Shown: one piece after another, positions 1-64,000 of the stretch
Position numbering within the stretch: the stretch's first letter is position 1
Layout: every line of letters begins with the position of its first letter
Assembly (NCBI GenBank): GCA_017499595.2
Contig: CM039002.1
Span: forward strand, 3,286,001-3,350,000
DNA length: 64,000 nt
Direction of reading: 5' to 3'
From: Psilocybe cubensis
Lineage: Eukaryota
The notes under the pieces: generated by a model
What the model was told of the DNA's origin: nothing
Databases searched by the model: none
Seen by the model: only the letters and a program-made list of their open reading frames with translations
Translations under genes and position numbers: made by a program

Positions 1-586
1 TGCTGGCCTGTCGGCAGATACTGGACCAACAACGCGGTCGTGCAGCGCTACTCATGGGTGGAATAGTAGGACGAATCGCCAAAGAGTATCTGAGCACAGA
101 GTCTGTTCTCCAGGGCCCATCAGTGGAATTGCTGAGAAATGGACGCGGATATGTCGCTAATCCAGAGGCCGAGTTGCTGGCTTACTGCGATGACGGGCTT
201 ACAGAACACGATATTGCGATTATTATCGGGTCGTATTCTCTCATGACGGGTAAGTGTTCACTACATTTAACTGATCGCTCTATTTAATGTCGTTTTTAGA
301 TTTTAAAAATCAGGTCGGAGTCAAGTCTTGGTTTCCTCCCCCGGCGGTATGGAATGAAATCGACAGGAATGGGATAGGATGGCTGGAATGGACTGAACGC
401 AACGAGTACTGGTACCAGACTAGGCTGGAATTAATTCGAAATGGCAAAGCGCAACCTTTAACGCTTCAAGACTGGAAGAGCCTTCTCAAAAATAAGCCAG
501 TCCGTGTTCTAAGGGAATCGGTGCGAGCTCGATCAGCGGCATTTGTCCATGAACATATCCCCGTAACCAGGAATCCTCGTAGATAG
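1..586 (+). CDS. 3' part of a hypothetical transposon-associated protein (2 visible exons, intron 250-299)
   Basis: GTAAGT...TTTAG intron joins ORFs 54..287 and 287..586 in frame. The C-terminus SWFPP..W..WLEWTERNEYWYQTRL..GKAQP..DW resembles proteins seen in agaricomycete transposon clusters. Confidence 0.6.
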
Positions 587-917
587 GTAGCACATTTTTC
601 TTGTTTCTTCATTCACGGATCTACACCACTACTCACAGTCTATTTTTGCCTTCGTACATACTACAAAACAAATTTTATGTATACTATCTATATTTCTTCG
701 TACAAACTATTGGTCAGATATCATGTATACCACGGAAAAAATTGTTTGGACCTGCATCGAAACATGTGTGAATCAATTCTGAGCCCAAAAAACATAAAAA
801 AAACATGAGATTGCTTACAGTAAGCCGGTTAGGCCAATCAAAACTCCGCTAAGTTTTGAACTCCGACACCGCGCCCTATCACGCCTGAGGTTGATGTCTG
901 CACTCTCCTTATTCGCT

Positions 918-1214
918 CTACCCAGGCTCATTGCTCGGGTCAGAACGAATCGGTGGCTCGCTATCCAGGCTCATTGCCGGGATAAGAGCTTCCTATCCAC
1001 TGTCCAGGCTCATTGCTAGGACAAGGATTTTCTACCCCCTATCCAGGCTCATTGCTGGGATAAGGGTGTCGTTCGCCTGCCCAGGCTCATTGCTTGGGCA
1101 AGGATATCCCCCCTATCCAGGCTCATTGCTGGGATAAGGGTATCGTTACTCTGCCCAGGCTCATTGCTTGGGCAAGGATTTTCTACTCCCTATCCAGGCT
1201 CATTGCGTGGATAG
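918..1214 (+). repeat. Array of 8 hairpin-forming units with invariant core CCAGGCTCATTGC (period 36-43 bp)
   Basis: Core starts at 922, 965, 1004, 1043, 1081, 1117, 1155 and 1194. Bases flanking the core differ between units but stay mutually complementary. Confidence 0.9.
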
Positions 1215-1237
1215 TTGTACTTCAGCAGGCCGTAATT

Positions 1238-4200
1238 ATGTCCGACGAAAAAAGACCCTGCTTAGGGTGCCATAAACTCTTCGTACCAGGTCGCTCCTTG
1301 AAGCAGCATACCAACAAATGTAAAAAATATCCTGCTGCAATGAGCAAGGTCCTGAAGGGGTTCCAGGAAAACTTCAGCAGGCAGAATCAGAACAGTAATG
1401 TTGCCAGTGGTTCTTCGCACCAGGCAACCCTTAATAATGAGCCCGGGCCTATGGACGTTGATGTCCATCATGAGTATCTCGATGTGGATATGGTACCACC
1501 TCCAATGCCCCCTGCGCCTCCACCTAAATCACCAACACCACCACCACATCCCCCGACACCACCACCTCCCATTGAACGGCCCAGAGGACTTCCTCCACGC
1601 GTTATTAGATTGCCACAGCGCTTCCAAGACGAGGTCCCACCCGAACCTCCTCTAATTATACCACCAGTCGTGGAGGAGGAACCACCTCAGCCTCAGGAAC
1701 CTCCATCTGTGGAGAGTCTGTATCGAACACCAATGAATGGCTATGGGATATTTCGAGAGTATACCTATGGTCCCCCTTCTATTACTCCTGACGAACATTT
1801 CACACTGTCATCAGTGTCCGATTCTCCAAATATTGCCAAAGACCCAGCCGACTCTTTGAGAAAGGCGTCAGAGGGAACACCAATGGCCCTACCTTCGGAT
1901 TGGTCCTTGGATTCTGAGCCAAAAGACGACAAGAGCTTGCTATTCAAAAATCGTTCTACTCAACTTATCATGTCTTGGTTTTACAACGGCCACGGTACTA
2001 AATCCTACGCTGATACCGACAAATTGATTCACCAAGTCGTACTGGACCCGGATTTTGACCCCAAGGACTTTGATTCCTCCTTTTCTACTGCTCGAGAGGC
2101 AGCGCGTCTGGACGAAATCTCCACCCAAAAAAATTCTACAGATCCTACTTTGTCAGAAGTGTGTCGACCGGAAGCTGGGTGGATCAAGGGCAGCTTTTCA
2201 ATACCAGTGCCATGCGACGGTTTCATATTCGATTCGGAAGAGGAGGCTCCTCAATTTGTTGTTGAAAACGTCATGTATCGAAAACCTCTAGAAGTTATCA
2301 AACAGGCCTTTGCAGAATGCACCTCTGAGACGTATACGACCATACCGTACAGAGAATTTTGGCGTCCCTCACCCGACGAACCACCCGAACGCTTATTCTC
2401 AGAGTCCTACGTGGCGGACATTTTCAATGAAGAGTATGAAAAGATCAAGTCAGAGCCACGCACAGGTCCCCACAGACACCTGGAGCCCTTTGTCGTTGGT
2501 ATCGGGATTTTTTCAGATTCTACCCACCTGACCAGTTTTGGCGATGCTTCTATATGGCCGATCCTTATGTATATCCTCAACCAGTCAAAATACACCAGAG
2601 GGAAACCTAAAGAATTCGCTGCGCACCATATTGCGTATATCCCTAAAGTAAGTTTGTATTGACTGGCATGTACTATTCATATTAACGTTTGGGTCATAGC
2701 TCACAGACACTTTTCAAGATTGGCATCAGCGACAGTTTGGCAAAGCTGCGACATCTGAAATGCTCACCCATATGAGACGCGAGGTCAATACAGGCGTCTG
2801 GGGGCTATTACTTGATGAGGATGTCAAACGAGCGTATGCTGAAGGAGAGGCCGTAGAACTGGCCGACAGAGTATGTCGAGCTATGTATCTCCGTTTTATT
2901 TTTAGTTCAAATGACTACCCCGAAAAGTAAGTCAACATTTACTCGTTATTTCGTTTGATAACTAATGTACAAGCAGAATGCTGCAGTCCTGCTGCAAGTG
3001 TCGCGGCACTTGCTTGTGTCCACGTTGTTTAATTCAAACTATGAATGTCCCAAAGGTTGGATCAAAGATGGATATGCGAAACCGGCTCAAGCTAGCTCGC
3101 GTTGACAGCGAAACTCGTCAATTTGACATCGAAACTGCCCGTAAAGCATTGTTCTTGGGGAAAAAGGTTAACAGCAAGGCGGTTAATGGCTTGCTGCAAC
3201 AGACCTCTGCTTTTCCAACTCGGGTATATTTTTATTTCCTCATATCTACGTATTTTGTCTAAGAATATTACATAGAACGCTTTTTCCAAGGCTTTATTTG
3301 AATATGGCTTCAACTTTTATCGGATGTTTACTGTCGACTTCATGAACGAAGTGGAACTGGGTGTCTGGAAGGCCCTATTTAGTCACCTACTCCGGATTCT
3401 TTATACCTCTAGCAACCAGAACGCCATTGCAACTCTGAACGAAAGGTATTGTCGTGATATCTCGATTCTTACTCAAACTAACTATAGATTTAGATACCGC
3501 CAAGTCTCCCCTTTCGGCCTCACAACTATCCGACGTTTTGCTAGGAATGCTTCAGATATGAAGAAACTGGCAGCACGGGATTTTGAAGATCTCCTTCAGG
3601 TAGGCCTCAATTGCGTGTGATGTTTGATTTTAATTATTAATGATTCCATAATAGTGCTCTATACCAGTCTTTGAGGGCTTGTTGCCAGAACCTGCACACA
3701 ATAAAATTATTCAAAACCTCTTGTTTGAAATGGCGACATGGCACGCCCTAGCCAAGCTTCGACTTCACACCGATACCACTCTGGACGAGTTGGGGAATTC
3801 GTGTACTCGGTTATGTGATCTCCTTCGTCAGTTCCAAAAGGAGGTTTGTAGTCAGTACGCCACTCGCGAGCTTCCATCAGAAACAGCCGCGAGAGGAAGA
3901 AGACAGGCAGCCAAGGCCAAAAAGGCAGCGAGTGCGGGTCTGCCAGTACCTCCGACTCAACCCAATGAACCCAAGACCCGCACGTTCAATATGCAAACGT
4001 ACAAATTGCATTCCCTTCCCGATTACGTCGATTCCATTCGCCAATTTGGCACCACTGACGGCACGAGCACTCAAATGGGCGAAAGCGAGCACAAGAGAGC
4101 GAAACTCTTCTACAAACGGGTCAAGAAAGGTGATCATATTCGAGGTATCGCCAAACACATCTACCGAGAACGTGTGGTACACCGCACTAACCGTGTCGAG

Positions 4201-5415
4201 ATACGCAAGCTGCTGCGTGAGGACAGGGAGTTACTGGAGCCCACTCCTCCTGATTTACATTATCACATCTCATCAGACGTGCGTCGAAAGTTAGATATAC
4301 TACCCTGGATGTCACAAAACCAAAACGATCCGGCGACAAGGGTAAGCCGGATTTTTCGCTTGTTTTTATATACTCAATGTCGTATTTAGGACTTTATGCT
4401 TCGTCTCAAAACTCACCTTTATGCCCGCTTATCAGGGGTAAACGAATTCAGTGATAGCATTGGTACCCATGAGCAACTCCAAATCACAATACTCGGTGAC
4501 CGAATTTACGAACATCAGGTTCTACGCATCAACTATACTTCATATGATATGCGTCGAATACAAGATACCTTGAAGCCAAACTCTTCCCGATGTGACATCA
4601 TGGTACTCGCTAGCAACAAAGGTGCAGATCAGCAGGTTCATCCTTATTGGTATGCCCGTATCATTGGAATCTACCACGCCAATGTGGTAATATCTACCCC
4701 TGATGATTACTACCGTGCCTCCAAGCACAAAGTGGATTTTCTTCATGTCCGATGGCTGGGTGTTTGTGAAGATTGCCATTACGGTTGGAAATATAGAAGG
4801 CTTCCACAGTTGGCGTTTGGTGATATCAATGACTCTGCGTCGTTTGGTTTTGTGGACCCATCCCTCGTACTTCGTGCAACCCATTTGATCCCTCGCTTCA
4901 TTCTTGGAAAAATACCGACTCTCGGCCCATCTGTAGCTTATAGAAGCAAAGAAAATAATGAAGGGGAAGAATGGGAGAGAAATTATGTCAATTTGTGAGT
5001 ACATTTAGTCACTTCTTACCTTTTACTAATTTTTTACAGTTTTGTGGATCGCGACATGGTCATGCTGTACAGAGGGGGTGGAGTTGGCCACGCTAGCACG
5101 CGAGCCGCTACCGATTCTCTTAGGCAAGACCAACGTGCAGACGACATTGCCTCTCGCAAAAAACGCCGCGAGGCACATGAAGCTCCCGATCCTGATCTGG
5201 AACCAGATGGGGCCTCAGACCAGGAGCAAGACGCTCAGGACCAGGCTGAAGTGGCACCTGAAAACAGCGCCGATTCTGATGACAATGAAGACGACAGCGA
5301 CCAGCATACCGATTCTGAAGAGGAGGAGGAGGAGGAGGAGGAGGAGGAGGAGGAGGAAAGCGACGAGGATGAGGACCGGGGTGACCTCGATGAACTCGGG
5401 TTCGCTGAATACTAA
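1238..5415 (+). CDS. Plavaka-type (CMC-related) DDE transposase, multi-exon
   Basis: N-terminal C2HC finger (CLGC..H...C) and Pro-rich linker. Motifs IFSDSTHLTSFGDASIWP, SSNDYPEK, CLCPRC, EVELGVWK, YKLHSLPDY, STQMGESEH, YWYARIIGIYH, FGFVDP..VLRATHLIP, then an acidic tail. Introns e.g. 2648-2699 and 2927-2976 restore the frame. Confidence 0.88.
5318..5357 (+). repeat. (GAG)n microsatellite encoding the poly-Glu tail of the transposase
   Basis: Direct reading of the sequence. Confidence 0.9.
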
Positions 5416-5635
5416 CTGTAGCTTTATGTGAGTCTGTCGTTGATTCTCTTGTACCTCTACTAACACCTTTTTAGATGTATCCTTGTCTTGGCGAGTAATA
5501 CACAATACTTTTCTTGATTTTCGCGTGATTCGGTAAGGAAATGTATTGATATTTAACTGAAATTTTATTGTAACATCCCTATACATCGCTGTACGCCCTT
5601 TGGGCTCTACTCTCTCATTGTGCAACTACGTATGT

Positions 5636-5748
5636 GTGCCTTACCCCCCTCACATCAACCCTCATACACCACCTTAGCTGCAGCCCGACACGTGCCTTAC
5701 CCCCCTCACATCAACCCTCATACACCACCTTAGCTGCAGCCCGACACG
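5636..5748. repeat. 56-bp tandem duplication (2 copies)
   Basis: GTGCCTTACCCCCCTCACATCAACCCTCATACACCACCTTAGCTGCAGCCCGACAC at 5636 and 5692. Confidence 0.9.
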
Positions 5749-5835
5749 ATACCGCCCTTATATTTCAGCGATAAGGACAGCACCGAGCATCGCCCCCAAC
5801 CCAGTTCCGCAGCCTATTTCGACCTGGACGTGCCT

Positions 5836-6290
5836 GGCGCGCGCCACGCGTGTGCTGCGTATGCGTGCGCCACGCTTTTGAGGCGTATGCGTGCGCCACG
5901 CGTGTGCTGCGTATGCGCGCGCCACGCGTTTGATGCGCGCCACGCGTTTGATGCGTATGCGCGCGCCGCGCGTTTGATGCGCGCGCCACGCGTTTGATGC
6001 GCGCGCCACGTGTTTGATGCGCGCGCCACGTGTTTGATGCGCGCACCACGCGTTTGATGCGCGCGCCACGCGTGTGATGCGTATTGCGCGCGCCACGCGT
6101 GTGATGCGTATTGCGCGCGCCACGCGTGTGATGCGTATGCGCGCGCCACGCGTGTGATGCGTATGCGCGCGCCATGCGTGTGTTGCGTATGCGCGCGCCA
6201 CGCGTGTGTTGCGTATGCGCGCGCCACGCGTGTGTTGCGTATGCGCGCGCCACGCGTGTGTTGCGTATGCGCGCGCCACGCGTGTGTGTG
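5836..6290. repeat. CpG-rich, largely alternating purine-pyrimidine minisatellite (18-25 bp units built on GCGCGCCACGCGT)
   Basis: About 20 variants of GCGCGCGCCACGCGTGTGTTGCGTAT / GCGCGCGCCACGCGTTTGAT. Confidence 0.92.
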
Positions 6291-6426
6291 TTCGTCCAGA
6301 TACAAAGAGGCGTCGATACGGGGAGGGAGGGGTATACATGGATGTGTTTTGAAAAATAAAACTTGATTTCATTGTACACGCGTCACGGTAAACTCAGAGT
6401 GCCTGTCGAACGGGCCCTTTATTCCA

Positions 6427-6937
6427 TCATCTCAACGTCCTGATCATCCCCCTCCCCATCGCGCATCTCAACGTCGCTGTCTTCGACGGTCCCCGAGTCC
6501 TCGATACGATTTTCGACTGCGACAACCTGTTCCTCCCGCTCTCGAATTTCGCCGTGGGTCGAAACGACGGGTTCGGTGTCGACTCGCCCGGTCGCGGGCT
6601 CTTCTACGCTGACAACGATCTCGACCTTGTTGTCGGTATCGACGTTGACGCCGATTTTTGCGTGCCCGTTGCGGCCATCGACGGCGACGTTGAGCCTGAG
6701 GCCGTCGCGATCGATCGCGAGGCCGAATTGTACTCCTTGGGGTGCAAAAAAAAATTAACAGTGAGTACTTACTTTGAATATTGAAGACTCACCTTGCTCA
6801 TCCATTTGTCGTCTTCCGTTAACTCTTGTTATGCCGTTAGAAAGCTGTGGTGACTTGCTGGCGCGCTGTGGCGGGTTTGGTGGTGGTGGTGGTGGTGGTG
6901 GTGGTGGTGGTAGTTGAAAAGAAGCACGCGCCGCCAT
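6427..6937 (-). CDS. Small hypothetical protein (~150 aa, poly-Pro N-terminus, 2 exons)
   Basis: MAARASFQLPPPP...MDEQG, then a GTGAGT...CCAAG intron (~6793-6738), then VQFGLAIDRDGLRLNVAVDG...MIRTLR*. The (GGT)n run on + encodes the poly-Pro. Confidence 0.5.
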
Positions 6938-7972
6938 CGTTGATGACTGCGGCGCGCTTTTCCACGCCCGTTTTGGTCATCGTCGTCGACGATGAGCTCG
7001 ATATCGACGAATTTTGAACGGATTAATGTAGTTATTACATGTATACGTAGAGAAATATAACGCTTACCGTGATTGGAACTTCGTTTGAGCGATCGTATGT
7101 TATATTTAACACACGCGCCGGGCCAAGACATACGGCCCCTATGTCGCCCGGTTATGTAATGTCCGGTCAACCGGACTTGTCGTAAACATACGAAAATTCT
7201 TACTTGATTTTGCAGGGTAAAACAAATAATTGTTTGGATATTGTAAAGCTAATAAAAATATTACTTAACATTGTAAACCGGGCCCCGAAATTTGGGTGCA
7301 TTTGTAAGACAAAAAATTTATTGTATTGGTTTACATTGCTTTGTAATCTACTGTCTGTTTAGTTGATGTAAACAATAGTGCTTTACCTTCAAGCTCTGCT
7401 CTGTGTGCAAGCATGTTTCGCACTAGCAAGTACAGTCATCAGAGCGGTGGAAATGAAAGTGGAAAGAAAGGGACTGGGGGCCGTGTCGTGAATATGTCTC
7501 AAGTTATTATACAGAAAACTGAGGTTCAATCTCCAATTTAATTTGTACATGGACTGGCGTGGTTTTGCGGAAATTGACTCGACTTGACGTCATGTAATAA
7601 TGCTACGGTCAGCAAAATTTCTCCTTGCAAAATCATTTTGTGTGAATTGCAATCCCTGTAATCGTTTGGATGGATGTAAATTTGAATTCAAGGTTTTGTG
7701 CTTTGTTTCTATTGTTGTTCAATGTTTTTTGTAATGTTTTATGGCAAATAAATGATTAAAAATTGACTTTAAGCATACGAAATCATTTTTAATAAATTTC
7801 GAGGTTCACAAATGTTTGTAGAGTCTCAAAATGCCCTCCAAATGTTTGCGGCGCCTCCAAATTTTGTTCAAATGTTTCGTGGGAAATTATCGTGTCACAT
7901 GAAACATTGACCTACCGTAAAAGGCATCAAAGGCATTTGGGGGTCTGGTCACTTTTGCCGATGTCCACCTTG

Positions 7973-9931
7973 GGCAATTGCTAGAAGCTCTTGAAGTCGT
8001 TATACGGTCTCAAACAAGCAAGCCTCATTTGGTATCAACTCCTTTGCAAAACCCTTGAAGCCCTTGGTTTCCTTCGCTCAGAACAAGATCACGCTGTCTT
8101 CTTCTTCAATCGCATCTGGAACGGAAAGTGAGTTCACTGCCTTCTCGCAATGCACGTCGATGATGGTCTGGGTGCCTCCAACTGCGGCGAATTCCTCAGT
8201 CATCTCAAGATCGAGATAGGGAAAGCTTTTGGCATCAAGGACCTCGGCCCTGTCAGATGTTTTCTCGGTGTCTACTTTGAACACAATCGCGCTACATGCG
8301 AATTGTGGTTGCACCAAGAATCTTTCATAGAATCCCTCCTTACTGAATTCGATCTTACCAACTGTAATCCCGTGAAAACTCCACTCGATCGAGATAATCC
8401 TTTAGGTTCTGGGGACGAATCGTCAACACTAGACAACATTCCCGACCTCAAACGAACATACCAACACCTCATCGGCTCCCTACTGTTTCTTCAGATGAAC
8501 ACCCGACCCGATATTGCGTATGCTGTACAACTCCTATCCCAACACTGCTCCAATCCTTCATCTCATCACTTTAATGCTGCAAAACGCGTCCTACGCTACC
8601 TGAAAGGGACAAAATCCTTTCGACTCCATTACGATGGAAAGAATTGCAACATCCCTTTAACGGGCCTCTCTGATGCTGACTGGGCAGGTGAGAAACACGA
8701 CCGTGCTTCAATCTCCGGGTTCGTGTGGTCGATGGCAGGTGGCCCCATCTCCTGGTCCTCCAAGAAACAAACTTGCATCGCCTTGTCCTCCACCGAAGCC
8801 GAATATGTTGCGCTCACTCGCTCCGTACAAGAGCAAGGGGGTGCCGGGGTTCAAAAAAAAAACACGACCTCATATTTTTTATTTCGAGGTAATTTGGGCA
8901 ACCTACCTACCTCGTGACCATTACATAACGATCAAAATCGCCTAAAATGGGAATTGCCAAGGGCCAAGACATTGAAAAGTTGGGGTTCTGGGGTTACAGA
9001 GGGAGGCAGCTGGCTCGGAACATTGTCGGTTGTTGTAGTCTCGCAAAGTGGAGTGTATTTGGGTAGGATTACTGGAAGAGTTGTTGTAGTAGGTACACGG
9101 ACTAATGCTAGTCCTCGTTTCATAAAAAAACCTTTGAGTGACAAGTCCTTCAACTTGGGCTTTGTGGATAGCTTTGCTGCTGCGGCTTTACATTTGGCTG
9201 TTCCTCGATGGCGTAGATTTAGGTTCTTTGACCCTCCGGGACCACACTTAATAGCCTTTTGGCAGTCAGGGCAGATTGCGTACCCATCCGCCAGATTGAG
9301 CAGTCGTCCAGACGGTAAATCAATGATCTTAGTAAATCAATGATCTCAGTCAAAATCAGGTCAAATATCTGTGTTGCTTGAAGCCCGGCCACCTATCATG
9401 AAGATTTTAACCTGAATTTCAACGAGATTGGTATTGTGTTTGTTTAAAAAACATAATTTGTCTATGAAATACAGTCCAAAATGCTCTAAACTTGATCACA
9501 GACAACTTTGGACCGTGAAATTCCTCAGAAATTAGACAAAAAAAATATGGTACAATTTTTTTTTTTTCGGGGCTGATCGGCCAACCTACCTACCTAGGTG
9601 GTGTCCAAATTTTGAACACCGGCACCCCCTTGTACAAGAGGGCATCTGGCTTCAACAAGCCTTTAAACAAATATTCATTCCATGTCCTTCACCACTCGTC
9701 CTCTCAACCGACAACAACAGTGCAAAATCACTCGCCGAAAATGACTCCAATCACGGAAAAGCCAAACACATTGACATCCGTTATCATTTCATTCGCTCCC
9801 ACGTAGAATCAAACTCTTTTTCCATTTTACATATTCCTGGTATTCTTAACACCGCTGATATTTTCACCAAGCCCCTTGCCCAAGTTGTCTTTCAAGGACA
9901 CGTCGAACGACTCGGGCTCGCAGCTCGCTGA
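7973..9931 (+). pseudogene. pol: Copia pol fragment, disrupted
   Basis: In-frame stops TAG 7982 and TGA 8129, and interruption by a TIR element. Confidence 0.88.
8834..9632. mobile_element. Non-autonomous TIR DNA transposon (799 bp, 8-bp TSD; hAT-like)
   Basis: TIR CAAGGGGGTGCCGG(G/T)GTTCAAAA at both ends. TSD TACAAGAG at 8826-8833 and 9633-9640. Internal minus-strand remnant with a CPDC..C..H..C zinc-finger-like motif. Confidence 0.93.
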
Positions 9932-9938
9932 GGGGGGC

Positions 9939-10119
9939 TGTTGGAGTTCATCTCGTCTCTTCACTCTGCGTCACATGTCATGTTCCTCTTTCACACGTCA
10001 ACCCCTGTTTATCCTTATTTACTTTCTCGCCAGTGTAGAACTTAGCGTTTCCTCGTTCTCACATACCTCAGTTGTTCTTCCATCAAGACACTGAGATACA
10101 TCATCTATAGACTCCAACA
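9939..10119 (+). repeat. Copia 3' LTR (181 bp)
   Basis: Begins TGTTGGAGT, ends ACTCCAACA, and immediately follows the PPT. Confidence 0.88.
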
Positions 10120-10483
10120 GTCCCGGCACAAAAGGGGAAGAAAGCAAAACCCATGGTGGTTTCAAAGGCGCTGACCACTCGGTGAGAAATATATATCTTC
10201 TTACGTATAACTTATATTGATTTGTTTGCATTTTTGTTTGCATTTAGAAATCTTTTCGCACTCAATTACCAGAAGACGCACCCTAATATCACTGCTGCAG
10301 AGTTTAAGAAGGTTTATGAGAATCTCGACAGGGATATTATCAAGGTACATTTATTCCTTTGTTTGTCTGCACTAGAAACGGCGGCAACGCTAACCACACT
10401 TCTATTAGAAATATGAGATTCTTAGTAAGGAAAGAAAAGCAGCATCAAAGGCGCCAGCAGCTATTACAACAAGTGCTGCGTAA
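10120..10483 (+). pseudogene. 3' exons of an HMG-box-like protein gene cut off by the copia insertion
   Basis: Spliced reading ...KALTTR|NLFALNYQKTHPNITAAEFKKVYENLDRDIIK|KYEILSKERK resembles an HMG-box helix pattern. Confidence 0.55.
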
Positions 10484-10490
10484 GTGGCTC

Positions 10491-13400
10491 TTACCATTCA
10501 TGTGTATCTATATCAGTTGAACTTATTATTCTGCCGTTTTTGATAGTGATTAACTTAGTGATTATGGCAATATGGACAATACAAGAGGGATGTTCATGGC
10601 ATATCAGCACAGATGTGCTCGGAGAAACAACAGACATATGCAGAAAAAAATCTGCAGGTGAGAAATTTTCTGTCCACCTACTCAATTGCGTTGAGGAATC
10701 CGCACAGGCATCACAGTCAATGAGAGTGATTACGGGTAACTTGAGCATCTTTGGGACCGAGGAACGAGGAAGCTGGTCGATACTGCGACATATAACCTTG
10801 TTCAATTCTCCGCTGCAGACGCCCTGAAGCTGGACAAAAAGCAAACTGGTGTCGGTACAGCAAGGGGCACCACCAATGTTGTTATGTTTGGCTTCTGCGT
10901 CGTAGGCTAGAATCATACGGGCATAGCGGCAAAGTATCATTTCATGGAACTTTTCTGTCGCCATGATATTTTGTGCATCCTTGTTTTTGTCCGTCTCAAT
11001 CATGTAGTGGATGGACTTCGTGCGATGACATAGCCACTCTAGAATAGCCAAGGCTTCGCCACGGGCAAAGATGCACGCCTTGCGCTCTTCGTCGCTCAGG
11101 CTGTTGGTATCCCACCGCATCCATGCGTCTAACTGTGCCAAAGTCTTGGTGGAGAACATCTGATCGGGATTTCGATAGGTCTCGTAGTCGAGCGCATTTG
11201 CCAAGATCATGTACACGCACAGAGCTATCAAGCTCGAGTATCCGGACTGCGTACTGTAGAATGGGACATGGTACATTTCATAAAAATCTGAGAGAAAATA
11301 GAAGAAAAGAATCAGATATCTTGTAGGAAACGGTAAAAAACCTCATACCTTCTGGGTCGCTGTCACCTTCAACCAAAACCTTGTAGAACCAATGTATGGT
11401 TTGCTGCAGGAAAAATCGGGACGTTGAATGATTTGTATTCGTTGCCCTGTATCCAGCGGTAAAACAGTGAATGATTCCTGTCAGGGTTTCTTCAAAGGAA
11501 GTGGAGGAGTAAAAATGTCCGCCACGGCAAACCACTGAGGAGATAGAATACGCCATATGTAGAGTATTCGGTCTCATGAAGCTGTTTTTCAAAGTAGCGT
11601 CAATATAATCAAATGGGTAGGACATTCAAAAATCACATACAGTTCTGACTGGTTATCGAGAACAATCGCCTCGTAAATCCAGTCTTGGTGGTGCGTTTCC
11701 CCGTAATCCAGCTTGTCTCCCAGAAATACACGGCGGTCAGAAGAAAGGTCAACATCCAACCGTCTGGGATACATGATAATCCACAGCTTTAGTCCATGAA
11801 GAGGTTGGATGAAGGAACAGAAACCATTGGCATCGATATGGATATCTGAAAATGCCCCCTCTGTAGCTACGAGTCCCCACGACATATCACCAAATGGGAC
11901 GGGGGTACTATACTTCCAGCTACCAGATGTAGCCCGAAGAGCAGCCGCCTCAGTACTCAAGTCAAAAGAGTGAGCGCCTGCATGAGGTAAAGGGATGTCG
12001 AGGGCATTGAGGATCTTTCCTCTTTTGCCTTTCATCCTTGCTGCTTCCATGACCTGAGAGAGGGACCCACGCTTAATCCTCTCGATGGAGTTAGACGACA
12101 TGGTCGACATATCTGTTACGGCCATTAGCATGAGACGCAGAAAGAAAAATCAAAACATCGAAGAGGAAACACACCTTGGATTGACCTGGTGCTCGTCATA
12201 TCACCCATATGGCGACGTACCTGGCTGTAGAACTCGTCGGAGCAAGTTGAAATAGACTCCTCTTGAGAAGGAGACATAAGGACGACGTTCCTTTCAGAGA
12301 AAGACTCCATCAGATACATGGATTTCGTGGTGCTGCGGTCGAATACCGCAAAACATGATTCTTCGGGACGTGCTATGTGCAATGGAACTCCATCGACGTA
12401 GTCACTCTCGACCAATTCCAGAACCCTTTCAACACGATCCACGTCGGCTTGACTCTTGTTTGGAGAATAAATAAATGACGAAAAAATCAATATCGAGAAT
12501 GACTTACATGGGCAACAACGCAGAAACTTTTAAGTTGGCCACGACCGTTGTAGATGGACCAAACTTTGGTGCCATACACCTTCTCCGGAGTGCTGACGAC
12601 ATCAAGGGTGGTGTTGCTGTCGTACAGATCGACATCAATACACAGGTCGTCGTCCAAATCAAATGTGTCGGTAGCCTGCGTCGGCTTGCGTTTGGGAGGC
12701 CGCTTGGAAAGGCCCTGCCGGCCCTTCCCTTTCCCTTTCTGAGAGGAGTCAGCCGTGGTGTTTTTGCTCCTGTTTATCTGGGAAACAGGAGGAATCCTCA
12801 AAATAAGAGGAGCAGGAGGTGCGTTCTCCCCCTCCTTTTCGCCTTGGCTGTCTTCCAATGTATTCCTCTCCATGTCTGAGGAATCATTGTTTTGCTCTGG
12901 GCCTACCCCCTCTCCATCGACCGACATTCTGTCCTCCTGGACTGGTGGAACATCCCCTTGCCCCTGCTTCTCGGTCTCATTGTCCGACGAACTGTCGTCT
13001 GGCCTTTCCTCCTCACCATCTTCTGACATTCGGTTCTCCTCGTCGGGTCGTTCTCCGTCTTGCCCCTGCTTTTCGCCCTCGTGAACTTCCGACATACGAT
13101 TTGCCTCGTCAGAAGACCCTTCAGCTCCTTGTCCAGCCCCGCCGTCTCCCAAATTTTCTGGACCATTGGTATGTGGACCATCCTCCATTTGATGGTCGAC
13201 ATCAGCTTGCTCCGGATCGACGTTCATCTCACAATCCCCTGCAGTTGAGGGCCCAGTATTCTCAGTCTGAAGTAGACCAGATCCAATATCATCACTCCGC
13301 GGCAAACCAGGTTGCTTGTCCGTGGGCACATCCTTGCCAGCCACCGAAGATGTGTCTTCCGGAGGCTGTATATCTGAGGTAGGGACCGTATTGTCCCCGT

Positions 13401-15110
13401 TCTCCTGTTGACCCATGCTGACATCCTTGCCAGCCACTGAAGACGTGTCTTCCGGAGGCTGTATATTTGAGGTAGGGACCGTATTGTCCCCGTTCTCCCG
13501 TTGACCCATGCTGACCATTTCCGTCGTGTCCACTTCGTGATCATCGTCACCCTCCGCGTCTGCGTCGGACCCTTCACAGGTGGTTTTTTCACCATGATGG
13601 GAAACGGTCTGAAGTTGAGCTGTTTTAAACGGATTTAAATCATGTAATTGACGCAGACTTTGCTTATAACTTACCGTGTGGTTCAGTGCTGTGCCTTGCT
13701 AGGTTAGAATTTGCTGTAACCTCGGCGCTGCTCGTTGACGCTGGCCAATTATTAGTTTAAATTGTTATTTTGTTACAGTACGTAGAACACACATATGAAA
13801 AAGTGAAACGCGGGATCTTGTGCAATTACCCGCTCGCATTCCATCCAGCAGTCTGAGATAACAAGTTTATATAAGGCTGACTGGATGTCGCAATTTTGCG
13901 CTGCAATGATTTTCCAAATTTCCATCTCCACTTCACGCAGAACACGGGGGCGACAATTACCGAGCGCTTTTGAGGCCTAAAGGAGTGCGTTAATCCAAGT
14001 TAAACTGGGAGGATGTGGATACACCTACTTTAAGCAGCTGCTCCCGGTCACATTTCTTAGAATACCAAGATTTATTCACAAAAAGAAGGATGGGGGATAT
14101 GAAAAGGGCGACATGCAGAGGAATTTTTAAATGAGATGGCGTGACCTCTGAGAGGAACAACGCAGCATCAGGATGGCCGCTTGCACTAGGGTATGTTGAG
14201 CAGATTGTATCAATGAATAGAGGAAAGAAAACTTACTAGAGATTTGCAAGAGTAGCCGTGTCCGTTGGAATGTCTGGTAGAATGTGTTCATTGTCCTTCA
14301 TACCGCGCATTCCTGACAAGATTTGGTAGTGTAGCGAGGCGCAGTACACATTCCCGATTATTTTCCCCACAACACCCTTGAAGTGGTTACGCGCCAGACA
14401 GAGTAATAGCGTTGATTCCGAGGGCCCGCCCTGGGTGAAAGCGGATGACGGCGTGTCACTGATAGAAGGGGTGTTGATGTTTCTGTGCGACTTAGAGTCG
14501 GCTCTGAGGATGCGCTTCCTGGCAGAGCAGAGCATTGCCGGCCAGTCCTTCAAGTCATCTACAAGCTACAATAATTGTTTGAAAATTAAGAATTAACATT
14601 GAGTGACTTCATGATCGCATACCTTGAACCGTGAAAATATTTCCTTAGTTCCTGTGCTGGCCTGTATTTCATTCAGGGGCACGGTCACCGGCAACGATGG
14701 TCCAAAGGCTGCTGGCCACAACGCTACGAGATCGAGTAGACGGTATGCTGCAAATAAGCTACCCGCCTGCTCCCATGTAGCCGAGGTTACGCAGGGTGTC
14801 TCTACGATGTTGTTCTGAAGGGCAGCCAAGCTTTGCCTATACTTGATGGCCGCTCGCATGCTCGATGATGAAACATCGTAATTCAAAAAGGTGAAGTCCT
14901 CATATCGTCGGAGGAAATCCACCATCCTCTACAGAAACTTGATATTAGTACCATAAATGGCAATCCAATTAAGACCTACGCGGAGTGGGTGCGACTCTGG
15001 CAACATGTTTTCCAGAGTCTGACGAACGACCTGCGTTTCGAAGAGAAACACCAGAATTTCTTCAGCTTGGAGTCGGGCAACGGGGGAAATCTTCTGGGCT
15101 TGCACTACAA
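10491..15110 (-). CDS. JmjC-like Fe(II)/2-oxoglutarate dioxygenase domain protein, multi-exon, with long acidic low-complexity region (start approximate)
   Basis: SWGLVATEGAFSDIHIDANGFCSFIQPLHGLKLWII (H-x-D at 11840-11832, K of GxKxW), then EAIVLDNQSEL|FMRPNTLHMAYSISSVVCRGGHFY (distal His). Upstream exons are linked by GT-AG introns. Confidence 0.75.
13331..13514 (-). repeat. 90-bp coding tandem duplication in the JmjC-like gene
   Basis: VSMGQ(R/Q)ENGDNTVPTS(N/D)IQPPEDTSSVAGKD occurs twice. Confidence 0.85.
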
Positions 15111-15295
15111 AACTTCAACGTCTCACCCTGCATTCTATTTCTTTGGGTACTTACTTTTTTTTGTGTGTTTTTTTCTGGTGTCTCAAATTTTCAACTAGAT
15201 GAATTTTAACTGAACGAAAACTATTATAGAGTGTCTAGAGTATTGTCTATGTCTATTTTATTAGAATGTATGTTAAATCTATGGGGAGGGGTACT

Positions 15296-15541
15296 ACGCT
15301 ATGACGAACGGAAAGAAAAACAATCAAGTTGGAAACACGCTATTTCCGGAGCGATTCTTTAGGGTAGGTTTCCCGTCCTGAAGTCACGAGTTGGTTAAAA
15401 AAACGCCCGTGATGCGGCTGATGTAAGGGGGCGTTTTTTTAACCAACTCGTGACTTCAGGACGGGAAACCTACCCTAAAGAATCGCTCCGGAAATAGCGT
15501 GTTTCTCACCATATGTTTTCTCTTTCCGTTCATCATAGCGT
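15296..15541. repeat. Long palindrome between divergent genes
   Basis: Perfect 77-bp arms 15332-15408 and 15429-15505 around a 20-bp spacer. Imperfect outer arms extend to 15296 and 15541. Confidence 0.95.
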
Positions 15542-15746
15542 CTTATCATAGTAATAGGTTGTGTAGTATCTAAAAATAAATTATCACAAGTTAAGATGAT
15601 AAATTAAGTGAGATGAACATCGATTAACAGTCTTTAAGACCCACAATGTCTAGTTATAAACGCAGATGACTTGACAGCCTAGGCAACCGCACAGTGTGTA
15701 CTAATCCAACCCTCCATCTAATCACTAACTTCAGGGAAATTTAATT

Positions 15747-18005
15747 ATGATCTCAAAAAATCAGGACATTAATCCCTTCATAGACATTGAAGCAGCGGTT
15801 TCCGATGATGATGAAAGTTCGGAAGAGCTTGATTATGAAGGGGGCCAACTACGTATGTTCCAATAATTTACATATATTCTGCTCAATATGTACTGATGCT
15901 AATGGGTTCTGACATACAGTGAATGATAACGATGAATACTCTGAGGATGAGGAACGTGTTGCACACTCTCGGCTATATCATGCCATGCAAAATACAGATA
16001 ACGCTGATGAATGGAGCGATTTGTTGCCCATGCTTCTGCCTTCACGCATGAAAATTCGTCCTGACAATGATATAGAGCCATCTAGTTCACGAGAACTTAT
16101 ACAGAAATATGGCAATCCCCAACCAGGAGGACTTGGTGATAATAATTATATGCCTTCCGCGACTGATATCATGTATGAAATAGGTTGCAAGGTACGCAAA
16201 AATAATATAAGTCTTCAGTCAGCATTTATTGATCACCTTACGAGTGATAGGTTGGACGCGAAGAGGCCGTCGCTTTCAAAATTATGCAGATGTCAACGAA
16301 CCCTACATTTTCCATCATCCTTGCCCGGTCTGTCTTCGCTCAATCCTCAATTCCTGGGAGAATCTACGTCGAGGCGCCATCAATGCAACATGCGCATACG
16401 TTAGCCTGCCTCGTTAGAGAGCTTAATCCGACACATTTAGTTAGGCTATCCTCGGAGAGATGTATGGAGATCCTATCTCATCCCCCACCCTCACGCCCTG
16501 AAGACCAATCGTGGGTCAAGGTTGCTGGAAAGCGTAAGGCTTGGACGACCTACGCAAATGCTACCGGCCTTGTGTTCACATTCCAGGGTCGGAAAAGTGT
16601 TGTTCTTATCCCCAGACCTCCGGACAACATCAAGAAATCGCACCTCGACAGGATATTCCAGGATGGATTTATTATCACGGATTTCGACGCCATCGATCTC
16701 AAATATCTTTCCAATGTCCTCCCAACATCGTCCGAGTTGGAGCAATTTCGCGAGTGTCCATTTGTAACGACGGAGACCTTAGCGCAAGCCTCGAAAGCCA
16801 TCTCCATGACTCGACTGAAACGATATGATCGAGTCAAAATTATTGGTGGAGAATACTTAGGTCTTTTTGGAACGGTCAAGAGTGTTTCTGACGCTGAGGT
16901 GGAAGTGCACATCCCCTCCCAAGGTATAACACAAGCAGTTGCACTACACGATCTACGTGCAGCTTTCCAGATAGGCGATAGTATTGAAGTCGTTGAAGGG
17001 GATCACAAAGATCTCCATGGATGGGTGTCAGACTTTGATGGAAGATCTGTTTGTATTATCGCCCCAGAGCACGAACGCGAAGTAGGTGAACTGTCATTCT
17101 CTTTGTCTTAGTAGTGTTCAACACATTTTTCAGGTCATTGTGCCCATCCACACAGTCATATTCTACGTCCCCCCTGCTCATGCTACTCTTCGCCCGCGAA
17201 AGCGTCATTCGTCAAAGCTTGGAGAAAGAGACCACAACGACGTCTATATAGGTTTGAGTGTCATCGTTGTCGGGAATAATACATTCAAGGGGTACTATGG
17301 CATCGTTAAAAGCACTACCCCCGACGGCTTTGCAGACGTTGAGCTGGAAGCTCGTAACCAGAGGGTGGAACGTATTAAAATATCACATTTAATTATACAG
17401 TATGTGGTTTCACTTGATTCGTTGACTGTCAGGTGCTTACTGACATTGTTTCAAGCAACCGAGAACATATAAATTCCGCTCAAGACCCCGGGCCTTCTGG
17501 TGGAGCAACTCCAATGCCGTCCACAGTAGCAAGTTTTCTGTCTCCTGCATGGAATCCGTATTCAGCAATACCTGTACACTCGGCGGTGGAAATCGCAGAA
17601 CTACCCTCAACCGTCGCTCACTGGCTAGATACGAAATACGATAAGCTGAAAGGATTACGATTAAAAGTCTTAGACAAATCCAAGGGCGACCATCAAGTGG
17701 CGATGGAACTTCTCAGCCTTACCGACAATACTGCCCACCTAGCATTACTGGGACGTACACTGACATTACCGAAATCAGTGTTGTTTCCAATTCATCCTGT
17801 AAAAAAGGACGACTTCGTTACACCGCTTGAGGGCGATTCAATGGGGATTATATTCAGGATACGATCAATAGACAAGGATATTTGCGTTGTACATAAATAT
17901 CCCGTTACTCGTATGAAACGCGGTGATACATTCCCAACTTTTCCGACAACATCTTTGATTCAAATCTTCCCCCCGTCCCGTGGTGTCAAAGTTGTAAATA
18001 TGTAG
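15747..18005 (+). CDS. Divergent Spt5-like protein (acidic N-terminus, NGN domain, several KOW motifs), multi-exon
   Basis: NPFIDIEAAVSDDDE; YEIGCK|VGREEAVAFKIM...SVFAQSSIPGRIYVEA (NGN). KOW-like DRVKIIGGEYLGLFGTV, FQIGDSIEVVEGDHKDLHGWV and IGLSVIVVGNNTFKGYYGIVKS. Short CTR-like GGATPMP..SPAWNP. Confidence 0.82.
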
Positions 18006-18172
18006 GGTGCAGCATTACTTGTATCTCGAACACGGACTTGTAGACATATACGGGTTTTATGTCATTCTATTTAAGTATATTTCGGCAATCAACAGTGCTA
18101 ATGGTTCGTAATGTGTTGATTGTCTTGAACTTAAGCCACCACCACCACACCAAATTGTTGCCCATCTTTATC

Positions 18173-18527
18173 ATGAACCATTCCAATAGCAACAACGCTT
18201 CGCAACCTCAAAGTCGCCGCCTCCCTAGCATACCCGAAGAGGCAGAGTTCTTTGTTTTAGGTCTATTTTCATGTTTTAATCCACCTTCCTCTAGAATCAA
18301 GGCATAGAGGCCGTTAAAAAGGCTCTTGACCAATTTCAACTCACTGAACAGAGGTGTCTAGAAGTTCAGGCAGAGCTACGTTGTTATATGGACGACATTA
18401 TGCGAGCATATAAATCCAATGAAGATCTTCTGTTTGAAACCCAGCTCGAAATCGCCCGTCTACGGGTATCCCTCATTAGTCGGGGAATACCTATTCTAAT
18501 GCACCCTCAGGATAATCCGCGATCATG
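18173..18527 (+). CDS. Small coiled-coil hypothetical protein (2 exons, possible GC-AG intron)
   Basis: MNHSNSNN...PSIPEE joined to NQGIEAVKKALDQFQ...QLEIARLRVSLISRGIP*. Confidence 0.45.
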
Positions 18528-18799
18528 ATAGGTGCAGTCTTTTCCCCTCTGAGATGTAACTTTACTTAACTCTAAGTAGGACATGGAATCTGACTATAAT
18601 GTATATGTGATATATTGTAGTAGATAGGGGTACTGTTTCAGTACCTGTAATTTCTATATGGCACGATATATTTTTGACTGATGTCCGTCGCCTTAAATTT
18701 TGAAAAGAGGCTAATTTCGCATACCTCCGGATCGTAGCTTGACATAATTCACCACCCCTTGTCTCTATTTCTGCATTACAACCGTCAAACCAGCCCAAT

Positions 18800-21506
18800 A
18801 TGCCACCTAAAGGATCCAAAAAGAAAAAGGCAGTTGTCAATGCCACGGTTGAAGGTATCATCTATATATCCTCATTACATCCGCATACTTAATGTTTTAT
18901 CCATCTAGGACAAGAGGTTGAACAGGGTCCGAGCTCCGTGGCAGAAAACGAGCCACCTCAGGCTCCAGAAGCAGGTCTGTACTAGCATTTTCTTTGTTGA
19001 GATTCACTGAACTCCTTATTAAAAAGACCCCAATGGCCGTCCTATCCGAAGCACCCGTGGTCTTGGTGGAGTAAATGCTCGGCAGGAGAAAACATCTAAC
19101 ATCATTTTTATTGACTTTGAGAAGGCTGGGAAGAGGAAGTCAAGGGCCGCCAATGTGGATACTAGTGCCATGCCTGAAAATGAGATGGCGCCTCCCTTGA
19201 AGAAACCTTGCAATGGGGTGAGTCTACTGTTCTAATCTTAAATTTGCTATCTTCCAAGCACGTCTAGGTTACCGTTGTGTTGCATGTAGGTCCCCCTATT
19301 CAAATGCAACCAAGGCCAACGCCTTCAGTTGCTCCTTGGGATGTCCAACAAGTCCAACCAAGCCCACGACAATCTCAGGGTGCCCCCCCTCCTGTCCAGA
19401 TCCAACGTGCAGCTCAGAGAAATCAGGAGCACTCAGAGCTTGATCATGCTGTCCAAAGACCCACTGCCCCCATCCAGCGCCCCGCTGCTCCGGTACAACA
19501 GCCAGCACATCCTGTCCCGCGCCCCGTACAACATGCAGCACATCCTGTCCCGCGCCCTGTACAACACGCAGCAAATCCTGTTCAGCGTTACGCTGCCGCT
19601 GCGGCAGAGAATTCTGTCCAATACTACAATGCCCCCGTACAACAACCAGTGCATCCTGTAACACAACATGCCCCCGTACAACAGCCAGTGCATCCAGCAG
19701 CCTATAACGCCCACCAAGAGGCTAGCATCAGCCATCAAGACGAGGAGGAGCAACAAGATTACGAAGGCATAGAGCAGGAGGAAGATGAGGAGGAGGAAGA
19801 GGGGGATAGTGACGGTGAAAGGCAATCTGAGGAAGCATCAGGGGACAAATGCATGCAAGGAATTGATGAAGAGAATATTGGGGATGAAGAAGCTCTCCAA
19901 TATGTCGACGGTGAAGCCTGCTGCCCAGCGTTGGTTTAACTCCACCTTTATGTTGTGTTTGCTTACCACCTATGTTTGACAGTGGTTGATGAAGTTTCCG
20001 ATGATGAAGAGGAGAGGAGAGCAAGGGCATTGCTCCGCCAGCCTTCCCCCCATGTAATCATTTCTCTGCTGTATTTAATGTCTAGCTAATGTATTATTGA
20101 TATAGGTTGTGGAAGTAGAGGATGTTCTTCAAGAACACCGTCGTCGTAATCGGGCGAACAAGCCATCTCGCCCTGAGGCATTGCGCAAGGCGGCTGTTTC
20201 GCAAGGAGCCGTATCCCAAGGTTTGACAAGGGAGAACAACGAAGCATCTGACGATGATGAGGTGCTTGGTGAGGCACACATCGCTCATAAGAAGTCCAGT
20301 ACTTCTTCTGCTAGGGAAGTATCCAAGCATTCAGTTGCATCCTTTACTGGTTACTGGAAAGATGTGCTCAAAATTGCACGCAAACTGATGTGCCTGTATG
20401 TAGTAGAGGAGGTCCCCTTTCCCACTCGGGAAAATCACTTATTAGTCGCCGATGGATGTGTGAAGATGGCAGTAACCGTGTTTGAAAGAATGAACACGGA
20501 TAAAGTGTTGCCTGATAGTAAGTTCTGTCTTCTGTGATTTTAGTTAATTGGTTTACATAACTTTGCAGAGAAAAAAACGCTCCTAGACAGGAATACCGCC
20601 GTAACGGTATATTTTTAGCGTGTTCTTTTAAGGATATCGTACTAACGTGTCTGTTCTCATTAGGCATTTGTCTACGCGTCAACCTTCCGGGGAAGACTGA
20701 AGACGATGATCAGACCCCTGGTCAAAAATGCGTATGGCCTCGAAGTCCCGTCGGAGGTCATCGCCGCGAACCCCAATATGTTTGAAAATCAGATGGGGGA
20801 GATCGAATACATCAAGGACAGGGTAGCATATTGGCTACTCAATGGTAAATACCACCGGGGTGTTGCCAAAACCCGAGTGAGTTCGCCGTCCATTTTACCT
20901 GGCTTACCACTCATTGATTTGTTTCCAGTATCACAATGTCCCATTTGGACATCCTTTTGTGAAGAAGATCTGTCTGGACTTCTTCTACCATCCTACAAAA
21001 GGGGTTGCAGTCCCCATCAAAGGTCTGGAGACAAAGACGGATTTCTTCAAGACATCGCTTCCCCACAAAGCATTTGCGCTTGTGGCCAGTTGTGTAGTTC
21101 TGATTTCTCTCCTGCTATTGGCACTGCCTTGCTAACAAGCATTTTGCTGTAGATCCACAACTGTCTTGAGGAGTGGAGGGATGGGATTGACCCTGCAAGA
21201 GGTGGTCCGTGTTCGGGTATTGAATTTAAGGGAGAGGAGTACTCCCTGAGGTATGATGCCTGCATGTTGGTTGCAGCAGAGGCAGAGAAGGATACCTTGA
21301 ACCAAGGTCCTCGCTTGGCTCGCTTATGTAGGGAAGTGGCTGAGGAAGGATGGTGTGTATCTTTTTTTATTCATTTCTTTCTTTGCATCATTTAGATCTC
21401 CATAATCAGTGCTATTATGAGGCCTACGAAGAACCCCCCCAACCCTTATAGGATGACTCTCCATTCTATCCCACAGGAGGAACTAGATTACGGTCCAGAA
21501 GGGTAG
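18800..21506 (+). CDS. DUF6532-like domain protein with Pro/Gln- and Glu-rich N-terminus, multi-exon
   Basis: MPPKGSKKKK start. C-terminal VEEVPFP...STFRGRLK..IRPLVKNAYGL...PFGHPFVKKI...LPHKAFALVASC|IHNCLEEWRDG...EFKGEEYSLRY pattern. Confidence 0.7.
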
Positions 21507-21774
21507 TTGGGTGAATGAGCGGGGCAGCTGCCGGGTGTGGATTAGAAGATACCATATTTAGATCGTCACATATTAATAGTTATGCATCTACTAATAGAAA
21601 CATGTTTGGTCCGATCCAAACATAGATTATCTATTTTTAAAATTGCCCATTTTAGTCAAAAATGGTTCGGTTTTCAGTGTGATATTGGCACTTGCAGGAA
21701 TAGCCACACAACACTATACAAATGAAAGTGGATACTATATATGCCTTTGTACCTATTTGCAGTGTGTTATGATG

Positions 21775-21866
21775 TGCTACAAATCTGTGGTAGCATGCTA
21801 CAAATCTGTGGTAGCATGCTACAAATCTGTGGTAGCATGCTACAAATCTGTGGTAGTATGCTACAA
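21775..21866. repeat. 21-bp tandem repeat of self-complementary units (x4)
   Basis: TGCTAC-AAATCTGTG-GTAGCA repeated; scattered (G/CA)CTAC motifs continue to ~22120. Confidence 0.9.
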
Positions 21867-22121
21867 TTTGTATGTCAGTTGTATACAGAGGGGTATGGAC
21901 CATGGTAAGCATGCTACACGCCGCTACACAGCACTCGCGTTACAATACAGATCACTACAGAGTACCATGTCACGTTGGTACCAAGCTACAGGTACATCAG
22001 TGTGTGTTACCCAAATGGGACCGTTACTATGGGCACTACAGAATTATGTATCACTACGGATCATTACCTACTTGGCCCCGGTATTGCTGATGTACAAGTT
22101 CCGGTTGATCAAGCACACAGG

Positions 22122-23083
22122 GTAAGTTTTTTTTTTCGTTTCAACTAGTCCCCAGTCTCGAATACGCCTTCGATCTTACAGCGAATCTACTCCGATTGTC
22201 GATGCGAGTAACCATGTCATTGGGGTAATTGCAAACCACCCTAACGACCCCTACTGGCAAGATCTTCAGCGCCAGGCCTCTGCTGCCATTGAGGCTCGAC
22301 GCGATCGGTGTTGCATCCCAATCGAGGACGAAACTCATCGTCAAGGAGCCTTCATTTCTCTCAATTGTGGCGTATCACACGGAGGTGGTCGAAAAATGCC
22401 GGGCAACGTTAAGAATTCCAAGCCAAACGCCGAAGTCCTGGCCGAGTTAAACGCAATGGAACCGTTCCAGAGATTCTCCAGTTTCGCATCATGTAAGTTT
22501 CTCCTCATTTTGGACAACTGCGCGCACTGAAAACGTATTGGCAGCTGTCATGTATACGTGGGCAAACCAGCTCTATCAGTACTATGCCACAACGCTTTCA
22601 AAACTACATTCCAAACACCCCAAGCTCCGTCGCATCTTCCCTGACAGCATCTTTAGTGCTGTGTCGTATAATTTTGGCCCATGGACAACCTGCTTCCAGC
22701 ACAAGGATTTCGCAAACCTTGCGTTTGGCTGGTGCGCCGTAACCGCCCTGGGAGACTTCGACTACACAGCAGGAGGCCATTTGATATTATGGGAGCTTAA
22801 GATTGTCATCGAGTTCCCACCTGGGTGCACCATTTTATTCCCCTCAGCCCTGATTACACATTCCAACGTGCCCATCAAGGAAACAGAACGTCGCTATTCA
22901 TTTGCGCAGTACACAGCGGGCGGAATCTTTCGATGGGTAGAGAATAACTTCATGACGCGTGAGCGTTATTTGGCGAAGCTGACTTGAGAGCAACATGCGC
23001 AAGACGAGGAAGCTAACGCAACACGATGGAAGTTGGGATTGTCTCTGTTATCTACGTCAAATAATGCCAAAACCACTGCATAG
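22122..23083 (+). pseudogene. TET/JBP-family dioxygenase lacking its 5' exon(s), with a premature TGA near the C-terminus
   Basis: STPIVDA..VIGVIANHP..HRQGAF..LNCGVSHGGG; TCFQHKDFANLAFGWCAVTALGDFD..GGHLILWELK..IEFPPG.TIL.PSALITHSN..ERRYSFAQYTAGGIFRWV (HxD...H...R). TGA at 22985-22987 is followed by an in-frame RWKLGLSLLS tail. Confidence 0.88.
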
Positions 23084-23680
23084 TTACATTCATTAGATAC
23101 TTCCTGATATAGCAGATGTGAATCAAATCAGTCCAAGATAAAAATTAAAGGAATGAGATGAGAATTGCTGGAGTAGTGTAAAAGCAGGCTAACGTATGGT
23201 GATCTCGGGTGATGTTTATGGTGATCTCGGTTTGATGGTTTTTGCCTCGTATAATGCTTAATTGTGACTCTAACGCTATGAATACAGTGTCTAAAGACAG
23301 AGAATCTTTGGGAGAATTGATTTGTCAAAAAATTAGAGCATTAGTGTAGTTACAAAAATGGTGATATTTCGAACACTGCACACAATCCACGTATGTACGT
23401 ACGTCCTCATAATGCACTTTGGATACACCAAAAAATTTTTTTTTTCAGAAACGTCTTCAAACGTATTTTAGATTATTTATGGTATTTTTCAATTCTCTGA
23501 AAGCCGCACGCAATGTTGTGCAAAAGAATTTTCTTTGTGTGAACTACACTTGACCTGCCTCGGTTCATACCTTTTTAGGTAAGTATTTGTTCTAGCCTTG
23601 CCGTTCAAGCCTTGCCTGACTTCAAAACATTGTGATCGCCTCTTTATCAAACACCGTTATACTCTGCCCTACGTGTATTA

Positions 23681-24256
23681 ATGGCACGCCAACGCGCTTC
23701 AAAAGCAATCAAAACTGTAAACCGTGAGATGTATCTCAGACGGAGACATGCTTACTATGAGGCGTACGTAGGTCTCTGTCAACGCAATCAACCTACGCAA
23801 ACTTAACTACACGCAAACTTAACTTTCTTAGCAACTGCAAACGCGAGCAACGGAAATCGCAAGAGCGTTATCAACGGTACGTCCAACGTGCGCATACTAT
23901 GTTACAACCTAACCTCATTCATGACCATCAGTCGCAAGAGTCTGCCTGACAACGAGCTTGCTTTGAGCAGACAGAAGCATCGTGAGGCCCAGGCTAGATA
24001 TCGTGAACGAAACCGTTTCACGTTGAAGGTTAAGGCCAAAATTTACTACAGGTATGTTTTATTTTATTGTCAAAGTCATTAGTATACAAACTATCTACGT
24101 AGGAAAAAACAAAACCCTCCAAACGAAGAAGAGGAGGACCCGGATGAGGAGGAAGAATGGATACGCCTGAGCGCGCTGGCTCATGGCATTACTGAGGAGG
24201 AATGGATCAGTTTGCATGGACGCAACTCTTACCGAGGTGGTTCGCCTGTTCACTGA
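23681..24256 (+). CDS. Small basic helical protein (Arg-rich, bZIP-basic-like) with acidic tail, 4 exons
   Basis: MARQRASK...; KHREAQARYRERNRFTLKVKAK; GT-AG introns link the exons. Confidence 0.55.
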
Positions 24257-24454
24257 TTTGGTTCAGTAAAATTTCATTTTACATTTTTATCAATATCTGA
24301 ATGTTTTTCACGTGCATTGAGCAACAATCACACCCCAAAGAGCCAGCCAATCTCATATGAAATTGAAATAAAAAAAGCTTAGTAAAGTACCAGTGTAAAC
24401 TAAGTTGTGAGATACGTCCCCTACAGCATACCCTTTGCAAAATACACCTTTGCC

Positions 24455-26150
24455 TTACATCATATCTTCATCGTCATCGTCCTGGGGCATTTCTGGTGTT
24501 TCTTCAGAGCCAGGAGGAGCAGAAGTACCTGAGTCGGCTGATGCCATGAGAGAAGATAAGGACGGGTGGGAAGCTCCATGATTGAAGAAATCCGCATCAC
24601 ATGTGAATAACACAGATTGTTCAAGGGTCTGAGAGTTACCGATAGTCGCAGAGTCCTGAGAAGATCCAACCAATGATTGACGCTGACGTCGTGCTGCTGC
24701 AGCTGCAGACAAAATCCGTTGCTGGTGTTGAGTGAGACGCTGAGAATCTGCATCCTGAGAGGCTGAGGACAGGTCATTCCATGACGCAGAGCTACCTTCC
24801 CCCTGACGTGATACCAAGGGTAGGTTGGGCCAAGGAGGAGAGTCAGGGTTACCTCTCCACCGGGTACGATTGTTTGCCGAGTTTGTAGAAGCCCGCGAAG
24901 ACCTGGAACCCGTGGCAGAGCTGGAACCTGCAGCTGATTCAGAGTTTCCAGTAATGGTGGCAGGGGGCAAATCAGAATAAGAGGGTGGGGGGGCGCTAGA
25001 TGGGGAGTTGCGGTCAGGAGACGCTCGTGAATGCCATATGTAGTTCTCAGGATCCTGTGGGTCGCAATACCAATTGCTGCCGTTCATTTTGATTAGCTTC
25101 TCCTTTGGAACTCGAAATCCGGTAGACGAAGCAGGCCGCTTGTTTTTTCCCTTGGAGTTTGAAGTCTGCGATACAGAAGCAGGAGCTTTGCCCTTGGACT
25201 TCGAAGGCGCGGTAGACACAGATGATGTCTTGGAGTTGGACAGTGGGGTAGAAGACGACAGCGACGGCACATTATCTGCAAGTCGGGCCAGACGAACAGC
25301 ACGGCGGGTCAGAGCATCGCCCATGCCAACAGGAATTGGGTTGAACTCACTCCCATATCGGGCATTAGGATCTTCAGGCGCCCGTACGGGTGCAATAGCT
25401 GGTGCGGCGGTTCGACGTACAGCCGTGGGATCACGAGACGTTGATAGTGCTTGGCGCGCAGTAATAGGAGGTGGCGGCACTGGGACAGACACATGTGCAG
25501 GAGGAGGTGGAGCTGGGGACGAGCCAGAGGAAAGACCGGTCGACGTGGATGGCGAAGGGGGAACGATGTATACATCCCCTGCAAGGTATCTCTCCGTGTA
25601 ATAGGCAACGGCTTCACTCCACGAAAAAAATTGGCGGATAGCGTATCCGGGAACATGAAGCAAGAGATTCATATCTATTTGACTAGAAGATCACATCAGT
25701 AGGTTATTTTTTTTTATAAAATTCAACAGCTGCTTACTCTGCACGGTCAAACAGCCCAACAATGTATCCGATAGTCACCACCAGAATTGTGATCGCTGGT
25801 TGAAGCAGCTCCGATGGACGTGGGGCGCGAGACGAAGAGAAATTGACACCAAAAAACGGCAACGCACCGGCGTTGCTGTTATCACGAGGGACCGAAACCA
25901 GGGAGGAAGCCGCGCGGGCAGAAGGAGGCGCAGGCTGTGCCGGTGGTGCTGCAGCTGCACTGGGGGCCGTTGCAGAGGGGTGTATTGCAGACTGTGTGGT
26001 CGGAGTGGGGGCCGACGACGAAGATGGCGTTGCAGAGGGGTGCGCCGCAGATTGTGTAGTTGGAGTAGAGGCCGACAATGAAGAGGGCGTAGCAGCAGCG
26101 GCTGACGCGTTGGGCGGGTCTGAGGTAGGAGGAGGGGAGTCTGACGACAT
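24455..26150 (-). CDS. Low-complexity protein with an RNase H1 N-terminal (hybrid-binding / Cauli_VI)-like domain, 2 exons
   Basis: ILVVTIGYIVGLFD...LLHVPGYAIRQFFSWSEAVAYY resembles the YxVxxG..GxF..W..V.G.....F.S..EA pattern. Ser/Pro/Ala-rich flanks. Confidence 0.55.
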
Positions 26151-26579
26151 TTTTTGTCGGTCGGAATGCTTCACGAAAATCTGCTTTTAAAGTTTCTGTT
26201 AGTGATCAAAAATTAGAAAGATAAAATATATAAAAACATCCGAACTCCAAGCTGGTTTGTCGACGTGCTGACTTGGTTTGACTGTACATAACGTAGTGAA
26301 CACTAGCGCTCTAGGGTATTATTCAAATTGTAAATGTAAACTTGGCATTCATGCCTAATATGATTTCCGACTCACAACTCCAGTGGTTTGGTTTGATTCA
26401 AAGGCATTGCGAATTGCGCTAACAAAATGACCGTGTTAGTAGGCTGTGTTTTCAACCAAAACTTCCTGCCTAGAAGCATAAATTTTGACGTCCAAGTCTC
26501 CCTCATTCTACAAACTGTATGTTCTCAAACAAACATAACATGATTTAAATATTTGTATATGTACTCACTAAGAACTTAG

Positions 26580-28717
26580 ATGCCTAACCCTGGAGCTTTT
26601 AAAGGCGCTCGCAAAGACTTTTTGATGACTCAGAAAGAAGAGTATGCGAAAGCTGTCGAGGCCAACCATGTCGGAGAGACGCTAATGAACATCAACCGGC
26701 GTTTCTTCAAACGATTTCCGTTGACAATGCCTGCGGACTATGAGCCGACGGAGGAATCTCTGCGCGCAGTGGATGATGACGCCCCGGAACCTGATGTGCC
26801 AGAGCCAAACCGCGAAACGATGTCGGAAGAGGAGTTCTCCAAGGTTGTGGCAGAGGTCAAAGCCAGAAACTCTCGGCGAGAAGCAATCTCTGGAGTACGT
26901 GAGCTTATCTGAACACTGATTTGTACCCTACTTACCGCCTAATTTTCTTTAGCAAATAAAGCAATGGTTTGTCTATCAATATAATAAAGAGCACCATCCC
27001 AAGAAGCTCAGCGAGAGCACACTATTGAGCTTACTGCAGAAGCTTGCTGGGAAAGACACATCACGCCCACGCATGAAGTCAGACGTCAACACATGGCGCA
27101 AGTCCCAGCGTAATGCCATCGATGATCGATACGAGGCTGAGGTTGCGCGCGCGCTTGCCAGAGGAGAACCAATGAAAAAATCCAACAAGGCCGCAGATCG
27201 TGATAGGATTGCGAGGGAAATGTTTGCGGAACTGTCAAAAACTGAGCAAGAAGCGTGGCACAGGAAAAGTGAAGAAGACCATGCTGAAGCAATAGCGGCA
27301 TATAAAGCTTCGTGGTCGCCGTCAAAGAGCCCTGCAGATAGACAACGGTGCATGCTTTAATTTCATTGCCGGCGCTTATTTTACTAATGACGTACATTGC
27401 GGCTTTAGAGCAATCAACAGTCTGGTTAAAGTCATGGAACCGATTTTGGACATTGCAAGCGAGACAACTGGCTGGAAGTTAATGCTAGTTGCAGGAGGTC
27501 CAGAGCCTGCAAAAGGTGGCGATTTAAGTGTGATAACGTGAGTTGGCAGCTAGTTTTTTTTGTAGACTGTAAACATTGATATAGGAATCAGGATGCATTC
27601 CGGCGAGACCCCCGGTGACATAAAAATGAATCTCGGTCAGACCGAACGTCATAAGTTTAAAAACTATATGATTCCGTTGTTTGGTACCTTTTTACACAAG
27701 TGTTACAGTACGTGTCTATTCTTCCTCTTTTTATTATGTTTTATTGATACTGGATCAGCTCCGGAAGAATGCAGGTCTCGCGCGCTCCCAAAGGATGATA
27801 TGGATGGGTTGGTACCTGCCGCTGCTTTGCTTCAGAATGAAAATGAAAGCACGTCAGTACACGGTATAGCTTTCAGAGTACCGCCAACCGGAGTCTCGGC
27901 AGAAACAGAAAATCTAAGGGCGCCAGAGGTTCTTCCAGAACATGAGTCTGCAAGCACAAGCACAAGAATCAATGACAATACACGTCAAGATGATGCCGAA
28001 AATCCATTTCCTTTCGATCCTCTGCCAGAATCTCCTCAGGCGTCTCCGTGCGTGTCGCGCGCCGTCTCTCCCGTTTTCATCAGGTCTCCGGCTCGCATTC
28101 CCACTGCATCAAGCTCCGTATCAGTGCTGGATGTTCTGGATGTTATTCGCAATGCCGAGCAACCGTCGAATCAAGCGGGACCAATAGTAATCATGCAGAC
28201 GGTGCCTGTTACTACCTCCGCTGCTGCGCCGCCTGCCACCATACCTCATGCACAATCTCCCTCTCCCTCAGTTGCCCCGACTTCCTTGCAAAGCGGTGCC
28301 CCTTTGCAGGTAGCGCCTGCAGAAAATTCTATTGATACGTCTGAGCCCTCGACCACGTCACCTAACAATCCACCAGTGGCCAAGAAATCTGGGAAGAAGA
28401 AGGCCAAGGGTGCCAAGAAGTCAACGACGTCTGCTCCACCTGTGGAACGGCCGAAGCGCAAGGCTCAACCCCAACCGTCAACAACTCCAGCGCCTCCAAA
28501 AAAGCGAGTTAAACCATCGTAAGTCATACTTCAAGTCCACTGCTGGGATGTTACTCACAATGTAATTAGGTGGCACTACGAAGATGAGCAAGAGAACCCT
28601 ATTGATAAATATGGACGTCGTATTGACGCCCAGGGCAAGGTGATTCCAGACGTGACTGATTCTGCGGCGAGTTTAGGAAATGAGACGGCGGGTGTGGCAA
28701 GCGCAAGTAGTACTTAG
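26580..28717 (+). CDS. Transposon-associated hypothetical protein (MPNPGAF.G.R..FL family, HMG-like central segment), multi-exon
   Basis: MPNPGAFKGARKDFL..RRFFKRFP; IAREMFAELSKTEQEAW; TGWKLMLVAGGPEP..GG.LSVI|MHSGET. Divergent from the previous gene. Confidence 0.65.
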
Positions 28718-29064
28718 TACGATGGACATTAGGCTTGCTTGTAGGTTTTTTTGTATTGCCATGCCTAAAATGCATTTATCTTCATAGTCTGGAGTGCACC
28801 ATTCTGTTACAATAAGAGATAGAATTAATGACTTAAAGCAACACAATAATTAATGTCTTGTTTTAAAAAATCTCTACTAAACATATCCATGTATCTGTGT
28901 ACATTACAGCTACGACAACTACTGAAGAACATTGTAACCAACCTACTGTGTTGCACTGCAAAGTTGAAATGCATACCCGGTTTTCTGAGGCCGGATACCG
29001 AGAGCCTGGAGGAGCCTGGGCATGTGGTGTGATAGGCGAGAGCCGCAAGCCAAATGGAACCATC

Positions 29065-29230
29065 CATCGCGTCTAAAAATACGCCTGCATCAGAGGCAGT
29101 GCCAGGCCCAGACCCGCAAGGGTGAGGGTGGGCAGGGGTGGGCCGAGATTGCGTCTAAAAATATACTTGCATCACTGATGAGTGATCATCAGGAGGCTGT
29201 GCGCGGTCCAGACCAGCAAGGGCGGTGTGG
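29065..29230. repeat. Degenerate GC-rich repeats, possibly subterminal repeats of a DNA transposon
   Basis: GCGTCTAAAAATA and CCAGACC(C/A)GCAAGGG each occur twice. Confidence 0.4.
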
Positions 29231-31600
29231 CACACGGCTACTGCACCCGCGAACATCCCAATCGGGAAGGCGCGCATTTAATTCCCCCGCGTCATCCAAA
29301 CCCACCCCGACCAATCCATCCCGCCACCACCCCCGAACCCTGCGCAAACAGCGCCGCCGCATTCTAGGCGCTGCTGGCTACCGACCCGTATTTTTTTCAG
29401 CCCAAACGGCGCCCCCAACGACGAGCAACGCTATTCCGAACGGCCGGCATGCGTATTGACGCATTGTTTGGTGCAGCTGCCCAGCACGTGCTCAGACGCG
29501 GCAAATGCATCAAATGTGGCAACTGGAAACTGCCAGGCTAGATATATACACAGGCGGCCGCTGGACACATTTTTGGATGTGTTTGGCCGATGTATGTCAG
29601 ACACAAATAAACATGTGTCTGCCACCTCCATCCGATATCAGTGGGTGACACAACAGGCCGAAATTCATGTGGCTGCCACATAAGTGCCAAGCACCGTTTG
29701 TGTCAGCCACATTCTAGCAAATACATATTTTTTTGTAGGCTTTTCATATGTATTCACAGTATAATATCATTGTGAAATTTTATTTTTAGTCTTTCATACA
29801 AGATTAGGTTATAATAAAACACCATATATTGAGCATGAAGCTGAAGCTAAATAACTACTAATCTAATGTCTATCCTATAAAGTACTCACTGGGTTATTGC
29901 ATCCACAAATACCCATTCCACAGAGCCAAACTATGGTGTCGACGATGGCGATCGATTCCGGCTATGGCGTTGACAATGTTGTGTTGCGCATCCAACTATC
30001 ACCCATTCTCCAGAGCCAAACTATGGTGTTGACGATGGCTATCGATTCCGGCAATGGTGTTCTTGGACCTTGTCAAACTTCAAAGCACATATTCTTGAAC
30101 CTGTGGTGTTAAAATAAGTAATTTTTGCCATGGATAGCTGTCTAAAAATACTCAGCAATAAGCAGGTTCTTGCACCAGTGCGCGATCTACAAATCAAATG
30201 TCAGTCACCAAAAAAAAACTATGCCCAACCATGCCGCTCAACGCGTTCCCACATATTGGGAATCTGGATCTTTCCAGTGCATGGCTTTTAGTACATGAAA
30301 GGGCTGGATCTCTTAACAATGCACGGCGGAAAACACGGTGCCGCTGTGCGAGATCATGGAGGAAAAGATGAAAGCGATAACTCGTTGCTGTTGATCAAAT
30401 GATCACCGGTGCCAAACACTAGCAAACTGAATATTAGGGGCTACATGTTCTCAACATCAACTTCAGATTTAGTTGTGTTTACACATACATTTCCGCATAA
30501 TTAATAACTATATTGTAGTGGAGTCTAGTGGCTAAAAAGGTCTACCTGTTGAAGGACCACTAAATAATTGAGCAATTGCATTACCAAAATTTAAATGAGG
30601 TTCAGGCAGCCTCGAAGAAGAATTGGAAGGAAAGGACTGTATAGTGGTGGGTTGTGGGTCGGATGTGACATCGCTAGGGCTGGTAAAAGAGCGCTCGGAA
30701 GGGTGGCTTGAGAAATCTAAGCCTTTATTGGTCCTGAGAGAGTCCATCTCCAGACATTCAGCAATAAATCTATTCACAAGCTTAGCATAACTCATTGAGA
30801 ATACAAGAGAAAACTCGGACTGTTTCAACTCAGCTGTATTATCTCCCAGCTCATCGTCAAGCCTCTTGAGCCATTGATCAACTTTGGACCAATAGTCTTC
30901 GCCATCAGCCACCCGACCGCGAGTTTTCCCAGCGGGAATGTTTGTTTTTTGCAATTTACGTTTTTTGGTAGCAGAATGACCCGAATCGCTAGAGTTGTCG
31001 GTGCTTGGTGTTCCAAAATCCTGGTCATTGTTCTCCTCTTCTGAGTTGTTGTCATCCTTCTCAAGTTCAAAGGCCGAAAACGTAGATGAATGGTCCCAGA
31101 AAAACCGCCGCTTTACATTGCCACGTTAGTGAAACTTTTTGAATCAGAAATATTGAAGACACACCAATAACACATGTTTTGAGAGGTAAGCTGTGTTGGA
31201 ATTTGCACCAGACTCTGACGTAGGCAGACGATATTTCACAATGAGGCCCGCCGCAAATTCTTGCACAGAAGTAAACTTTGGGCCTGGAGTTATGCTTTGT
31301 ATGATCTTTAATTTCACACATCAGTACACGGCATATGGTAAACCGGACAACCACACACCTCTTTTTGAAGCGTGTTTCTCTGAATCGTACAAACGGTTTG
31401 TATATGCGCCATCCATTTGGCCTCACGTCCCAGCCGATTCAGGATGTTGTCAAGGTAATTGTCTGCGGGCTTTTTTTTCATCTTTGCCTGCAAATGCATT
31501 TGTTTTAGACCGCCAATTAAAGTGAAAAGAACGCACCTCAACATCGATGTGAAGCGTCTTAAAGGACTGTCTAGAGGGCTTTAGAAGCTCTTTGATACAG

Positions 31601-32228
31601 TGAAGTGAGTTATGGTTGTGTGTGTGCGAAGCTTGCAGACTCCGTCTGCAATGTCCAAGGTTGTAGATAATGTCTGAATGGTGTAGCAAGATGCAAGTTG
31701 GAGTTTTAATTGAGAGAAAATCGAAACAGATCGATCCTTGCCGAGTGCGATTCACTCCGAGACAAGGTGGACGAAATGTGAGGGAAAAAAAAAAATAGCT
31801 CTGTATTCCACTAAAGTCTCGTCTCCCACTACCTAAGTTAATATATAGTAATTTGTTATCTTCGCCAAGCTGTTACTGCTGCGTGCTGAGCCAGACACCA
31901 CCTCCTCCGTGACACTCGTTTCCCTGTTCGTTGCGCCTGTGGGCGCTTTGACAGGGGCTCATCAATGCTTGGCGGTCGTGGTTATTTCCTTATTCGACCC
32001 CCCTTGGCGAGTGTGGCGCACGCACTCGTATGCTGTAGTTTGAAAAGACTTATCTTGCATTTTGTCCCTTATCTTCCCCTGTGTGTGATAAGGTCATCGG
32101 TGCAGCGCTCCTGTATCACGTCGGAAGTCGCATCCGTCGGCACAGCTATGGGCTTTTGCTCTGTCTCGTGACGCCAGGCTTTTGCTATCGCGCGCGCTTT
32201 TGATCGCAGACGGTAGTGGGTTCCCACA
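31601..32228 (-). repeat. Gypsy 3' LTR
   Basis: Matches 38759-39386; I found one mismatch (31945 G vs 39103 A). PPT GGGGAGG on the minus strand at 32229-32235. Confidence 0.97.
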
Positions 32229-32271
32229 CCTCCCCGGTACTATAAATGTTGACCTCTGTGTCAACCTGGAA

Positions 32272-32944
32272 ATGCCCATCCAAACACTCAATTCGGACTT
32301 CAGCACCACTTTCATCATGCTTAGAGTTTTCACCGAAAACAGTATCCACCGAATCAACCTCTTTGCTACCGAACACTGGCACCGAGACACGAGCTTTACG
32401 GTTGCCGCCGGCATGCGCGTCATTACGGAGGGCAGCCATGGACCGCGAGGCGACTTCTTTAATTTTATCCACTTTCTTGATGCCGTGGTAAGCCTAACCA
32501 TTCTGCAAATGTTTCCACGTATATTAACCTATGGTGTGACAGCGCGGCATGGCGAGCAGCCGCCACGCGATGCGGGAGCTTGACTTGATAGTCAGTGTCT
32601 TTGACCGTGACCTCGTCACGTTCCAGAGTGCATTGGAACGAGGATCTGCGGACCGTGTTCCCCAGTGTGCTCAACGCGATGCCATTGCAGCAGTCTACAC
32701 CATTATGAACGGGGAGCAACGCGAGCGGTTTGATATAACCTCGTGGTATATTGAGCAGATCGAGAAGGCTATTTATGGGGAGGACGATTCCATTTACGTT
32801 TCCTCTGACAGTGGAACCGATGACATGCCACTTTTGGAAGGCGAGAACGAGGCCAGGGATGAAGGCGAGCCGGAACAGGATGTCACAGAGGTGATTCCAG
32901 ACAGTGGTTTGCAGTGGGGCATTAGGAGCGGGCGCCGGGTGTAA
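32272..32944 (+). CDS. Antisense spliced ORF (205 aa) inside the gypsy element
   Basis: TATAAAT at 32241. Exon 32272-32487, intron 32488-32542 (GTAAGC...TTAAC...ACAG), exon 32543-32944 in frame. Confidence 0.65.
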
Positions 32945-33073
32945 TAAATAGTTATTTGTTGCTTGTTTTTTGTTTATTTGACAGTTTTTTAATCGGTCGA
33001 TTCTAAGTGACAGTCCTTGAGAGAAAAGAAATTTTTATAGATTAGTAGGGTTGGCTGCAAGGTTGGGACGGTG

Positions 33074-36000
33074 TCAAAATTCGACGTCCAATACATTTCC
33101 GCTGTCGTGAGTATTCTCTTCAACGTTGGCGAGGTCATCGTCAACCATGGATGTAACAGGAACCGACGCTAGGGTCCGTGGGAAATAAGGAATCAGCCTG
33201 AACGCTGCAAAGCGCAAGCGGGATATGGCTCCATCTAGCTCGCTGAGAATATATGAGCCTCCTTGTGTTCGTTTCACTACCAGCATTGGTCCGACATATC
33301 GAGGTTTTGTCTTGTTTTGTAGGCCCTTGTCGAAACGTGAATTTCTGATAAGCACTAGACTTCCTGGTTTAAGGTCAAAATCGGTCCTGTTTTCCATGTG
33401 TTTCTTCTCTAGCTGTTGCACTGCTGCCCAACGCGACTTGAATACCTGTTCCTTGACACGTTGTAAGTCTGCTGGCCGCTTTTGAAGCATTCTAGCTCGA
33501 TGTGCGATAAGGTCTGTTGTCGATACCAAGGACTCCAAAGGCGGTGCTAAATAGGTTGCTTCAGCGAGATCAAAAGGGAATAAAGGCTCGACGCCGTGTG
33601 CGAGGTAGTAGGGTGAATAACCCGTCGACTTTTGTATGGTAACTCTCTCCGCCCAGAACACCGAACTCACCACATCCAGCCACCTTGACTCGTCCCCACC
33701 GCAGGCTTTTATTATTGCTTCTCGTACATCATAATGCCTACGTTCAACCGGGCCTTGTGCACGAGAGTTATAAGGAGATATTCGGATGTGGTGAATATGA
33801 TATCGTTCTGCAAGATGTTTGGCAGCAAGCAGGTACTGGGGGGCATTGTCTGTCACAATCACTTCTATTGCACCCCACCGTGTCAGGATCTGAAGCAGGA
33901 AAGCGGCTATTTCCGTATAGTCGTCGGTTCGAGTGGCCACCCATTCGGGGTATGATATTAACGAGCAACGGGCGTGTATTATGTAGCGGAATCCGCGCAC
34001 TTTTGGCATGAGCATAGTGTCAACATAAACCTTTCTGAAAAGCCCTGCCGGCATTGGCACTGTCGCTGGTATCGAAACTTTCATGGTATTTCGGGTCTGG
34101 CATTCATGACACGTCTTTATGAACCATTTGACGTCCAATTCCAGATCTGGCCACCAGAATCGTTCGAGAAGTCGCATCCGCACTGTATAGATCCCTTTAT
34201 GACCTAAATCATCGTGTGCTTGTTTGAGAAGTTTGTAGCGTAGCTCGGGCGAAATGACAAGTTTGTGTCTGCCATGCCTGTCCTTCCTCCACAGCTGCTT
34301 GTCCAAGATGAAGTAGTTTGATACCAGACGAAGAAATTTGGTATATTCTGCATCAGACATGTTGTCTGGTCGCTTGGGTGCTTCTAGAAACATACGAATG
34401 GCTTCGAGGTCCCGATCGCGCGCTTCGCTTTTGCTGTTACGAGGAATAGCCACATTGACATGTATTGCTGCTACAAGAGCAGATGCATCCACTCGCAATG
34501 CTTTGTTGTTACTGGTGACTTGAGCCGCACGCACAGCCTGGTGGTTCAAGCACTCTATTGCAAAGGAATATGCATTATCTATCCAGTCGTCATGATCTTC
34601 TGCTTCGTCTGGATCGTTGTCTGCTTTGGGTCGCCTCGATAGTCCGTCCGCAGACGCATGGTCTTTGGCAGGGACGTGCCGAAGTTTGAAGTCAAATAGG
34701 AGGATACCCGCGATCCACCGGTTTATGGTTGCGCTCGGTTGGATATCTGGATTGTTGATCATACCTTTTATGTATTTTGCATCGACCTCCACCACTAAGT
34801 TGTGCACGCCGACTATGAACACCCGGTACGCTTTGAGTGCCCGGAAGAGGCCATAGAGCTCAATTTTTGCTTGTGAATATCGCTGCTCGCGTTCGTTCCA
34901 TGTTATGGAGCCAAATCTGCACAGGTATCTTCTCCCATCGTCACCCAGCTGTGATAGAATAAATCCTACCGCGATGCACGACGAGTCTACTGCGAGTATA
35001 ACCTCATTTCCAGATGTGTAGTCGATTGCCCTGATAGCCGGACACGTTCTGGCCAGTATCTTCATCTTCTCCAGTGATGCAAACTGAGTCTCCCCAAACT
35101 CGAAGTCCATGTCCTTTCGGGTGAGCTGTACAAGCGGTTTGGCATGAATAGCAAAATCCTTGATGAACATTCGTATGGTCCCTAGTGTACCCAGGAAGCC
35201 ACGGACGTCCGTAAGGTTTCGTGGAATTGGCCAATCTGTTATTTTCTGAACCCGTGATTCGTCTGGCACGCGACCATTATACGTGCACTTATGTCCAACA
35301 ACAATGGCGCTTTCGACACACAGGAATGACTTCGCCGCTGAGAACGTACCCCCTGCGTGTTTGATTCGTTGGATCACCCGATTTACATTCTGGAGATGCT
35401 CCCATACAAAGCGCCTAATCCCTGGGTTTTCTCTGATCGTTTCAAAGGATCCCTCTTCCAGTTCATATCGCGTTGCCGGCCCTTTCACTGGAATATCGTC
35501 CACAAAGGGCATTGTTATATGGGGAATCTCATCTTGTAGTAGAAATGTTGTGTCGCCGTGTTGGATTTGCATCGAGTTCGTGTACCCCATTGGAATAGAT
35601 GTCAATCGGAAGGTGCCTAAAGGCGTCTGGAATGTTGTCAAATCGCGTGATTCGACTGCCAGAGACCGTTGATCGAACCCTACAAACAGATCAAACACTG
35701 CATAGCAGCCTCGTCCGCCAAAGGCTTCAGCATACTGTTCTACCATGGGCGGAAGTGCGCTATCCTTAATTGAGACCGCATTTAATGGTTGTAAGTCGTG
35801 CACAATTCGTAGAGATTTCCCATCTTTCTTGAGTACACAAAACCAACGCGACCGGTACGATGAATTTGACGGTTCATATATCCCCGACGATATTTTGTTT
35901 TTGATGACCTCTACCACTTGATGGAAGATTCCTGGAGGAATGGGGATGTTACGCAGAACCCATGGGACATGTTCAATGGTGGGTATCACCACTGGGTCGA

Positions 36001-36440
36001 AATACTCGTCACTAAACTTTCCTTTCTCGGATTCATCCCATGCGAACGCGGTTTCGTGTAACAGTATTATGTGGTGCACCAATTTCTCTTCCTCTGGCCA
36101 GAGGAATCCGTCTGGGTTAACTTTCATGGCTTCTTTTCTTTGTAGTGTGTATCGTTGTCCTGGTGTAAATTCGGGCGGTCTGGTCGGAAGAGCAGGCAGA
36201 TCTGCAAGCGGGTCTGACGGAATGCGTCGTACGATGCGAAACTTTTCGGGTAGCGTTGTTGCGACGGGTTTAATTCGATTGGCGACTTTTTTATATGCGA
36301 GCGATGCGTTTTGATTTCGGTTATCAGACGTGTAATAGCGAGAAAAGGAATTGGATTGAGAAATAGAAACATTTGACGTATTTATGATGTGAAGACTCTG
36401 GTCTCCTCGATTTATATTCGATTCATCGACCCCTAAAAAT
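33074..36440 (-). CDS. pol: Gypsy pol (RT, RNase H, integrase), probably reached by -1 frameshift
   Basis: LRIVHDLQPLN, FDLFVGFDQ, PMGYTNS, PFVDDIP; LAVDSS, ELYGL; HHCC finger (AHDDLGH...CHEC); integrase core DTML/TDNA/VERRH. The frame is open upstream of Met 36127 to the slippery site. Confidence 0.93.
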
Positions 36441-38499
36441 CCACACTGACTGTGGCGGCTGTTGTGCTGCTTCGGTCCCGTTTGCGAGTTGGAACTGTTA
36501 TTTCCGCTCCAGAGTTAGGATCAATCATAGTTACTTCAGATGACCCATCCTCAAAGTGCCTAGTGACCAGACGCGTGAGGCACATGAAAGGCAGTCCTAC
36601 CAAGAGTTCATATGGTGCGTCTTGAACCACTTGCACCTGCACATAGAAGTCATATCCTCCAATGGATATCTTCAGGTTTTGTATGAGTCCGAGTGTCTTG
36701 TCCTTGCTTGCATTGGCTGACTCCATAACCATCACATGGTCGGACCTGATTGGAACTGCCAGCTTCTCCCAGATGTCCTTCCTGATTCCAACAATTTGGG
36801 ACCCTTCATCCATGATCCCTTCGACCTTCATGTCCCCAATGGTAAAGTCTAGACATCTCAACTCTTGTACATGGTCTGCCACTACCATCCCTTCTTTGTT
36901 GGGCAAGAGCGAAGCAAGGTAAGCCGAGTATTCTTCACTCTGAGGCATTCCTACTACCATGCTAGACCCTGTCTGCTCGGTAGGGATGCGTCTGGCCGTA
37001 ATCAGGTCCTTGAACTGTCTCCTAACCTCTGGTGCCACTGCCAGCAGTTCCCTGTTGGACAGTGTCACTGTGGCGTCTAGTGCTGTATCCAGTACTTTCT
37101 TCACGATTTTTACCTCTTCTATGGGTGTAGAGTACCTGAACTGTGTACTGTTGGCCGAGTGCGATGCAGGTATGGTTGGAACGGCCGGTGCGAGTGTCTT
37201 GGTCGGGTCGTGGGAAATCGTATCTGCCGCCTTGGTTTTGCTTCTCGTTGCTGGTCCCCCGGTTCCCTTGGTTCCGAAGTACTTCTTTCTGGTATCGTCA
37301 ATTTTCTTTTGTGTGGATGCCACAAGCGATTCCATGATTTGTAAGTCCTCAATTTCGCGTTCGGTAGGTGGTGCAACCTCGTTGTGCGCAAAGTCCATCG
37401 CGGCGGCGAAAGCCGACGTCGTGGGAATCTCCCATTTGAACTCCGAACCTGCACTCACCATGTTTGATGATACGGTTGGCGAGTTAGCAGATTTGCTTTT
37501 ATGCCAGTTATCAACACGCTCCATGATATTCCTTCCCGGTGCGGTTCGAGGGGTGACACGTGTCCCATCTGGTAACACCAAGAAATTTTCGCTATTGCGC
37601 ACACAGAGCCCCTTTTTGATATATTCCGCCGCTTTGGCACAACTATGTTGATAATGTGATGGATCAGAGCAGAAGGAACAGTCGTTGTTGCGAGGTCTAG
37701 GTGCTCCTTGAGTTTGCAACGTCGGGTACCCTTGATTCTGGGCGTTTTGGTACACGTTTGATGGAGCATGTTGTAAGTTCATCTGTTTTATGAGTTCCAG
37801 TGCCAGGGCACTCATGTTGAAGTTGCTCGTTTGTTGCAGTGCTGGAGCAATACTAGATATATCAAAATGCTCGCGCTTGACTGAGGGAGACGCTTCGAGT
37901 GCTGGCGCCACAATTTCGGTGTCGTCGTGGTTGCAGGATAATATGAATAGTGCTGCCTCGCATATTTGGTTTAGCGTGTAAGGGTCGTCACTGTGATGCT
38001 TCGGGTTTTCAGCCCTTAGCTGGGCTCGGACCTGTACTCTGAAGGCATAGTCTAGACCTCTCATGAACAGGTTACTTATTTCACGATCGTTCAACTTGTT
38101 TTTCGATTTAAGGAACCGTGAAATTTTCGAAAATGCGCGGTAATATGTTCCAAATTGTTCCGAGTTTGTGATTTGTCCGGCAGCTTGTTTTTCAGTGAGC
38201 ATTTCCAGATTTGCAACTGAGTATTTCCTGTCTCCTGTCGATCCGGGATACTGTGCAAGCAGCTCGCGTTTGAAAGCAATCCAGTCATCACCTGACGAGG
38301 TATCTAAACCGCTCCATAGCTCGTGTTCGTCGCTTCCTGGGGCATAACGAATCGTCCAATCGATGGTCTGCTTGGGGGTAAGCTCACAGCTCGTTGCTAG
38401 CTGTTCAATGTCGTCTAGAAACATAGGAAGTGACCCCGCAGTTCCATCGAACTTGGGAGCGGAGCTATGGTTCTTGCTAGGCATGTTTGGTGGCGCCAT
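36433..38499 (-). CDS. gag: Gypsy gag-protease polyprotein (688 aa)
   Basis: APKFDG capsid-like start, CSFCSDPSHYQHSC zinc knuckle, aspartic protease IMDEGSQIV...LLVGLPF. Confidence 0.92.
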   Translation of the reverse strand: MAPPNMPSKNHSSAPKFDGTAGSLPMFLDDIEQLATSCELTPKQTIDWTIRYAPGSDEHELWSGLDTSSGDDWIAFKRELLAQYPGSTGDRKYSVANLEMLTEKQAAGQITNSEQFGTYYRAFSKISRFLKSKNKLNDREISNLFMRGLDYAFRVQVRAQLRAENPKHHSDDPYTLNQICEAALFILSCNHDDTEIVAPALEASPSVKREHFDISSIAPALQQTSNFNMSALALELIKQMNLQHAPSNVYQNAQNQGYPTLQTQGAPRPRNNDCSFCSDPSHYQHSCAKAAEYIKKGLCVRNSENFLVLPDGTRVTPRTAPGRNIMERVDNWHKSKSANSPTVSSNMVSAGSEFKWEIPTTSAFAAAMDFAHNEVAPPTEREIEDLQIMESLVASTQKKIDDTRKKYFGTKGTGGPATRSKTKAADTISHDPTKTLAPAVPTIPASHSANSTQFRYSTPIEEVKIVKKVLDTALDATVTLSNRELLAVAPEVRRQFKDLITARRIPTEQTGSSMVVGMPQSEEYSAYLASLLPNKEGMVVADHVQELRCLDFTIGDMKVEGIMDEGSQIVGIRKDIWEKLAVPIRSDHVMVMESANASKDKTLGLIQNLKISIGGYDFYVQVQVVQDAPYELLVGLPFMCLTRLVTRHFEDGSSEVTMIDPNSGAEITVPTRKRDRSSTTAATVSVDF

Positions 38500-38739
38500 C
38501 TTGGTTGCAATTCCCCAATTTACTGGAACAAATGTGGGTCGGGTCGGGGACGACTGTGCAGAGGCGTTCGATGAATCCGATGACGAATCGGTTTCAGATA
38601 AAGGCTGGCGGTAGTGAAAATAATGGGGAAAATATGTAGGTGTTGGACGCGTTTCCGTGGCGTCTTGGGTGTTCTCGAGTCCCTCCTTGTTTGGGGCACT
38701 CGAGAATCAAGGATAGGGTGGTTTACAACCTTTAGAACC

Positions 38740-38757
38740 CCTCGCGGTGGGCTCCAG
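38740..38757 (-). promoter_or_regulatory. Primer binding site of the gypsy element
   Basis: TGGAGCCCACCGCGAG begins 2 nt after the 5' LTR and is complementary to a CCA-ended tRNA. The tRNA identity was not determined. Confidence 0.75.
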
Positions 38758-38758
38758 T

Positions 38759-39386
38759 TGAAGTGAGTTATGGTTGTGTGTGTGCGAAGCTTGCAGACTC
38801 CGTCTGCAATGTCCAAGGTTGTAGATAATGTCTGAATGGTGTAGCAAGATGCAAGTTGGAGTTTTAATTGAGAGAAAATCGAAACAGATCGATCCTTGCC
38901 GAGTGCGATTCACTCCGAGACAAGGTGGACGAAATGTGAGGGAAAAAAAAAAATAGCTCTGTATTCCACTAAAGTCTCGTCTCCCACTACCTAAGTTAAT
39001 ATATAGTAATTTGTTATCTTCGCCAAGCTGTTACTGCTGCGTGCTGAGCCAGACACCACCTCCTCCGTGACACTCGTTTCCCTGTTCGTTGCGCCTGTGG
39101 GCACTTTGACAGGGGCTCATCAATGCTTGGCGGTCGTGGTTATTTCCTTATTCGACCCCCCTTGGCGAGTGTGGCGCACGCACTCGTATGCTGTAGTTTG
39201 AAAAGACTTATCTTGCATTTTGTCCCTTATCTTCCCCTGTGTGTGATAAGGTCATCGGTGCAGCGCTCCTGTATCACGTCGGAAGTCGCATCCGTCGGCA
39301 CAGCTATGGGCTTTTGCTCTGTCTCGTGACGCCAGGCTTTTGCTATCGCGCGCGCTTTTGATCGCAGACGGTAGTGGGTTCCCACA
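38759..39386 (-). repeat. Gypsy 5' LTR
   Basis: Direct repeat of 31601-32228. Confidence 0.97.
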
Positions 39387-40151
39387 ACAGGTTGATTTAA
39401 TGGCCATCTAAAAGCTGGCTCAGACCACCATGTTCATAAAGGCAAACAATGACTCACCTTTTGTGCGTTTGATAACACAAAGTTCTCATCTTTTTGCAGC
39501 TCATAATCAGCCAAAAAACTGCTCAGCTGCCCGAGTCCTTGTAGATGTGTTTGCGTGGCAGTCAGTGCTTTATGCAGACGAACTTCGGCCCCAAACTGGC
39601 AGGCCAACATCATGATTCGACTTATCACTTCGGTGTAAGGAGGTTGCTCTTCAGGCATGGCTGTACAGATCTGCGGGTTTACGAGTTAGAAGCAGTTTGA
39701 TGTAGGCGTTATGTAAAAAACAAGTTTACCTGATAAAGAAAAGTGAGATCTGCACTGTGGTCGCTTGTGAGGTTGAATCGGTGAACCAGGTTGTCAATAA
39801 ACAGCTGTGTACCAGTTGGGCGGTCCACGTCACGAGAAACAGGCTGTGATGCAAAAGCTGGGTCAATCGAAGAATGAGACATTGTGGATTCAGAATCAAG
39901 CAAACGTCTCTTACCTTGCTTTTATACCCCAAGTTTGATTTGCCATGTTTGCCACAACAAACGAATCGCATCGCGTTCGAGGTCAATCAACAATTTGCGT
40001 CGTGTCACGTCGACAACAACAAACCTACGCGTCACATAAAAAGGAGGCGTCAAAGTTATTCCAAAGGTTTGCTCACCTTTTGTCTCACTCTCTCACTCCC
40101 TTAACCATCAGTCTGATATTTGTGTGGTTTCGTTATCTTGAACCGCTCAAC

Positions 40152-41055
40152 ATGTCTACCAACACTCTTGACAATTGTCTACCATCCCGCCTGCTGTCGC
40201 CTAAGACTCCATCGCCAAAAAAAAGTTTCAGGAAGCACAACCAAGATGAAGACGATGAGGCACCTAAAAAGTACCTGTCAACTCTGAATGCAGGTCAGTA
40301 AACAAACCTTGTTAAACCTCAGCATAACCTACCCTGACCTCCCACCTGTAGGGCTTGACGTTACTGATGGTCTGCCCAACTACAGTTTTTATGGCCTTGG
40401 TAAATAGAATCTTATCACGAACGCACTTGAACTTACACCATCCAAACTCAACTAGGTGATACTCCTGGATCAACGTGCCAAAGCGATCTCGAAGACCAGC
40501 CGGTTGTATCCAAAATGCCTGAAAAGAATGGTGCATTTCATAAGTTGACAGTATTGCTGTGAAAGGTTGAGACCACTCACATCCACTTTATTAGACCATT
40601 CCTCCGAGGTTCCCCGCAACAAAACCACAATCGGCTTGAACAGGGCCTATCCACGTTCCCGACGCGATCTGGAGGCAGAGATTACTGTTCGGCGTGAAAT
40701 AGCCATCGAGGCAACAAGAGAAGCTGCGGCCTATAAGGATCAGCTTCGAACGGCATGGTTGGACCTTGCCGCAGCACGCCAGGAGGCCCAGTCAACTAAA
40801 AAGGCGGTGAAAAACTTGGTTAGGTCTGTGAAGAATTCCAAACGACGCTCTGCATACCTGACGTTGGTGGTGGAGGGTCTAGAAGAGCAGTTGAGGACAT
40901 ATGTCAGACAGGAACACAACACAGCAATTATGCTGGTGGAAGAGAGGCATTGGAGCCAACAGCTAAAAGCAGCGTTGACGTCCCATGGCATTAACGTACC
41001 GGTTTACATTCCTCCTCAGCCTTTGCAGTCTGACAATCCCATCGCTATTGTTTAG
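40152..41055 (+). CDS. Coiled-coil hypothetical protein, multi-exon
   Basis: MSTNTLDNCLPS... with final exon RRDLEAEITVRREIA...QQLKAALTSHGINVP showing a heptad pattern. Confidence 0.55.
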
Positions 41056-41304
41056 ACGGTTTGTGAGATAGAATCTGCAGCACTTTCAATACTATATTGT
41101 CAATTTGGCCTTACAAAAGGGATGCATGAAATATAACGCACCTGGGTAGTATTCCTGAGACCTGCATTACTCTGCGGTGTTTGTGTTTGTAGCGGACTGA
41201 CGTATTACCAGGTGTTCTGAGGTCAAAGCAGTTGAAGTGTGTCGCAGGTGCGACGCGTCCACCTACGTCACCTGACCCCTATCACCTGACCCCTGATCTG
41301 TTTA

Positions 41305-43597
41305 ATGAGGTTCAACATTCCCCTCATTCGCGTTCGTATAAATACCCGTCCCACCGGTAAGCAAACGTTTGTATATCAGAAACGCGACAGGGCCCAGCTC
41401 TCGCGTTGGTTAGAGGCTTGCCAGGCGAGGGATCACCCCTGGGCCAGGTCTGTCAAACTGCCAGCCAACGCAGGAGCTAGGGCGTGTCGTGATTGCAAGA
41501 ACCCTGCTCACCGTCGGTTTTTGCATGCATAGATGTCGGCCTGCCAATGGGCGCGCTATACGGTACGTCCTTGGAAACTTTTCTATGCATATACCGAGTT
41601 TTAAATCGGAAATCTGTTCAAGCAGACACGATCTGGGAGGGTGTATGCCCAGTGTCAGCCTGAGGTATGGGAGGATCCGTTGGCTTTTGACTTGATCTCT
41701 GCCTGGCGGGCAGCAGATGCAAGGGAGGACACAGACTTGTTAGATCTGGATCAAGGTGAGTCACCATGTTTGCCTACTCGTCATCTGCCCATTCACGTAC
41801 TTGTCAATAGATGTCTTGATTCCATCGACCGACGATACGTCGATGCCATCCGTTCACGACATCTGGACGCCGTCGATCCACGATGCGTCGAAGAATTGGT
41901 CGACGGACGATACCTGGATGCAGTTTACGAACAATACGTCGACGCCGACGGCGTTGATCCACGACGTGTCGACCCCGTCAACCCGCGAATCGACGACGTC
42001 GATCCACGACGTGTCGACCCCGTCAACCCGCGAATCGACGACGTCAGCCCACAACGTGTCGACCCCGTCAACCCGCGAGTCAATGCTGTCAGTCCATAAT
42101 GCGTCAACCCCGTCAACCCACGAATCGACGACGTCAGCCCACAACGCGTCGACGCCGTCAACCCGCGAATCGACGACGTCAGCCCACAACGCGTCGACCC
42201 CGTCAACCCGCGAGTCGATGCTGTCAGCCCACGATGCGTCGACACCATCGGTTGACAATATGTCGACACCGCCGATTGTACCTTCGCAATCGTCGACCAA
42301 GCTTTCGCTTTTGTTACCTCAGCGAGACCCATCCGTGCAAACCGCCAGCCTGAAAAGGCCATACGATGGGCTTTCCAACAGTCATCGCAGCCGCAAGTAT
42401 CAGCGGACGTTACAATACAATAAGCACGGACACGCACCAAAACCCAGTCTTTTAAGCATGCTTCCCAGCTGCCAGCCAGAGGCTCTCAACGTCAAGCTTG
42501 ACGCTTTGCCTGCCACGCAAGGCGCCTATGGTGCTAAACCAACAAAACCCCACAAAAGTCACCTATATAGCTTGGATGCCATCAAGGCCCTTGGGTTCCG
42601 CATTATACCTTGGGATGGATGGTGAGTTACAACTGTTCTGATCTGTTCAGTTTGATGGAGTTAAAGCTAATGCACTATAGCACCCCCGTCCCGTTTGTTT
42701 CTGAAGACGGACGTATTTTTATGGTTCTGGCAGGCCGTCCTAAGGACCCTGCATACGAACGTGCCACGGAGGAAGCATTCGATCTACTGAGGGAGGCCGG
42801 ACACACCACAGCGTTTACACACGAAGACTATTCAGAAAATCGTGGTCATTATCCCGCACTCAACATCGGCGTTACACACAGTGTAGGGACACACTCTCCA
42901 CTCAACCGCGTCCAGCGCCATCCCAAAATCACTGCCAAGCTCTTGCAGTCGGAAAGCATTCAACGAATGGCCAGTTTTGCCAGCAGTAAGTGACTCCTAT
43001 GCCTGTTTTGTGAACCTGTTTTTAAACACATCCACAGGTGCATTTGCTACATGGAGCCCTAAAGTGTACAACCACTATAAGTTGTACATGGATAAGATAT
43101 TCGCCAATGACTCCACGCTAGTCCGACTGTTTCGCCGCAGCATATTTCCGGCGGCCACCTTCAACCTAGGGTCTGTGGTTTGCACCATCCCGCATTTTGA
43201 TATCAAAAACTGTCCATATGGCTGGTGCGCCATCCAGTCTTTAGGGAAATTCAATGCCAAAAAGGGTGGTCACTTTGTGGTGTGGGGCCTGAAAGTGGCC
43301 ATTGAGTTCCCTGCAGGATCTACCATCCTTATGCCGTCCGCCGTCCTAGAACATTCAAACACCAGCATTGAACACGGAGAGGAGCGTGCTTCCTTTACTC
43401 AGTATGCTTCAGGTGGCCTGTTTAGATGGGTTGATTATGGCTACCGCACCAAGAAGGAGTTAAAACGTACAAACCCCAAGCTTTATCAAGAGCAAATGGA
43501 GCTTAGGCCAACACGATGGAAGAGGGGGTTGGGCATGTTGTGCACCTTACAAGATCTTATTTCAAAAGCTGCGTTTGAGGTCTCTGGACAAGTTTGA
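41305..43597 (+). CDS. TET/JBP-family dioxygenase with Ser/Thr-rich repeat N-terminus (5' exon structure uncertain)
   Basis: LGFRIIPWDG|CTPVPFVSEDGRIFMVLAGRP..RGHYPALNIGV; TIPHFDIKNCPYGWCAIQSLGKFN..GGHFVVWGLK.AIEFPAGSTILMPSAVLEHSN..ERASFTQYASGGLFRWVDYG (HxD...H...R intact). Confidence 0.88.
41956..42245 (+). repeat. 45-bp CpG-rich coding minisatellite (~6 units) in the TET/JBP gene
   Basis: GTCGACCCCGTCAACCCGCGAATCGACGACGTCAGCCCACAACGC variants encoding STPSTRESTTSAHNA. Confidence 0.9.
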
Positions 43598-43650
43598 TCT
43601 GCTATTCTTCTTGTAGAATTCTAGTAAATAAATACAGTATGGTTTTACTT

Positions 43651-46600
43651 CTATCGAAAGTCCAATGTTATTTGACCTGGATATACCACAGATGCTTGCC
43701 TGCTACGTCGAGGTGAACTAACACCTCCAGAAGATGTTCCTGCTGAAGCATGTTGAGGCAAACTGACACCCCCAGAAGGTGTGGCTGCTAGAGTAGGGGT
43801 GCCCAAGGGGCTCTGGGCATGTTGTCTCAAGGCGGCTGTTGGTGTTTTGGTTGGTTTGGAAGTACTTGATTGGGAGGCTTCTCCTGCCTTCCGTTGAACA
43901 ATGGCTTGAGCCACACTTCTTTGAATTATAGCATCTTCGTTTAACGGGGCAGAGTGGAGGCGAAAACTTTGGAGATGAGCAGCATCGCGCATTTGACACA
44001 TATTGAGGAGGAGCATATCATCCAATGAGTTTTGATGCAGTATCGTTGCCTTAGTCTGATCAGTTTGTATTCGCTCTTGATAGATGTATTGTAGCCCATT
44101 TGCCTGGCATCCATGACGTTGACAGTCATGTTGAGTATTTACGGTGCAAAGAAGGCAACTCCACGGAATGAAGGACCACTCCTGCTGAAGAATCAGACGG
44201 GGCATAAAAACTGGCTGCAGTTGTCCAGCAGGCAATATGTGTGACGGCGGTTGGTGTAAAGCTGTTTGAATAAGAATACCATCGGGCCGGTTTTGAAGAT
44301 GGTTTGGAGAGCCAACCTGCTGCAAGATCTCTCGAACACACCCTATCAGAGGCGGCTGGGATGGATGAATTTGGGCAATGACAAACTGTCCTATGGTGCA
44401 TAGATCCTCGTTTCTCAGATAGACCTGGGAATTGGTTACATACAGTTGTTGGCTGGCTGCAGTATTGAGCACAATGTTGGGAAGCTTTTGGCCACATAAT
44501 GTGCGATGAAATGGTTGAGGATCTGTGCCATTAGATTTGCATGAACCTAGGCCATTGCATTAGACCGCTCACTAGTAGTATAGATTTGTAAATATAACTT
44601 ACCAGCCTTACTGGCAGCAGGTTTCTGCAGTCCCAAATAGCTAGCTGGTGTTGAGTCTGGAGCATCAATAAGGTGAAGACCTCCAGGTCCAGCAGTGCGC
44701 CACTCTGAATTAGCCACATTTGTTGGATCCTTTTTCCAAGACTGATAAAGCTCTTGTGGAAGAAAAAAACCACCACTAAGAAGATGGCGAATCCGATTGC
44801 CTTGCGCAAAGCCACGGGCAATATCATGTGAAGGTGCTTGGTGATTACTGTGAATGCTTTTTGCACGGATAATAGCATTGAATGACTCAAACGATTCCGT
44901 GGCAAACAATATTGCTGGCCCAAACCGACGGACATGTTCTGGAAGATGAAGAATAATGTGAAATTTGGTTTTGTTAAACCACGCGCAGGTCCATGTTGCC
45001 GTTTTCAACAAAAAGTATTTGATGTCGGCCTCTAATCTGGGCTAAAACATGATTTAATTTAATAAAACAATTTAAAGAAAGACACAATGAAGACGCACCA
45101 GGTACTCATCAATGTTAGAGATTGCTGGCTGCCAAATAACCGGAACTAACGTAGATAGGGACACCCATGCATCATAAACCTCCTGAGAAACCATGTCGTA
45201 GATGACAAATGGCGCTACTTGAGCAATAATTCGGAAATCGCGACCAGTTAGTGACCCGGCATAGTTCACTAGTGTGGAGCCATTTAATGTGGGTACACCT
45301 AGACCTGCCACACTGAGGCTGTTTAAACGAATAATCAAAGTTTGCTTTTTAGCAGGAGTAACCTGATTTTGAACTAGGTCTCTCCAAAAATATTTAACGA
45401 AACCCAGCAATACAACATGCAGAATTTCGACGGGAGTGTCCTGATGAGGATCCAAGCCTGGAATATAGATTTAGCTAGTAAATTAAAGCAAAATATTTCA
45501 ATCGCACCAAGTTTCCATACGGGACTTTTGATGTCTCCAGGAAGCTTATCGACAGCCGCTTTAAGAGCTTCTTCCTTTGCCTGAGTAGAAACTTTTCCCT
45601 TATAAGATTTGAAAAGCTTTTCAATAAAGAAGTCCTGGAAAACATCCTTGATGCCAGTTTCCGTTTTTGCAGCTCTAAGTTTTGATTTTGTGCCAATCAT
45701 CTTAGCTTGCTCCAAAAAAGAGTCAAGAGTAGCCATAGTCTCTTTCTTGCGACGCGGTTTGCCAATCTTAGAATCAAAGGTGATTAAAATATAAATTGTT
45801 ATAAAACAACTTTTACGCACCTTTATAAAATCACTAATCCTTCAAAGCATTGACTCCATAGACTCCTTGTACCTCCGCCGTTTGTGAGAAGGCCGTGTGA
45901 AGGTATCTTCAGAATCAACATCACTATGGATTGAAAGGGTAGGAGAGTTGGGTCGAGCACAACTGTCATGTGGAAGATTTTTGTGTGGGCATTCTTGACT
46001 GTCGACTCCTTTGGCCCAGCAAATCCGGCAAAAATATTTCCCTTGCATTCCAATATGACAAGCAAACTCGCTATGCATAGGGTTGTCACCCAGAAGTGCA
46101 AATACAGGTGGAAAAATCATAACGGCCTCTTTGTGTATACAGTCCCATACCCAAATACCATGTTTTTGAGCCAATCTGAAGTTAAAATGATTAGAATATG
46201 TGCAGCAAATATAAGATAGTGACAACTTACTGAAGTTGATCAACCACACCATCAAGCATTTCTAGAGGTGGCGCAATATTTGAAGTGCACAGAAAATGGA
46301 TATTGTATTCTTGTGAACTCTTTTCGCGAGAAAGACCAGCTAGAATAAATAGGTAGCTGTTGTGCTTATTCCACTTCTTGGACTGGTTTCCCGACGTATC
46401 GTCACAGTACATCCATAGTGGCAGAGAATAGACTCGGTGTCCCTTTGCTAATACACGCCAACGATTGCCAATAGTAGGATCTGTACGTGTCCATTTCGAC
46501 AGCCCAGGCCCCGAATTGGATCGCACACCTGTTTACTTATAAGAAATTGAATAAAATATATAAAATATAGTCCATACCAAATATTCGTGAAGGGTGTGAC

Positions 46601-48050
46601 AAGTTATACAACAAGTGATCCTTTGACAACTGAATAAAATTCTTTAGCAATTGGCTTTGCGTGATTTTGATTTCGCGATCTTTGGACACAACCCAACCAC
46701 TAGGAGTATCTTCCATAAGCCAGGCTTTGGCATAAAATACACCTTCTTGGAGAAACCATCGAATAGGAATGCAGCAACGTCCATCAATCAGCATAGTTGG
46801 TTCAAAGATGAAAAAATCATTATTATTGAGCCGTATCATTGGAGTACCATCCTCAGGATTGATTTCACGCAGCCAACCCGAAGCTTGATAGGTTTCGCTA
46901 ATCGATTTGCCCGTATCTTCAGGATAGAAGTGAAGGAACGGTCGGACTTGAGGATTAGACATTTCCTATTCAGATTGGTTAGAAATCAAAAGTATTCATT
47001 TGTAACATATAGATTCATACCTGGGCGAGAATTTGAGACAGAGAATTTACAAAGTATACATTGCCCAGCTTGCCCTTGTACTCCTTCGTCTCAATTCCAC
47101 ACAAATTCTGCAATGCCTTGTTAATGCCTTGCATAGCCTTAACGCTAGGCACATTGTTGACGCCATTGATACGCAGTAGCCAGAGAAATAAATCCAGCTG
47201 ACGACGTGAAAATAGTGATCGTGGAAGGTGCATCAAAACGTCAAGAGAACAAGTCTGATTTATTGATTGAGCAGAAAATCTAACCAATGGCAGGCAAAGA
47301 CTCACAATTTTATCAATCCACGGATACCATTTTCGAGCTTCAGCCGGGTCGGTGTGAATACCGCGCATACGTTTTCGGGGCAAAGATTCATTATCAACTT
47401 GTTCAGTGTCTGATTAAAAGTTAAGGACTCAAACAATATGCGCTATTTAGATGTTACACACCTGAATTGGCTTGCTCATCGCTACTCTCAGAAAGCGGAG
47501 GACTGCCACCACCATCATCAGATCCATCACTCTCGTCATTAGAATTTAGAAAATCCAGAGTAGCTTGACATATTTGGGCAGACGCAAAGTCGATGGGAGA
47601 TGGATCCGACATAATTTCATCATCGTTGAATAGATTCCAGTCAATCCCGGTGAGTGGAGAGACCGTTGACGAAGTGGTTGAAGAAGGTGCAGCCGAGACC
47701 CTAGAAAGGCGAGGGTCATTGGCAGGATACAAAGGCTGGTGTGGTTGACGAGATGCAGACACAAGAATTGCACGTAAGGCGTCCTCTAACAAAAGGGACT
47801 TGTTAACCGGTGGCAACGAGGTTTGTGAAGAAGCAGAGGATTTCTCTTTGGTATGAAATGCCTGCAGAGCTGTTTGGTGTTTTGTGGTGTTGAAGTGCTC
47901 ATTGAGGTGGTGTTTTTGGCGACCTTTTGTATCTTGACAGACCCGGCAATAATAGAGTGTTTGACCGTGTACAATTTGTCGTTGAACGACTATTCTTAAT
48001 TCAGCCGAGTAGTAAGGTGGACCGAGAGTGATGTCACTAACCAGCAGGGT
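43651..48050 (-). CDS. CACTA/CMC (EnSpm-like) fungal transposase, multi-exon (start approximate)
   Basis: N-terminal CRVC..H..H finger; LPLWMYCDDTSGNQSKKWNKH, LLGDNPMHSE, DTPVEILHVVLLG, KFHIILHLPEHVRRFGP..FATESFESFN, NTQHDC. Confidence 0.82.
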
Positions 48051-48378
48051 CAATGCCGAAGACTATTATTAGGCTGCCGTCAAATTAGCTGCCACAAAAA
48101 AAAAGAATCAGAACACGACTGTGGTAAGGAAGTGGATTTGAAGCTATAAAACAGAGACTCATTGACGCACTGGTTATTTTGTGATTTTTAACGCGGCTAA
48201 ACACATCGCCGACGGATGCTAATTTTCAGTATTAAATTTGGTTTTATTTTGTAAATCTAAACATATTTATTTGTAACTCCGATCGACGCCAAAAAAACAG
48301 TGGCAAAGGTCCCGCCGTGTACTGCCCACCTGGCAGTTTCCAGTATATGATGGGTTCAGGTAGCAGGTAAGGCTGAAA

Positions 48379-51300
48379 GTGCGGTCAAGTCTACCCCCAT
48401 CAAGTATTAGCCGTGCCTCGCTTGCAACTCCAAGTAGCAACATTACAGGATCACCTGAAACCAAAAAGCAAAAGCGACGTAGAAAGGGACACAAGAAACG
48501 CGCAGCTGCTTTAAGATCTAGAGAAGTAACAAAGCAGTGGAAAGATATAGTGAGCAAATCTAAACATTTGGACGGTATTCTGTCTGCCCTAGAAAATGCC
48601 AACTTGCGTGTATGGGATTTCATGGAATATGTGTTTAATCCTATACACAAAAAAGGTGTTATCCAATATCGACACTTCTTTTCCAAGCCTGAAAATCCCA
48701 TCATGCTTCTTGACTGGTGGCTATCACCCGATAACCAGTCTAAAATTGCCAAAAAGAAGATTGACGAATGGATTACAACCTATTGTGCCCGGAAAATAGC
48801 TCGAGAAGCCTTGGTCATTACTCGATCAAGAATTCTGTTGACGATGAACAAAACCATTGACCCCAATCTCGCAAATCAATTTAGCTATAACCAACTCTAC
48901 AATGTTTTTTGCACAGAACTTGCTCCAGTTGCCATGCAAATGTTGGAAGCATTTTTAACATCCCATCGTGCCAACACCCATACTATTGCAAGAAAAGAGC
49001 GCACCAAAAAGGCAACCAATACTCTTTATGCTAGTGCAAATTACTAATCCTTCTCTAACTAGATCATTACATCTATGGCGCTTACTTGTCTAGGGGAGTA
49101 TAGTCACTCCAACAATCTTCCAAAATGGATGCTGGGGCTATATCTGTATTCTTCTGGGGCTCAAAGGCAATGTATCAGTGTACTCTCATCACTAGGACTA
49201 TCGGAAAGTTACACAAATCTGACGACAAAAAATCTGGTCCGAATGAGAAAGCCCAAATTATCATTACAGACTGATAGCAATCCGTTTCTGGACCCTGACA
49301 CATCCAACAAGGTTGTAGTTGTCAAAAAGCGAACTGGAACTCTTTATCAGCTTTCTGAAAGCGCACGCTTATTGGCTCGTAAAATTGCTGCAACTGGTCT
49401 ATTTTCCACCAACTATGATAATGTGAATATGCGAATGCATAATACGGAACAAATAATTGGTCGACACGGTAAGTAAATGTATTTCCAGACATCTTTTGGG
49501 CGCTTAATCCACACACGTAGATTCACAAGAAAATGGAACATGTGCCACGTTAATACCACTCTTTGATGCCAAGATAGAAGATCTTAATCTTCAGAAGTTC
49601 CAGTTATCATTTTTGGAAGCACCAATCCTTCAGATTCAAGAAATTCTACTCAACAGTGACGAGCAAAAATCCTTAAAAGCTAATCTGGTTCATACCATCT
49701 TGCGTATTATCATTAATCATGGTAGTCCGGGATTTCAACGGTTTACAAAAGAGCTAGCAAAATCTCAACCGCAGACACCTGACATTATTCCACTGCATAA
49801 AACCAATCTTCATCCTCTTCCTACATGGCCCATTGATGAATCAACCATCACCGGAAATGCAGATGTTGTCACAGCCATTATGCAAGAGCTAGATTTAGTT
49901 GACAGCCAGGGAAAACCCAAAAATCCTGATGCTTCAAATCAGGTTCGCTTTTTAGGCGGTGACCAGCTATCTCTTGCACGCCTCCGAGCATTAGAATACA
50001 TCTGCGCTGGTCAAGAAAGTGGCTTGGAGGGCTATTTCTAGGGCGTTTGGATACCAGGTCTCTTTCACGCGAAAATTGCAGACTCACACGGCATGCTATT
50101 AAACCACTTTGGATGCCCGGATACTGGAGCACAAAATCCTGGCTCCTTATGGTTTCACAACACTCGCCTTGATAGGCTTCCTATAACCCTAACAAGCTTG
50201 CCAACCTTTCGAACATGCCGTGACTTAGTGTTTGTATCACTTTACTCTCGCGTGCTGCATTGCTTACTTCTAGTCTCAAATTATTCGTCACTAGACAAGT
50301 ATTGTGCCAATGTCACAACTTGGCAAGCTTTTTATCATCACGCTGAAATGATACTCGAGAAGTACGCCAACTCTCTAATAGTTGAAGAATTACGCGATCA
50401 GCGAAATGAAGAGATGGATATGTCGGACGAGGAAAACAAAAAACCTACCCAAGGTGATATGGTGTTTGAAAACGCATCACTGTTTCTACGTGATGCCTTG
50501 ATTACTCGTGAGTTTAATGACGTAATTAAATCTGGAGACTCGGGAAGAATTATCTTGGTTCTAAAAACCTGGGCACTTAGTTTCCGAGGAAGCGGCAGAA
50601 CAAAATATGCACATGAAATGCTTTACCTTATTCATAATCTAACTCACGTTTGGCCAAAAGCAATTCGGTACGTGAGCTTTTAGTGTGGTACAAATACTAT
50701 ATTCATTAAGAGTGTTTGTCAGTGATATTGTATTGAAGAATTGGGTACTCAATCCTTTGGGAGAGCCTAATCAATTTGTCGAGATGGATCTCGTTCAAGA
50801 ACACCTCAATTTTCGGATAAAGGTAAGCTCTTGTTCTCACAAAAAGAAACAGGCGACTCACTTCATATTCTAGGTTCTTTATAAAGCCAAGGGATCAAAT
50901 GCTTCATGGGAATGGCTTGAAATTATATCATCATGCGTTGTTGCACTATCCGACCTACAGAAGATGTTAAACGACACACTCGGATCAGACCAAGGTACCA
51001 AACATGCACCGCCCGACCTAACCAACGACATTCACAGTTTAATGGAAAGTCTTTCTGACCACAAGGTGTACACTATCAAAAAAGGAAGATCACTCAACGA
51101 CAATGAGATGGTAAAGGATGTCATTTCAGTGGGATTGCAAAATCTTACTACAGGCAGCAAGAACCCCCTTTCCGACTACAACAACTCCTTTAAAAAGCTT
51201 CAAAAACAACGAAAAATGAACCCAGTCTCTGCAGATGAAACAGACAATGAAAGGGACATACCTGCACATCCCACCTCCATCAAAAGTGAACCTCTGGATA

Positions 51301-51581
51301 TCCAGATTGTCCCAAATGCAGTCTCTACATCCTCTGTATATTCAAATCATGCTTCAGCTTCAGACAGTATGGGCGAGTCTAGCATGCAGGGTTTTGGAGA
51401 TGATATGGAAGTAGAAGAGTCAGCTGAGGAGGCGGACAACAGTGAAGAAGTGGAAGAAACCTTACCTTGTGCCACAGAAAGGGATGTGGACCTTGACATG
51501 GATCTTGAGGAAATAGAGGAGGAGTACAATGTTATTGAGGATTCAGAGGATTCAGAATTGGAGGGGGAAGGGGACAGGTAG
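48379..51581 (+). pseudogene. DUF6589-domain protein (possibly an Academ-like DDE transposase) with a premature stop
   Basis: YDNVN, NGTCAT, IDESTITGN, GGDQLSLARLR, PGLFHAK, IKSGDSGR, FRGSGRTKYAHEML, MDLVQEHLN. In-frame TAG at 50039-50041. Start uncertain. Confidence 0.75.
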
Positions 51582-52632
51582 TGGTCGCAATCGAGTACGA
51601 CGCAGGGTAGTTGGTAACATAGTTGTTCGAATTTCACTAAGTCCGACGTGACAAAGTGTGACTCTGCCAAAACCAAACCGTTTGGCCCAGCCGTTTCTGA
51701 CAAAACCGAGCGGAGCTCGAAATATGCTGAGTCAGAAACGACTGGTGTACGAGCCTAGTTGAACATAACTGTTTCCACGCCGGACAAAAATACTGACCAG
51801 TTAGCCTGGGTGTTGTCCTGACCAGTGACGTGACTAGTACCGTAACCAATTACATTAGTGTCACACATATGTTGTCATGCTAATTCATTATTAGTAGGCT
51901 CGACAGTAAATAACATATTACTTGATTGTTTAATATTTCTTCTTACTCCGCACTGAATTACAACGCAAGACAATCAAGTAATTTGCCACTTACTGTTGAG
52001 CCTACTAATAATGAGACCGTTGGATTGACTGGGAGGGAGGGCCAAATGGACCTGGACCTGGACCTGAACTTAGACCGCACGTGGGTCTGGGAAAATTGGT
52101 TAGATTTTCCCAGAGGTCCAAGGCAAGGTCCATTCCAGGTTTTATTTGGGTGTTACCTTCACCCATCCAGCGTCGTTGCCGTTCAACTTGCACCACAGAT
52201 GAGTATCTAGATGAGTCGAATTATTCAACAGCTTCCCCGATTTTTAAAAAATAAATTATCTCTGTATTCTGCCCTTATTTTCTTACTCTTCAATCTGACC
52301 TAAATCTGACACGAATTTGAGAGTAGTAATGGACATTATATGAAGATCTCTGCTATTACCTTCTTGTCTTCCAGCTAATTTATTAGAAATACATAATCTA
52401 TATGATAAAAACTATCACTTAGTTCCATAATGTTCAATAAGTCTCAATACTAAAATTATTCCGAGTTCAGGCTGAGTTTTGGCTGTGAAGAACATATCTA
52501 GTCCATTGGAGGTTTACACAAAGTCCATACATGGGCCACCATGGGATTTTACAGTAACGATGGCCTAAGGCCCAAAGCTAAGTCTGGGCCATGGTCCACA
52601 TTGGACCTGTGACCCAGTCAATCCGACTTTCT

Positions 52633-53430
52633 CACTGCGGGCTGCGATACATGTTTGATGTCAAACATGGACAATCAAACAGATATTATGTAGGGTGTAG
52701 ATGTTTGATGTCATGCACATATTGTGTTTGGCAACAAACAGGCTTCAAACAAAAATTGAGTTTGAACTCTGTGTGACATCAAACACCAAATATGTTGGAG
52801 CACTGTTTGTTAAAAAATATTAGCCTGACATAATTCCTGTTTGAATAGCTGTGTAATAAGGTTCTGTAAGAGATCAACCATATAATCCGTATCTTATCTA
52901 ACATGAATATCAAACATATTTTATGTAAGCATTCAAACAGAATATTTGTCCGAAATCAAACAGATTGCCAAACAGATATGTATGAACCAATCAGATGCGA
53001 GAAAAAATGGATGTTTGATAATTGTTTGATTTTGGAGAAATATTCTGGTTGAATGCTTACATAAAATATGTTTGATATTCATGTTAGATAAGATATGGAT
53101 TTTATGGTTGATCTCTTACAGAACCTTATCATACAGCTATTCAAACAGGAATTATGTCAGGCTAATATTTTTTAACAAACAGTGCTCCAACATATTTGCA
53201 AGGGGGTACGGAAATTAAGATGCCGAAACCAACGTCGTGTCCGATTTTTGAAGACCGGTACCCCCTTGCATATTTGGTGTTTGATGTCACACAGAGTTCA
53301 AACTCAATTTTTGTTTGAAGCCTGTTTGTTGCCAAACACAATATGTGCATGACATCAAACATCTACACCCTACATAATATCTGTTTGATTGACCATGTTT
53401 GACATCAAACATGTATCGGAGCCCGCAGTG
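52633..53430. mobile_element. CACTG...CAGTG foldback MITE (near-palindromic, 3-bp TSD TCT)
   Basis: About 330-bp inverted arms starting CACTGCGGGCT(G/C)CGATACATGTTTGATGTC. TCT at 52630-52632 and 53431-53433. Confidence 0.92.
53199..53268. mobile_element. 70-bp mini TIR element with 8-bp TSD
   Basis: TIR CAAGGGGGTAC / GTACCCCCTTG. TSD CATATTTG at 53191-53198 and 53269-53276. Absent from the mirror arm of the host MITE. Confidence 0.93.
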
Positions 53431-53877
53431 TCTGCTAATAATGAATTAGTGTGACAACATATGTGTGACAGTATGTAATCGGTCACGGTACTAGTCACGT
53501 CACTGGTCAGGACAACACCCAGGCTAACTGGTCAGCATTTTTGTCCGGCGTGTCTGCAGTGCATGTCCGAGTTTCACTGGGCACCAGTACCCATGGGTGG
53601 TACCAGTACTACAAACCCAAAATGGAAGGTGGGTACATGATGTTCCCAGGCCTTCTGCACGACTTCATGGGCATCGTTCCCCATCGTATAAACAGGGCCT
53701 GTTGTTACAGTGTGTTGCACGCACTGGTACACGGGATGCACACAGTGTGAGTGGCGCTACGTGTAGGCGGGTCCACTGACCCGGTGACTGTCTTTTCTAA
53801 ATGGAGTAGTCATCACAGTGTAATGGTTGGTACAGTTCATCGGGTCCGGTGGCAAAGCAAGACATACCGTGAATCTG

Positions 53878-53958
53878 CTCAGCGGATGGCGTGTTTACGC
53901 TCAGCGGACGGCGTGTTTACATTCAGCGGACGGCGTGTTTGCACTCAGCGGACGGCGT
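53878..53958. repeat. 22-bp tandem repeat (x3.7)
   Basis: CTCAGCGGACGGCGTGTTTACA variants. Confidence 0.85.
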
Positions 53959-54328
53959 TGTATCCTCGCCACAACATCCCATTATTACCTTCGGCAAGCA
54001 GTCCGATTCGCCCTGACGTCGGTATTGCGCACTTTCGCCAAAGTCCAGGGCGACCGCCATTTAATTGTCGTAGTATAGTTATAGACGTACGTTTGAAAGG
54101 AGTGTTGCTCTACATAGAATGGGAGAGTTGATTCAAATATGTGTGTCTCGGATGTGTGTGGGTTAGACGTACATTTGGTCTGCTCAGGGATGGCACAGAT
54201 ATTAGATAGATATCATATTGGAAGGGATGACATTAGTGCGGTGTAATTATAATCTTCAAATATATTCCTAGCTTCACTGTGTAGAGTCAAGCCACCTGAC
54301 GATCATTCAAGCTTCAAGCATTGGTTTT

Positions 54329-54388
54329 GAGCATTTTTATTCAGGGTGAGAAATACTAGAGCATTTTTATTCAGGGTGAGAAATACTA
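54329..54388. repeat. 30-bp perfect tandem duplication
   Basis: GAGCATTTTTATTCAGGGTGAGAAATACTA twice. Confidence 0.9.
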
Positions 54389-56175
54389 ATCATCATATAA
54401 GTGAGGATAAAAGAATGGTTCTGGAATGTTTGGGAGCGTTAGTGTTATGGTGTCATAATTATCTGGTCGTGGTGGGCGCTGCTGTGCTATGGATTTTGGT
54501 GAGGGTATTTTGAAACCTCTAAACAGAACTTCCACTTCCTTGACGATGGAGCGGGTCCTAGGTGGCGCTGTCATTGGAGGGGGGGCAACATTGGCACCAG
54601 CTCTAGTAGGAGGCGAGATGTTTGCAAAAATATCAGCAAGCTCGTCACCCACATCTGCCGCGTCCGACTTGCCGTGGATATTTGTGATTTCATTGTACGT
54701 GGCGTCCAGCTCGCCATAGAGACTGGCGATCTCGTTGTACGGGGCGCCCAGCTGATTGTAAAGATTGGCGACTTCATTGTACGGACTCAAATGAGGTTCT
54801 GGCAAGGTTTCTCCTGCTTCTTCATCACCCACATCCTCTGCATCCGGCTCGCCATCGGTACTTGGGATTTCATTGTACGTGGCGTCCAGCTCGACATAGA
54901 GACTGGCGATCTCGTTGTACGGGGCGTCCAGCTGATTGTAAAGATTGGCGACTTCATTGTACGGACTCAAATGAGGTTCTGGCAAGGTTTCTCCTGCTTC
55001 TTCATCACCCACATCCTCTGCATCCAGCTCGCCATCGGTACTTGGGATTTCATTGTATGGGGCGTCCAGCTCGCCATAGAGACTGGCGATTTCATTGTAC
55101 GGGTCGTCCAGCTGACCATAAAGACTGGAAATTTCATTGTACGGGCTTAAGTGAGGATCTGGCGAGGTTTCTTCTGCTTCTTCGTCGTTTGAGGGAGCAA
55201 CATTGTTATATAATGCCGCAACATTGTCATACAGAGACCCAGTCAAAGGTGTACATGTGTCAACGGACTCTTGATTGTGTAACCTTGGTCCTAATGTGGG
55301 CGACGTATTCTGTATCGGTGGAAATGGCCCTCTGTTTTTATCCGGAGATGGTGTATCTTCAGTTGAAACACTCCAGTCGCTGATCATGGTTGGCTTCCAT
55401 TCCTTTGGGCGATATCTTGCGGCGCAAGGGCCTAGTACATTCTGGTATTCGGTCAGATGTTGAATGGGTATTTTTGCCTTTCATTCACTCACTGGCATGT
55501 TTGTTAATGACGGTGTCTTTGGCGAGGGTGTCTTTGGCAAGGATGTCTTTGGCGAGGGTTTTGGCGAGGGTGCCATGGGCGAGGGTGTATTGTCCAATCG
55601 AAGCCTTTCTTGCTGCTGCATATTGTGTTGCTGTTGCTTGCGATGGTACTCAAGGCATTCCTCAATGCAGTTGTCATCGATGATATCCCCAGCTACTCCA
55701 CTTCTCTCTGTCCCTGTCCACCACAATTTCTTGTAGCTTGACACCGACTTCTTATGTGTAGTACTCGTAGGAGCATAGCGTAATTCTAGTATTTTGATGA
55801 ACGTTGCATTGAATGCCAATGGTAATGATTCTTCCGAGGTTACTGGCCCCAATGATTTGGCCAAATATTGAAGCACCGTCGGTACGTTGATCTCCTGTTG
55901 AATAGCATAACCGAATCCCACATAACTCATGAAATAGGACTGTTTGGGAGACTTCAAAATCGAGCTTCATTGACTATTAAACCATGCACCAGTTCCTTGC
56001 GAAGTAATCTTTGCATCCACCTCTGTGTTTCAGGCGGCTTATTCCATATGTGACAGATGGCATTACTTAACCGTGTATTGCCGTAAGATATTATTTCTTT
56101 TAGTTTTGAACTGAACGCGTTGAAATAAGAGCCAGATTGAAAAGGACTTGAATCATTGATTGACGGACTAGTCAT
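54386..56175 (-). pseudogene. Hypothetical acidic protein with 60-aa Tyr-periodic repeats; apparent frameshift near 55957
   Basis: ORFs 56175-55954 and 55957-55481 abut in different frames. An intron near 55490-55442 leads to the exon with three 180-bp repeats (PYNEIASLYGELDA). Confidence 0.5.
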
Positions 56176-56238
56176 TGTTCAGTTGAAAGCACAGACTATC
56201 TACGCATCAACAAATTTTACCCCGGAAATCTCGGCTAT

Positions 56239-59200
56239 CTATTTTGGGAAGTTCTTTTTATAGTTCGAATTGGTCATGCTGAACATTTGATCAGCACAGC
56301 GGGCGAGATGCTCCCACAGGTCACCTTGGCGATTGGCATAGGTGGCTCGCCCTTGCTGAATAGCATCACAGGCGACGTCTGCTCCTGAGAATACTGCTAT
56401 TGCACTATGGTGCCACCACTCCGCCTTGTGCATGAAATATCTGACTGTCCAGGTCATTTCATAGTGCAGTATAGTGGCCTCCTCCTTCCACCAATTGTAC
56501 TGCGCTCGTGCACGCAGCCAATGAACCCTTTTAACTAGGAATAGGAAATATGTTAGACCATTACTTCATGTGAGTGTTGCTATACGTACATTCAGTCAGG
56601 GTTTCAGGATCAGTCTCTTCAAGGTCAAAGTCGTCAGACAAATCTGCATCTGCCAGGCGAAGCTGTCCATCTTCGGCTATAACATTGGGCCCAAACCGGT
56701 GAACAGCATTATGCCAGATCCACGACAGTTTGATTCTGGTTGAGCCTGGTGTGTTGGGATCTAAAATCGCCGTACTTGTTTTGACGTCATCTTTTTTCAA
56801 TACCTGGAAACGCTTCAAAATGGAATTGTTGGCACCAAGCGCTATTAGTCGTGCCCGACATTCCGTATACAGCTGACTATAAAATGTGATTGTGTGGTTC
56901 ATTTCATCAATCTTTGCTCGCGCTCGTGTCCTCATTCCTTTCCTAGGTGCTTTGCGAATGACATCGGAGTATTGAAAAGACTTTTCGGCAATCATATTTC
57001 GAAGCTTGTATAAATGCGAGTTTGCCTGTGCTATTCAACATTTTAGTTCATGGGGAACGAGTCTTCTACTCGCATTCCCATGCGATGGCAGACATATTTT
57101 ATGGTTTTCAATAGCTTCGGCATATGGTGAGGTTGGCGAAGGTTCGGCGATTGATTCTTCGCCTGTTTGTTCGTCCGCCCAATCCAAGAGATCGACCCCA
57201 ACATCTGCTCGGGTCGGGTTTTCTTCAACGATGCCAGCAATTCCTTGTAGTCGCTCAAGCTCGCCTAAAAGTGCTCGTAGCTTGTCCCTCAAACCTTCTA
57301 TTTTGTTAGGGTCAGCATGTCTTGGTGATTTGGTCAATTGACGAACACAAATCCGTATTTCAATCCTGCCAGTAATGATATCAGCACTCATTTAGCATGA
57401 CTTGTAGGAATAACCTACTCTTTCTCTTCTACTATTAACGCGAATTGTAGATATGCCTGTATTGGATCATCCGAGGTCACTGTGTCGGACTTGTCTATCT
57501 CGCCAGAGACATCGCCTCGACCTTTTGCCGCATATATATCCATGACCTTGGGTGTGGCTAGGCGACGGGTTTCTGCGTCAACAATCTGACGAGTCCAAAC
57601 GTCTAATAGGTCAGGCGACACCACCTGTGAGACCTCGCTAAAATATTTTTCTGTAGAATTGCTGTTATCCACTGCTTCAATATACCGTCGGCAAAGAGTA
57701 TTTGGCATGTCCAATGCTTTCTTGTGGTTTGAATCCGTGGCATGGTTGTCAAGCATCTCGGCTCGATGTGCGAGAGTGGCAGTTCTTGCTGTTGGTGATA
57801 CTCCATTCATTTTCCCCCATAAATGCTCCAGGATTTCACCAATGACTCGGCCTACACCTGGAATAAACGAGGGCGAGAAGTGAAATAAACACTCATCTTT
57901 ATGAGCGTGGACGTGGAACAGTCCAATGGCACGATCCACGTCCATTCCCTCAGGCAGCAAATGGCCAATTCTAGTCTTAAGGTGGACAAAAAACTGACAC
58001 ATGACATCATACAGAAACATTAAACCTTGGCGAGAATCCACGCCGGTTGATTTCAATGCGGCGAGCAAGGCAAAATCGACATTTTTCTGCTGCTCGCCCT
58101 TGAACAAATCGACAAGAGAATTTGGTGCATAACACCCATGGCGAGCGCAGGCGACACCAACAACCCCTGTCACGTCGCATGATTTGGACGCCTGCATTGC
58201 ACCAGTTATTGCCCTAAATGTATTTTCACAAGGGGCACCCTTCGACAAAGTTGATAGTCAGTCTCTACCCCTTTGTTGATAACTAATGTGCGCACTGTTA
58301 ATTTTTCTATTGCTGTCTTCAGAAATGCATGATATTCCTCGCGTTTAGGGACCATGCCACTCCCTTCAGAAAGCCATACATCCTCAGATGGTTTTTTAGG
58401 TTGAACATGATCGGCTTTAAAGTTCCTATCTGCCATGAGGACTCGACGATAAACAAATTTGTTGGGGTCGTTTTCCCACCCGTTTGGTAGATTAATTCCA
58501 GGTTGAGGACATGCAGGGCAGTAATTGGCAAGTTCTCCTTTTTCAACTTCAGCCACCTTTTTTCCGTTGTGACCAGCATACCCAGCCCATTTAAGTTTTT
58601 TGGTCCATCGCCAAAGCCGCGTCATTCGTCGAAATTCATTATACAAGTCAACCACACCAGCCGGGTTCTGCGGATTGGTGACTCGACGAAGTAGATGATA
58701 AAATTGATATGCTGACGCATTCATTTCCAGGTTACAAAGCCAAAATTGATCAAGGACGTGTGCAGTAAATAGAGTTCTGATTCGCTTGAAACTGGTAGGC
58801 CATAGGTGAGTGGCTATTAGATCGGAAGGTATGTGGTCAGCCCCTTGACACGAGCAGACTACCAAGGGAATATTATGAATTCCATTGGTATGGATAACAC
58901 GTATAGTGCCCGAGGAACGAAAGGTTGCAGTTCCTACAGCACTCGGCAAGTAACGTTGGAATGGAGCATTGTATTCACCGTCTTCTTCAACTTCATTGTC
59001 ATCTTCATCGCCTACCTCGGCGTCGTCGCCAGGCTCTTCTAATTCCTCGGCATCAACGTGGTCCCTTAATCGGTCGAGATATTCAAAGAAATGTCGATCT
59101 TCTTCAGCTTCATTTCTGTTCTGGGCGGTAGGGGGATCTTTGTTTTGGATGGCTTCTACAGGTTCCGGCTCGCCCATTGTGGGATTAGTGATGGCATCCC

Positions 59201-59917
59201 TCGCCATATGTCGCCGAAGGTCTTGCTGCTCAGCAACGTCTTTCATGCATTCATTTTCCTCTATACATTCTTGCTGCAGCTTGAGATTATTGCATATTCG
59301 GATGCCAGTAAGATGTGGCACAAAAATTACCGCTCCAACATCACATAGTGCGGCTGACTGAAAATACTTTCCATTCCACCATTCTATTCTGTGAAAAGGA
59401 TCTTCCCGATGAGCATGCCGCATGCATTTCCTGCACATGGTACGTGTCAGGCTGCAGTCTTTACAGCGCCAAACTGCTAGAGATCCAGTTTGGCAGGCAG
59501 AACATGTAACTTTGTCAACAGGCCGAGCCTCTCTAGCAAGTAAGGCCCCTAGGAATTCATCTACTCGTTGAACAAACTGAAAGATATAATCCTTTTGCGT
59601 CTGTCATTGTTTGGTCAGTCGCATAATCCAATTCGGTGTATACCTGAACTAACCTTTTTCCTTGGACCTTCAACAACATTTTCGCCCTCGCCTCTGACAT
59701 CATTATCATAGTCCCAGGCATCTTCTAACCCAGCAGGAGTCCCATTAACCCTGTCCCTGCGATTGAAATGTGTTCTGGGGTCTTGAGCTGCTTCAACAAT
59801 TCGCTGGACATGTGTTTGACCTTGTTCGTCAACTGTTCTGCGTTTTTGAACAGTTACATATCTTGCAGCATCGACCTCGCCTTCAACAATACGTGTTTTC
59901 TTAGACCTTTTAGCCAT
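56239..59917 (-). CDS. KDZ (Kyakuja-Dileera-Zisupton) transposase with CxC2 cysteine cluster, multi-exon
   Basis: WRCKDC..MCRKCMRHAH..PFHRIEWWNG, HTNGIH..VCSC, CPACPQPGINLP, AD(R)NFK, ACARHGC..VDLFKGEQ, YDVMCQF, GLFHVHAHKDEC, GEILEHLW, RVHWLRARAQYNWWKEE. Confidence 0.93.
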
Positions 59918-60112
59918 TGTAGCAAGAGAGACTTTGTTTTCTCGTTTACAGTGTATAGATATTGCAATACAGGAGTCATGCGAATGGGTTTGATATTCTA
60001 GAGGTCCTGAATAAAGTTGACCCATTCTATTGCCTTGCTTGGAGATCACTGAAAAAATTGACATCCTACCTTTTCTGAAGAGAGTTGACCCGTTCCATTA
60101 CCTTGAACCACT

Positions 60113-63100
60113 ATGTCTGTATTACCTACAAACCCATCCGACAGGAATGCCCGTGCATACAACAAGGAAGAAAGGGCATTATTAGATGCCTACAAAGAAG
60201 AATATCTCAAGACTTCAACTCCAAAAGAGCGTGGAGATATAGTTCGCACCAGAATGCTAAAGGCTCTTACTACGCATTGGGATAAGCACGGGATCAAGTA
60301 TGATCCACAAAAGGCTCAAACGGTAAGAGGGTCTATACTGTGAATGAGTGATAAATGATTGAAATATATTGCTCACTGGTACTAATAACGTAGGATCTCC
60401 TTAAATGGGCGCAAAACCTCTGGCGAATACCGACTGTCAAGGGAACAGCCTCATCATCAAAAGTTCTGACTGTCAGAAAATTTGATGTTGTTGCACGCAC
60501 CATGAAAGATAAGGTGGAAGCCGAAATTGATACAATTCTGGGACCAGAAAACGCACACATTCCTGCTAAACGATTTGGGGTTTACACAACGGCAGTAAGC
60601 CAGGTTATCAAGAATTTGACCCCCGAAGCTTCGCGTAAGTTAGACGCTGATGTTTCAAACATATCAGCGCAGGGTTATCCTGAAGAAATACGACGCCAGT
60701 ACGTTCTGATACACTTGTCAATGATTATGTATGGTAGCTTATTGTAATGCAGGTTGGTAGAAAAATACTACGAGAAACGATTGAAAGACAGCGCTGAGGC
60801 AAACTGGAAGGAAATGGGGTTGCATGCGGTAACCTTTGTTGCCTTTGAGGATTCAACAGGCCGCATTGTAGCTGAAATGTGAGCGATACATTGCTGATGA
60901 ACATATAATGACTTTAATTAGTATTTGTGTTTAGTCATGATGACATTGCCGAGCTGCTTGGACTGAAAACTGGCTTAAAGGTTAAATCCTTTGAGCAAAC
61001 ATATCCTAAACAAGCTCGTGAAATGCAGCGGCTGATGATAGAGTATGTTCGCAGCCTGATTGATAAGTCCCAGGGAAAGGAAACTACATCCCCTCAACCA
61101 AACACTTTGGGTATCAGCGACGATGGGTTTCCTTTGATTAGTGCAAGCTATGACAAGGATAACCTGCACAAATCCGAAGCTTCAAAGCTCTATCGAGAAT
61201 ATCTGTCAGCACATTATAGTACGTGTCTTTATATTGATGTATGCCTACTATTCTTATTATACATTAGAGCTGGCAACAAACAATAGAACCGAACAATGTC
61301 CGTACGATAGCCTGGTAAAAGATACGTCCAGTTTTATCAAACCAGAATATCTTCCGGACGGATTTGTATTTCGCGACCCACATAACACCCAGCTAGAGAG
61401 TATCAAGGAGTTCTTCGATCACATTGTAGAACGTGAACGCTCCTTACCTCCTGCACAAGTGTTTCGCTTCCACAATGTCACGACTGCACGAATTAATGGA
61501 ACAATTGTTCCATCATCATACCCCGATGACGTGAAGGATTCCATTGGTGAGGAGATAGATTTGACAACCAAACCTAAGCGTCAAAAAAAGAGGGCCACAA
61601 AGAAAGCTCAGAAGCAAAGCTTAGTTACTGCCGAGGAAGATGCTCACAGTGACTCTGGGCCAAGAATTAACGTGGCTTGCGATACCGACGTGATTCCTCG
61701 CCTCCAGGCCAGTGGCGAATTGCATTCTCGCCTCCAAAATGATGGCGAGTCACACACCGACAGTGCTTCTCGCCTCCTAGTCAATGGCGAATCGCACGCC
61801 AAGGCAGTCCCTTGCCTCCATGTTAATGGCGAGTCAAATACCAACAGTCCTCCTCGCGTCCAAGTCAATGGCGAGTTGCACGCTGCAGGTCCTCGCCTCC
61901 AAGTCAATGGCGAGTCGCACACTGAGGCTGTTCATCGCCTCCAGCTCAATGGCGAGACACACACCAACATTGCTCCTCGCCTCCAAGCTAATAGCAAGTT
62001 GCACACTGAGGTTGTTCCTTACAATGAAATCAGTGACCAACACTACTCCAAAGACAATGTTAATGCTTCAGCGGTTACTGACCTTGATCGTTGGTTGCAA
62101 ATGAATGGAGAATATCACTCCACTCCGGGCCCTTCAAGCCAGGTCGGTCTCGACGAGGGATTCAGTGCATTTACTCTGGACAATGACAACATGTTCCAGT
62201 ACCTATACAACAATGGAGCCTTCAGTTTCCCTGACTTTACTACCGGCACACCAATTGCGTCAGGGTCAGGTTCTTCAGAGAACAATTTCGCCTCTTTCCC
62301 AGAAGTCTCTTTCACCCAGATGCTCATGGATGACCAGCCAATTCCTAATGTTTCTCTCCCAGTATCAAATCCATTTGGAAATACAAATGCCAAGGATATA
62401 GCTGAACACGAGTCAGAAATGCCATCTTTAGCAAGAATTAATGGATCTCATACGGGAATAACAAATGCTGCATCCACGAATGGAAATTTCATTCGAAATT
62501 CCAACAACACTGATCCCGAGCGTTTGGGGGGGGAAGCTTTGCCTAGAAATCGTCATTCGCATGGACAGTCTGATACAGATCCATCCCTTCCTACAGAAAA
62601 AACCTTCATTTGGCGTCCTGTTACTATTTCAGATGCAAATCAACCGTCTTCGACCGAAAGGGTTACTGGAAAAAATTCAATACCAAATGATTCCAGTTCT
62701 AGCAACGTTGAAACGGCTATGAAAACCAGGACTGAAGAAGCCACCATACCTATCAGTAACGTTGAAATGCCTTTGAAAACAAGGGCCGTTCCTAAGCCAA
62801 AAGGGCAACCAACAAAAAGAAAAGATAATATTTCTCAGTCTTCTCCCGTGCACATATTTAACAAAGTGCTCAACGACATACCGATGACACCGACAAAATC
62901 CGCCTCCATAACAAAGTCAAATCTAACCTCGTCTATGCAGGTCACTACTGCATCCCGTGAAACACCGCAAGGGAATTCTACCCAGGCTGCGCAAACAGTC
63001 ATTGACCGCTCTTTGAAAAGGAAAGGACACACTCACAAAGTGATTGACAATGAAAAAGACTCCAGGCCAACAAAACGATATCTATCAGCAGATGAACTTG

Positions 63101-63168
63101 CGGCACACGAGGCAAACAAGATGAAGGTGGGGGGAAAGCGAGTTCCAAAGAAAAGGGTGCTTGGGTAA
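60113..63168 (+). CDS. Hypothetical KDZ partner protein, multi-exon, divergent from the transposase
   Basis: GT-AG-linked exons from MSVLPTNPSDRNARAY; CPYDSL..FIKPEYLP.GFVFRDP..FRFH block; 42-bp repeats; basic C-terminus (KRVPKKR). Confidence 0.65.
61696..62020 (+). repeat. Degenerate ~42-bp coding repeat (PRLQVNGESHTEAV)
   Basis: About 8 variants of CCTCGCCTCCAAGTCAATGGCGAGTCGCAC. Confidence 0.8.
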
Positions 63169-63285
63169 GCTTTAAACGTGTTTAAAATTTGACCTTAGAG
63201 AATAGGCAATGGTGTGAAAATTTACATAATTTCATTTGAAAAGTACACTCGAGTAAAAGCATTAGTAATCTAATCGAGAAAATTG

Positions 63286-64000
63286 TCAATACTCTACCAA
63301 ATCATCTTTGTCCTCATTAGATTCTGGAGTGGGAAGTAAATTACCATCGGGACCAATGATCAGCGTGGAATGGCAATCTGGATGTTGGAGCGTACGATGA
63401 GTAGGGGGGCAAGGTACATTGAGCGTTGACGGAAAGAGTGGTTGATAGAGAACCAGCTCGTGGGCGTGGGAAGCTTGGGGTGGAGATTGGGTGGCTTCTG
63501 CCTCCCCATCGACGTCTTGTTTAAGATGCTCACTCTTATCCTTACCGGCGTTGCCATCCTGAGATCGTTTGCTCGAAATACCCTGACTTTCCTCTAGTGG
63601 ATTGGTGAGGTTGAAGAATTTAATCTCATTTGACACATTCATCATCAGTAAATCCGGATTTTCGAAGGTAACTCAACGTATTGTCCTGCCAACCGGATGT
63701 AGCATCAAAGTGGGCTGTAGACAGTATAGCGTCATGTGTCATCGGCGGGATGCTCCGTTGAGCTCTGTAGCATTCCAACATTACTACTGCGAGCTTTGGA
63801 TTTTCCTAGCTATCTCTATGTACGATTCCAGACTTAGGAGAGTTTGATGTCCAATGTGATTGGTCTCAGTAAAGCTCTTCAATCATATCAAGCAATAAAA
63901 TGTACATTTTTAAAGGCAATTAAGTGTCTATTTACAATGTAGTATCTTGACCCTATTAATGATCCTGACATTCTCGTATGAGATCCTGCCCATTACTAAG
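63286..64000 (-). CDS. 3' part of a hypothetical gene running off the window
   Basis: ORF 63286..63645 extends upstream without a recognisable domain. Confidence 0.35.

Follow-up and report, generated by a model that had tools for sequence, protein, structure and literature searches.

An eight-unit tandem array of a 13-bp motif in palindromic units upstream of the transposase gene of a Plavaka element in Psilocybe cubensis

Introduction

The question raised by this locus of Psilocybe cubensis is why eight tandem units, each able to fold into a hairpin and each carrying the same 13-nt word, stand just in front of the transposase gene that a Plavaka element carries, and whether it is the word or the hairpin that matters. 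In mushroom-forming fungi Plavaka elements occur in abundance, and the array offers a concrete handle on their regulation: a constrained 13-bp motif repeated eight times before a transposase gene, in a recently active element that encodes a second protein belonging to a large family. In the main text of the description by Kojima (2025; PMC12730594), Plavaka elements are characterized by their termini, target-site duplications (TSDs) and transposase only, and the terms "subterminal", "tandem repeat" and "hairpin" are not mentioned there. The papers found on transposable elements of Psilocybe cubensis, judged by titles and the beginnings of abstracts, likewise include none on this element.

All positions given below refer to the window, that is, the whole stretch of 64,000 nt that was analysed (from contig CM039002.1), counted from its first base. 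A sequence-only reading of the locus had proposed that selection in the array acts on structure rather than on sequence, as for an RNA element in a 5' leader or a binding platform made of single-stranded DNA. Here, the array was re-examined together with the element that carries it, its genomic copies and its relatives.

Results

Anatomy of the array

The array spans positions 918–1214 on the + strand, as delineated by a scan for its core, by TRF, by alignment and with a covariance model. The core is the 13-mer CCAGGCTCATTGC, of which the 64-kb window contains eight exact copies, all on the + strand, starting at 922, 965, 1004, 1043, 1081, 1117, 1155 and 1194, with unit-to-unit spacings of 43, 39, 39, 38, 36, 38 and 39 nt. 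When up to two mismatches were allowed, the sole other match in the 64 kb was found on the - strand at 1337–1349; none of 100 dinucleotide shuffles of the window gave at least nine such matches, and the shuffle mean was 1.42. The eight exact 13-mers bear out the eight-unit array described in the sequence-only reading. Alignment and RNA folding also returned the flanks and the hairpin fold as they had been listed there, with stem-loops at 919–941, 962–984, 1001–1023, 1040–1062, 1078–1100, 1114–1136, 1152–1174 and 1190–1214. The outer flanks are ACCC/GGGT in unit 1, TATCC/GGATA in units 2, 4, 6 and 8, TGTCC/GGACA in unit 3 and TGCCC/GGGCA in units 5 and 7. When the eight units were made into a covariance model, it recovered those eight alone in the 64-kb window. 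TRF reported a period of 39 (6.5 copies) as well as one of 74 (3.3 copies, 85% matches); the latter indicates a two-unit higher-order repeat, and the array thus grew in part through duplication of a two-unit block. Unit 4 is identical to unit 6, and unit 5 to unit 7.

The array is located in a spacer of 651 bp that separates an upstream accessory gene from the ATG of the transposase gene. The first part of this spacer (587–917, + strand) is AT-rich, with a CCAAT at 834–838 and, at 894, the last spacer ATG before the array; there is no ATG within 895–1237. The 3' end of the array at 1214 lies 23 nt from the transposase ATG at 1238. A candidate leader intron may, judging by its sequence alone, extend from GTAAGC at 820 to the CAG at 1226–1228.

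The element and its copies

The gene that follows the array (1238–5415, + strand, interrupted by introns, stop codon 5413–5415) is a Plavaka transposase gene, so that the placement of the array just 5' of the start of such a gene, as earlier claimed, is correct. Its product matches Pfam PF18759 (E = 5e-11 for exon 1) and is 99% identical to the Psilocybe cubensis protein P0001, which at full length matches the same family with E = 5.5e-20; there is also a sister family (P0002) with 87% identity. The ATG at 1238 is likely the true start rather than the annotated Met-35, because the 34 intervening residues carry a conserved N-terminal C2HC-type finger (C-x2-C-x12-H-x3-C; 1259–1330, + strand). 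The finger is conserved in alignment A2 and is kept in Agrocybe as well as in the majority consensus of 25 homologues. The - strand match to the array core reads on the + strand as GCAATGAGCAAGG (1337–1349), which matches the core's reverse complement in 11 of its 13 bases, nine of them contiguous, and it spans the second in-frame ATG, codon 35. In a post hoc test, the coding sequence's first 300 nt and the whole gene were each shuffled 2000 times, and a match as good turned up in 9 and 78 of these shuffles, respectively.

Downstream of the transposase stop codon, TRF detected two further + strand repeats, both unrelated to the 5' array. The first is a 56-bp direct repeat in two copies (5636–5748), the copy number of which varies, as indicated by reads that skip 56 bp. 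The second is an array of about 18.7 copies of a 26-bp unit (5837–6286), with units containing CACGCGTG and TGATG; the many read joints within it show that its length differs between copies or strains. The 3' terminus of the element was placed at the TGATG at 7364–7368 (+ strand; ...TTGATG), based on a read boundary and the sequence: 263 reads enter unlike sequence right after 7368, with a consensus agreement of only 0.38. Such a terminus is of the PlavakaB type, for which termini of the form 5'-CATCA..TGATG-3' and target-site duplications of 2–3 bp are described (PMC12730594). The last 190 bp of the element contain TTGTAA-like motifs. No 5' boundary was found among the loose ends listed, and an inverted-repeat search of 1–9000 for a 5' terminal inverted repeat (TIR) returned only low-complexity pairs, with no match to the 3' end in 1–1240; the element's 5' end is beyond the start of the window.

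One run of raw DNA reads was mapped to the element together with three runs of contigs. Depth in the raw reads was flat at about 310–400 over bases 1 to 5100, and equal over the accessory exons and the transposase gene, where a single-copy sequence would be expected at about 35–41x if the genome measures 40–47 Mb. Among the 18699 mapped reads, 10777 were at least 99% alike, 5746 were 95–99% alike and 2176 were 90–95% alike. Together, the depth and the identity classes indicate about nine to ten copies of the element, some of them recent. The element is multi-copy and recently active and, from the features identified in its sequence, it is assigned as a two-gene, multi-copy PlavakaB in which both predicted genes are co-oriented. 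Within the array itself, the sole indel among those listed is a 1-nt deletion at 1173, present in 31 of 307 reads, and none of the 15 best-supported of 24 joints points to a change of unit number within 918–1214, unlike in the 26-bp array. Contigs from X10 and X12 span 1038–1613 with 0 to 2 differences, and since they represent essentially the same element they carry no comparative power.

The accessory gene upstream

The window opens on the 3' end of the accessory gene (1–586, + strand), comprising its last two exons (3–249 and approximately 300–583) and the stop codon (584–586). The translation of this region is identical to the C-terminus of P0055/P0044, and the full product has about 1000 amino acids. 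The gene is itself multi-copy (a cluster of 17) and adjoins a Plavaka gene at three loci by locus tag (9312/9313, 9884/9885-6 and 5133/5135). A single gene model spans both the accessory homologue and a Plavaka/DUF6830 transposase in another P. cubensis family, which is 33% identical. The protein family counts 1281 representatives, and the predicted model of the protein is confident (pLDDT 82.6, pTM 0.80). A domain search gave no match in a Pfam library that does not include PF28437, a family for which a precomputed label was seen. Atlas scores did not exceed 0.80, which is chance level; Foldseek found no match in the PDB at E up to 0.001; and the wide VIA search reached a best Z of 4.5, to helical bundles only, with a model of more than 400 residues in which single domains are barely probed.

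Sequence constraint in the core and covariation in the arms

The eight units were compared in an alignment of 33 columns and seven distinct rows (A1). All 13 core columns are invariant, as opposed to 4 of the 20 columns outside the core (Fisher p = 4e-6), and the strongest and clearest signal in the array is one of sequence constraint. The earlier proposal that selection acts on structure and not on sequence finds no support in this result, the dominant signal being an asymmetric core of 13 nt. The asymmetry is seen within the hairpin, where the left inner arm and the loop are fixed and the right-arm bases that face the A and the G of the core vary, transversions included (TC, CG, TA, TG, TT, TG, TT and GT in units 1 to 8). 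As a sequence pattern, such an asymmetric constraint is the signature expected of sequence-specific recognition of one 13-nt word inside a palindrome. Furthermore, three CpA sites within the core are intact in all eight units, and arm sites in CpA context are altered in five of the eight, a contrast which we infer to be one of sequence context.

The compensatory changes that had been reported for the arms stand in part. Two pairs of alignment A1, 7-27 (A-U in four rows, G-C in three) and 8-26 (U-A in four, C-G in three), are never unpaired in the seven rows, and around these two positions four haplotypes occur that are always complementary (TGC/GCA, TGT/ACA, TAC/GT and TAT/ATA). When the right arms were permuted jointly, an all-Watson-Crick arrangement was obtained in 48 of 40320 orders of the eight units, and in 6 of 720 orders of the six units left after collapsing the duplicates (units 4 and 6, units 5 and 7). 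On the other side, covariation is confined to two of the eight pairs, derives from at most four double-change events, consists of transitions only and was scored among paralogous units of a single array. A whole-structure covariation score was equalled by 29 of 500 shuffles when the poorly paired outer columns were included. The evidence for structure in the array is hence of moderate strength.

Related elements

Metagenome loci encoding Plavaka relatives were collected, and the best 80 of 543 confirmed loci were used for comparison. The closest of these shares 57% amino-acid identity (best segment) with the transposase, and identity is at most 50% for those whose upstream sequence is included. 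The covariance model of the array gave no match in the 80 loci (482,744 nt; best E = 0.39), so that the array is absent from them at the family level, an outcome that the sequence-only reading had itself named as refuting its proposal. As far as these sequences go, the array motif is specific to one element family. In a wider search for two cores spaced 20–32 nt apart, no matches were found in viral contigs. The two matches in prokaryote genomes, one in a microsatellite of 13 bp and the other in a coding repeat of 36 bp, fall in tandem repeats of bacteria that are unrelated to the array and were rejected as coincidences.

The region upstream of the transposase gene was also inspected in the relatives for repeats of any sequence. 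Upstream sequence of at least 400 nt was present in 60 loci, and four of these (L050, L051, L057 and L042) contain direct-repeat arrays in which a 10-mer recurs 5 to 10 times; in matched coding controls, 10-mers recurred at most twice. These arrays run in one orientation, lie about 200–400 nt 5' of the ATG and are unrelated in sequence to the array described here, and they fold no better than shuffled sequence (z between -1.5 and +2.6). The feature shared within the wider family is therefore suggested to be repeated DNA motifs rather than hairpins. No common upstream DNA was detected by blastn among the four array-bearing relatives, and a homologue of the accessory gene was not found in their loci by tblastn.

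Discussion

A proposed cluster of protein-binding DNA motifs

With a probability of roughly 0.4, we favour reading the array as a cluster of DNA motifs, specific to one family, to which a protein binds and which regulates transcription of the transposase gene, in the manner of VANC or TnpA targets. According to this proposal, the array would have arisen through tandem duplication within the non-coding spacer 5' of the transposase gene, and the eight same-orientation copies of the 13-bp core would act as a recognition motif in double-stranded DNA. The whole would then form a cis-regulatory platform (a promoter, UAS or operator) for a sequence-specific protein, candidates for which are the N-terminal zinc finger of the transposase, the accessory protein or a host factor. 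Binding could turn transposase transcription on or off, or could shield the region from silencing, and the palindromic arms would be incidental to the origin and mutation of the unit, or else the trace of a second function at the RNA level. This reading is favoured because it accounts for an invariant word that is asymmetric, for its single orientation and upstream position, for the family specificity and for the non-folding arrays of the relatives, and the conserved finger of the transposase is a further point for it. What it leaves unexplained is the constant complementarity of the arms (6/720), which then has to be put down to chance or to biased mutation, for instance by template switching. 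The closeness of the array to the ATG (23 nt) also weighs against it: if transcription starts upstream, the whole array is found in the leader.

Possible hairpins in a transposase mRNA leader

The main alternative, though one we hold to be improbable on balance, is that the units work as RNA hairpins in the putative leader of the transposase mRNA, where a protein or base pairing would control translation or the choice of start codon. Transcription would have to start 5' of 918, and each hairpin would present a stem of 8–9 bp with an internal loop at the conserved A and an invariant apical sequence, which could pair with its complement GCAAUGAGC, located at the second in-frame AUG. Several properties of the array agree with this. 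As RNA, a unit folds into an outer stem of 5 bp, a 1x1 internal loop at the invariant A, an inner stem of 2–3 bp (GGC/GCU in six of the eight units, GGC/GCC in unit 2 and GC/GC alone in unit 8) and the loop UCAUU, and the predicted hairpins are stable, with energies from -9.3 down to -17.2 or -18.5 kcal/mol that at most 2.6% of shuffles equal for any unit. The region 900–1240 folds at -144.8 kcal/mol on the + strand (z -6.1), and the stretch at 587–886 shows no folding excess (z +1.25). The 300 nt 5' of the ATG stand out with a z of about -6, while such structure is lacking in 15 of the 17 relatives whose ATG is defined and whose sequence extends 300 nt upstream of it; excess folding was seen in the other two (z -5.65 and -3.26), one of which has a single long inverted repeat. 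The perfect covariation of two stem pairs in four haplotypes, the ATG-free stretch from 895 to 1237, the distance of 23 nt between the end of the array and the start codon, the G.U pair at 12-22 in six of the eight units (five of the seven distinct rows) and the complementarity of the core to 1337–1349, rare in shuffles of the first 300 nt of coding sequence by the post hoc test given above, can all be counted on the same side.

The same folding is seen on the opposite strand. The - strand of 900–1240 reaches -143.7 kcal/mol (z -6.7), and the preference for the + strand that had been deduced from the inner stem vanishes once the outer stem is included. Wobble pairs were rejected as a guide to the strand: the G.U at 12-22 favours the + strand, and the C.A mismatch at 5-29 on the + strand becomes a G.U on the - strand and favours the latter. 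The covariation, limited as it is to two of eight pairs, to transitions and to at most four events, also argues against RNA hairpins, as do the non-folding arrays of the relatives and the result of Rfam 15, which gave no matches in 500–1500 at E up to 10. An invariant 5' side of the stem facing unconstrained partners fits a DNA site equally well. Lone hairpins of -10 to -18 kcal/mol are reportedly, from the work of Kozak, insufficient to stop scanning ribosomes, which counts against control by such hairpins.

A more specific version, which we regard as decidedly doubtful, would make the leader an eight-hairpin RNA operator, the apical GCUCAUUGC of which is read by a protein of the element or paired with GCAAUGAGC, thereby setting the ratio of full-length to finger-less transposase. 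The apical sequence is perfectly complementary to GCAAUGAGC, which covers the AUG of codon 35, and the predicted duplex has an energy of -13.4 kcal/mol. The DNA-site and RNA-hairpin readings are not exclusive of each other.

Possible repeat turnover without function

It is unlikely, in our view, that the array is a functionless minisatellite, in which a palindromic unit was amplified by slippage and its arms were kept alike by template switching or by mirrored C-to-T decay. Template switching in quasi-palindromes can, without selection, give rise to stems and keep up compensatory changes (PMC8794818), and the element carries two other tandem arrays, unrelated to this one and variable in length (5636–5748 and 5837–6286). 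Starting from the GC-rich TGC/GCA, C>T or G>A changes account for all four arm haplotypes; the positions concerned are mirror images and have the same sequence context on both strands, and this type of change is the dominant difference among copies of the element (191 of 378 variant places). If the units are allowed to differ in their decay, we estimate the chance of the observed concordance of the arms at about 1/16 to 1/64. The absence of the motif from the 80 related loci would be expected as well. A minisatellite does not explain why 13 contiguous columns are invariant beside others that vary freely, and no change of unit number within 918–1214 is seen among the 15 joints listed. Template switching would be expected to mend the mismatches at columns 22–23, which persist, and the element has been active recently, with 10777 of 18699 reads at least 99% alike.

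Other explanations

The single-stranded DNA platform proposed in the sequence-only reading, in which hairpins or cruciforms would serve as binding sites for the transposition machinery or in replication, is very improbable. Palindromic units with covarying arms are what it would call for, and with DNA parameters the hairpins turn out to be weak: for seven units (unit 6, identical to unit 4, was left out) energies range from -3.3 to -8.9 kcal/mol, and three of these units do not exceed what shuffled sequences reach. The arms contain mismatches, the loop has 5 nt, and the array, found at a single place, is internal. Moreover, such hairpin sites are not known to be used by DDE transposases of the CACTA/Transib group, which is a further argument against this explanation.

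Subterminal repeats of the En/Spm type, acting in cis in excision beside a terminal inverted repeat, are an even remoter explanation. Plavaka transposases are related to those of En/Spm (PMC12730594), CACTA elements carry family-specific subterminal repeats (PMC2613891), and in one relative (L057) the array directly follows a CATCA. The position of the array speaks against it: the element's 5' end is past the start of the window, upstream of the accessory gene of about 3 kb, and as this gene lies 5' of the array, which occupies the spacer between two genes, the array is not a subterminal repeat. It is internal, several kilobases from the element's 5' end, and not at a transposon end. Nor does 1–1240 contain an inverted repeat of the 3' end, and the element's 3' part lacks the array motif in both orientations, the TTGTAA-like motifs being found there instead.

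Mimicry of the anticodon arm of initiator tRNA-Met, a likeness suggested earlier, has as its sole support the shared pentamer CUCAU and is hardly credible, given that ARAGORN found no tRNA in 1–8000, that Rfam gave no match and that the predicted loop has 5 nt (UCAUU), closed by C-G on a GGC/GCU stem with a G.U, in contrast to the 7-nt CUCAUAA loop on three G-C pairs of initiator tRNA.

Novelty and comparison with known systems

Motif clusters borne by transposons are already known; what is new is a tandem motif cluster made of palindromic, covarying units in a fungal two-gene Plavaka element. Its anatomy is clean and testable, and from it we infer the function. Should the hairpins act as RNA, the array would provide one of the rare instances in which a eukaryotic DNA transposase is controlled at translation.

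Several systems with hairpins or tandem units resemble the array in part. Bacterial REP/BIME sequences are imperfect palindromes of about 35 bp, in two alternating unit types, the arms of which stay complementary. The array likewise consists of imperfect palindromes with complementary arms, but REP/BIME sequences are prokaryotic, alternate in orientation, lie between operon genes and are mobilised by a different class of enzyme. Mouse LINE-1 elements carry 5' monomers of about 200 bp that are non-palindromic and serve as internal promoter and leader of a retrotransposon. Common to these and the array are tandem units just 5' of the first codon of a transposable-element gene, and the two differ in unit size, in palindromy and in the retrotransposon host. 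Iron-responsive elements (IREs), of which the transferrin-receptor mRNA has five, are hairpins in one UTR read by one protein. They illustrate how the units would work as RNA, with apical sequences that do not vary, one stem base that is conserved and left unpaired, and covarying stems; their loop and bulge differ from those of the array, and there is no similarity in sequence or in Rfam. The Tnp and Inh proteins of Tn5 constitute a switch between inhibitor and enzyme, and the proposed switch between full-length and finger-less transposase would be similar, in a eukaryotic DNA transposon.

The closest likenesses for a cluster of DNA motifs come from plants. En/Spm is a CACTA element whose transposase belongs to a related lineage, the CMCT clade (PMC12730594). 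Its protein TnpA requires four or more motifs in a cluster, and transcription can be activated by transposases themselves (preprint 10.64898/2026.08.24.746577). The array is likewise a cluster of at least four short motifs, predicted to be read by a regulator, as those of En/Spm are read by proteins of the element for its own transcription (PMC2613891; 10.64898/2026.08.24.746577). The subterminal repeats of En/Spm occur at both ends, direct and inverted, beside the TIRs, whereas the array is internal, single and in one orientation.

In VANDAL21, a Mutator-type element of Arabidopsis, the protein VANC21 binds a 9-mer whose densely arrayed copies share one orientation and occupy non-coding parts of the element, and these arrays arise by tandem repeats (PMC5735166). 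With this system the array shares a dense motif in one orientation, located in non-coding sequence that includes the region upstream of a gene of the element, as well as an origin by tandem repetition, family specificity, fast evolution and the presence of an accessory protein besides the transposase (PMC5735166). The superfamily, the kingdom and the motif differ, the units here are palindromic with covarying arms, the array is known from its sequence, and the accessory protein is without detectable similarity to anything known. Two hallmarks of VANC- and TnpA-type targets, a dense tandem motif of uniform orientation in non-coding DNA and its restriction to one family, were found here; a third would be a protein of the element whose binding to the motif alters methylation or transcription. 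If the accessory protein or the transposase finger binds the array, the plant paradigm of transposon self-regulators with tandem-repeat targets would be extended to fungi.

A partial complement of the array core within the transposase gene

The 13-mer core shared by the eight palindromic units of the array (918-1214) has a partial counterpart a short distance into the transposase gene. The sequence GCAATGAGCAAGG, found on the + strand at 1337-1349, agrees with the core's reverse complement at 11 of the 13 positions, nine of them contiguous, and spans the second in-frame ATG, which forms codon 35 of the gene. This ATG is the start of the transposase in the public annotation, and a product begun at codon 35 would be without the N-terminal zinc finger. 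In a post hoc comparison, 2000 shuffles of the coding sequence's first 300 nt gave an equally good complement of the core in 9 cases, and 2000 shuffles of the whole transposase gene gave one in 78. The core 13-mer was also encountered in two bacterial contigs from metagenome-assembled genomes (L081, 3314-3420, and L082, 3590-3740), where the matches are coincidental, lying in a 13-bp microsatellite in one case and in a 36-bp coding repeat in the other.

The accessory gene and the 3' part of the element

Within the transposon, the transposase gene is preceded by an accessory gene of approximately 1000 aa (proteins P0055, P0044 and P0218), the 3' end of which occupies positions 1-586 of the window on the + strand. 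The protein family comprises 1281 representatives (E up to 1e-3), and the order of accessory gene followed in tandem by transposase was found again in a second family with 33% identity. The AlphaFold model of the accessory protein is confident (pLDDT 82.6); the protein gave no match in the local Pfam library, and the model none among PDB folds.

Downstream of the transposase stop codon, two tandem arrays were found, one with two copies of a 56-bp unit (5636-5748) and one with about 18.7 copies of a 26-bp unit (5837-6286), in which every unit contains CACGCGTG and TGATG. Both arrays show numerous length variants in the reads. In the final 190 bp ahead of the TGATG terminus (7180-7368) there are about six words resembling TTGTAA, including an inverted one; these words are unrelated to the array core and may be the true subterminal motifs of the element. 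The 3' part also carries two open frames of 111 and 139 aa on the - strand (6422-7248), neither of which matched Pfam; in one of them, a (GGT)n repeat gives rise to a run of histidines.

Variation among copies and strains, and neighboring elements

Mapping of the DNA read run X15 onto positions 1-9000 revealed 378 variant places among copies or strains. As these were dominated by C>T (100) and G>A (91) changes, cytosine deamination or RIP-like decay of the element's repeat family is suggested. Read depth was zero over 8101-8700, a stretch overlapped by an ORF (8132-8914) with a copia-type reverse-transcriptase fragment (RVT_2), and this segment appears to be either missing from the X15 strain or diverged beyond mapping. 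Transposable elements are abundant in the 64-kb window, which further encodes a gypsy-type integrase/RNase H polyprotein (33077-38706, - strand), a weak Tet_JBP match below the Pfam cut-off (42887-43594, + strand), a DUF6589 gene (49508-51578, + strand) and a CxC2-containing KDZ transposase (57418-59603, - strand).

Comparison with related Plavaka loci

Of 60 related Plavaka loci, four carry direct-repeat arrays located approximately 200-400 nt 5' of the transposase ATG (L050, 1-545; L051, 3040-3280; L057, 296-420; L042, 2500-2660). Their sequences are unrelated, and none of the four folded better than its shuffles. The L057 array begins directly after a CATCA, which could be the 5' terminus. 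One relative, L018, has instead of an array a single inverted repeat (9820-9890), long and nearly perfect, whose stem measures about 20 bp. It lies approximately 100-170 nt 5' of the transposase ATG of L018, and folding of the upstream 300 nt of this locus gave a z-score of -5.65 (script) or -4.68 (tool).

Follow-up and report, generated by a model that had tools for sequence, protein, structure and literature searches.

We identified two divergently transcribed genes in a 64,000-nucleotide stretch of the Psilocybe cubensis genome (contig CM039002.1; hereafter the window), one for a JmjC-like dioxygenase (minus strand, 10491-15114) and one for an Spt5-like protein (plus strand, from 15646 or 15747 to 18005). 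Both identities and the head-to-head layout had been proposed in an initial annotation, and they hold on profile, fold, Pfam and splice-model evidence. Other Psilocybe cubensis proteins are the closest to the window proteins (98-99% identical). We tentatively favour, at slightly less than even confidence, the interpretation that this is a genuine divergent pair in a transposon island, that both genes lie in recently duplicated, repeat-associated DNA, and that they may be accessory or passenger genes aiding transcription despite heterochromatin.

A scripted splice model of the JmjC-like gene gave one GT-AG path, with 10 introns and a 1302-codon frame free of internal stops. The first methionine is at codon 37, with no recognisable start upstream of it. 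The gene is longer than in the reference annotation, as the paralog P0002 (1373 aa) aligns to the window at 15123-13797 and 12639-10683. The product, of about 1270-1300 aa, comprises a helical N-terminal domain, a disordered acidic linker, a JmjC domain of the KDM2/KDM7/PHF8 type and a helical region. The family-specific, all-helical N-terminal domain (~330 aa) is encoded by minus-strand exons within 13797-15114, recognised by identity to P0002 (50% to residues 28-329 and 62% to residues 326-388); introns of 51, 117, 51 and 52 nt interrupt 15114-13977. A structure model of the paralog's N-terminal domain (pLDDT 81.9, pTM 0.85) has no fold match in the PDB or BFVD (best E 0.88 and 0.28, respectively).

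The linker exon (12508-13608, minus strand) is acidic and of low complexity. Within it are a tandem duplication of 93 nt (13328-13513, 96% identical) and a basic patch, KGKGKGR...KRPPKRKP. In the model of the paralog P0156 described below, the corresponding stretch has a pLDDT of ~30. The exon 5' of the JmjC core (12175-12454, minus strand) is 97.8% identical to residues 338-430 of P0151, its splice sites being placed both by reading and by script. The core itself is divided between two minus-strand exons: 11641-12112 carries H-I-D (in SDIHIDANG) and the lysine of GLKLW, and 11349-11581 carries the second histidine (MRPNTLHMAY) and GGHFY. The latter segment stands directly after the preceding core segment in 44 relatives. 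Alignment to P0151 and the family delimits a C-terminal helical exon (10683-11287, minus strand). The conserved exon that closes the family's genes (44 aa in P0151) is missing from the window gene, and the frame continues past 10683 to a stop at 10491-10493.

The JmjC-like call is established by a family profile, the fold of a paralog and the catalytic residues, and not by Pfam. None of the five window ORF pieces scanned matched Pfam JmjC (PF02373), a profile reached by only two of 28 long relatives, at 21-21.9 bits and below the cut-off of 24; a single-exon search of PDB sequences returned nothing relevant. A profile built from the 28 relatives matches ceKDM7A (E 5.4e-5) and KDM2A (E 0.017), and in its alignment to ceKDM7A the H-x-D motif, the lysine (that of GLKLW with that of GEKIF) and the second histidine line up. 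Because the window core is split by an intron, the paralog P0156 was modelled instead; it is 36% identical to the window core exon and itself has H-x-A, not H-x-D. Its AlphaFold model (pLDDT ~85-93 in the JmjC region) has the double-stranded beta-helix fold of the JmjC type. Foldseek returned 341 matches to this model at E<=0.001, of which the best-ranked, down to rank 30 among those listed, are chains of KDM7A, PHF8, PHF2 and KDM2A, the best having E-values of 7.7e-11 to 1e-8 and a target TM of up to 0.69.

Across 44 relatives the first histidine is conserved in 41, the aspartate in 39, the lysine in 40 and the second histidine in 41. The window copy keeps all four, namely H-I-D, the GLKLW lysine, whose position we take to be that of the 2-oxoglutarate ligand, and the second histidine. 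The Fe(II) triad and this lysine are present, and we therefore predict an oxygenase that is active, with lysine demethylase as the likeliest type. The family resembles KDM2/KDM7/PHF8/PHF2 (JHDM1-type) enzymes, its best profile and fold matches, in the aligned H-x-D...H triad and lysine and in the helical region after the barrel. It differs from them in having only 13-15% sequence identity, in lacking PHD, CXXC, F-box or other reader domains (26 of the 28 relatives have no Pfam match), and in its own N-terminal helical domain, acidic linker and multicopy nature. The closest paralog, P0002, has lost all four catalytic residues yet is otherwise intact, which suggests that a non-catalytic role may matter, as has been debated for Epe1. 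Epe1, an anti-silencing factor of fission yeast, is a JmjC protein considered to oppose heterochromatin; it is encoded by a single-copy host gene, whereas the family is multicopy.

By sequence similarity, the JmjC-like gene belongs to an Agaricales-wide multicopy family. The exon query 11643-12113 retrieved 454 relatives (cluster representatives) at E<=1e-3, and nine Agaricales genera are represented among the 20 of these whose names were looked up. Proteins of at least 800 aa make up 23 of the 150 best matches, and long intact members range from 843 to 1707 aa. P0002 and P0153, on a 2.56-Mb and a 4.33-Mb contig respectively, are 99.8% identical, and P0014 and P0155 are 98.6% identical and five locus tags apart. 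A Coprinopsis species has four members at least 90% identical on four scaffolds, and Agrocybe chaxingu has five on contigs of 2.8-10.9 kb; many members of the family are on short contigs, typical of collapsed repeats. The window subtype (its cluster at >=90% identity) occupies one locus on one contig in the reference annotation.

The Spt5-like gene (15646-18005, plus strand) was delineated from Pfam, PDB sequence matches and a splice model. Read from the ATG at 15747, its exons (15747-15852, 15920-16191, 16251-17081, 17134-17399 and 17456-18005) encode 674 aa, with four canonical introns and no internal stops. The reference-type ATG is at 15646, and codon 8 from there (15667-15669) is TGA here and arginine in both reference proteins; the in-frame ATG at 15747 can stand in for the lost start. 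NGN and KOW matches above the Pfam cut-offs, together with Spt5 chains in the PDB, confirm the Spt5-like call. NGN (PF03439) scores 24.4 bits in the window exon and 31.5 bits in the spliced reference protein P0161 (cut-off 22.4), the KOW domain after it 29.0 bits (cut-off 22.3), KOW2_Spt5 47.5 bits (cut-off 28.9), and KOW5_SPT5 29.3 and 28.6 bits on two exons (cut-off 27). Spt5 chains account for 14 of the 16 PDB sequence matches, with a best E of 2.4e-10 in the KOW1-KOW2 region. The acidic N-terminus is matched weakly (18.7 bits, cut-off 24.2), no C-terminal repeat region was detected, and the last exon (181 aa) has no Pfam family.

Judged by this architecture of acidic N-terminus, NGN and three KOW matches, the protein is a shortened Spt5 paralog. 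It shares with Spt5/NusG factors an NGN followed by KOW domains in the Spt5 order, but its 674 aa compare with ~900-1100 aa for full-length Spt5 chains in the PDB; this length and the lack of detected C-terminal repeats therefore mark it as truncated and not the canonical factor. The gene has a second copy, P0286, a protein of 603 aa encoded on a 3.62-Mb contig, which shares 98.9% identity with window exon 16251-17081; JR316_0004105/6 is on a 4.19-Mb contig, giving two copies ~98-99% identical on different reference contigs. The presence of at least two such copies also distinguishes it from Spt5/NusG factors and their specialised paralogs. Word-based searches found no relatives outside its own 90%-identity cluster. 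A protein-atlas search returned many Basidiomycota clusters with KOW1_SPT5 and NGN (best score 0.94, 50-168 members), which are a lead only and may include canonical Spt5 fragments.

The two genes are separated by a spacer of 520-625 bp (15123 to 15646 or 15747), and the palindrome that the initial annotation had placed at its centre is indeed there. It spans 246 bp (15296-15541), with arms at 15296-15408 and 15429-15541 of 113 nt each, 92% complementary, around a 20-nt loop. Its centre, 15418, is within ~20 bp of the middle of the spacer. The DNA fold energy is -125.5 kcal/mol (z = -28.4), and none of 200 shuffles was as good. The palindrome occurs once in the window; its ends, at 15296 and 15541, are sharp, and its inner stem is perfect over ~75 bp.

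The window contains 59 ORFs of at least 150 aa, of which 38 were scanned against Pfam; 11 matched and 27 did not. The matches were Plavaka, RVT_2, gypsy integrase/RNase H, DUF4100, Tet_JBP, DUF6589, KDZ, CxC2 and DUF6532. Transposon or retroelement families make up most of these and uncharacterised DUFs the rest, and none of the 38 matched a housekeeping domain. The transposon-rich setting described earlier holds. A putative coiled-coil gene, a DUF6532-like gene and a TET gene lie 3' of the Spt5-like gene, beyond 10491-18005. The first is a small two-exon ORF (18173-18528, plus strand) that looks helical or coiled-coil, judged by eye only, and has no Pfam family. The second is a multi-exon gene (18800-21395, plus strand) whose middle is acidic and rich in Pro/Gln and whose C-terminal part resembles DUF6532 (PF20149; 23.2 bits and E 7.2e-5 in one exon against a cut-off of 24; 14.6 bits and E 0.031 in another exon, which matches a different part of the profile). 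The third, ~4 kb downstream of the pair, encodes a TET/JBP-type dioxygenase (22093-22987, plus strand; Pfam Tet_JBP weak, E 0.012) that is 100% identical to P0162 over 146 aa. This gene is truncated at the 5' end, where its closest relative has 139 further N-terminal residues, and belongs to a four-member cluster on three contigs.

It is plausible from these sequences that the JmjC-like and Spt5-like genes are repeat- or transposon-borne. Near-identical copies at unlinked loci, seen for the Spt5-like gene (two contigs) and for the JmjC-family paralogs P0002 and P0153, fit such an origin, and to this extent the earlier description of the pair as transposon-borne stands; termini, target-site duplications and a linked transposase could not be defined. 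No inverted repeats of at least 30 nt flank the two genes, the only matches found were of 11-12 nt, which is chance level, and the repeats beside the Plavaka gene do not recur in any other part of the window. The same JmjC/Spt5-like adjacency is annotated in the reference (JR316_0004105 to JR316_0004108). That locus differs from the window by ~1-2% at the protein level, and an exon of the reference protein is absent from the window; therefore, the pair may be present at two loci.

The arrangement could also be a chance adjacency of nested, fragmented repeats, the palindrome being an unrelated foldback or MITE-like insertion and the genes having no shared regulation or joint function. We regard this as a serious possibility, if a somewhat doubtful one. 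The initial annotation had proposed a co-regulated unit, which the reference does not support: the three families differ in copy distribution, with the JmjC subtype on one contig, the second Spt5-like copy on another and TET copies on three further contigs, and no TET locus tag falls within 60 tags of any JmjC-family tag. The window JmjC, Spt5-like and TET copies each differ at one end from their closest relatives. The missing ends of the JmjC-like and TET copies suggest segment breakpoints at ~10683 and ~22093. The Spt5-like copy differs by the point stop at codon 8, not by a missing end. A palindrome with sharp ends and a perfect inner stem is what would be expected of a young insertion. Its central position in the spacer and the same neighbours in the reference, however, argue against chance. 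In the interpretation of a divergent pair, the weakest link is joint action of the two genes as a co-regulated unit. Also weighing against that interpretation are the altered ends of the window copies, the sub-threshold or missing Pfam JmjC matches, the use of a distant H-x-A paralog for the fold comparison and the loss of the catalytic residues from P0002.

Whatever their ancestors did, the window copies may be decaying relics with no present function, which we consider unlikely. The loss of the last JmjC-like exon and of a recognisable start, the TGA in the reference-type first exon of the Spt5-like gene and the 5' truncation of the TET gene all point towards decay. Against this, frames of 1302 and 674 codons stay open through 10 and 4 canonical introns, which at ~1-2% divergence is weak evidence of selection; the JmjC catalytic residues are all retained, and the Spt5-like gene has its replacement ATG. 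Quite improbable, in our judgement, is that these are host genes, chromatin factors that expanded in this lineage and that the fungus itself would use, for instance in genome defence or development. The Spt5 paralog would then support transcription linked to non-coding or small RNA, as the Spt5 paralogs SPT5L/KTF1 of plants and Spt5m of ciliates do, the JmjC proteins would tune heterochromatin, and repeats would be silenced or regulated, not rescued. The long intact JmjC-family proteins in nine genera, the absence of transposase fusions from the 28 long relatives scanned with Pfam and the Basidiomycota KOW1_SPT5 and NGN clusters (as a lead) favour this view, but near-identical copies on different contigs, the many members on short collapsed-repeat-like contigs and the lack of housekeeping-domain matches among the scanned ORFs around the locus do not.

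Under the interpretation of a divergent pair in a transposon island, we infer that large DNA transposons, or what is left of them, would carry both as accessory or passenger genes, and that the gene products would aid transcription of such DNA despite heterochromatin. The JmjC-like protein would strip repressive lysine methylation, in the manner of Epe1, and the Spt5 paralog would serve as a specialised elongation factor, comparable to RfaH, one of the bacterial NusG paralogs that act on operons gained by horizontal transfer. An anti-silencing role of the pair may be envisaged. We also speculate, as a long shot, that the locus is a mobile or repeat-borne kit for transcribing through heterochromatin, in which a demethylase resembling KDM7, equipped with a targeting domain of its own, would be combined with a dedicated Spt5 paralog loading onto RNA polymerase II at the element, and with the TET dioxygenases nearby. 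The Spt5 paralog would then be a eukaryotic counterpart of RfaH, and the promoter palindrome possibly a shared recruitment or regulatory site.

Transposons are known to encode several epigenetic counter-measures, as described in PMC12730594: DNA demethylation by TET/JBP proteins in KDZ, Plavaka and other fungal transposons, histone methylation by SET proteins in oomycete Harbinger and MuDR elements, and sequence-specific anti-silencing by VANC in plant VANDAL elements. The pair resembles the systems covered there in that enzymes modifying chromatin or DNA are carried by multicopy, putatively mobile DNA in this fungal group, and TET, KDZ and Plavaka genes lie in the same window; the pair differs from them in having no defined element ends or linked transposase. 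The terms Spt5, KOW, JmjC, Jumonji, NGN and DUF6532 do not occur in the main text of PMC12730594, and our literature search found no paper describing such a JmjC family or a duplicated Spt5 paralog. As far as these searches show, an Agaricales-wide multicopy JmjC family whose N-terminal helical domain matches no PDB or BFVD fold is new, as is the duplicated Spt5 paralog, even without a transposon link. If the favoured interpretation is true, a repeat-borne histone demethylase and elongation-factor paralog would extend the arms race to histone marks and RNA polymerase II.

The window holds a head-to-head pair comprising a gene for a predicted KDM2/7-like oxygenase and a gene for a truncated Spt5 paralog, set in repeated DNA. 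The genes of the window carry short GT-AG introns of eukaryotic type, and their products match named proteins of Psilocybe cubensis at 98-100% identity. In the reference annotation the minus-strand gene is an 833-amino-acid model starting at 13518 (P0151, JR316_0004108). The 1,373-amino-acid paralog P0002 aligns to the window in two blocks (15123-13797 and 12639-10683), and a scripted GT-AG splice path connects 15114 to 10491 through 1,302 codons with no internal stop. Because P0002 spans both blocks and the path is open throughout, we treat 15114-10491 (minus strand) as one gene, consisting of an N-terminal domain, an acidic linker and a C-terminal catalytic region. The linker contains a 93-nt in-frame tandem duplication (13328-13513, 96% identical). 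Compared with its relatives, the window copy is missing the conserved last exon of the family. The reference version of this exon ends in a basic SKRRRL tail, which by eye looks like a nuclear-localisation signal.

The initial annotation had described this gene as JmjC-like, a reading borne out by a KDM7A-type profile match, by fold matches of a paralog and by the retention of catalytic residues. The Pfam JmjC family matched none of five window pieces of the gene, and of 28 long relatives 2 gave weak matches below the cut-off and 26 gave none. A single-exon query against PDB sequences returned a chance ribosomal-protein match and nothing relevant. When exon 11643-12113 was the query of a full HMMER scan, 454 cluster representatives scored E≤1e-3, of which 60 reached ≤1e-10 and 3 reached ≤1e-30; among the best 150 of the 454, 23 are at least 800 amino acids long and 113 are shorter than 300, the latter probably being exon-sized calls. 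A profile built from the 28 long members found ceKDM7A (E 5.4e-5), KDM2A (0.017) and PHF8 (0.14) in the PDB, with the H-x-D motif, the lysine and the second histidine lining up in the comparison. For P0156, a P. cubensis paralog, the AlphaFold model (residues 512-1090 at pLDDT about 85-93) had KDM7A, PHF8, PHF2 and KDM2A as its top Foldseek matches (E 7.7e-11 to about 1e-8, target TM ≤0.69), ahead of JMJD6, KDM4/5/6 and TYW5; this fold evidence comes from a paralog with H-x-A instead of H-x-D, and the core of the window gene is split by an intron. The first histidine is present in 41, the aspartate in 39, the lysine in 40 and the second histidine in 41 of the 44 relatives that have both core exons, and the window copy has all four. 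Judging from its sequence, the minus-strand gene probably encodes an active KDM2/7-like oxygenase.

The nearest paralog of the window gene (P0002/P0153/P0154) has lost the first histidine, the aspartate, the lysine and the strand bearing the second histidine. It is nonetheless kept as two intact 1,373-amino-acid copies, 99.8% identical and on different contigs, so that some family members may act without catalysis. The N-terminal domain of the family, modelled alone from 25 alignment rows, is helical (pLDDT 81.9, pTM 0.85), and fold searches with the model gave no match (best E 0.88 in the PDB and 0.28 in BFVD). An atlas lead towards a dsRBD- or Dicer-like domain (scores 0.79-0.85) was dropped because the model is confident and almost wholly helical and the PDB and BFVD searches were empty. 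Targeting is a guess at the role of this domain.

The plus-strand gene proved to be Spt5-like, as first proposed. A five-exon model (15747-18005) encodes 674 amino acids with no internal stop and introns of 52-67 nt; NGN, KOW, KOW2_Spt5 and KOW5_SPT5 all exceed their Pfam cut-offs, and 14 of 16 PDB sequence matches are Spt5 chains (best E 2.4e-10, in the KOW1-KOW2 region). The acidic N-terminus is weakly matched, no C-terminal repeat region was detected, and full-length Spt5 chains in the PDB exceed the protein in length. We conclude that the predicted product is a truncated Spt5 paralog. The reference models split the gene (P0161 and P0285) or skip exon 17134-17399 (P0286); we retained this exon because the KOW match within it exceeds the cut-off. 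At codon 8 from the reference-type start, the window reads TGA (15667-15669) where both reference proteins have arginine, and an in-frame ATG follows at 15747. The stop removes a KRRR-containing N-terminus that resembles, by eye, a nuclear-localisation signal. A word-based search of 2,017 candidates found no longer relatives, and a 'near' search recovered the reference protein alone; P0286 is absent from both because they cover cluster representatives only.

The spacer between the two genes is 523 bp (to 15646) or 624 bp (to 15747) and, as the initial annotation stated, is centred on a palindrome. Its arms (15296-15408 and 15429-15541) are 113 nt each and 92% complementary around a 20-nt loop, with a DNA fold energy of -125.5 kcal/mol against -29.8 in shuffles (z = -28.4). 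The palindrome occurs once in the window, and Rfam gave no match across 9000-24500, which includes it. The single copy seen may be regulatory in function, or it may be an inserted foldback element. A nested set of large inverted repeats, whose arms measure 176, 162, 80, 45 and 42 nt at 89-99% complementarity, lies at 51776-53552, a short way downstream of a DUF6589 gene (49508-51581); this structure is larger than the palindrome and unrelated to it in sequence.

Members of the JmjC family occur in Psilocybe, Agrocybe, Coprinopsis, Galerina, Pholiota, Pluteus, Panaeolus, Ephemerocybe and Infundibulicybe, the genera of 20 named representatives. P. cubensis has five tagged loci, including the 99.8% pair on two contigs and another pair five tags apart with 98.6% identity. 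In one Coprinopsis species, four members at ≥90% identity are spread over four scaffolds; contigs of 2.8-10.9 kb carry five members from Agrocybe chaxingu, and CC1G_11256 is a family member in Coprinopsis cinerea. Within the Spt5-like 90%-identity cluster, JR316_0004106 and JR316_0004105 share a 4.19-Mb contig, and a further member, P0286, bearing the name 'Transcription elongation factor SPT5', lies on one of 3.62 Mb; the main exon of the window gene matches P0286 at 98.9% identity. Besides JR316_0004105/6, KAH9480968 marks an Spt5-like locus. The TET gene downstream falls into a four-member cluster distributed over three contigs. By eye, the window Spt5-like gene shares four of five diagnostic residues with P0286 and one with P0161, has private changes and is identical to neither reference copy. 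The window locus may be a strain variant of one reference locus or a further copy.

The multicopy pattern of the JmjC, Spt5-like and TET genes, together with the transposon-rich ORFs around them, fits repeat-borne genes. Pfam matched 11 of the 38 ORFs scanned (out of 59 of at least 150 amino acids), mostly to transposon or retroelement families, and none to a housekeeping domain; uncharacterised DUFs were also matched. A gypsy-type LTR retrotransposon with long pol and gag-like ORFs occupies 31601-39058. Its 300-nt direct repeats (31601-31900 and 38759-39058) are 100% identical, and the element seems to have inserted very recently. A copia-type pol fragment (RVT_2, 8132-9931) is apparently broken by an insert of ~800 bp with 37-nt inverted repeats (8834-8870 and 9596-9632), and a GC-rich minisatellite of 20- and 26-bp units occupies 5811-6317. 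Eight exact copies of a 13-nt motif (containing CCAGGCTCATTGC), ~39 bp apart, lie at 909-1215 on the 5' side of a Plavaka-type transposase ORF (1064-2662), with a two-mismatch match at 1337-1349 and no inverted counterpart elsewhere in the window. The stretch 21754-21879, between the DUF6532 gene and the start of full-length TET similarity at 22093, holds a 21-bp unit repeated five times in tandem and may mark the junction of two repeated segments. Downstream of the TET gene, a short ORF (23900-24050) has, by eye, a bZIP-like basic stretch (REAQARYRERNR).

A transposon-borne origin is plausible, near-identical copies lying on other contigs, but the searches gave no sign of the proposed unit: flanking repeats and duplications were not found, and element ends could not be defined within the window. 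No inverted repeats of ≥30 nt flank the gene pair, and the sole candidate target-site duplication at the palindrome, a 2-bp CT seen by eye, is unconvincing. Flank-to-flank matches of 11-12 nt, such as the one pairing 10091-10102 with 23728-23739, do not exceed chance, and the 13-nt motif beside the Plavaka gene was rejected as a terminal repeat, being confined to that site within the window. The reference annotation has this JmjC subtype at one locus, whereas the TET copies and the second copy of the Spt5-like gene are on other contigs. Among annotated copies, the 11 TET and 5 JmjC-family locus tags come no nearer than 61 tags, giving no indication of a JmjC-TET unit.

The window TET protein is without the first 139 residues of its relatives. 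Together with the JmjC gene's lack of its last exon and the TGA at codon 8 of the Spt5-like gene, this is in line with the alternative that the window copies, whose JmjC gene keeps its catalytic residues, may be decaying. The JmjC and Spt5-like genes may alternatively serve the host in silencing, or their adjacency may be due to chance.

In the main text of Kojima's 2025 survey of transposon-encoded epigenetic modifiers, Spt5, KOW, JmjC, NGN and DUF6532 are not mentioned (PMC12730594), and full-text searches for JmjC or Spt5 paralogs in fungal transposons found no paper in the literature they reached. DUF6532, KDZ and Plavaka are among the domains additionally encoded by two Ganoderma species, according to one paper (PMC8955403). 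For the pair described here we favour an escape from silencing. The transposon-borne TET, SET and VANC proteins described in Kojima's survey (PMC12730594) offer parallels for such an escape. The JmjC protein would demethylate histones and the Spt5 paralog would act in specialised elongation, each helping repeated or mobile DNA out of heterochromatin. Further parallels for these proposed roles in demethylation and elongation are Epe1, the fission-yeast JmjC anti-silencing factor, and RfaH, a bacterial NusG paralog.

Follow-up and report, generated by a model that had tools for sequence, protein, structure and literature searches.

A spliced Spt5-like gene occupies positions 15646-18005 on the + strand of the window, the whole analysed stretch of 64,000 nucleotides from Psilocybe cubensis contig CM039002.1. 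Read from ATG 15747, the splice model comprises five exons and 674 codons with zero internal stops, and its four introns of 67, 59, 52 and 56 nt are all bordered by GT..AG. The first-pass annotation had described about 650 codons over 15747-18005; the coding region is split by introns. ATG 15747 lies within an intron of the relatives' gene model. The start common to the relatives is ATG 15646, in a CACAATG context, which opens an extra exon (15646-15693) followed by an intron (15694-15764). The gene consists of the following parts.

15646..15693, + strand: conserved first exon, MSSYKRR*LDSLGNRT (tblastn of residues 1-16 of the relatives P0152 and P0001, codon analysis and family N-termini)
15694..15764, + strand: intron of the relatives' model, GTGTGT..TCAG, containing ATG 15747 in frame with exon 15646-15693
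15765..15852, + strand: exon 1, DINPFIDIEA and an acidic stretch, the start of Spt5_N (Pfam Spt5_N below cut-off; the canonical-invariant F, D and A are kept)
15920..16191, + strand: exon 2, acidic/linker region and first NGN strand, IMYEIGCK (splice model; the NGN match of P0001 begins here)
16251..17081, + strand: exon 3, remaining NGN (about 16254-16436), degenerate KOW1 (about 16503-16616) and linker, KOW2 (about 16827-16922) and KOW3 (about 16974-17075) (Pfam, PDB alignment and mapping to Galerina Spt5)
17134..17399, + strand: exon 4, linker and KOW5-type domain at about 17281-17367 (KOW5_SPT5 match; family HMM against Galerina)
17456..18005, + strand: exon 5, one CTR-like repeat GGATPMPSTVASFLSPAWNP (about 17502-17558), KOW6-7-like tandem (about 17616-18002) and TAG stop

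The first exon encodes a basic KR cluster ahead of FxDxEA, and this cluster is conserved across the family. In the window copy, codon 8 of this exon (15667-15669) is TGA, at which the P. cubensis relatives have Arg. ATG 15747 is in frame, has an A at -3 and lies 78 nt past this TGA. Given the stop at codon 8, the window copy has probably been recently disabled or N-terminally shortened.

Domain architecture

Pfam, profile and structure matches bore out the Spt5 domain order of the first-pass annotation, with every feature present on the + strand. The order is an acidic N-terminus with FIDIEA, NGN, KOW1, KOW2-3, KOW5, one CTR-like repeat and a KOW6-7-like tandem. FIDIEA (15777-15794) sits inside a weak Pfam Spt5_N match of 17.3 bits against a cut-off of 24.2. 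The Spt5-NGN match reaches 24.4 bits on exon 3 alone (cut-off 22.4), and the NGN of the 98%-identical relative P0001, first strand included, scores 31.5 bits in Pfam; the family profile also matches the NGN crystal chains 3h7h_B and 2exu_A. The KOW motifs of exon 3 score 29-47.5 bits in Pfam (KOW 29.0, KOW2_Spt5 47.5, KOW5_SPT5 29.3), and this exon aligns with the linker-KOW2-KOW3 part of yeast Spt5 in the PDB alignment. Exon 4 matches KOW5_SPT5 at 28.7 bits (cut-off 27). The protein contains a single TP..SPAW unit, and the same HMM segment matches canonical CTRs two to three times per protein; no Pfam CTD match was found in the Spt5-like protein. Its 674 residues hold one GW and zero WG.

Structure prediction covered the C-terminal 182 residues, the last 120 of which are predicted to form a tandem beta-barrel with pLDDT > 90. 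The best solved match of this model is KOW6-KOW7 of human DSIF (5ohq; E 5.8e-6, TM 0.75 on the target). Chance resemblance to Spt5 is excluded, because the family profile matches solved Spt5 chains at E 4e-84. The same profile matches the plant KTF1/RDM3 chain 8hyj_W at E 2e-41.

Comparison with canonical fungal Spt5 (Galerina marginata P0243, 1140 aa; yeast/Komagataella 5xon, 6ir9 and 8jch) revealed that the family protein, hereafter Spt5L, is collinear with it. Both comprise an acidic Spt5_N with FxDxEA, NGN, KOW1, KOW2, KOW3, KOW5, TP..SPAW and a C-terminal tandem KOW. The family HMM runs along residues 81-536, 705-828 and 960-1095 of Galerina Spt5, its positions 457-583 corresponding to 705-828, a stretch that includes KOW5. 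It skips residues 537-704, which hold KOWx and KOW4, and most of 830-960. Thus KOWx-KOW4 and nearly the whole CTR array are missing from Spt5L, which has about 60% of the canonical length and a CTR array cut down to one repeat. At canonical positions conserved in at least 90% of sequences, the family keeps the residue at a mean of 0.43-0.69 in NGN, KOW1, KOW2, KOW3 and KOW5, whereas the mean for KOWx and KOW4 is 0.06. Roughly half of the residues that are invariant in canonical Spt5 differ in Spt5L, and several of those in NGN and KOW1 are replaced family-wide.

The family and its separation from canonical Spt5

The family search returned 350 representatives at E<=1e-3. Among the 150 best representatives of 50%-identity clusters, 138 are family-type, that is, the family HMM outscores the canonical fungal Spt5 HMM on them by at least 20 bits (19 of the 138 were HMM training rows). 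All 23 named family proteins come from Agaricales, in 16 species, several of which have two to four distinct copies. Species differ widely in how many Spt5L copies and which lineages of the family they have, and short contigs hold many of the copies.

Phylogenetic analysis placed 30 family rows on one side of a branch and 17 canonical rows on the other, with an SH-aLRT of 98. The canonical rows follow the species tree, and the family branches are much longer. Constraining the family together with Agaricomycete canonical Spt5 gave a p-AU of 0.022, for a group named after the tree had been seen and with long branches. A canonical Spt5 of about 1100 residues with the full Pfam set is present in 4 of the 16 family-bearing species, among 120 rows listed that do not include the P. 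cubensis SPT5. It is present also in close relatives, for example Galerina and Flammula. The phylogeny called for in the first-pass annotation thus sets the family apart, and this separate branch, together with the four species in which a family member co-exists with a full canonical Spt5, agrees with its view of the gene as a paralogue and not the essential SPT5. On sequence evidence, Spt5L is a large, fast-evolving, multi-copy family of Spt5 paralogues, seen so far in gilled mushrooms (Agaricales) only. No account of a multi-copy or transposon-linked Spt5 paralogue in fungi turned up in our literature search.

Public records label family proteins 'Transcription elongation factor SPT5' or 'Chromatin elongation factor SPT5', and metagenome pipelines name the family's large exon 'ribosomal protein L24'. 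Both labels, 'SPT5' and 'ribosomal protein L24', are misleading for Spt5L.

Copies and genomic neighbourhood

In comparisons made at the protein level, P. cubensis has copies of 97-99% identity on two contigs, 4.19 and 3.62 Mb long, and the window copy is distinct from each of them. Psilocybe cf. subviscida likewise has two copies in one 90%-identity cluster, on two contigs. Seven of the ten inferred single-base differences between copies are CpG transitions, R8* included. The relative P0001 stops after D329, where a CGA codon comes next in the window, and annotation splits the P0001 locus into two genes. In P0152, exon 4 is left out of the gene model. Neutral evolution as decaying fragments, named in the first-pass annotation as the opposing outcome, describes the recent copies in part, given the nonsense codon of the window copy and the relative's model ending before CGA, but not the family, which keeps intact proteins of about 650-730 residues in many species at identities down to 21-36%. 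The gene is not CpG-depleted, because its CpG o/e is 0.97, and CpG depletion as a sign of an old methylated repeat was accordingly rejected for it. No second copy of the gene was found within the window.

Plavaka, KDZ+CxC2, gypsy and copia-fragment sequences occur in the window, as does DUF6589. The features that bear on the surroundings of the gene are listed below.

922..2659, + strand: transposase ORF of Plavaka type with 8 direct copies of CCAGGCTCATTGC ahead of it; no transposase lies nearer to the Spt5-like gene, which follows 13 kb downstream in the same orientation
15296..15541, no strand: MITE-like foldback with 113-nt arms, 92% complementary, and a 20-nt loop, between divergently oriented ORFs and 105 nt upstream of ATG 15646
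19268..21392, + strand: ORFs downstream of the Spt5-like gene, P/Q-rich and acidic in their N-terminal part, with a weak match to DUF6532
22126..22984, + strand: TET/JBP-like 2OG-Fe(II) dioxygenase ORFs, HKD..GGH..THSN..RYSF, about 4.1 kb downstream on the same strand

The CpG o/e over 19268-22984 is 0.69. The TET-like ORF matches Pfam Tet_JBP at E 0.012 and 15.3 bits, below cut-off. It obtains Atlas scores of 0.96-0.97 to Basidiomycota 2OG-dioxygenase clusters, and 22 of its 30 Atlas matches fall in one set, 12% of whose members carry Tet_JBP. BLASTP against P0006 and phmmer against the PDB returned nothing for this ORF. P0006, an Agrocybe gene model, is Spt5L fused to Tet_JBP, in the same order as the neighbours in the window. 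Among the 150 best family matches, a Tet_JBP match occurs in only one and a transposase domain in none.

A search of the window around the Spt5-like gene found no TIRs, TSDs, long-range inverted repeats or element ends. The Plavaka subterminal 13-mer has no inverted partner within the window, and the PlavakaB-type terminus motif is at chance level there (36 matches, 29 expected). With P0006, P0020 and P0036 as tblastn queries, the Spt5-like gene was the only match in the window. For the extra parts of the fused models, namely the tails of P0006, P0020 and P0036 and the heads of P0104 and P0010, no counterpart was found among the window ORFs or between the models, and thus no conserved multi-gene unit was seen. 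Pfam revealed no further domains near the gene in 100 of the 123 ORFs of at least 75 residues in 1-31600, a set that leaves out overlapping antisense ORFs inside repeats. Neither tRNAs (whole window) nor Rfam families (13000-24000) were found.

The evidence for the first-pass placement of the gene in mobile DNA is circumstantial. Speaking for it are a window rich in TEs, copies on separate contigs that are nearly identical, a spectrum of differences dominated by CpG transitions and a TET-like neighbour; speaking against it is the lack of termini, TSDs or a linked transposase in the window. As no element termini were found, the case for Spt5L as cargo is circumstantial. Transposon-borne TET/JBP dioxygenases of Agaricomycetes were reportedly described by Iyer et al. 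in 2014. According to the available part of PMC12730594, TET/JBP genes are transposon cargo in Agaricales, on elements > 24 kb; they are, like Spt5L, host-type chromatin or epigenetic genes expanded in basidiomycete TE-rich DNA. Their cargo status is documented there with termini and TSDs, whereas that of Spt5L is putative. The terms 'Spt5' and 'KOW' are absent from the text and supplement of that paper.

Possible roles on RNA polymerase II

To our knowledge, Spt5/NusG is the sole transcription factor conserved in all life. Specialised paralogues of it occur in bacteria (RfaH-type, often in horizontally acquired DNA), plants (KTF1) and ciliates (Spt5m). Plant SPT5L/KTF1 (RDM3), the chain of which is matched by the Spt5L profile, is likewise a paralogue of Spt5 that combines NGN with KOW domains, and it is specialised for transposon transcription units. 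KTF1 has a long WG/GW platform for Argonaute binding and acts together with Pol V, whereas Spt5L has its single GW; fungi, as far as we know, are without Pol V. Moreover, KTF1 is a host gene and not a multi-copy family, unlike Spt5L. In Paramecium, Spt5m is a second Spt5 gene beside the vegetative one, needed for the non-coding transcription that targets germline-limited, largely TE-derived DNA, and as described in PMC5416832 it is one paralogue with a developmental role that, in contrast to Spt5L, shows no sign of having multiplied in TE-rich DNA. The bacterial factors RfaH, ActX, TaA, LoaP and UpxY are NGN-based and compete with housekeeping NusG/Spt5 on RNA polymerase, as outlined in PMC7819879. 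According to the same source, many specialised NusG paralogues have their genes inside long operons of horizontal (xenogeneic) origin or beside their target operons, ActX and other RfaH homologues are plasmid-encoded, and RfaH prevents silencing by termination. These paralogues have a single KOW and are recruited by a DNA element (ops), unlike Spt5L; the likeness would be a functional one only.

We tentatively propose, at a little under an even chance, that Spt5L is multiplying in transposon-rich, CpG-methylated DNA, most likely as cargo of, or hitch-hiking with, large TET/JBP-carrying DNA transposons, and that it replaces host Spt5 on Pol II. NGN and KOW1 of Spt5 form the DNA clamp, and KOWx-KOW4 provide half of the RNA clamp and a stalk contact (PMC9467590). 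Spt5L has retained the parts of Spt5 seated on Pol II, namely NGN, KOW1, KOW2-3 and KOW5, together with one CTR-type docking motif and the KOW6-7 tandem, and has shed KOWx-KOW4 and the phospho-regulated CTR array. The first-pass annotation had suggested a private anti-terminator or a competitor of host Spt5, and this set of kept and missing domains would suit a competitor that binds Pol II. We infer that Spt5L binds Pol II and displaces host Spt5 at repeat or transposon transcription units, and its elongation complexes might then escape the CTR-dependent control of pausing, Paf1C/Rtf1 loading and termination. The direction of the effect could be either anti-silencing for repeats, together with TET, or silencing of repeats. 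A pro-silencing role is equally indicated, because truncation of the Spt5 CTD in S. pombe strengthens RNAi-independent heterochromatin (PMC10659198). Against the proposal stand, besides the missing element ends, the weak TET-like match, the ordinary fungal introns, the lack of CpG depletion in the gene and the family-wide replacement of several canonical-invariant residues in NGN and KOW1. A bolder form of the proposal, which we consider unlikely, is that large mushroom DNA transposons carry their own Pol II elongation factor, the CTR-array-less and KOWx-4-less Spt5L, which with TET would constitute an anti-silencing module, a eukaryotic counterpart of the NusG paralogues of RfaH/ActX type encoded on plasmids and islands. 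In such a module, Spt5L would oust host Spt5 on element transcripts, allowing escape from CTR-dependent termination and heterochromatin nucleation, and the transposon-borne TET would remove 5mC.

A host genome-defence paralogue is a possible, if rather doubtful, alternative to this competitor carried along with transposons. Such a paralogue, kept by the fungus itself, would replace Spt5 on Pol II at transposon transcripts and thereby favour co-transcriptional silencing or heterochromatin, as SPT5L/KTF1 and Paramecium Spt5m might suggest. It would lie in TE-rich compartments because fast-evolving defence genes duplicate there. Specialised Spt5 paralogues do have precedents in TE control (PMC3111484 and PMC5416832, both in part), and the profile match to KTF1/RDM3, the S. 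pombe CTD effect on heterochromatin in view of the one repeat that Spt5L keeps, the ordinary fungal introns, the absence of detectable transposon termini around the gene and the intact members across many species all agree with defence. However, a WG/GW Argonaute hook is missing from the protein, nonsense or truncating changes are present in near-identical copies from different contigs, species differ in copy number and lineages as described above, with many copies on short contigs, and TET-like genes, a TE cargo, adjoin Spt5L twice (in the window and in the P0006 fusion).

The gene could also be a functionless duplicate in decay, a pseudogene that arose when an older paralogue was copied, either in a segmental duplication or through TE-mediated transduplication. 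The TGA at codon 8 of the relatives' start exon, the loss of the family-conserved basic cluster along with that exon, the shortened or divided models of P0001 and P0152 and the predominance of CpG transitions between copies would suit such a fate. We nevertheless regard it as distinctly unlikely, given that 674 codons past codon 8 are free of stops and frameshifts, all splice sites are intact, the in-frame ATG with A at -3 is available beyond the TGA, and the CpG o/e indicates little decay. Furthermore, the architecture is conserved family-wide at 21-36% identity, which shows long-term selection on the family protein. That the locus is simply the organism's ordinary, merely divergent SPT5 is hardly credible. 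The public SPT5 names of its relatives would be in line with this, but the separate branch, the absence of KOWx-KOW4 and the CTR array, the multi-copy state with nonsense variants and the co-existing canonical Spt5, found in four family-bearing species as well as in Galerina and Flammula, rule against it.

A mushroom Spt5L family in TE-rich methylated DNA, twice adjoining TET-like genes, would represent a new arena of conflict over Pol II on repeats, where Spt5L may redirect the polymerase. It also offers a natural 'CTR-less, KOWx-4-less' Spt5 for asking what those modules do. The question lends itself to direct tests in Agaricales that are experimentally tractable, for example Coprinopsis, Cyclocybe or Schizophyllum-type systems.

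The window copy and its gene model

The Spt5-like gene is spliced and spans 15646–18005 on the + strand of the window. The first-pass annotation placed its start codon at 15747.

Exons counted from ATG 15747, with the first exon and intron of its relatives
15646–15693, +, relatives' first exon as found in the window, start context CACAATG
15694–15764, +, intron after this exon, GTGTGT..TCAG
15747–15852, +, exon 1
15920–16191, +, exon 2
16251–17081, +, exon 3
17134–17399, +, exon 4
17456–18005, +, exon 5

From ATG 15747, the coding sequence comprises 2025 nt (674 codons) with no internal stop, and the introns of 67, 59, 52, and 56 nt all follow GT..AG. P. cubensis proteins of 97%–99% identity to the window protein start with MSSYKRRRLDSLGN(R/H)T-DINPF, and in their gene model ATG 15747 is intronic. 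Codon 8 of their first exon encodes Arg, versus TGA in the window copy. Given that a basic cluster immediately ahead of N(P/V)F(I/L/V)D(I/L/V)EA is common to the whole family, this TGA cuts off a conserved N-terminus; beyond it, the remainder of the gene is intact. From its sequence, we thus read the window copy as recently disabled or N-terminally shortened. Public gene models of near-identical P. cubensis copies (P0001, P0151, and P0152) conflict, one locus being split into two genes and another lacking the KOW5 exon. One relative's model ends directly before a CGA codon of the window.

P. cubensis contigs 4.19 and 3.62 Mb long carry copies, each distinguished from the window copy by several residues; the 64-kb window itself holds no second copy. 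P. cf. subviscida has two copies of one 90%-identity cluster on two contigs. Ten single-base differences among copies were inferred, including seven CpG transitions (R8*, R15H, R92C, E177K, S223L, R327Q, and N593D), two other transitions, and one transversion, a spectrum expected from 5mC deamination.

Domain architecture against canonical Spt5

Pfam was scanned exon by exon, with cut-offs of 22.4 bits for Spt5-NGN and 27 bits for KOW5_SPT5. Spt5-NGN scored 24.4 bits, and Spt5_N matched FIDIEA weakly, under its cut-off (17.3 bits). Exon 3 matched KOW (29.0 bits), KOW2_Spt5 (47.5), and KOW5_SPT5 (29.3), and exon 4 matched KOW5_SPT5 (28.7); exons 2 and 5 gave no Pfam match. Exon 3 by itself matched solved Spt5 chains (E 5.8e-10), and the family profile matched those of Spt5 (E 4e-84) and plant KTF1/RDM3 (2e-41). 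Unlike KTF1, the window protein has no Argonaute hook, as it contains a single GW dipeptide. The family HMM (699 positions) is collinear with P0243, the canonical Spt5 of Galerina marginata (1140 aa, Pfam-mapped domains).

Alignment of the family HMM to P0243
HMM 6–426, residues 81–536, Spt5_N, NGN, KOW1, KOW2, and KOW3
HMM 457–583, residues 705–828, KOW5 and start of the CTR
HMM 548–661, residues 960–1095, C-terminal region

Residues 537–704 (KOWx and KOW4) and most of 830–960 (the CTR array) of P0243 are unmatched. Where at least 90% of 113 canonical fungal Spt5 proteins share a residue, that residue is retained in the family at mean rates of 0.43–0.69 in NGN, KOW1, KOW2, KOW3, and KOW5, versus 0.06 in KOWx and KOW4. 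The exon-5 segment TP.P...SPAW.P, conserved in roughly 13 of the 20 full-length members in the alignment, matches the canonical CTR 2–3 times per protein, and thus represents a single surviving CTR repeat. A C-terminal model built on the window sequence itself and an alignment of 25 rows (mean pLDDT 77, >90 over residues 60–170) predicts a helix and two beta-barrels for the last ~120 residues; its best solved matches are KOW6–KOW7 of human DSIF (5ohq, E 5.8e-6, TM 0.75 on target) and KOW2–KOW3 of yeast (4ytl). Together, per-exon Pfam, the HMM alignment, the CTR motif, and this model bear out every element of the compact Spt5 domain order listed in the first-pass annotation.

A family separate from housekeeping Spt5

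In a full HMMER scan, exon 3 matched the representatives of 350 clusters (50% identity) at E<=1e-3, and 88 of these at <=1e-10. Among the best 150 of the 350, 138 are family-type, meaning that the family HMM outscores the canonical fungal Spt5 HMM by 20 bits or more (19 of the 138 had been used as training rows); the others split into seven canonical-type and five ambiguous representatives. Many matches are single-exon metagenome ORFs of 300–350 aa, and metagenome pipelines label the large exon "ribosomal protein L24" in some ORFs (noted for cluster P0002). Among 30 proteins looked up, 23 are named family-type proteins from 16 species, all of which we take to be Agaricales (four checked by taxonomy look-up). 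Distinct members number at least four in Agrocybe chaxingu, and at least three each in Cyclocybe aegerita and Arthromyces matolae. An Atlas look-up gave, as a lead only, many Basidiomycota-dominated clusters of 50–168 members.

A chytrid Spt5 query retrieved canonical proteins of ~1000–1150 aa with the full Pfam set in all 120 listed of 734 matches at E<=1e-30. Among the matches listed, canonical Spt5 and a family member occur together in Tricholoma furcatifolium, Ephemerocybe angulata, Galerina marginata, and Tricholomella constricta. The separate canonical SPT5 supposed by the first-pass annotation was thus found in four other family-bearing species, but P. cubensis is absent from the 120 listed of 734. 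An IQ-TREE quick search (LG+G4; 47 rows, 595 columns) gave a tree in which a single branch with SH-aLRT 98 separates the 30 family rows from the others, and the canonical rows match the species tree. This split and the co-occurrence uphold the reading of a paralogue rather than the essential SPT5. Family branch lengths are 0.28–1.26, versus 0.07–0.17 for canonical Agaricales. In this tree, the neighbours of the family are other long branches; constraining it with Agaricomycete canonical Spt5 was 50 log-likelihood units worse (p-AU 0.022), for a group chosen post hoc and with long-branch attraction possible.

Possible mobile DNA, relatives, and a putative mode of action

Features around the Spt5-like gene
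1064–2659, Plavaka transposase ORF
15296–15541, near-perfect foldback with 113-nt arms and a 20-nt loop, lying between the gene and the divergent ORFs upstream
22126–22984, +, divergent 2OG-Fe(II) dioxygenase ORF with HKD..H..R motifs, ~4.1 kb downstream of the gene
31601–39386, −, complete gypsy-type LTR retrotransposon (Integrase_H2C2, RT_RNaseH, DUF4100 gag-like)
42887–43597, +, weak Tet_JBP ORF, CpG o/e 0.55
49508–51581, +, DUF6589 ORFs
56561–60097, −, KDZ (Kyakuja-Dileera-Zisupton) transposase and CxC2 cysteine cluster

The window also holds a copia RT fragment. The gypsy element is a very young insertion, since a single base separates its 628-bp LTRs and a 4-bp ACAG duplication is present. 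The KDZ transposase appears to form another, older TET-bearing element with the upstream Tet_JBP and DUF6589 ORFs. The foldback looks like a MITE and has no further copy in the window. Eight direct copies of CCAGGCTCATTGC (922–1206, ~39-nt spacing) at the Plavaka ORF start are reminiscent of the subterminal repeats that transposase binds in CACTA-type elements; no set in inverted orientation is present in the 64 kb. Adjoining the gene, multi-exon ORFs at 10494–15100 (−) have no Pfam match, and one encodes 403 acidic, low-complexity residues with a 93-nt duplication. Nested long inverted repeats at 51776–53552 (arms of 80–176 nt, 96%–99% complementary), directly past the DUF6589 ORFs, represent either one foldback-type structure or a pair of elements inserted in head-to-head orientation. 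Four tandem-repeat arrays (5811–6317, 41913–42272, 54642–55181, and 61695–62017; periods 20/26, 45, 180, and 42 nt) occur, several inside long ORFs without Pfam match, such as 61138–63168 (676 aa). The window contains no tRNA, and no Rfam family was found near the gene.

Passages of PMC12730594 document TET/JBP genes as transposon cargo in Agaricales, with PlavakaB consensuses >24 kb. The dioxygenase ORF (Tet_JBP E 0.012, under the Pfam threshold; Atlas 0.96–0.97 to basidiomycete 2OG-dioxygenase clusters) may be a "PE-type" TET as described there. In Agrocybe, the P0006 gene model joins a family member with a Tet_JBP match (29.3 bits, under cut-off) in the same order as in the window. The proposed location in mobile DNA is consistent with the TE-rich window, the copies on different contigs, the CpG spectrum, and the TET-like neighbour. 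However, no enclosing termini, TSDs, or long inverted repeats were found around the gene, the best 150 family-search matches include no transposase domain and one Tet_JBP, and the extra segments of fused gene models match neither the window nor one another; the CpG o/e of 0.97 for the gene also counts against it. Weighing these, carriage of the gene by a large DNA transposon is plausible.

In the literature searched, we found no fungal Spt5 paralogue described as multi-copy or linked to transposons, and neither "Spt5" nor "KOW" occurs in the text or supplement of PMC12730594. As passages of PMC7819879 describe, bacterial NusG paralogues can be anti-silencers, RfaH being the studied case, and many are encoded in or beside xenogeneic (horizontally acquired) operons or on plasmids. 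By analogy, these would suggest an anti-silencing direction; in contrast, shortening the Spt5 CTD in S. pombe strengthens heterochromatin (PMC10659198), and KTF1 and Spt5m have roles in TE silencing and elimination (PMC3111484 and PMC5416832).

Passages of PMC9467590 describe NGN as a DNA clamp that binds RPB1, RPB2, and upstream DNA and is stabilised by KOW1 and SPT4, and the CTR as recruiting PAF1C, its dephosphorylation slowing Pol II for termination. With the NGN/KOW1 set kept, the Spt5-like protein would take the Spt5 site on Pol II; because KOWx-4 and the CTR array are lost, such complexes would evade CTR-based control. We rate the family, whose proteins already carry generic or misleading names in public databases, as a specialised Spt5/NusG paralogue; its reading as mobile cargo is the bold, unproven case. 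The simplest inference from sequence is that the Spt5-like protein may occupy the Spt5 site on Pol II, freeing these complexes from CTR control.

Follow-up and report, generated by a model that had tools for sequence, protein, structure and literature searches.

A probable spliced accessory gene antisense to gag-pol in a Ty3/gypsy element of Psilocybe cubensis

Antisense genes in retrotransposons

Extra genes running backwards in retrotransposons have already been described in plants and in Botrytis, where the brtn gene of Boty elements was reportedly the subject of a 2011 study by Zhao. This antisense gene is found in Botrytis and Sclerotinia (PMC8365987, PMC4227169), and PMC7264820 places it among the aORFs located between pol and the 3′ LTR. 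Plant examples described in the same position and orientation include gene23 of maize Grande, rice RIRE2, ORF4 of Silene Retand (TRP28), and ORF2 of Phaseolus PvRetro13 (PMC7264820, PMC11963269). They are described as mostly without similarity to known proteins, with a regulatory or accessory role proposed for them, and the Grande gene is said to have its own promoter upstream (PMC7264820). What antisense accessory genes do is unsolved in all of the described cases (Grande, RIRE2, Retand, and Boty). A further parallel is the HBZ gene of HTLV-1, which adjoins the 3′ LTR at the 3′ end of an element that replicates by reverse transcription; it encodes a protein in antisense, and its main transcript is spliced. 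Its antisense promoter is placed inside the 3′ LTR by PMC7264820.

Within a 64-kb window (64,000 nt, the whole stretch of P. cubensis DNA that was analyzed), a Ty3/gypsy element contains what is quite probably, with some room for doubt, a real, conserved, and spliced accessory gene on the strand opposite gag-pol. It is a well-preserved example of a known arrangement, not a new principle; the antisense protein family is nameless, and the copy is intact. Two of the features by which aORF-3R genes are recognized were found: the gene resides in an LTR retrotransposon that has gag and pol, and its coding region, on the opposite strand, is flanked by the stop of pol on one side and the 3′ LTR on the other. 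On a third, presence in most copies of the family with conservation comparable to that of the other element proteins, the data consist of two P. cubensis copies at the protein level and of relatives with 30–64% identity. A literature search, its hits examined selectively, found no report of an antisense retrotransposon gene of this kind in a basidiomycete, and a search with the locus-tag prefix JR316 returned only an unrelated paper. The sequence-only reading of this locus had mentioned antisense extra ORFs from plant gypsy lineages; this is right as far as the survey in PMC7264820 goes, but incomplete, given the fungal brtn gene of Boty.

Position and orientation relative to pol are thus shared with the plant aORF-3R genes. 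The plant elements differ in having long regions between pol and the 3′ LTR (2.9–6.6 kb as given for Retand), compared to 845 bp here, and the word “intron” occurs nowhere in the main text of PMC7264820 or PMC11963269, whereas an intron is integral to the P. cubensis gene. Boty, too, is a Ty3/gypsy element of fungi in which an additional gene runs opposite to gag-pol, but its host is an ascomycete and its gag-pol is described as having a CHROMO domain (PMC4227169); no chromodomain was found in the 1146-aa pol frame of the P. cubensis element (Pfam, E ≤ 0.1). The likeness to brtn is one of description only, and no named Botrytis protein was among the matches of the exon 2 and profile searches described below. 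HBZ offers the likeness of an antisense-oriented intron kept through replication. It belongs to a vertebrate retrovirus, however, and encodes a bZIP protein, whereas the P. cubensis protein has neither a bZIP nor any other Pfam domain, and the P. cubensis TATA box is just inside the internal region rather than in the LTR.

The P. cubensis locus is an unusually clean case of the arrangement: an intact and very young element, a compact gene intact in two copies, a confident structural model of its product, and a short conserved linear motif accessible to mutation. Provided that P. cubensis is amenable to culture and transformation, the role of such genes for the element would be directly testable. 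The locus also indicates that an intron can be stably kept in a reverse-transcribing element if it is pointed against the genomic RNA.

The host element

The element is on the minus strand and is complete, with LTRs, target-site duplication, primer-binding site, polypurine tract, and open gag-protease and pol frames. It is bounded by a 4-bp target-site duplication, ACAG (left copy 31597–31600, right copy 39387–39390), with the element edges at ...GATACAG/TG and CA/ACAGG. The 3′ LTR (31601–32228, minus strand; TG...CA) is 628 bp long and has a single mismatch to the 5′ LTR (38759–39386, minus strand), which is also 628 bp. The polypurine tract (PPT), GGGGAGG, adjoins the 3′ LTR (32229–32235, minus strand; its reverse complement is GTACCGGGGAGG, followed directly by TGTG). 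The primer-binding site, TGGAGCCCACCGCGAGGGGTTC, begins 2 nt past the 5′ LTR (38735–38756, minus strand); from its TGG start we infer that it pairs with the 3′ end of a tRNA, and no tRNA gene was found within the 64-kb window.

The gag-protease frame (36436–38706, minus strand; 757 codons) has matches to DUF4100 and to aspartyl protease, both under the Pfam cut-offs. It overlaps the pol frame (33077–36514, minus strand, with its stop at 33074–33076; 1146 codons) by 79 nt, in a different frame. The pol frame contains reverse transcriptase, RNase H, and integrase zinc-binding domains, with RT_RNaseH and Integrase_H2C2 exceeding the Pfam cut-offs and RVT_1 weak, and the domain order of the element in Pfam is of the Ty3/gypsy type. 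There is no second copy of the element within the 64-kb window. The CpG observed/expected ratio is 0.98, with no CpG depletion in the element. Judging from its sequence, the element is young and probably still mobile. The C-terminal end of pol (33077–33200, minus strand) is acidic and ends in VTSMVDDDLANVEENTHDSGNVLDVEF; in its hydrophobic-acidic composition it is loosely like the motif in the antisense protein's tail that is considered below.

Layout and signals of the antisense gene

The plus-strand gene takes up nearly all of the 845 bp that separate the stop codon of pol from the PPT. A TATAAA sequence (32241–32246, plus strand), the candidate core promoter, starts 13 nt inside the edge of the 3′ LTR, directly past the PPT. 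The coding part of exon 1 (32272–32487, plus strand) comprises 72 codons when counted from the ATG at 32272, from which the sequence-only reading had started the protein; the conserved ATG is at 32317. The intron (32488–32542, plus strand; 55 bp) has the form GTAAGC...TTAAC...ACAG, with the branch-like A of TTAAC 15 nt upstream of the acceptor, and shifts the frame by +1 between the exons. These splice signals are of the canonical fungal type. Exon 2 (32543–32944, plus strand) comprises 133 codons and a TAA, and encodes the rest of a helical domain, the conserved motif IYVSSDSGTDDMPLL, and an acidic tail. The stop codon is overlapped by AATAAA (32943–32948, plus strand), a candidate poly(A) signal, with a T-rich stretch next to it. 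The gene and pol converge, with 129 nt between their stops. Joined, the two exons encode 205 aa, and among the last 55 residues of the product there are 16 D or E versus just four K or R (pI 4.05). The protein has no cluster of cysteines. Other GT..AG pairings in the region, giving 190–209 codons, were dismissed for their poor donors and acceptors.

The earlier reading had described a gene between pol and the 3′ LTR, opposite gag-pol, with a TATA box, an ATG, a 55-bp intron containing TTAAC, an in-frame second exon, and an acidic tail. All of these are present, with the gene at 32272–32944 (plus strand), the pol stop at 33074–33076 (minus strand), and the LTR ending at 32228. The 205-aa product that it proposed holds up in part: the frame exists and matches a second P. 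cubensis gene model except at two residues, but the start at 32272 is doubtful. Conservation with a relative from P. cyanescens sets in at Met16 (32317) and does not extend to the 15 preceding residues, and the NCBI model JR316_0006488 also starts at the ATG at 32317. The distance from TATAAA to the ATG is 26 nt for 32272 and 71 nt for 32317, with no out-of-frame ATG between the two. On these sequence grounds a start at Met16, giving a product of ~190 aa, appears likelier than the 205-aa form; from the TATA spacing together with the conservation from Met16, initiation some tens of bases past the TATA box would yield the 190-aa protein or both forms. Since the TATA box is internal to the element, it is the 3′ LTR alone that is paired with it, and no comparable outward transcription would be expected from the 5′ LTR.

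Gene models and relatives

From Met16 onward, the spliced product is exactly that of JR316_0006488 (Psilocybe cubensis, 190 aa), to which the exon 2 translation taken alone is also 100% identical. JR316_0002878, a second P. cubensis copy on another contig (205 aa), has two substitutions relative to the 205-aa product of the window, and both NCBI models share the window's splice junction. The P. cubensis gene models are predictor output (FunAnnotate, with RNA input going unmentioned in the annotation account of PMC8220353). A note of caution for annotation follows from the locus, in that two models entered as “hypothetical protein” in the reference genome belong to retrotransposons.

An HMMER scan with exon 2 over 1.84 billion representative proteins (E ≤ 0.001) returned seven proteins including the window's own, the six others having 30–64% identity at E values from 4e-41 to 1e-5; in all, eight further ORFs, grouped in six clusters, match exon 2. 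A profile search added CVT25_014418 from P. cyanescens, with an overall E value of 3e-54. Exon 1 and this protein have 58% identity and 81% positives (E 3e-25), and exon 1 of CVT25_014418 ends at FLDAV, as does that of the window, although 28 residues are missing from its model where exon 2 begins. All 10 relatives match just one frame of the window, on the plus strand at 32272–32941. Conservation of both exons, each in its own frame, implies that they are joined through removal of the 55-nt intron, with its shift of frame, or by some equivalent. The earlier proposal of an intron-bearing accessory gene antisense to gag-pol is thus borne out at this level, with both exons conserved as protein in P. 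cyanescens. For exon 1, an apparent match to the N-terminus of one other relative (P0011) in a MAFFT alignment was set aside, as BLASTP gave no confirmation of it.

In the family alignment, D118 and Y124 are invariant, and M127, Q131, F135, W140, and Y141 are nearly so. The family is small, with 12 sequences in all. The relatives are known as proteins or ORFs alone and come from short contigs of 651–4553 nt, as repeats often do; the contig with CVT25_014418 is 1268 nt long. No confirmed relative locus was found in metagenome contigs, queried with a single relative and by alignment of closer relatives, and nothing was found in viral contigs with either the JR316_0002878 protein or the C-terminus of pol.

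The predicted protein

Structure prediction was among the checks that the sequence-only reading had suggested, and it gave a confident helical domain. In an AlphaFold2 model built from an 11-row alignment, residues 21–130 have block mean pLDDT values of 85–97, a helix at residues 63–84 spans the splice junction (residue 72/73), and the tail is disordered from about residue 151. The model thus suggests a compact all-helical domain of approximately residues 20–150 followed by a disordered acidic tail. Conservation is greatest in the helices around QRDAIAAVYTIMNGEQRERFDITSWYIEQIEK and in a tail motif, [IV]x[IV]-Ser/Asp run-[DE]MPxL, which is present in seven of 11 family sequences.

SUMO-interacting motifs, in ELM-style notation, have a core of [VILPTM][VIL][DESTVILMA][VIL] followed by an acidic/Ser run. 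Four of the 11 sequences fit this pattern (P0007, P0013, P0009, and P0011), but the window's protein and its closest relatives fail to, with a Tyr in the core, and the tail motif was not taken to be one of these in the family as a whole.

Searches for a known counterpart of the domain returned little. Pfam has no family for the exons or for the 11 members, with the best scores (DUF6336, E 0.061; WDR75 propeller, E 0.079) being noise; none of the 11 matches a bZIP family at E ≤ 1, and no TRP28, PMD, or SMC domain was found by Pfam in the antisense protein. A sequence profile search of the PDB reached only E 0.75 at best, and Foldseek gave no match to the PDB or BFVD at E ≤ 0.001. The best Z score in a wide VIA-align comparison was 9.1, to generic helical repeats and under the level that the tool deems meaningful for helical proteins, and the ESM Atlas had no usable match. 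The possibility of a reversed copy of gag was rejected, with hhalign probabilities of 0.3% against the element's own Gag-PR and 0.1% against its Pol.

Proposed mechanism and alternatives

If the gene works as its layout suggests, transcription would start just downstream of TATAAA, at the border of the PPT and the 3′ LTR, with the reversed U3 of the 3′ LTR serving as the upstream region of the antisense promoter. The 55-nt intron would be spliced out, joining the two frames, and translation would begin at Met16 or at both of the in-frame AUGs. The end of the message would be past AATAAA, with 129 nt left before the stop of convergent pol. On the sense genomic RNA the intron would read as CT...AC, and would stay unspliced there and be passed on to new copies; it would persist by virtue of its antisense orientation to the reverse-transcribed RNA. 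The product would then act in trans as a protein-protein adaptor, combining a helical domain with a linear motif, in the propagation or regulation of the element. Such a role is the most likely one by analogy, modelled as it is on what has been proposed for the antisense aORFs of plants and demonstrated for antisense proteins of retroviruses, and it is also the weakest step of the mechanism. A more specific version can be imagined, which at present seems rather improbable: the adaptor may bind a chromatin or silencing factor of the host via its helical domain and tail motif, which is SUMO-interaction-like in some relatives, and so guide integration by the chromodomain-less integrase or blunt silencing. 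It would then be a fungal counterpart of retroviral accessory proteins, with the antisense intron as a device for carrying a spliced gene of cellular type through reverse transcription.

Other readings of the locus start from the gene itself. That there is none, its frames being open by chance and the models being predictor artefacts on repeat DNA, is very hard to credit, even though the gene is known here from sequence. In 500 dinucleotide-preserving shuffles of 32230–33073, a single ATG ORF of at least 131 aa arose 17 times, a point in favour of chance; a two-exon ORF equal in length to the longest real one (208 codons under the same loose rules), or longer, arose just once. A stop-free frame of 189 codons on the minus strand (32465–33034) also covers exon 2, but appears to be its shadow, as it has no ATG and is matched by no relative; the only listed ORF in that minus-strand region is 84 aa, with a TTG start, and the six changes seen in a variant copy of the element (from sequencing run X1, described below) would be one synonymous and five non-synonymous if read in this frame. 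Exon 2, on the other hand, has homologs among 1.84 billion proteins at E values as low as 4e-41, exon 1 is conserved separately, and identities of 30–64% contradict the idea that the relatives are near-identical DNA copies clustered in error. The same identities, with the invariant aromatic and charged positions, bear on whether the antisense RNA could be the working part, as double-stranded RNA or through transcriptional interference, with the reading frame incidental. An overlap of ~700 nt between the antisense unit and the genomic RNA would be expected, and non-coding antisense RNAs are described for micropia and other elements in PMC7264820; but the relatives are recognizable only as protein, a confident helical model would be unexpected of an incidental frame, and a regulatory RNA would have no need of a frame-restoring intron, all of which makes this account improbable.

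A gene could also be real without serving the element, as a hitchhiking host gene or fragment that was transduced and then copied along, its relatives being host genes or their remains. Transduction is a recognized origin of aORFs in the account given by PMC11963269, the relatives are known without their genomic surroundings, and the GC3 of the antisense gene (0.63) is above that of both pol (0.48) and gag (0.52). The same account has transduced aORFs in one or a few copies, however, compared to diverged relatives down to 30% identity here. The gene also fits tightly into the space between pol and the PPT with a TATA box and an AATAAA of its own, and two P. cubensis copies have it intact. Those relatives that have names are all small orphan proteins, that of P. 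cyanescens being on a repeat-like contig of 1268 nt, and no longer protein (360–2000 aa) containing the domain was found, although this last is weak evidence. A passenger origin thus seems unlikely, and an accessory gene of the element remains the preferred reading.

A variant copy and other features of the window

A variant copy of the element was found in sequencing run X1, whose type is not on record and which was taken to be DNA; the share of the stretch contained in it is 0.70, and the comparison was made over 31601–38700. Two other runs under the P. cubensis label, presumed to be RNA, contained almost none of the stretch, and contigs over the compared range came from X1 alone, without joints; neither outcome bears on expression. 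This copy is ~1% different from the window and retains the intron without gaps. Changes in the antisense gene comprise three synonymous and three non-synonymous ones, and the 29 changes listed in pol comprise 18 synonymous and 11 non-synonymous ones, including one stop; in both genes they are too few to gauge selection. The X1 copy may be the same insertion in another strain, because the rate of differences between strains is of this order: Illumina reads of a different P. cubensis compared with the reference are reported to have a SNP every 99 bp (PMC8220353).

The differences in X1 are mostly transitions, with 66 of 90 being C>T or G>A. Among the listed pol changes, 16 of 29 are at CpG, and one converts an Arg codon to a stop. 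Deamination of methylated CpG in a copy under silencing would produce a pattern of this kind. Past the LTR end (32228/32229), contigs from X1 have two different sequences, neither of them matching the element's internal region or 5′ flank as present in the window, so more LTR copies or solo LTRs of the family must exist.

Two features beyond the element were also recorded. About 3.5 kb past the 5′ LTR, a 236-codon frame (42887–43594, plus strand) has a weak match to Tet_JBP (2OG-Fe dioxygenase) at E 3.3e-4, under the Pfam cut-off. Nearby, a plus-strand frame of 293 codons (41744–42625) with no Pfam match contains a tandem array (41913–42272) of eight 45-bp units, detected as six overlapping 135-nt copies that are 73–100% alike.
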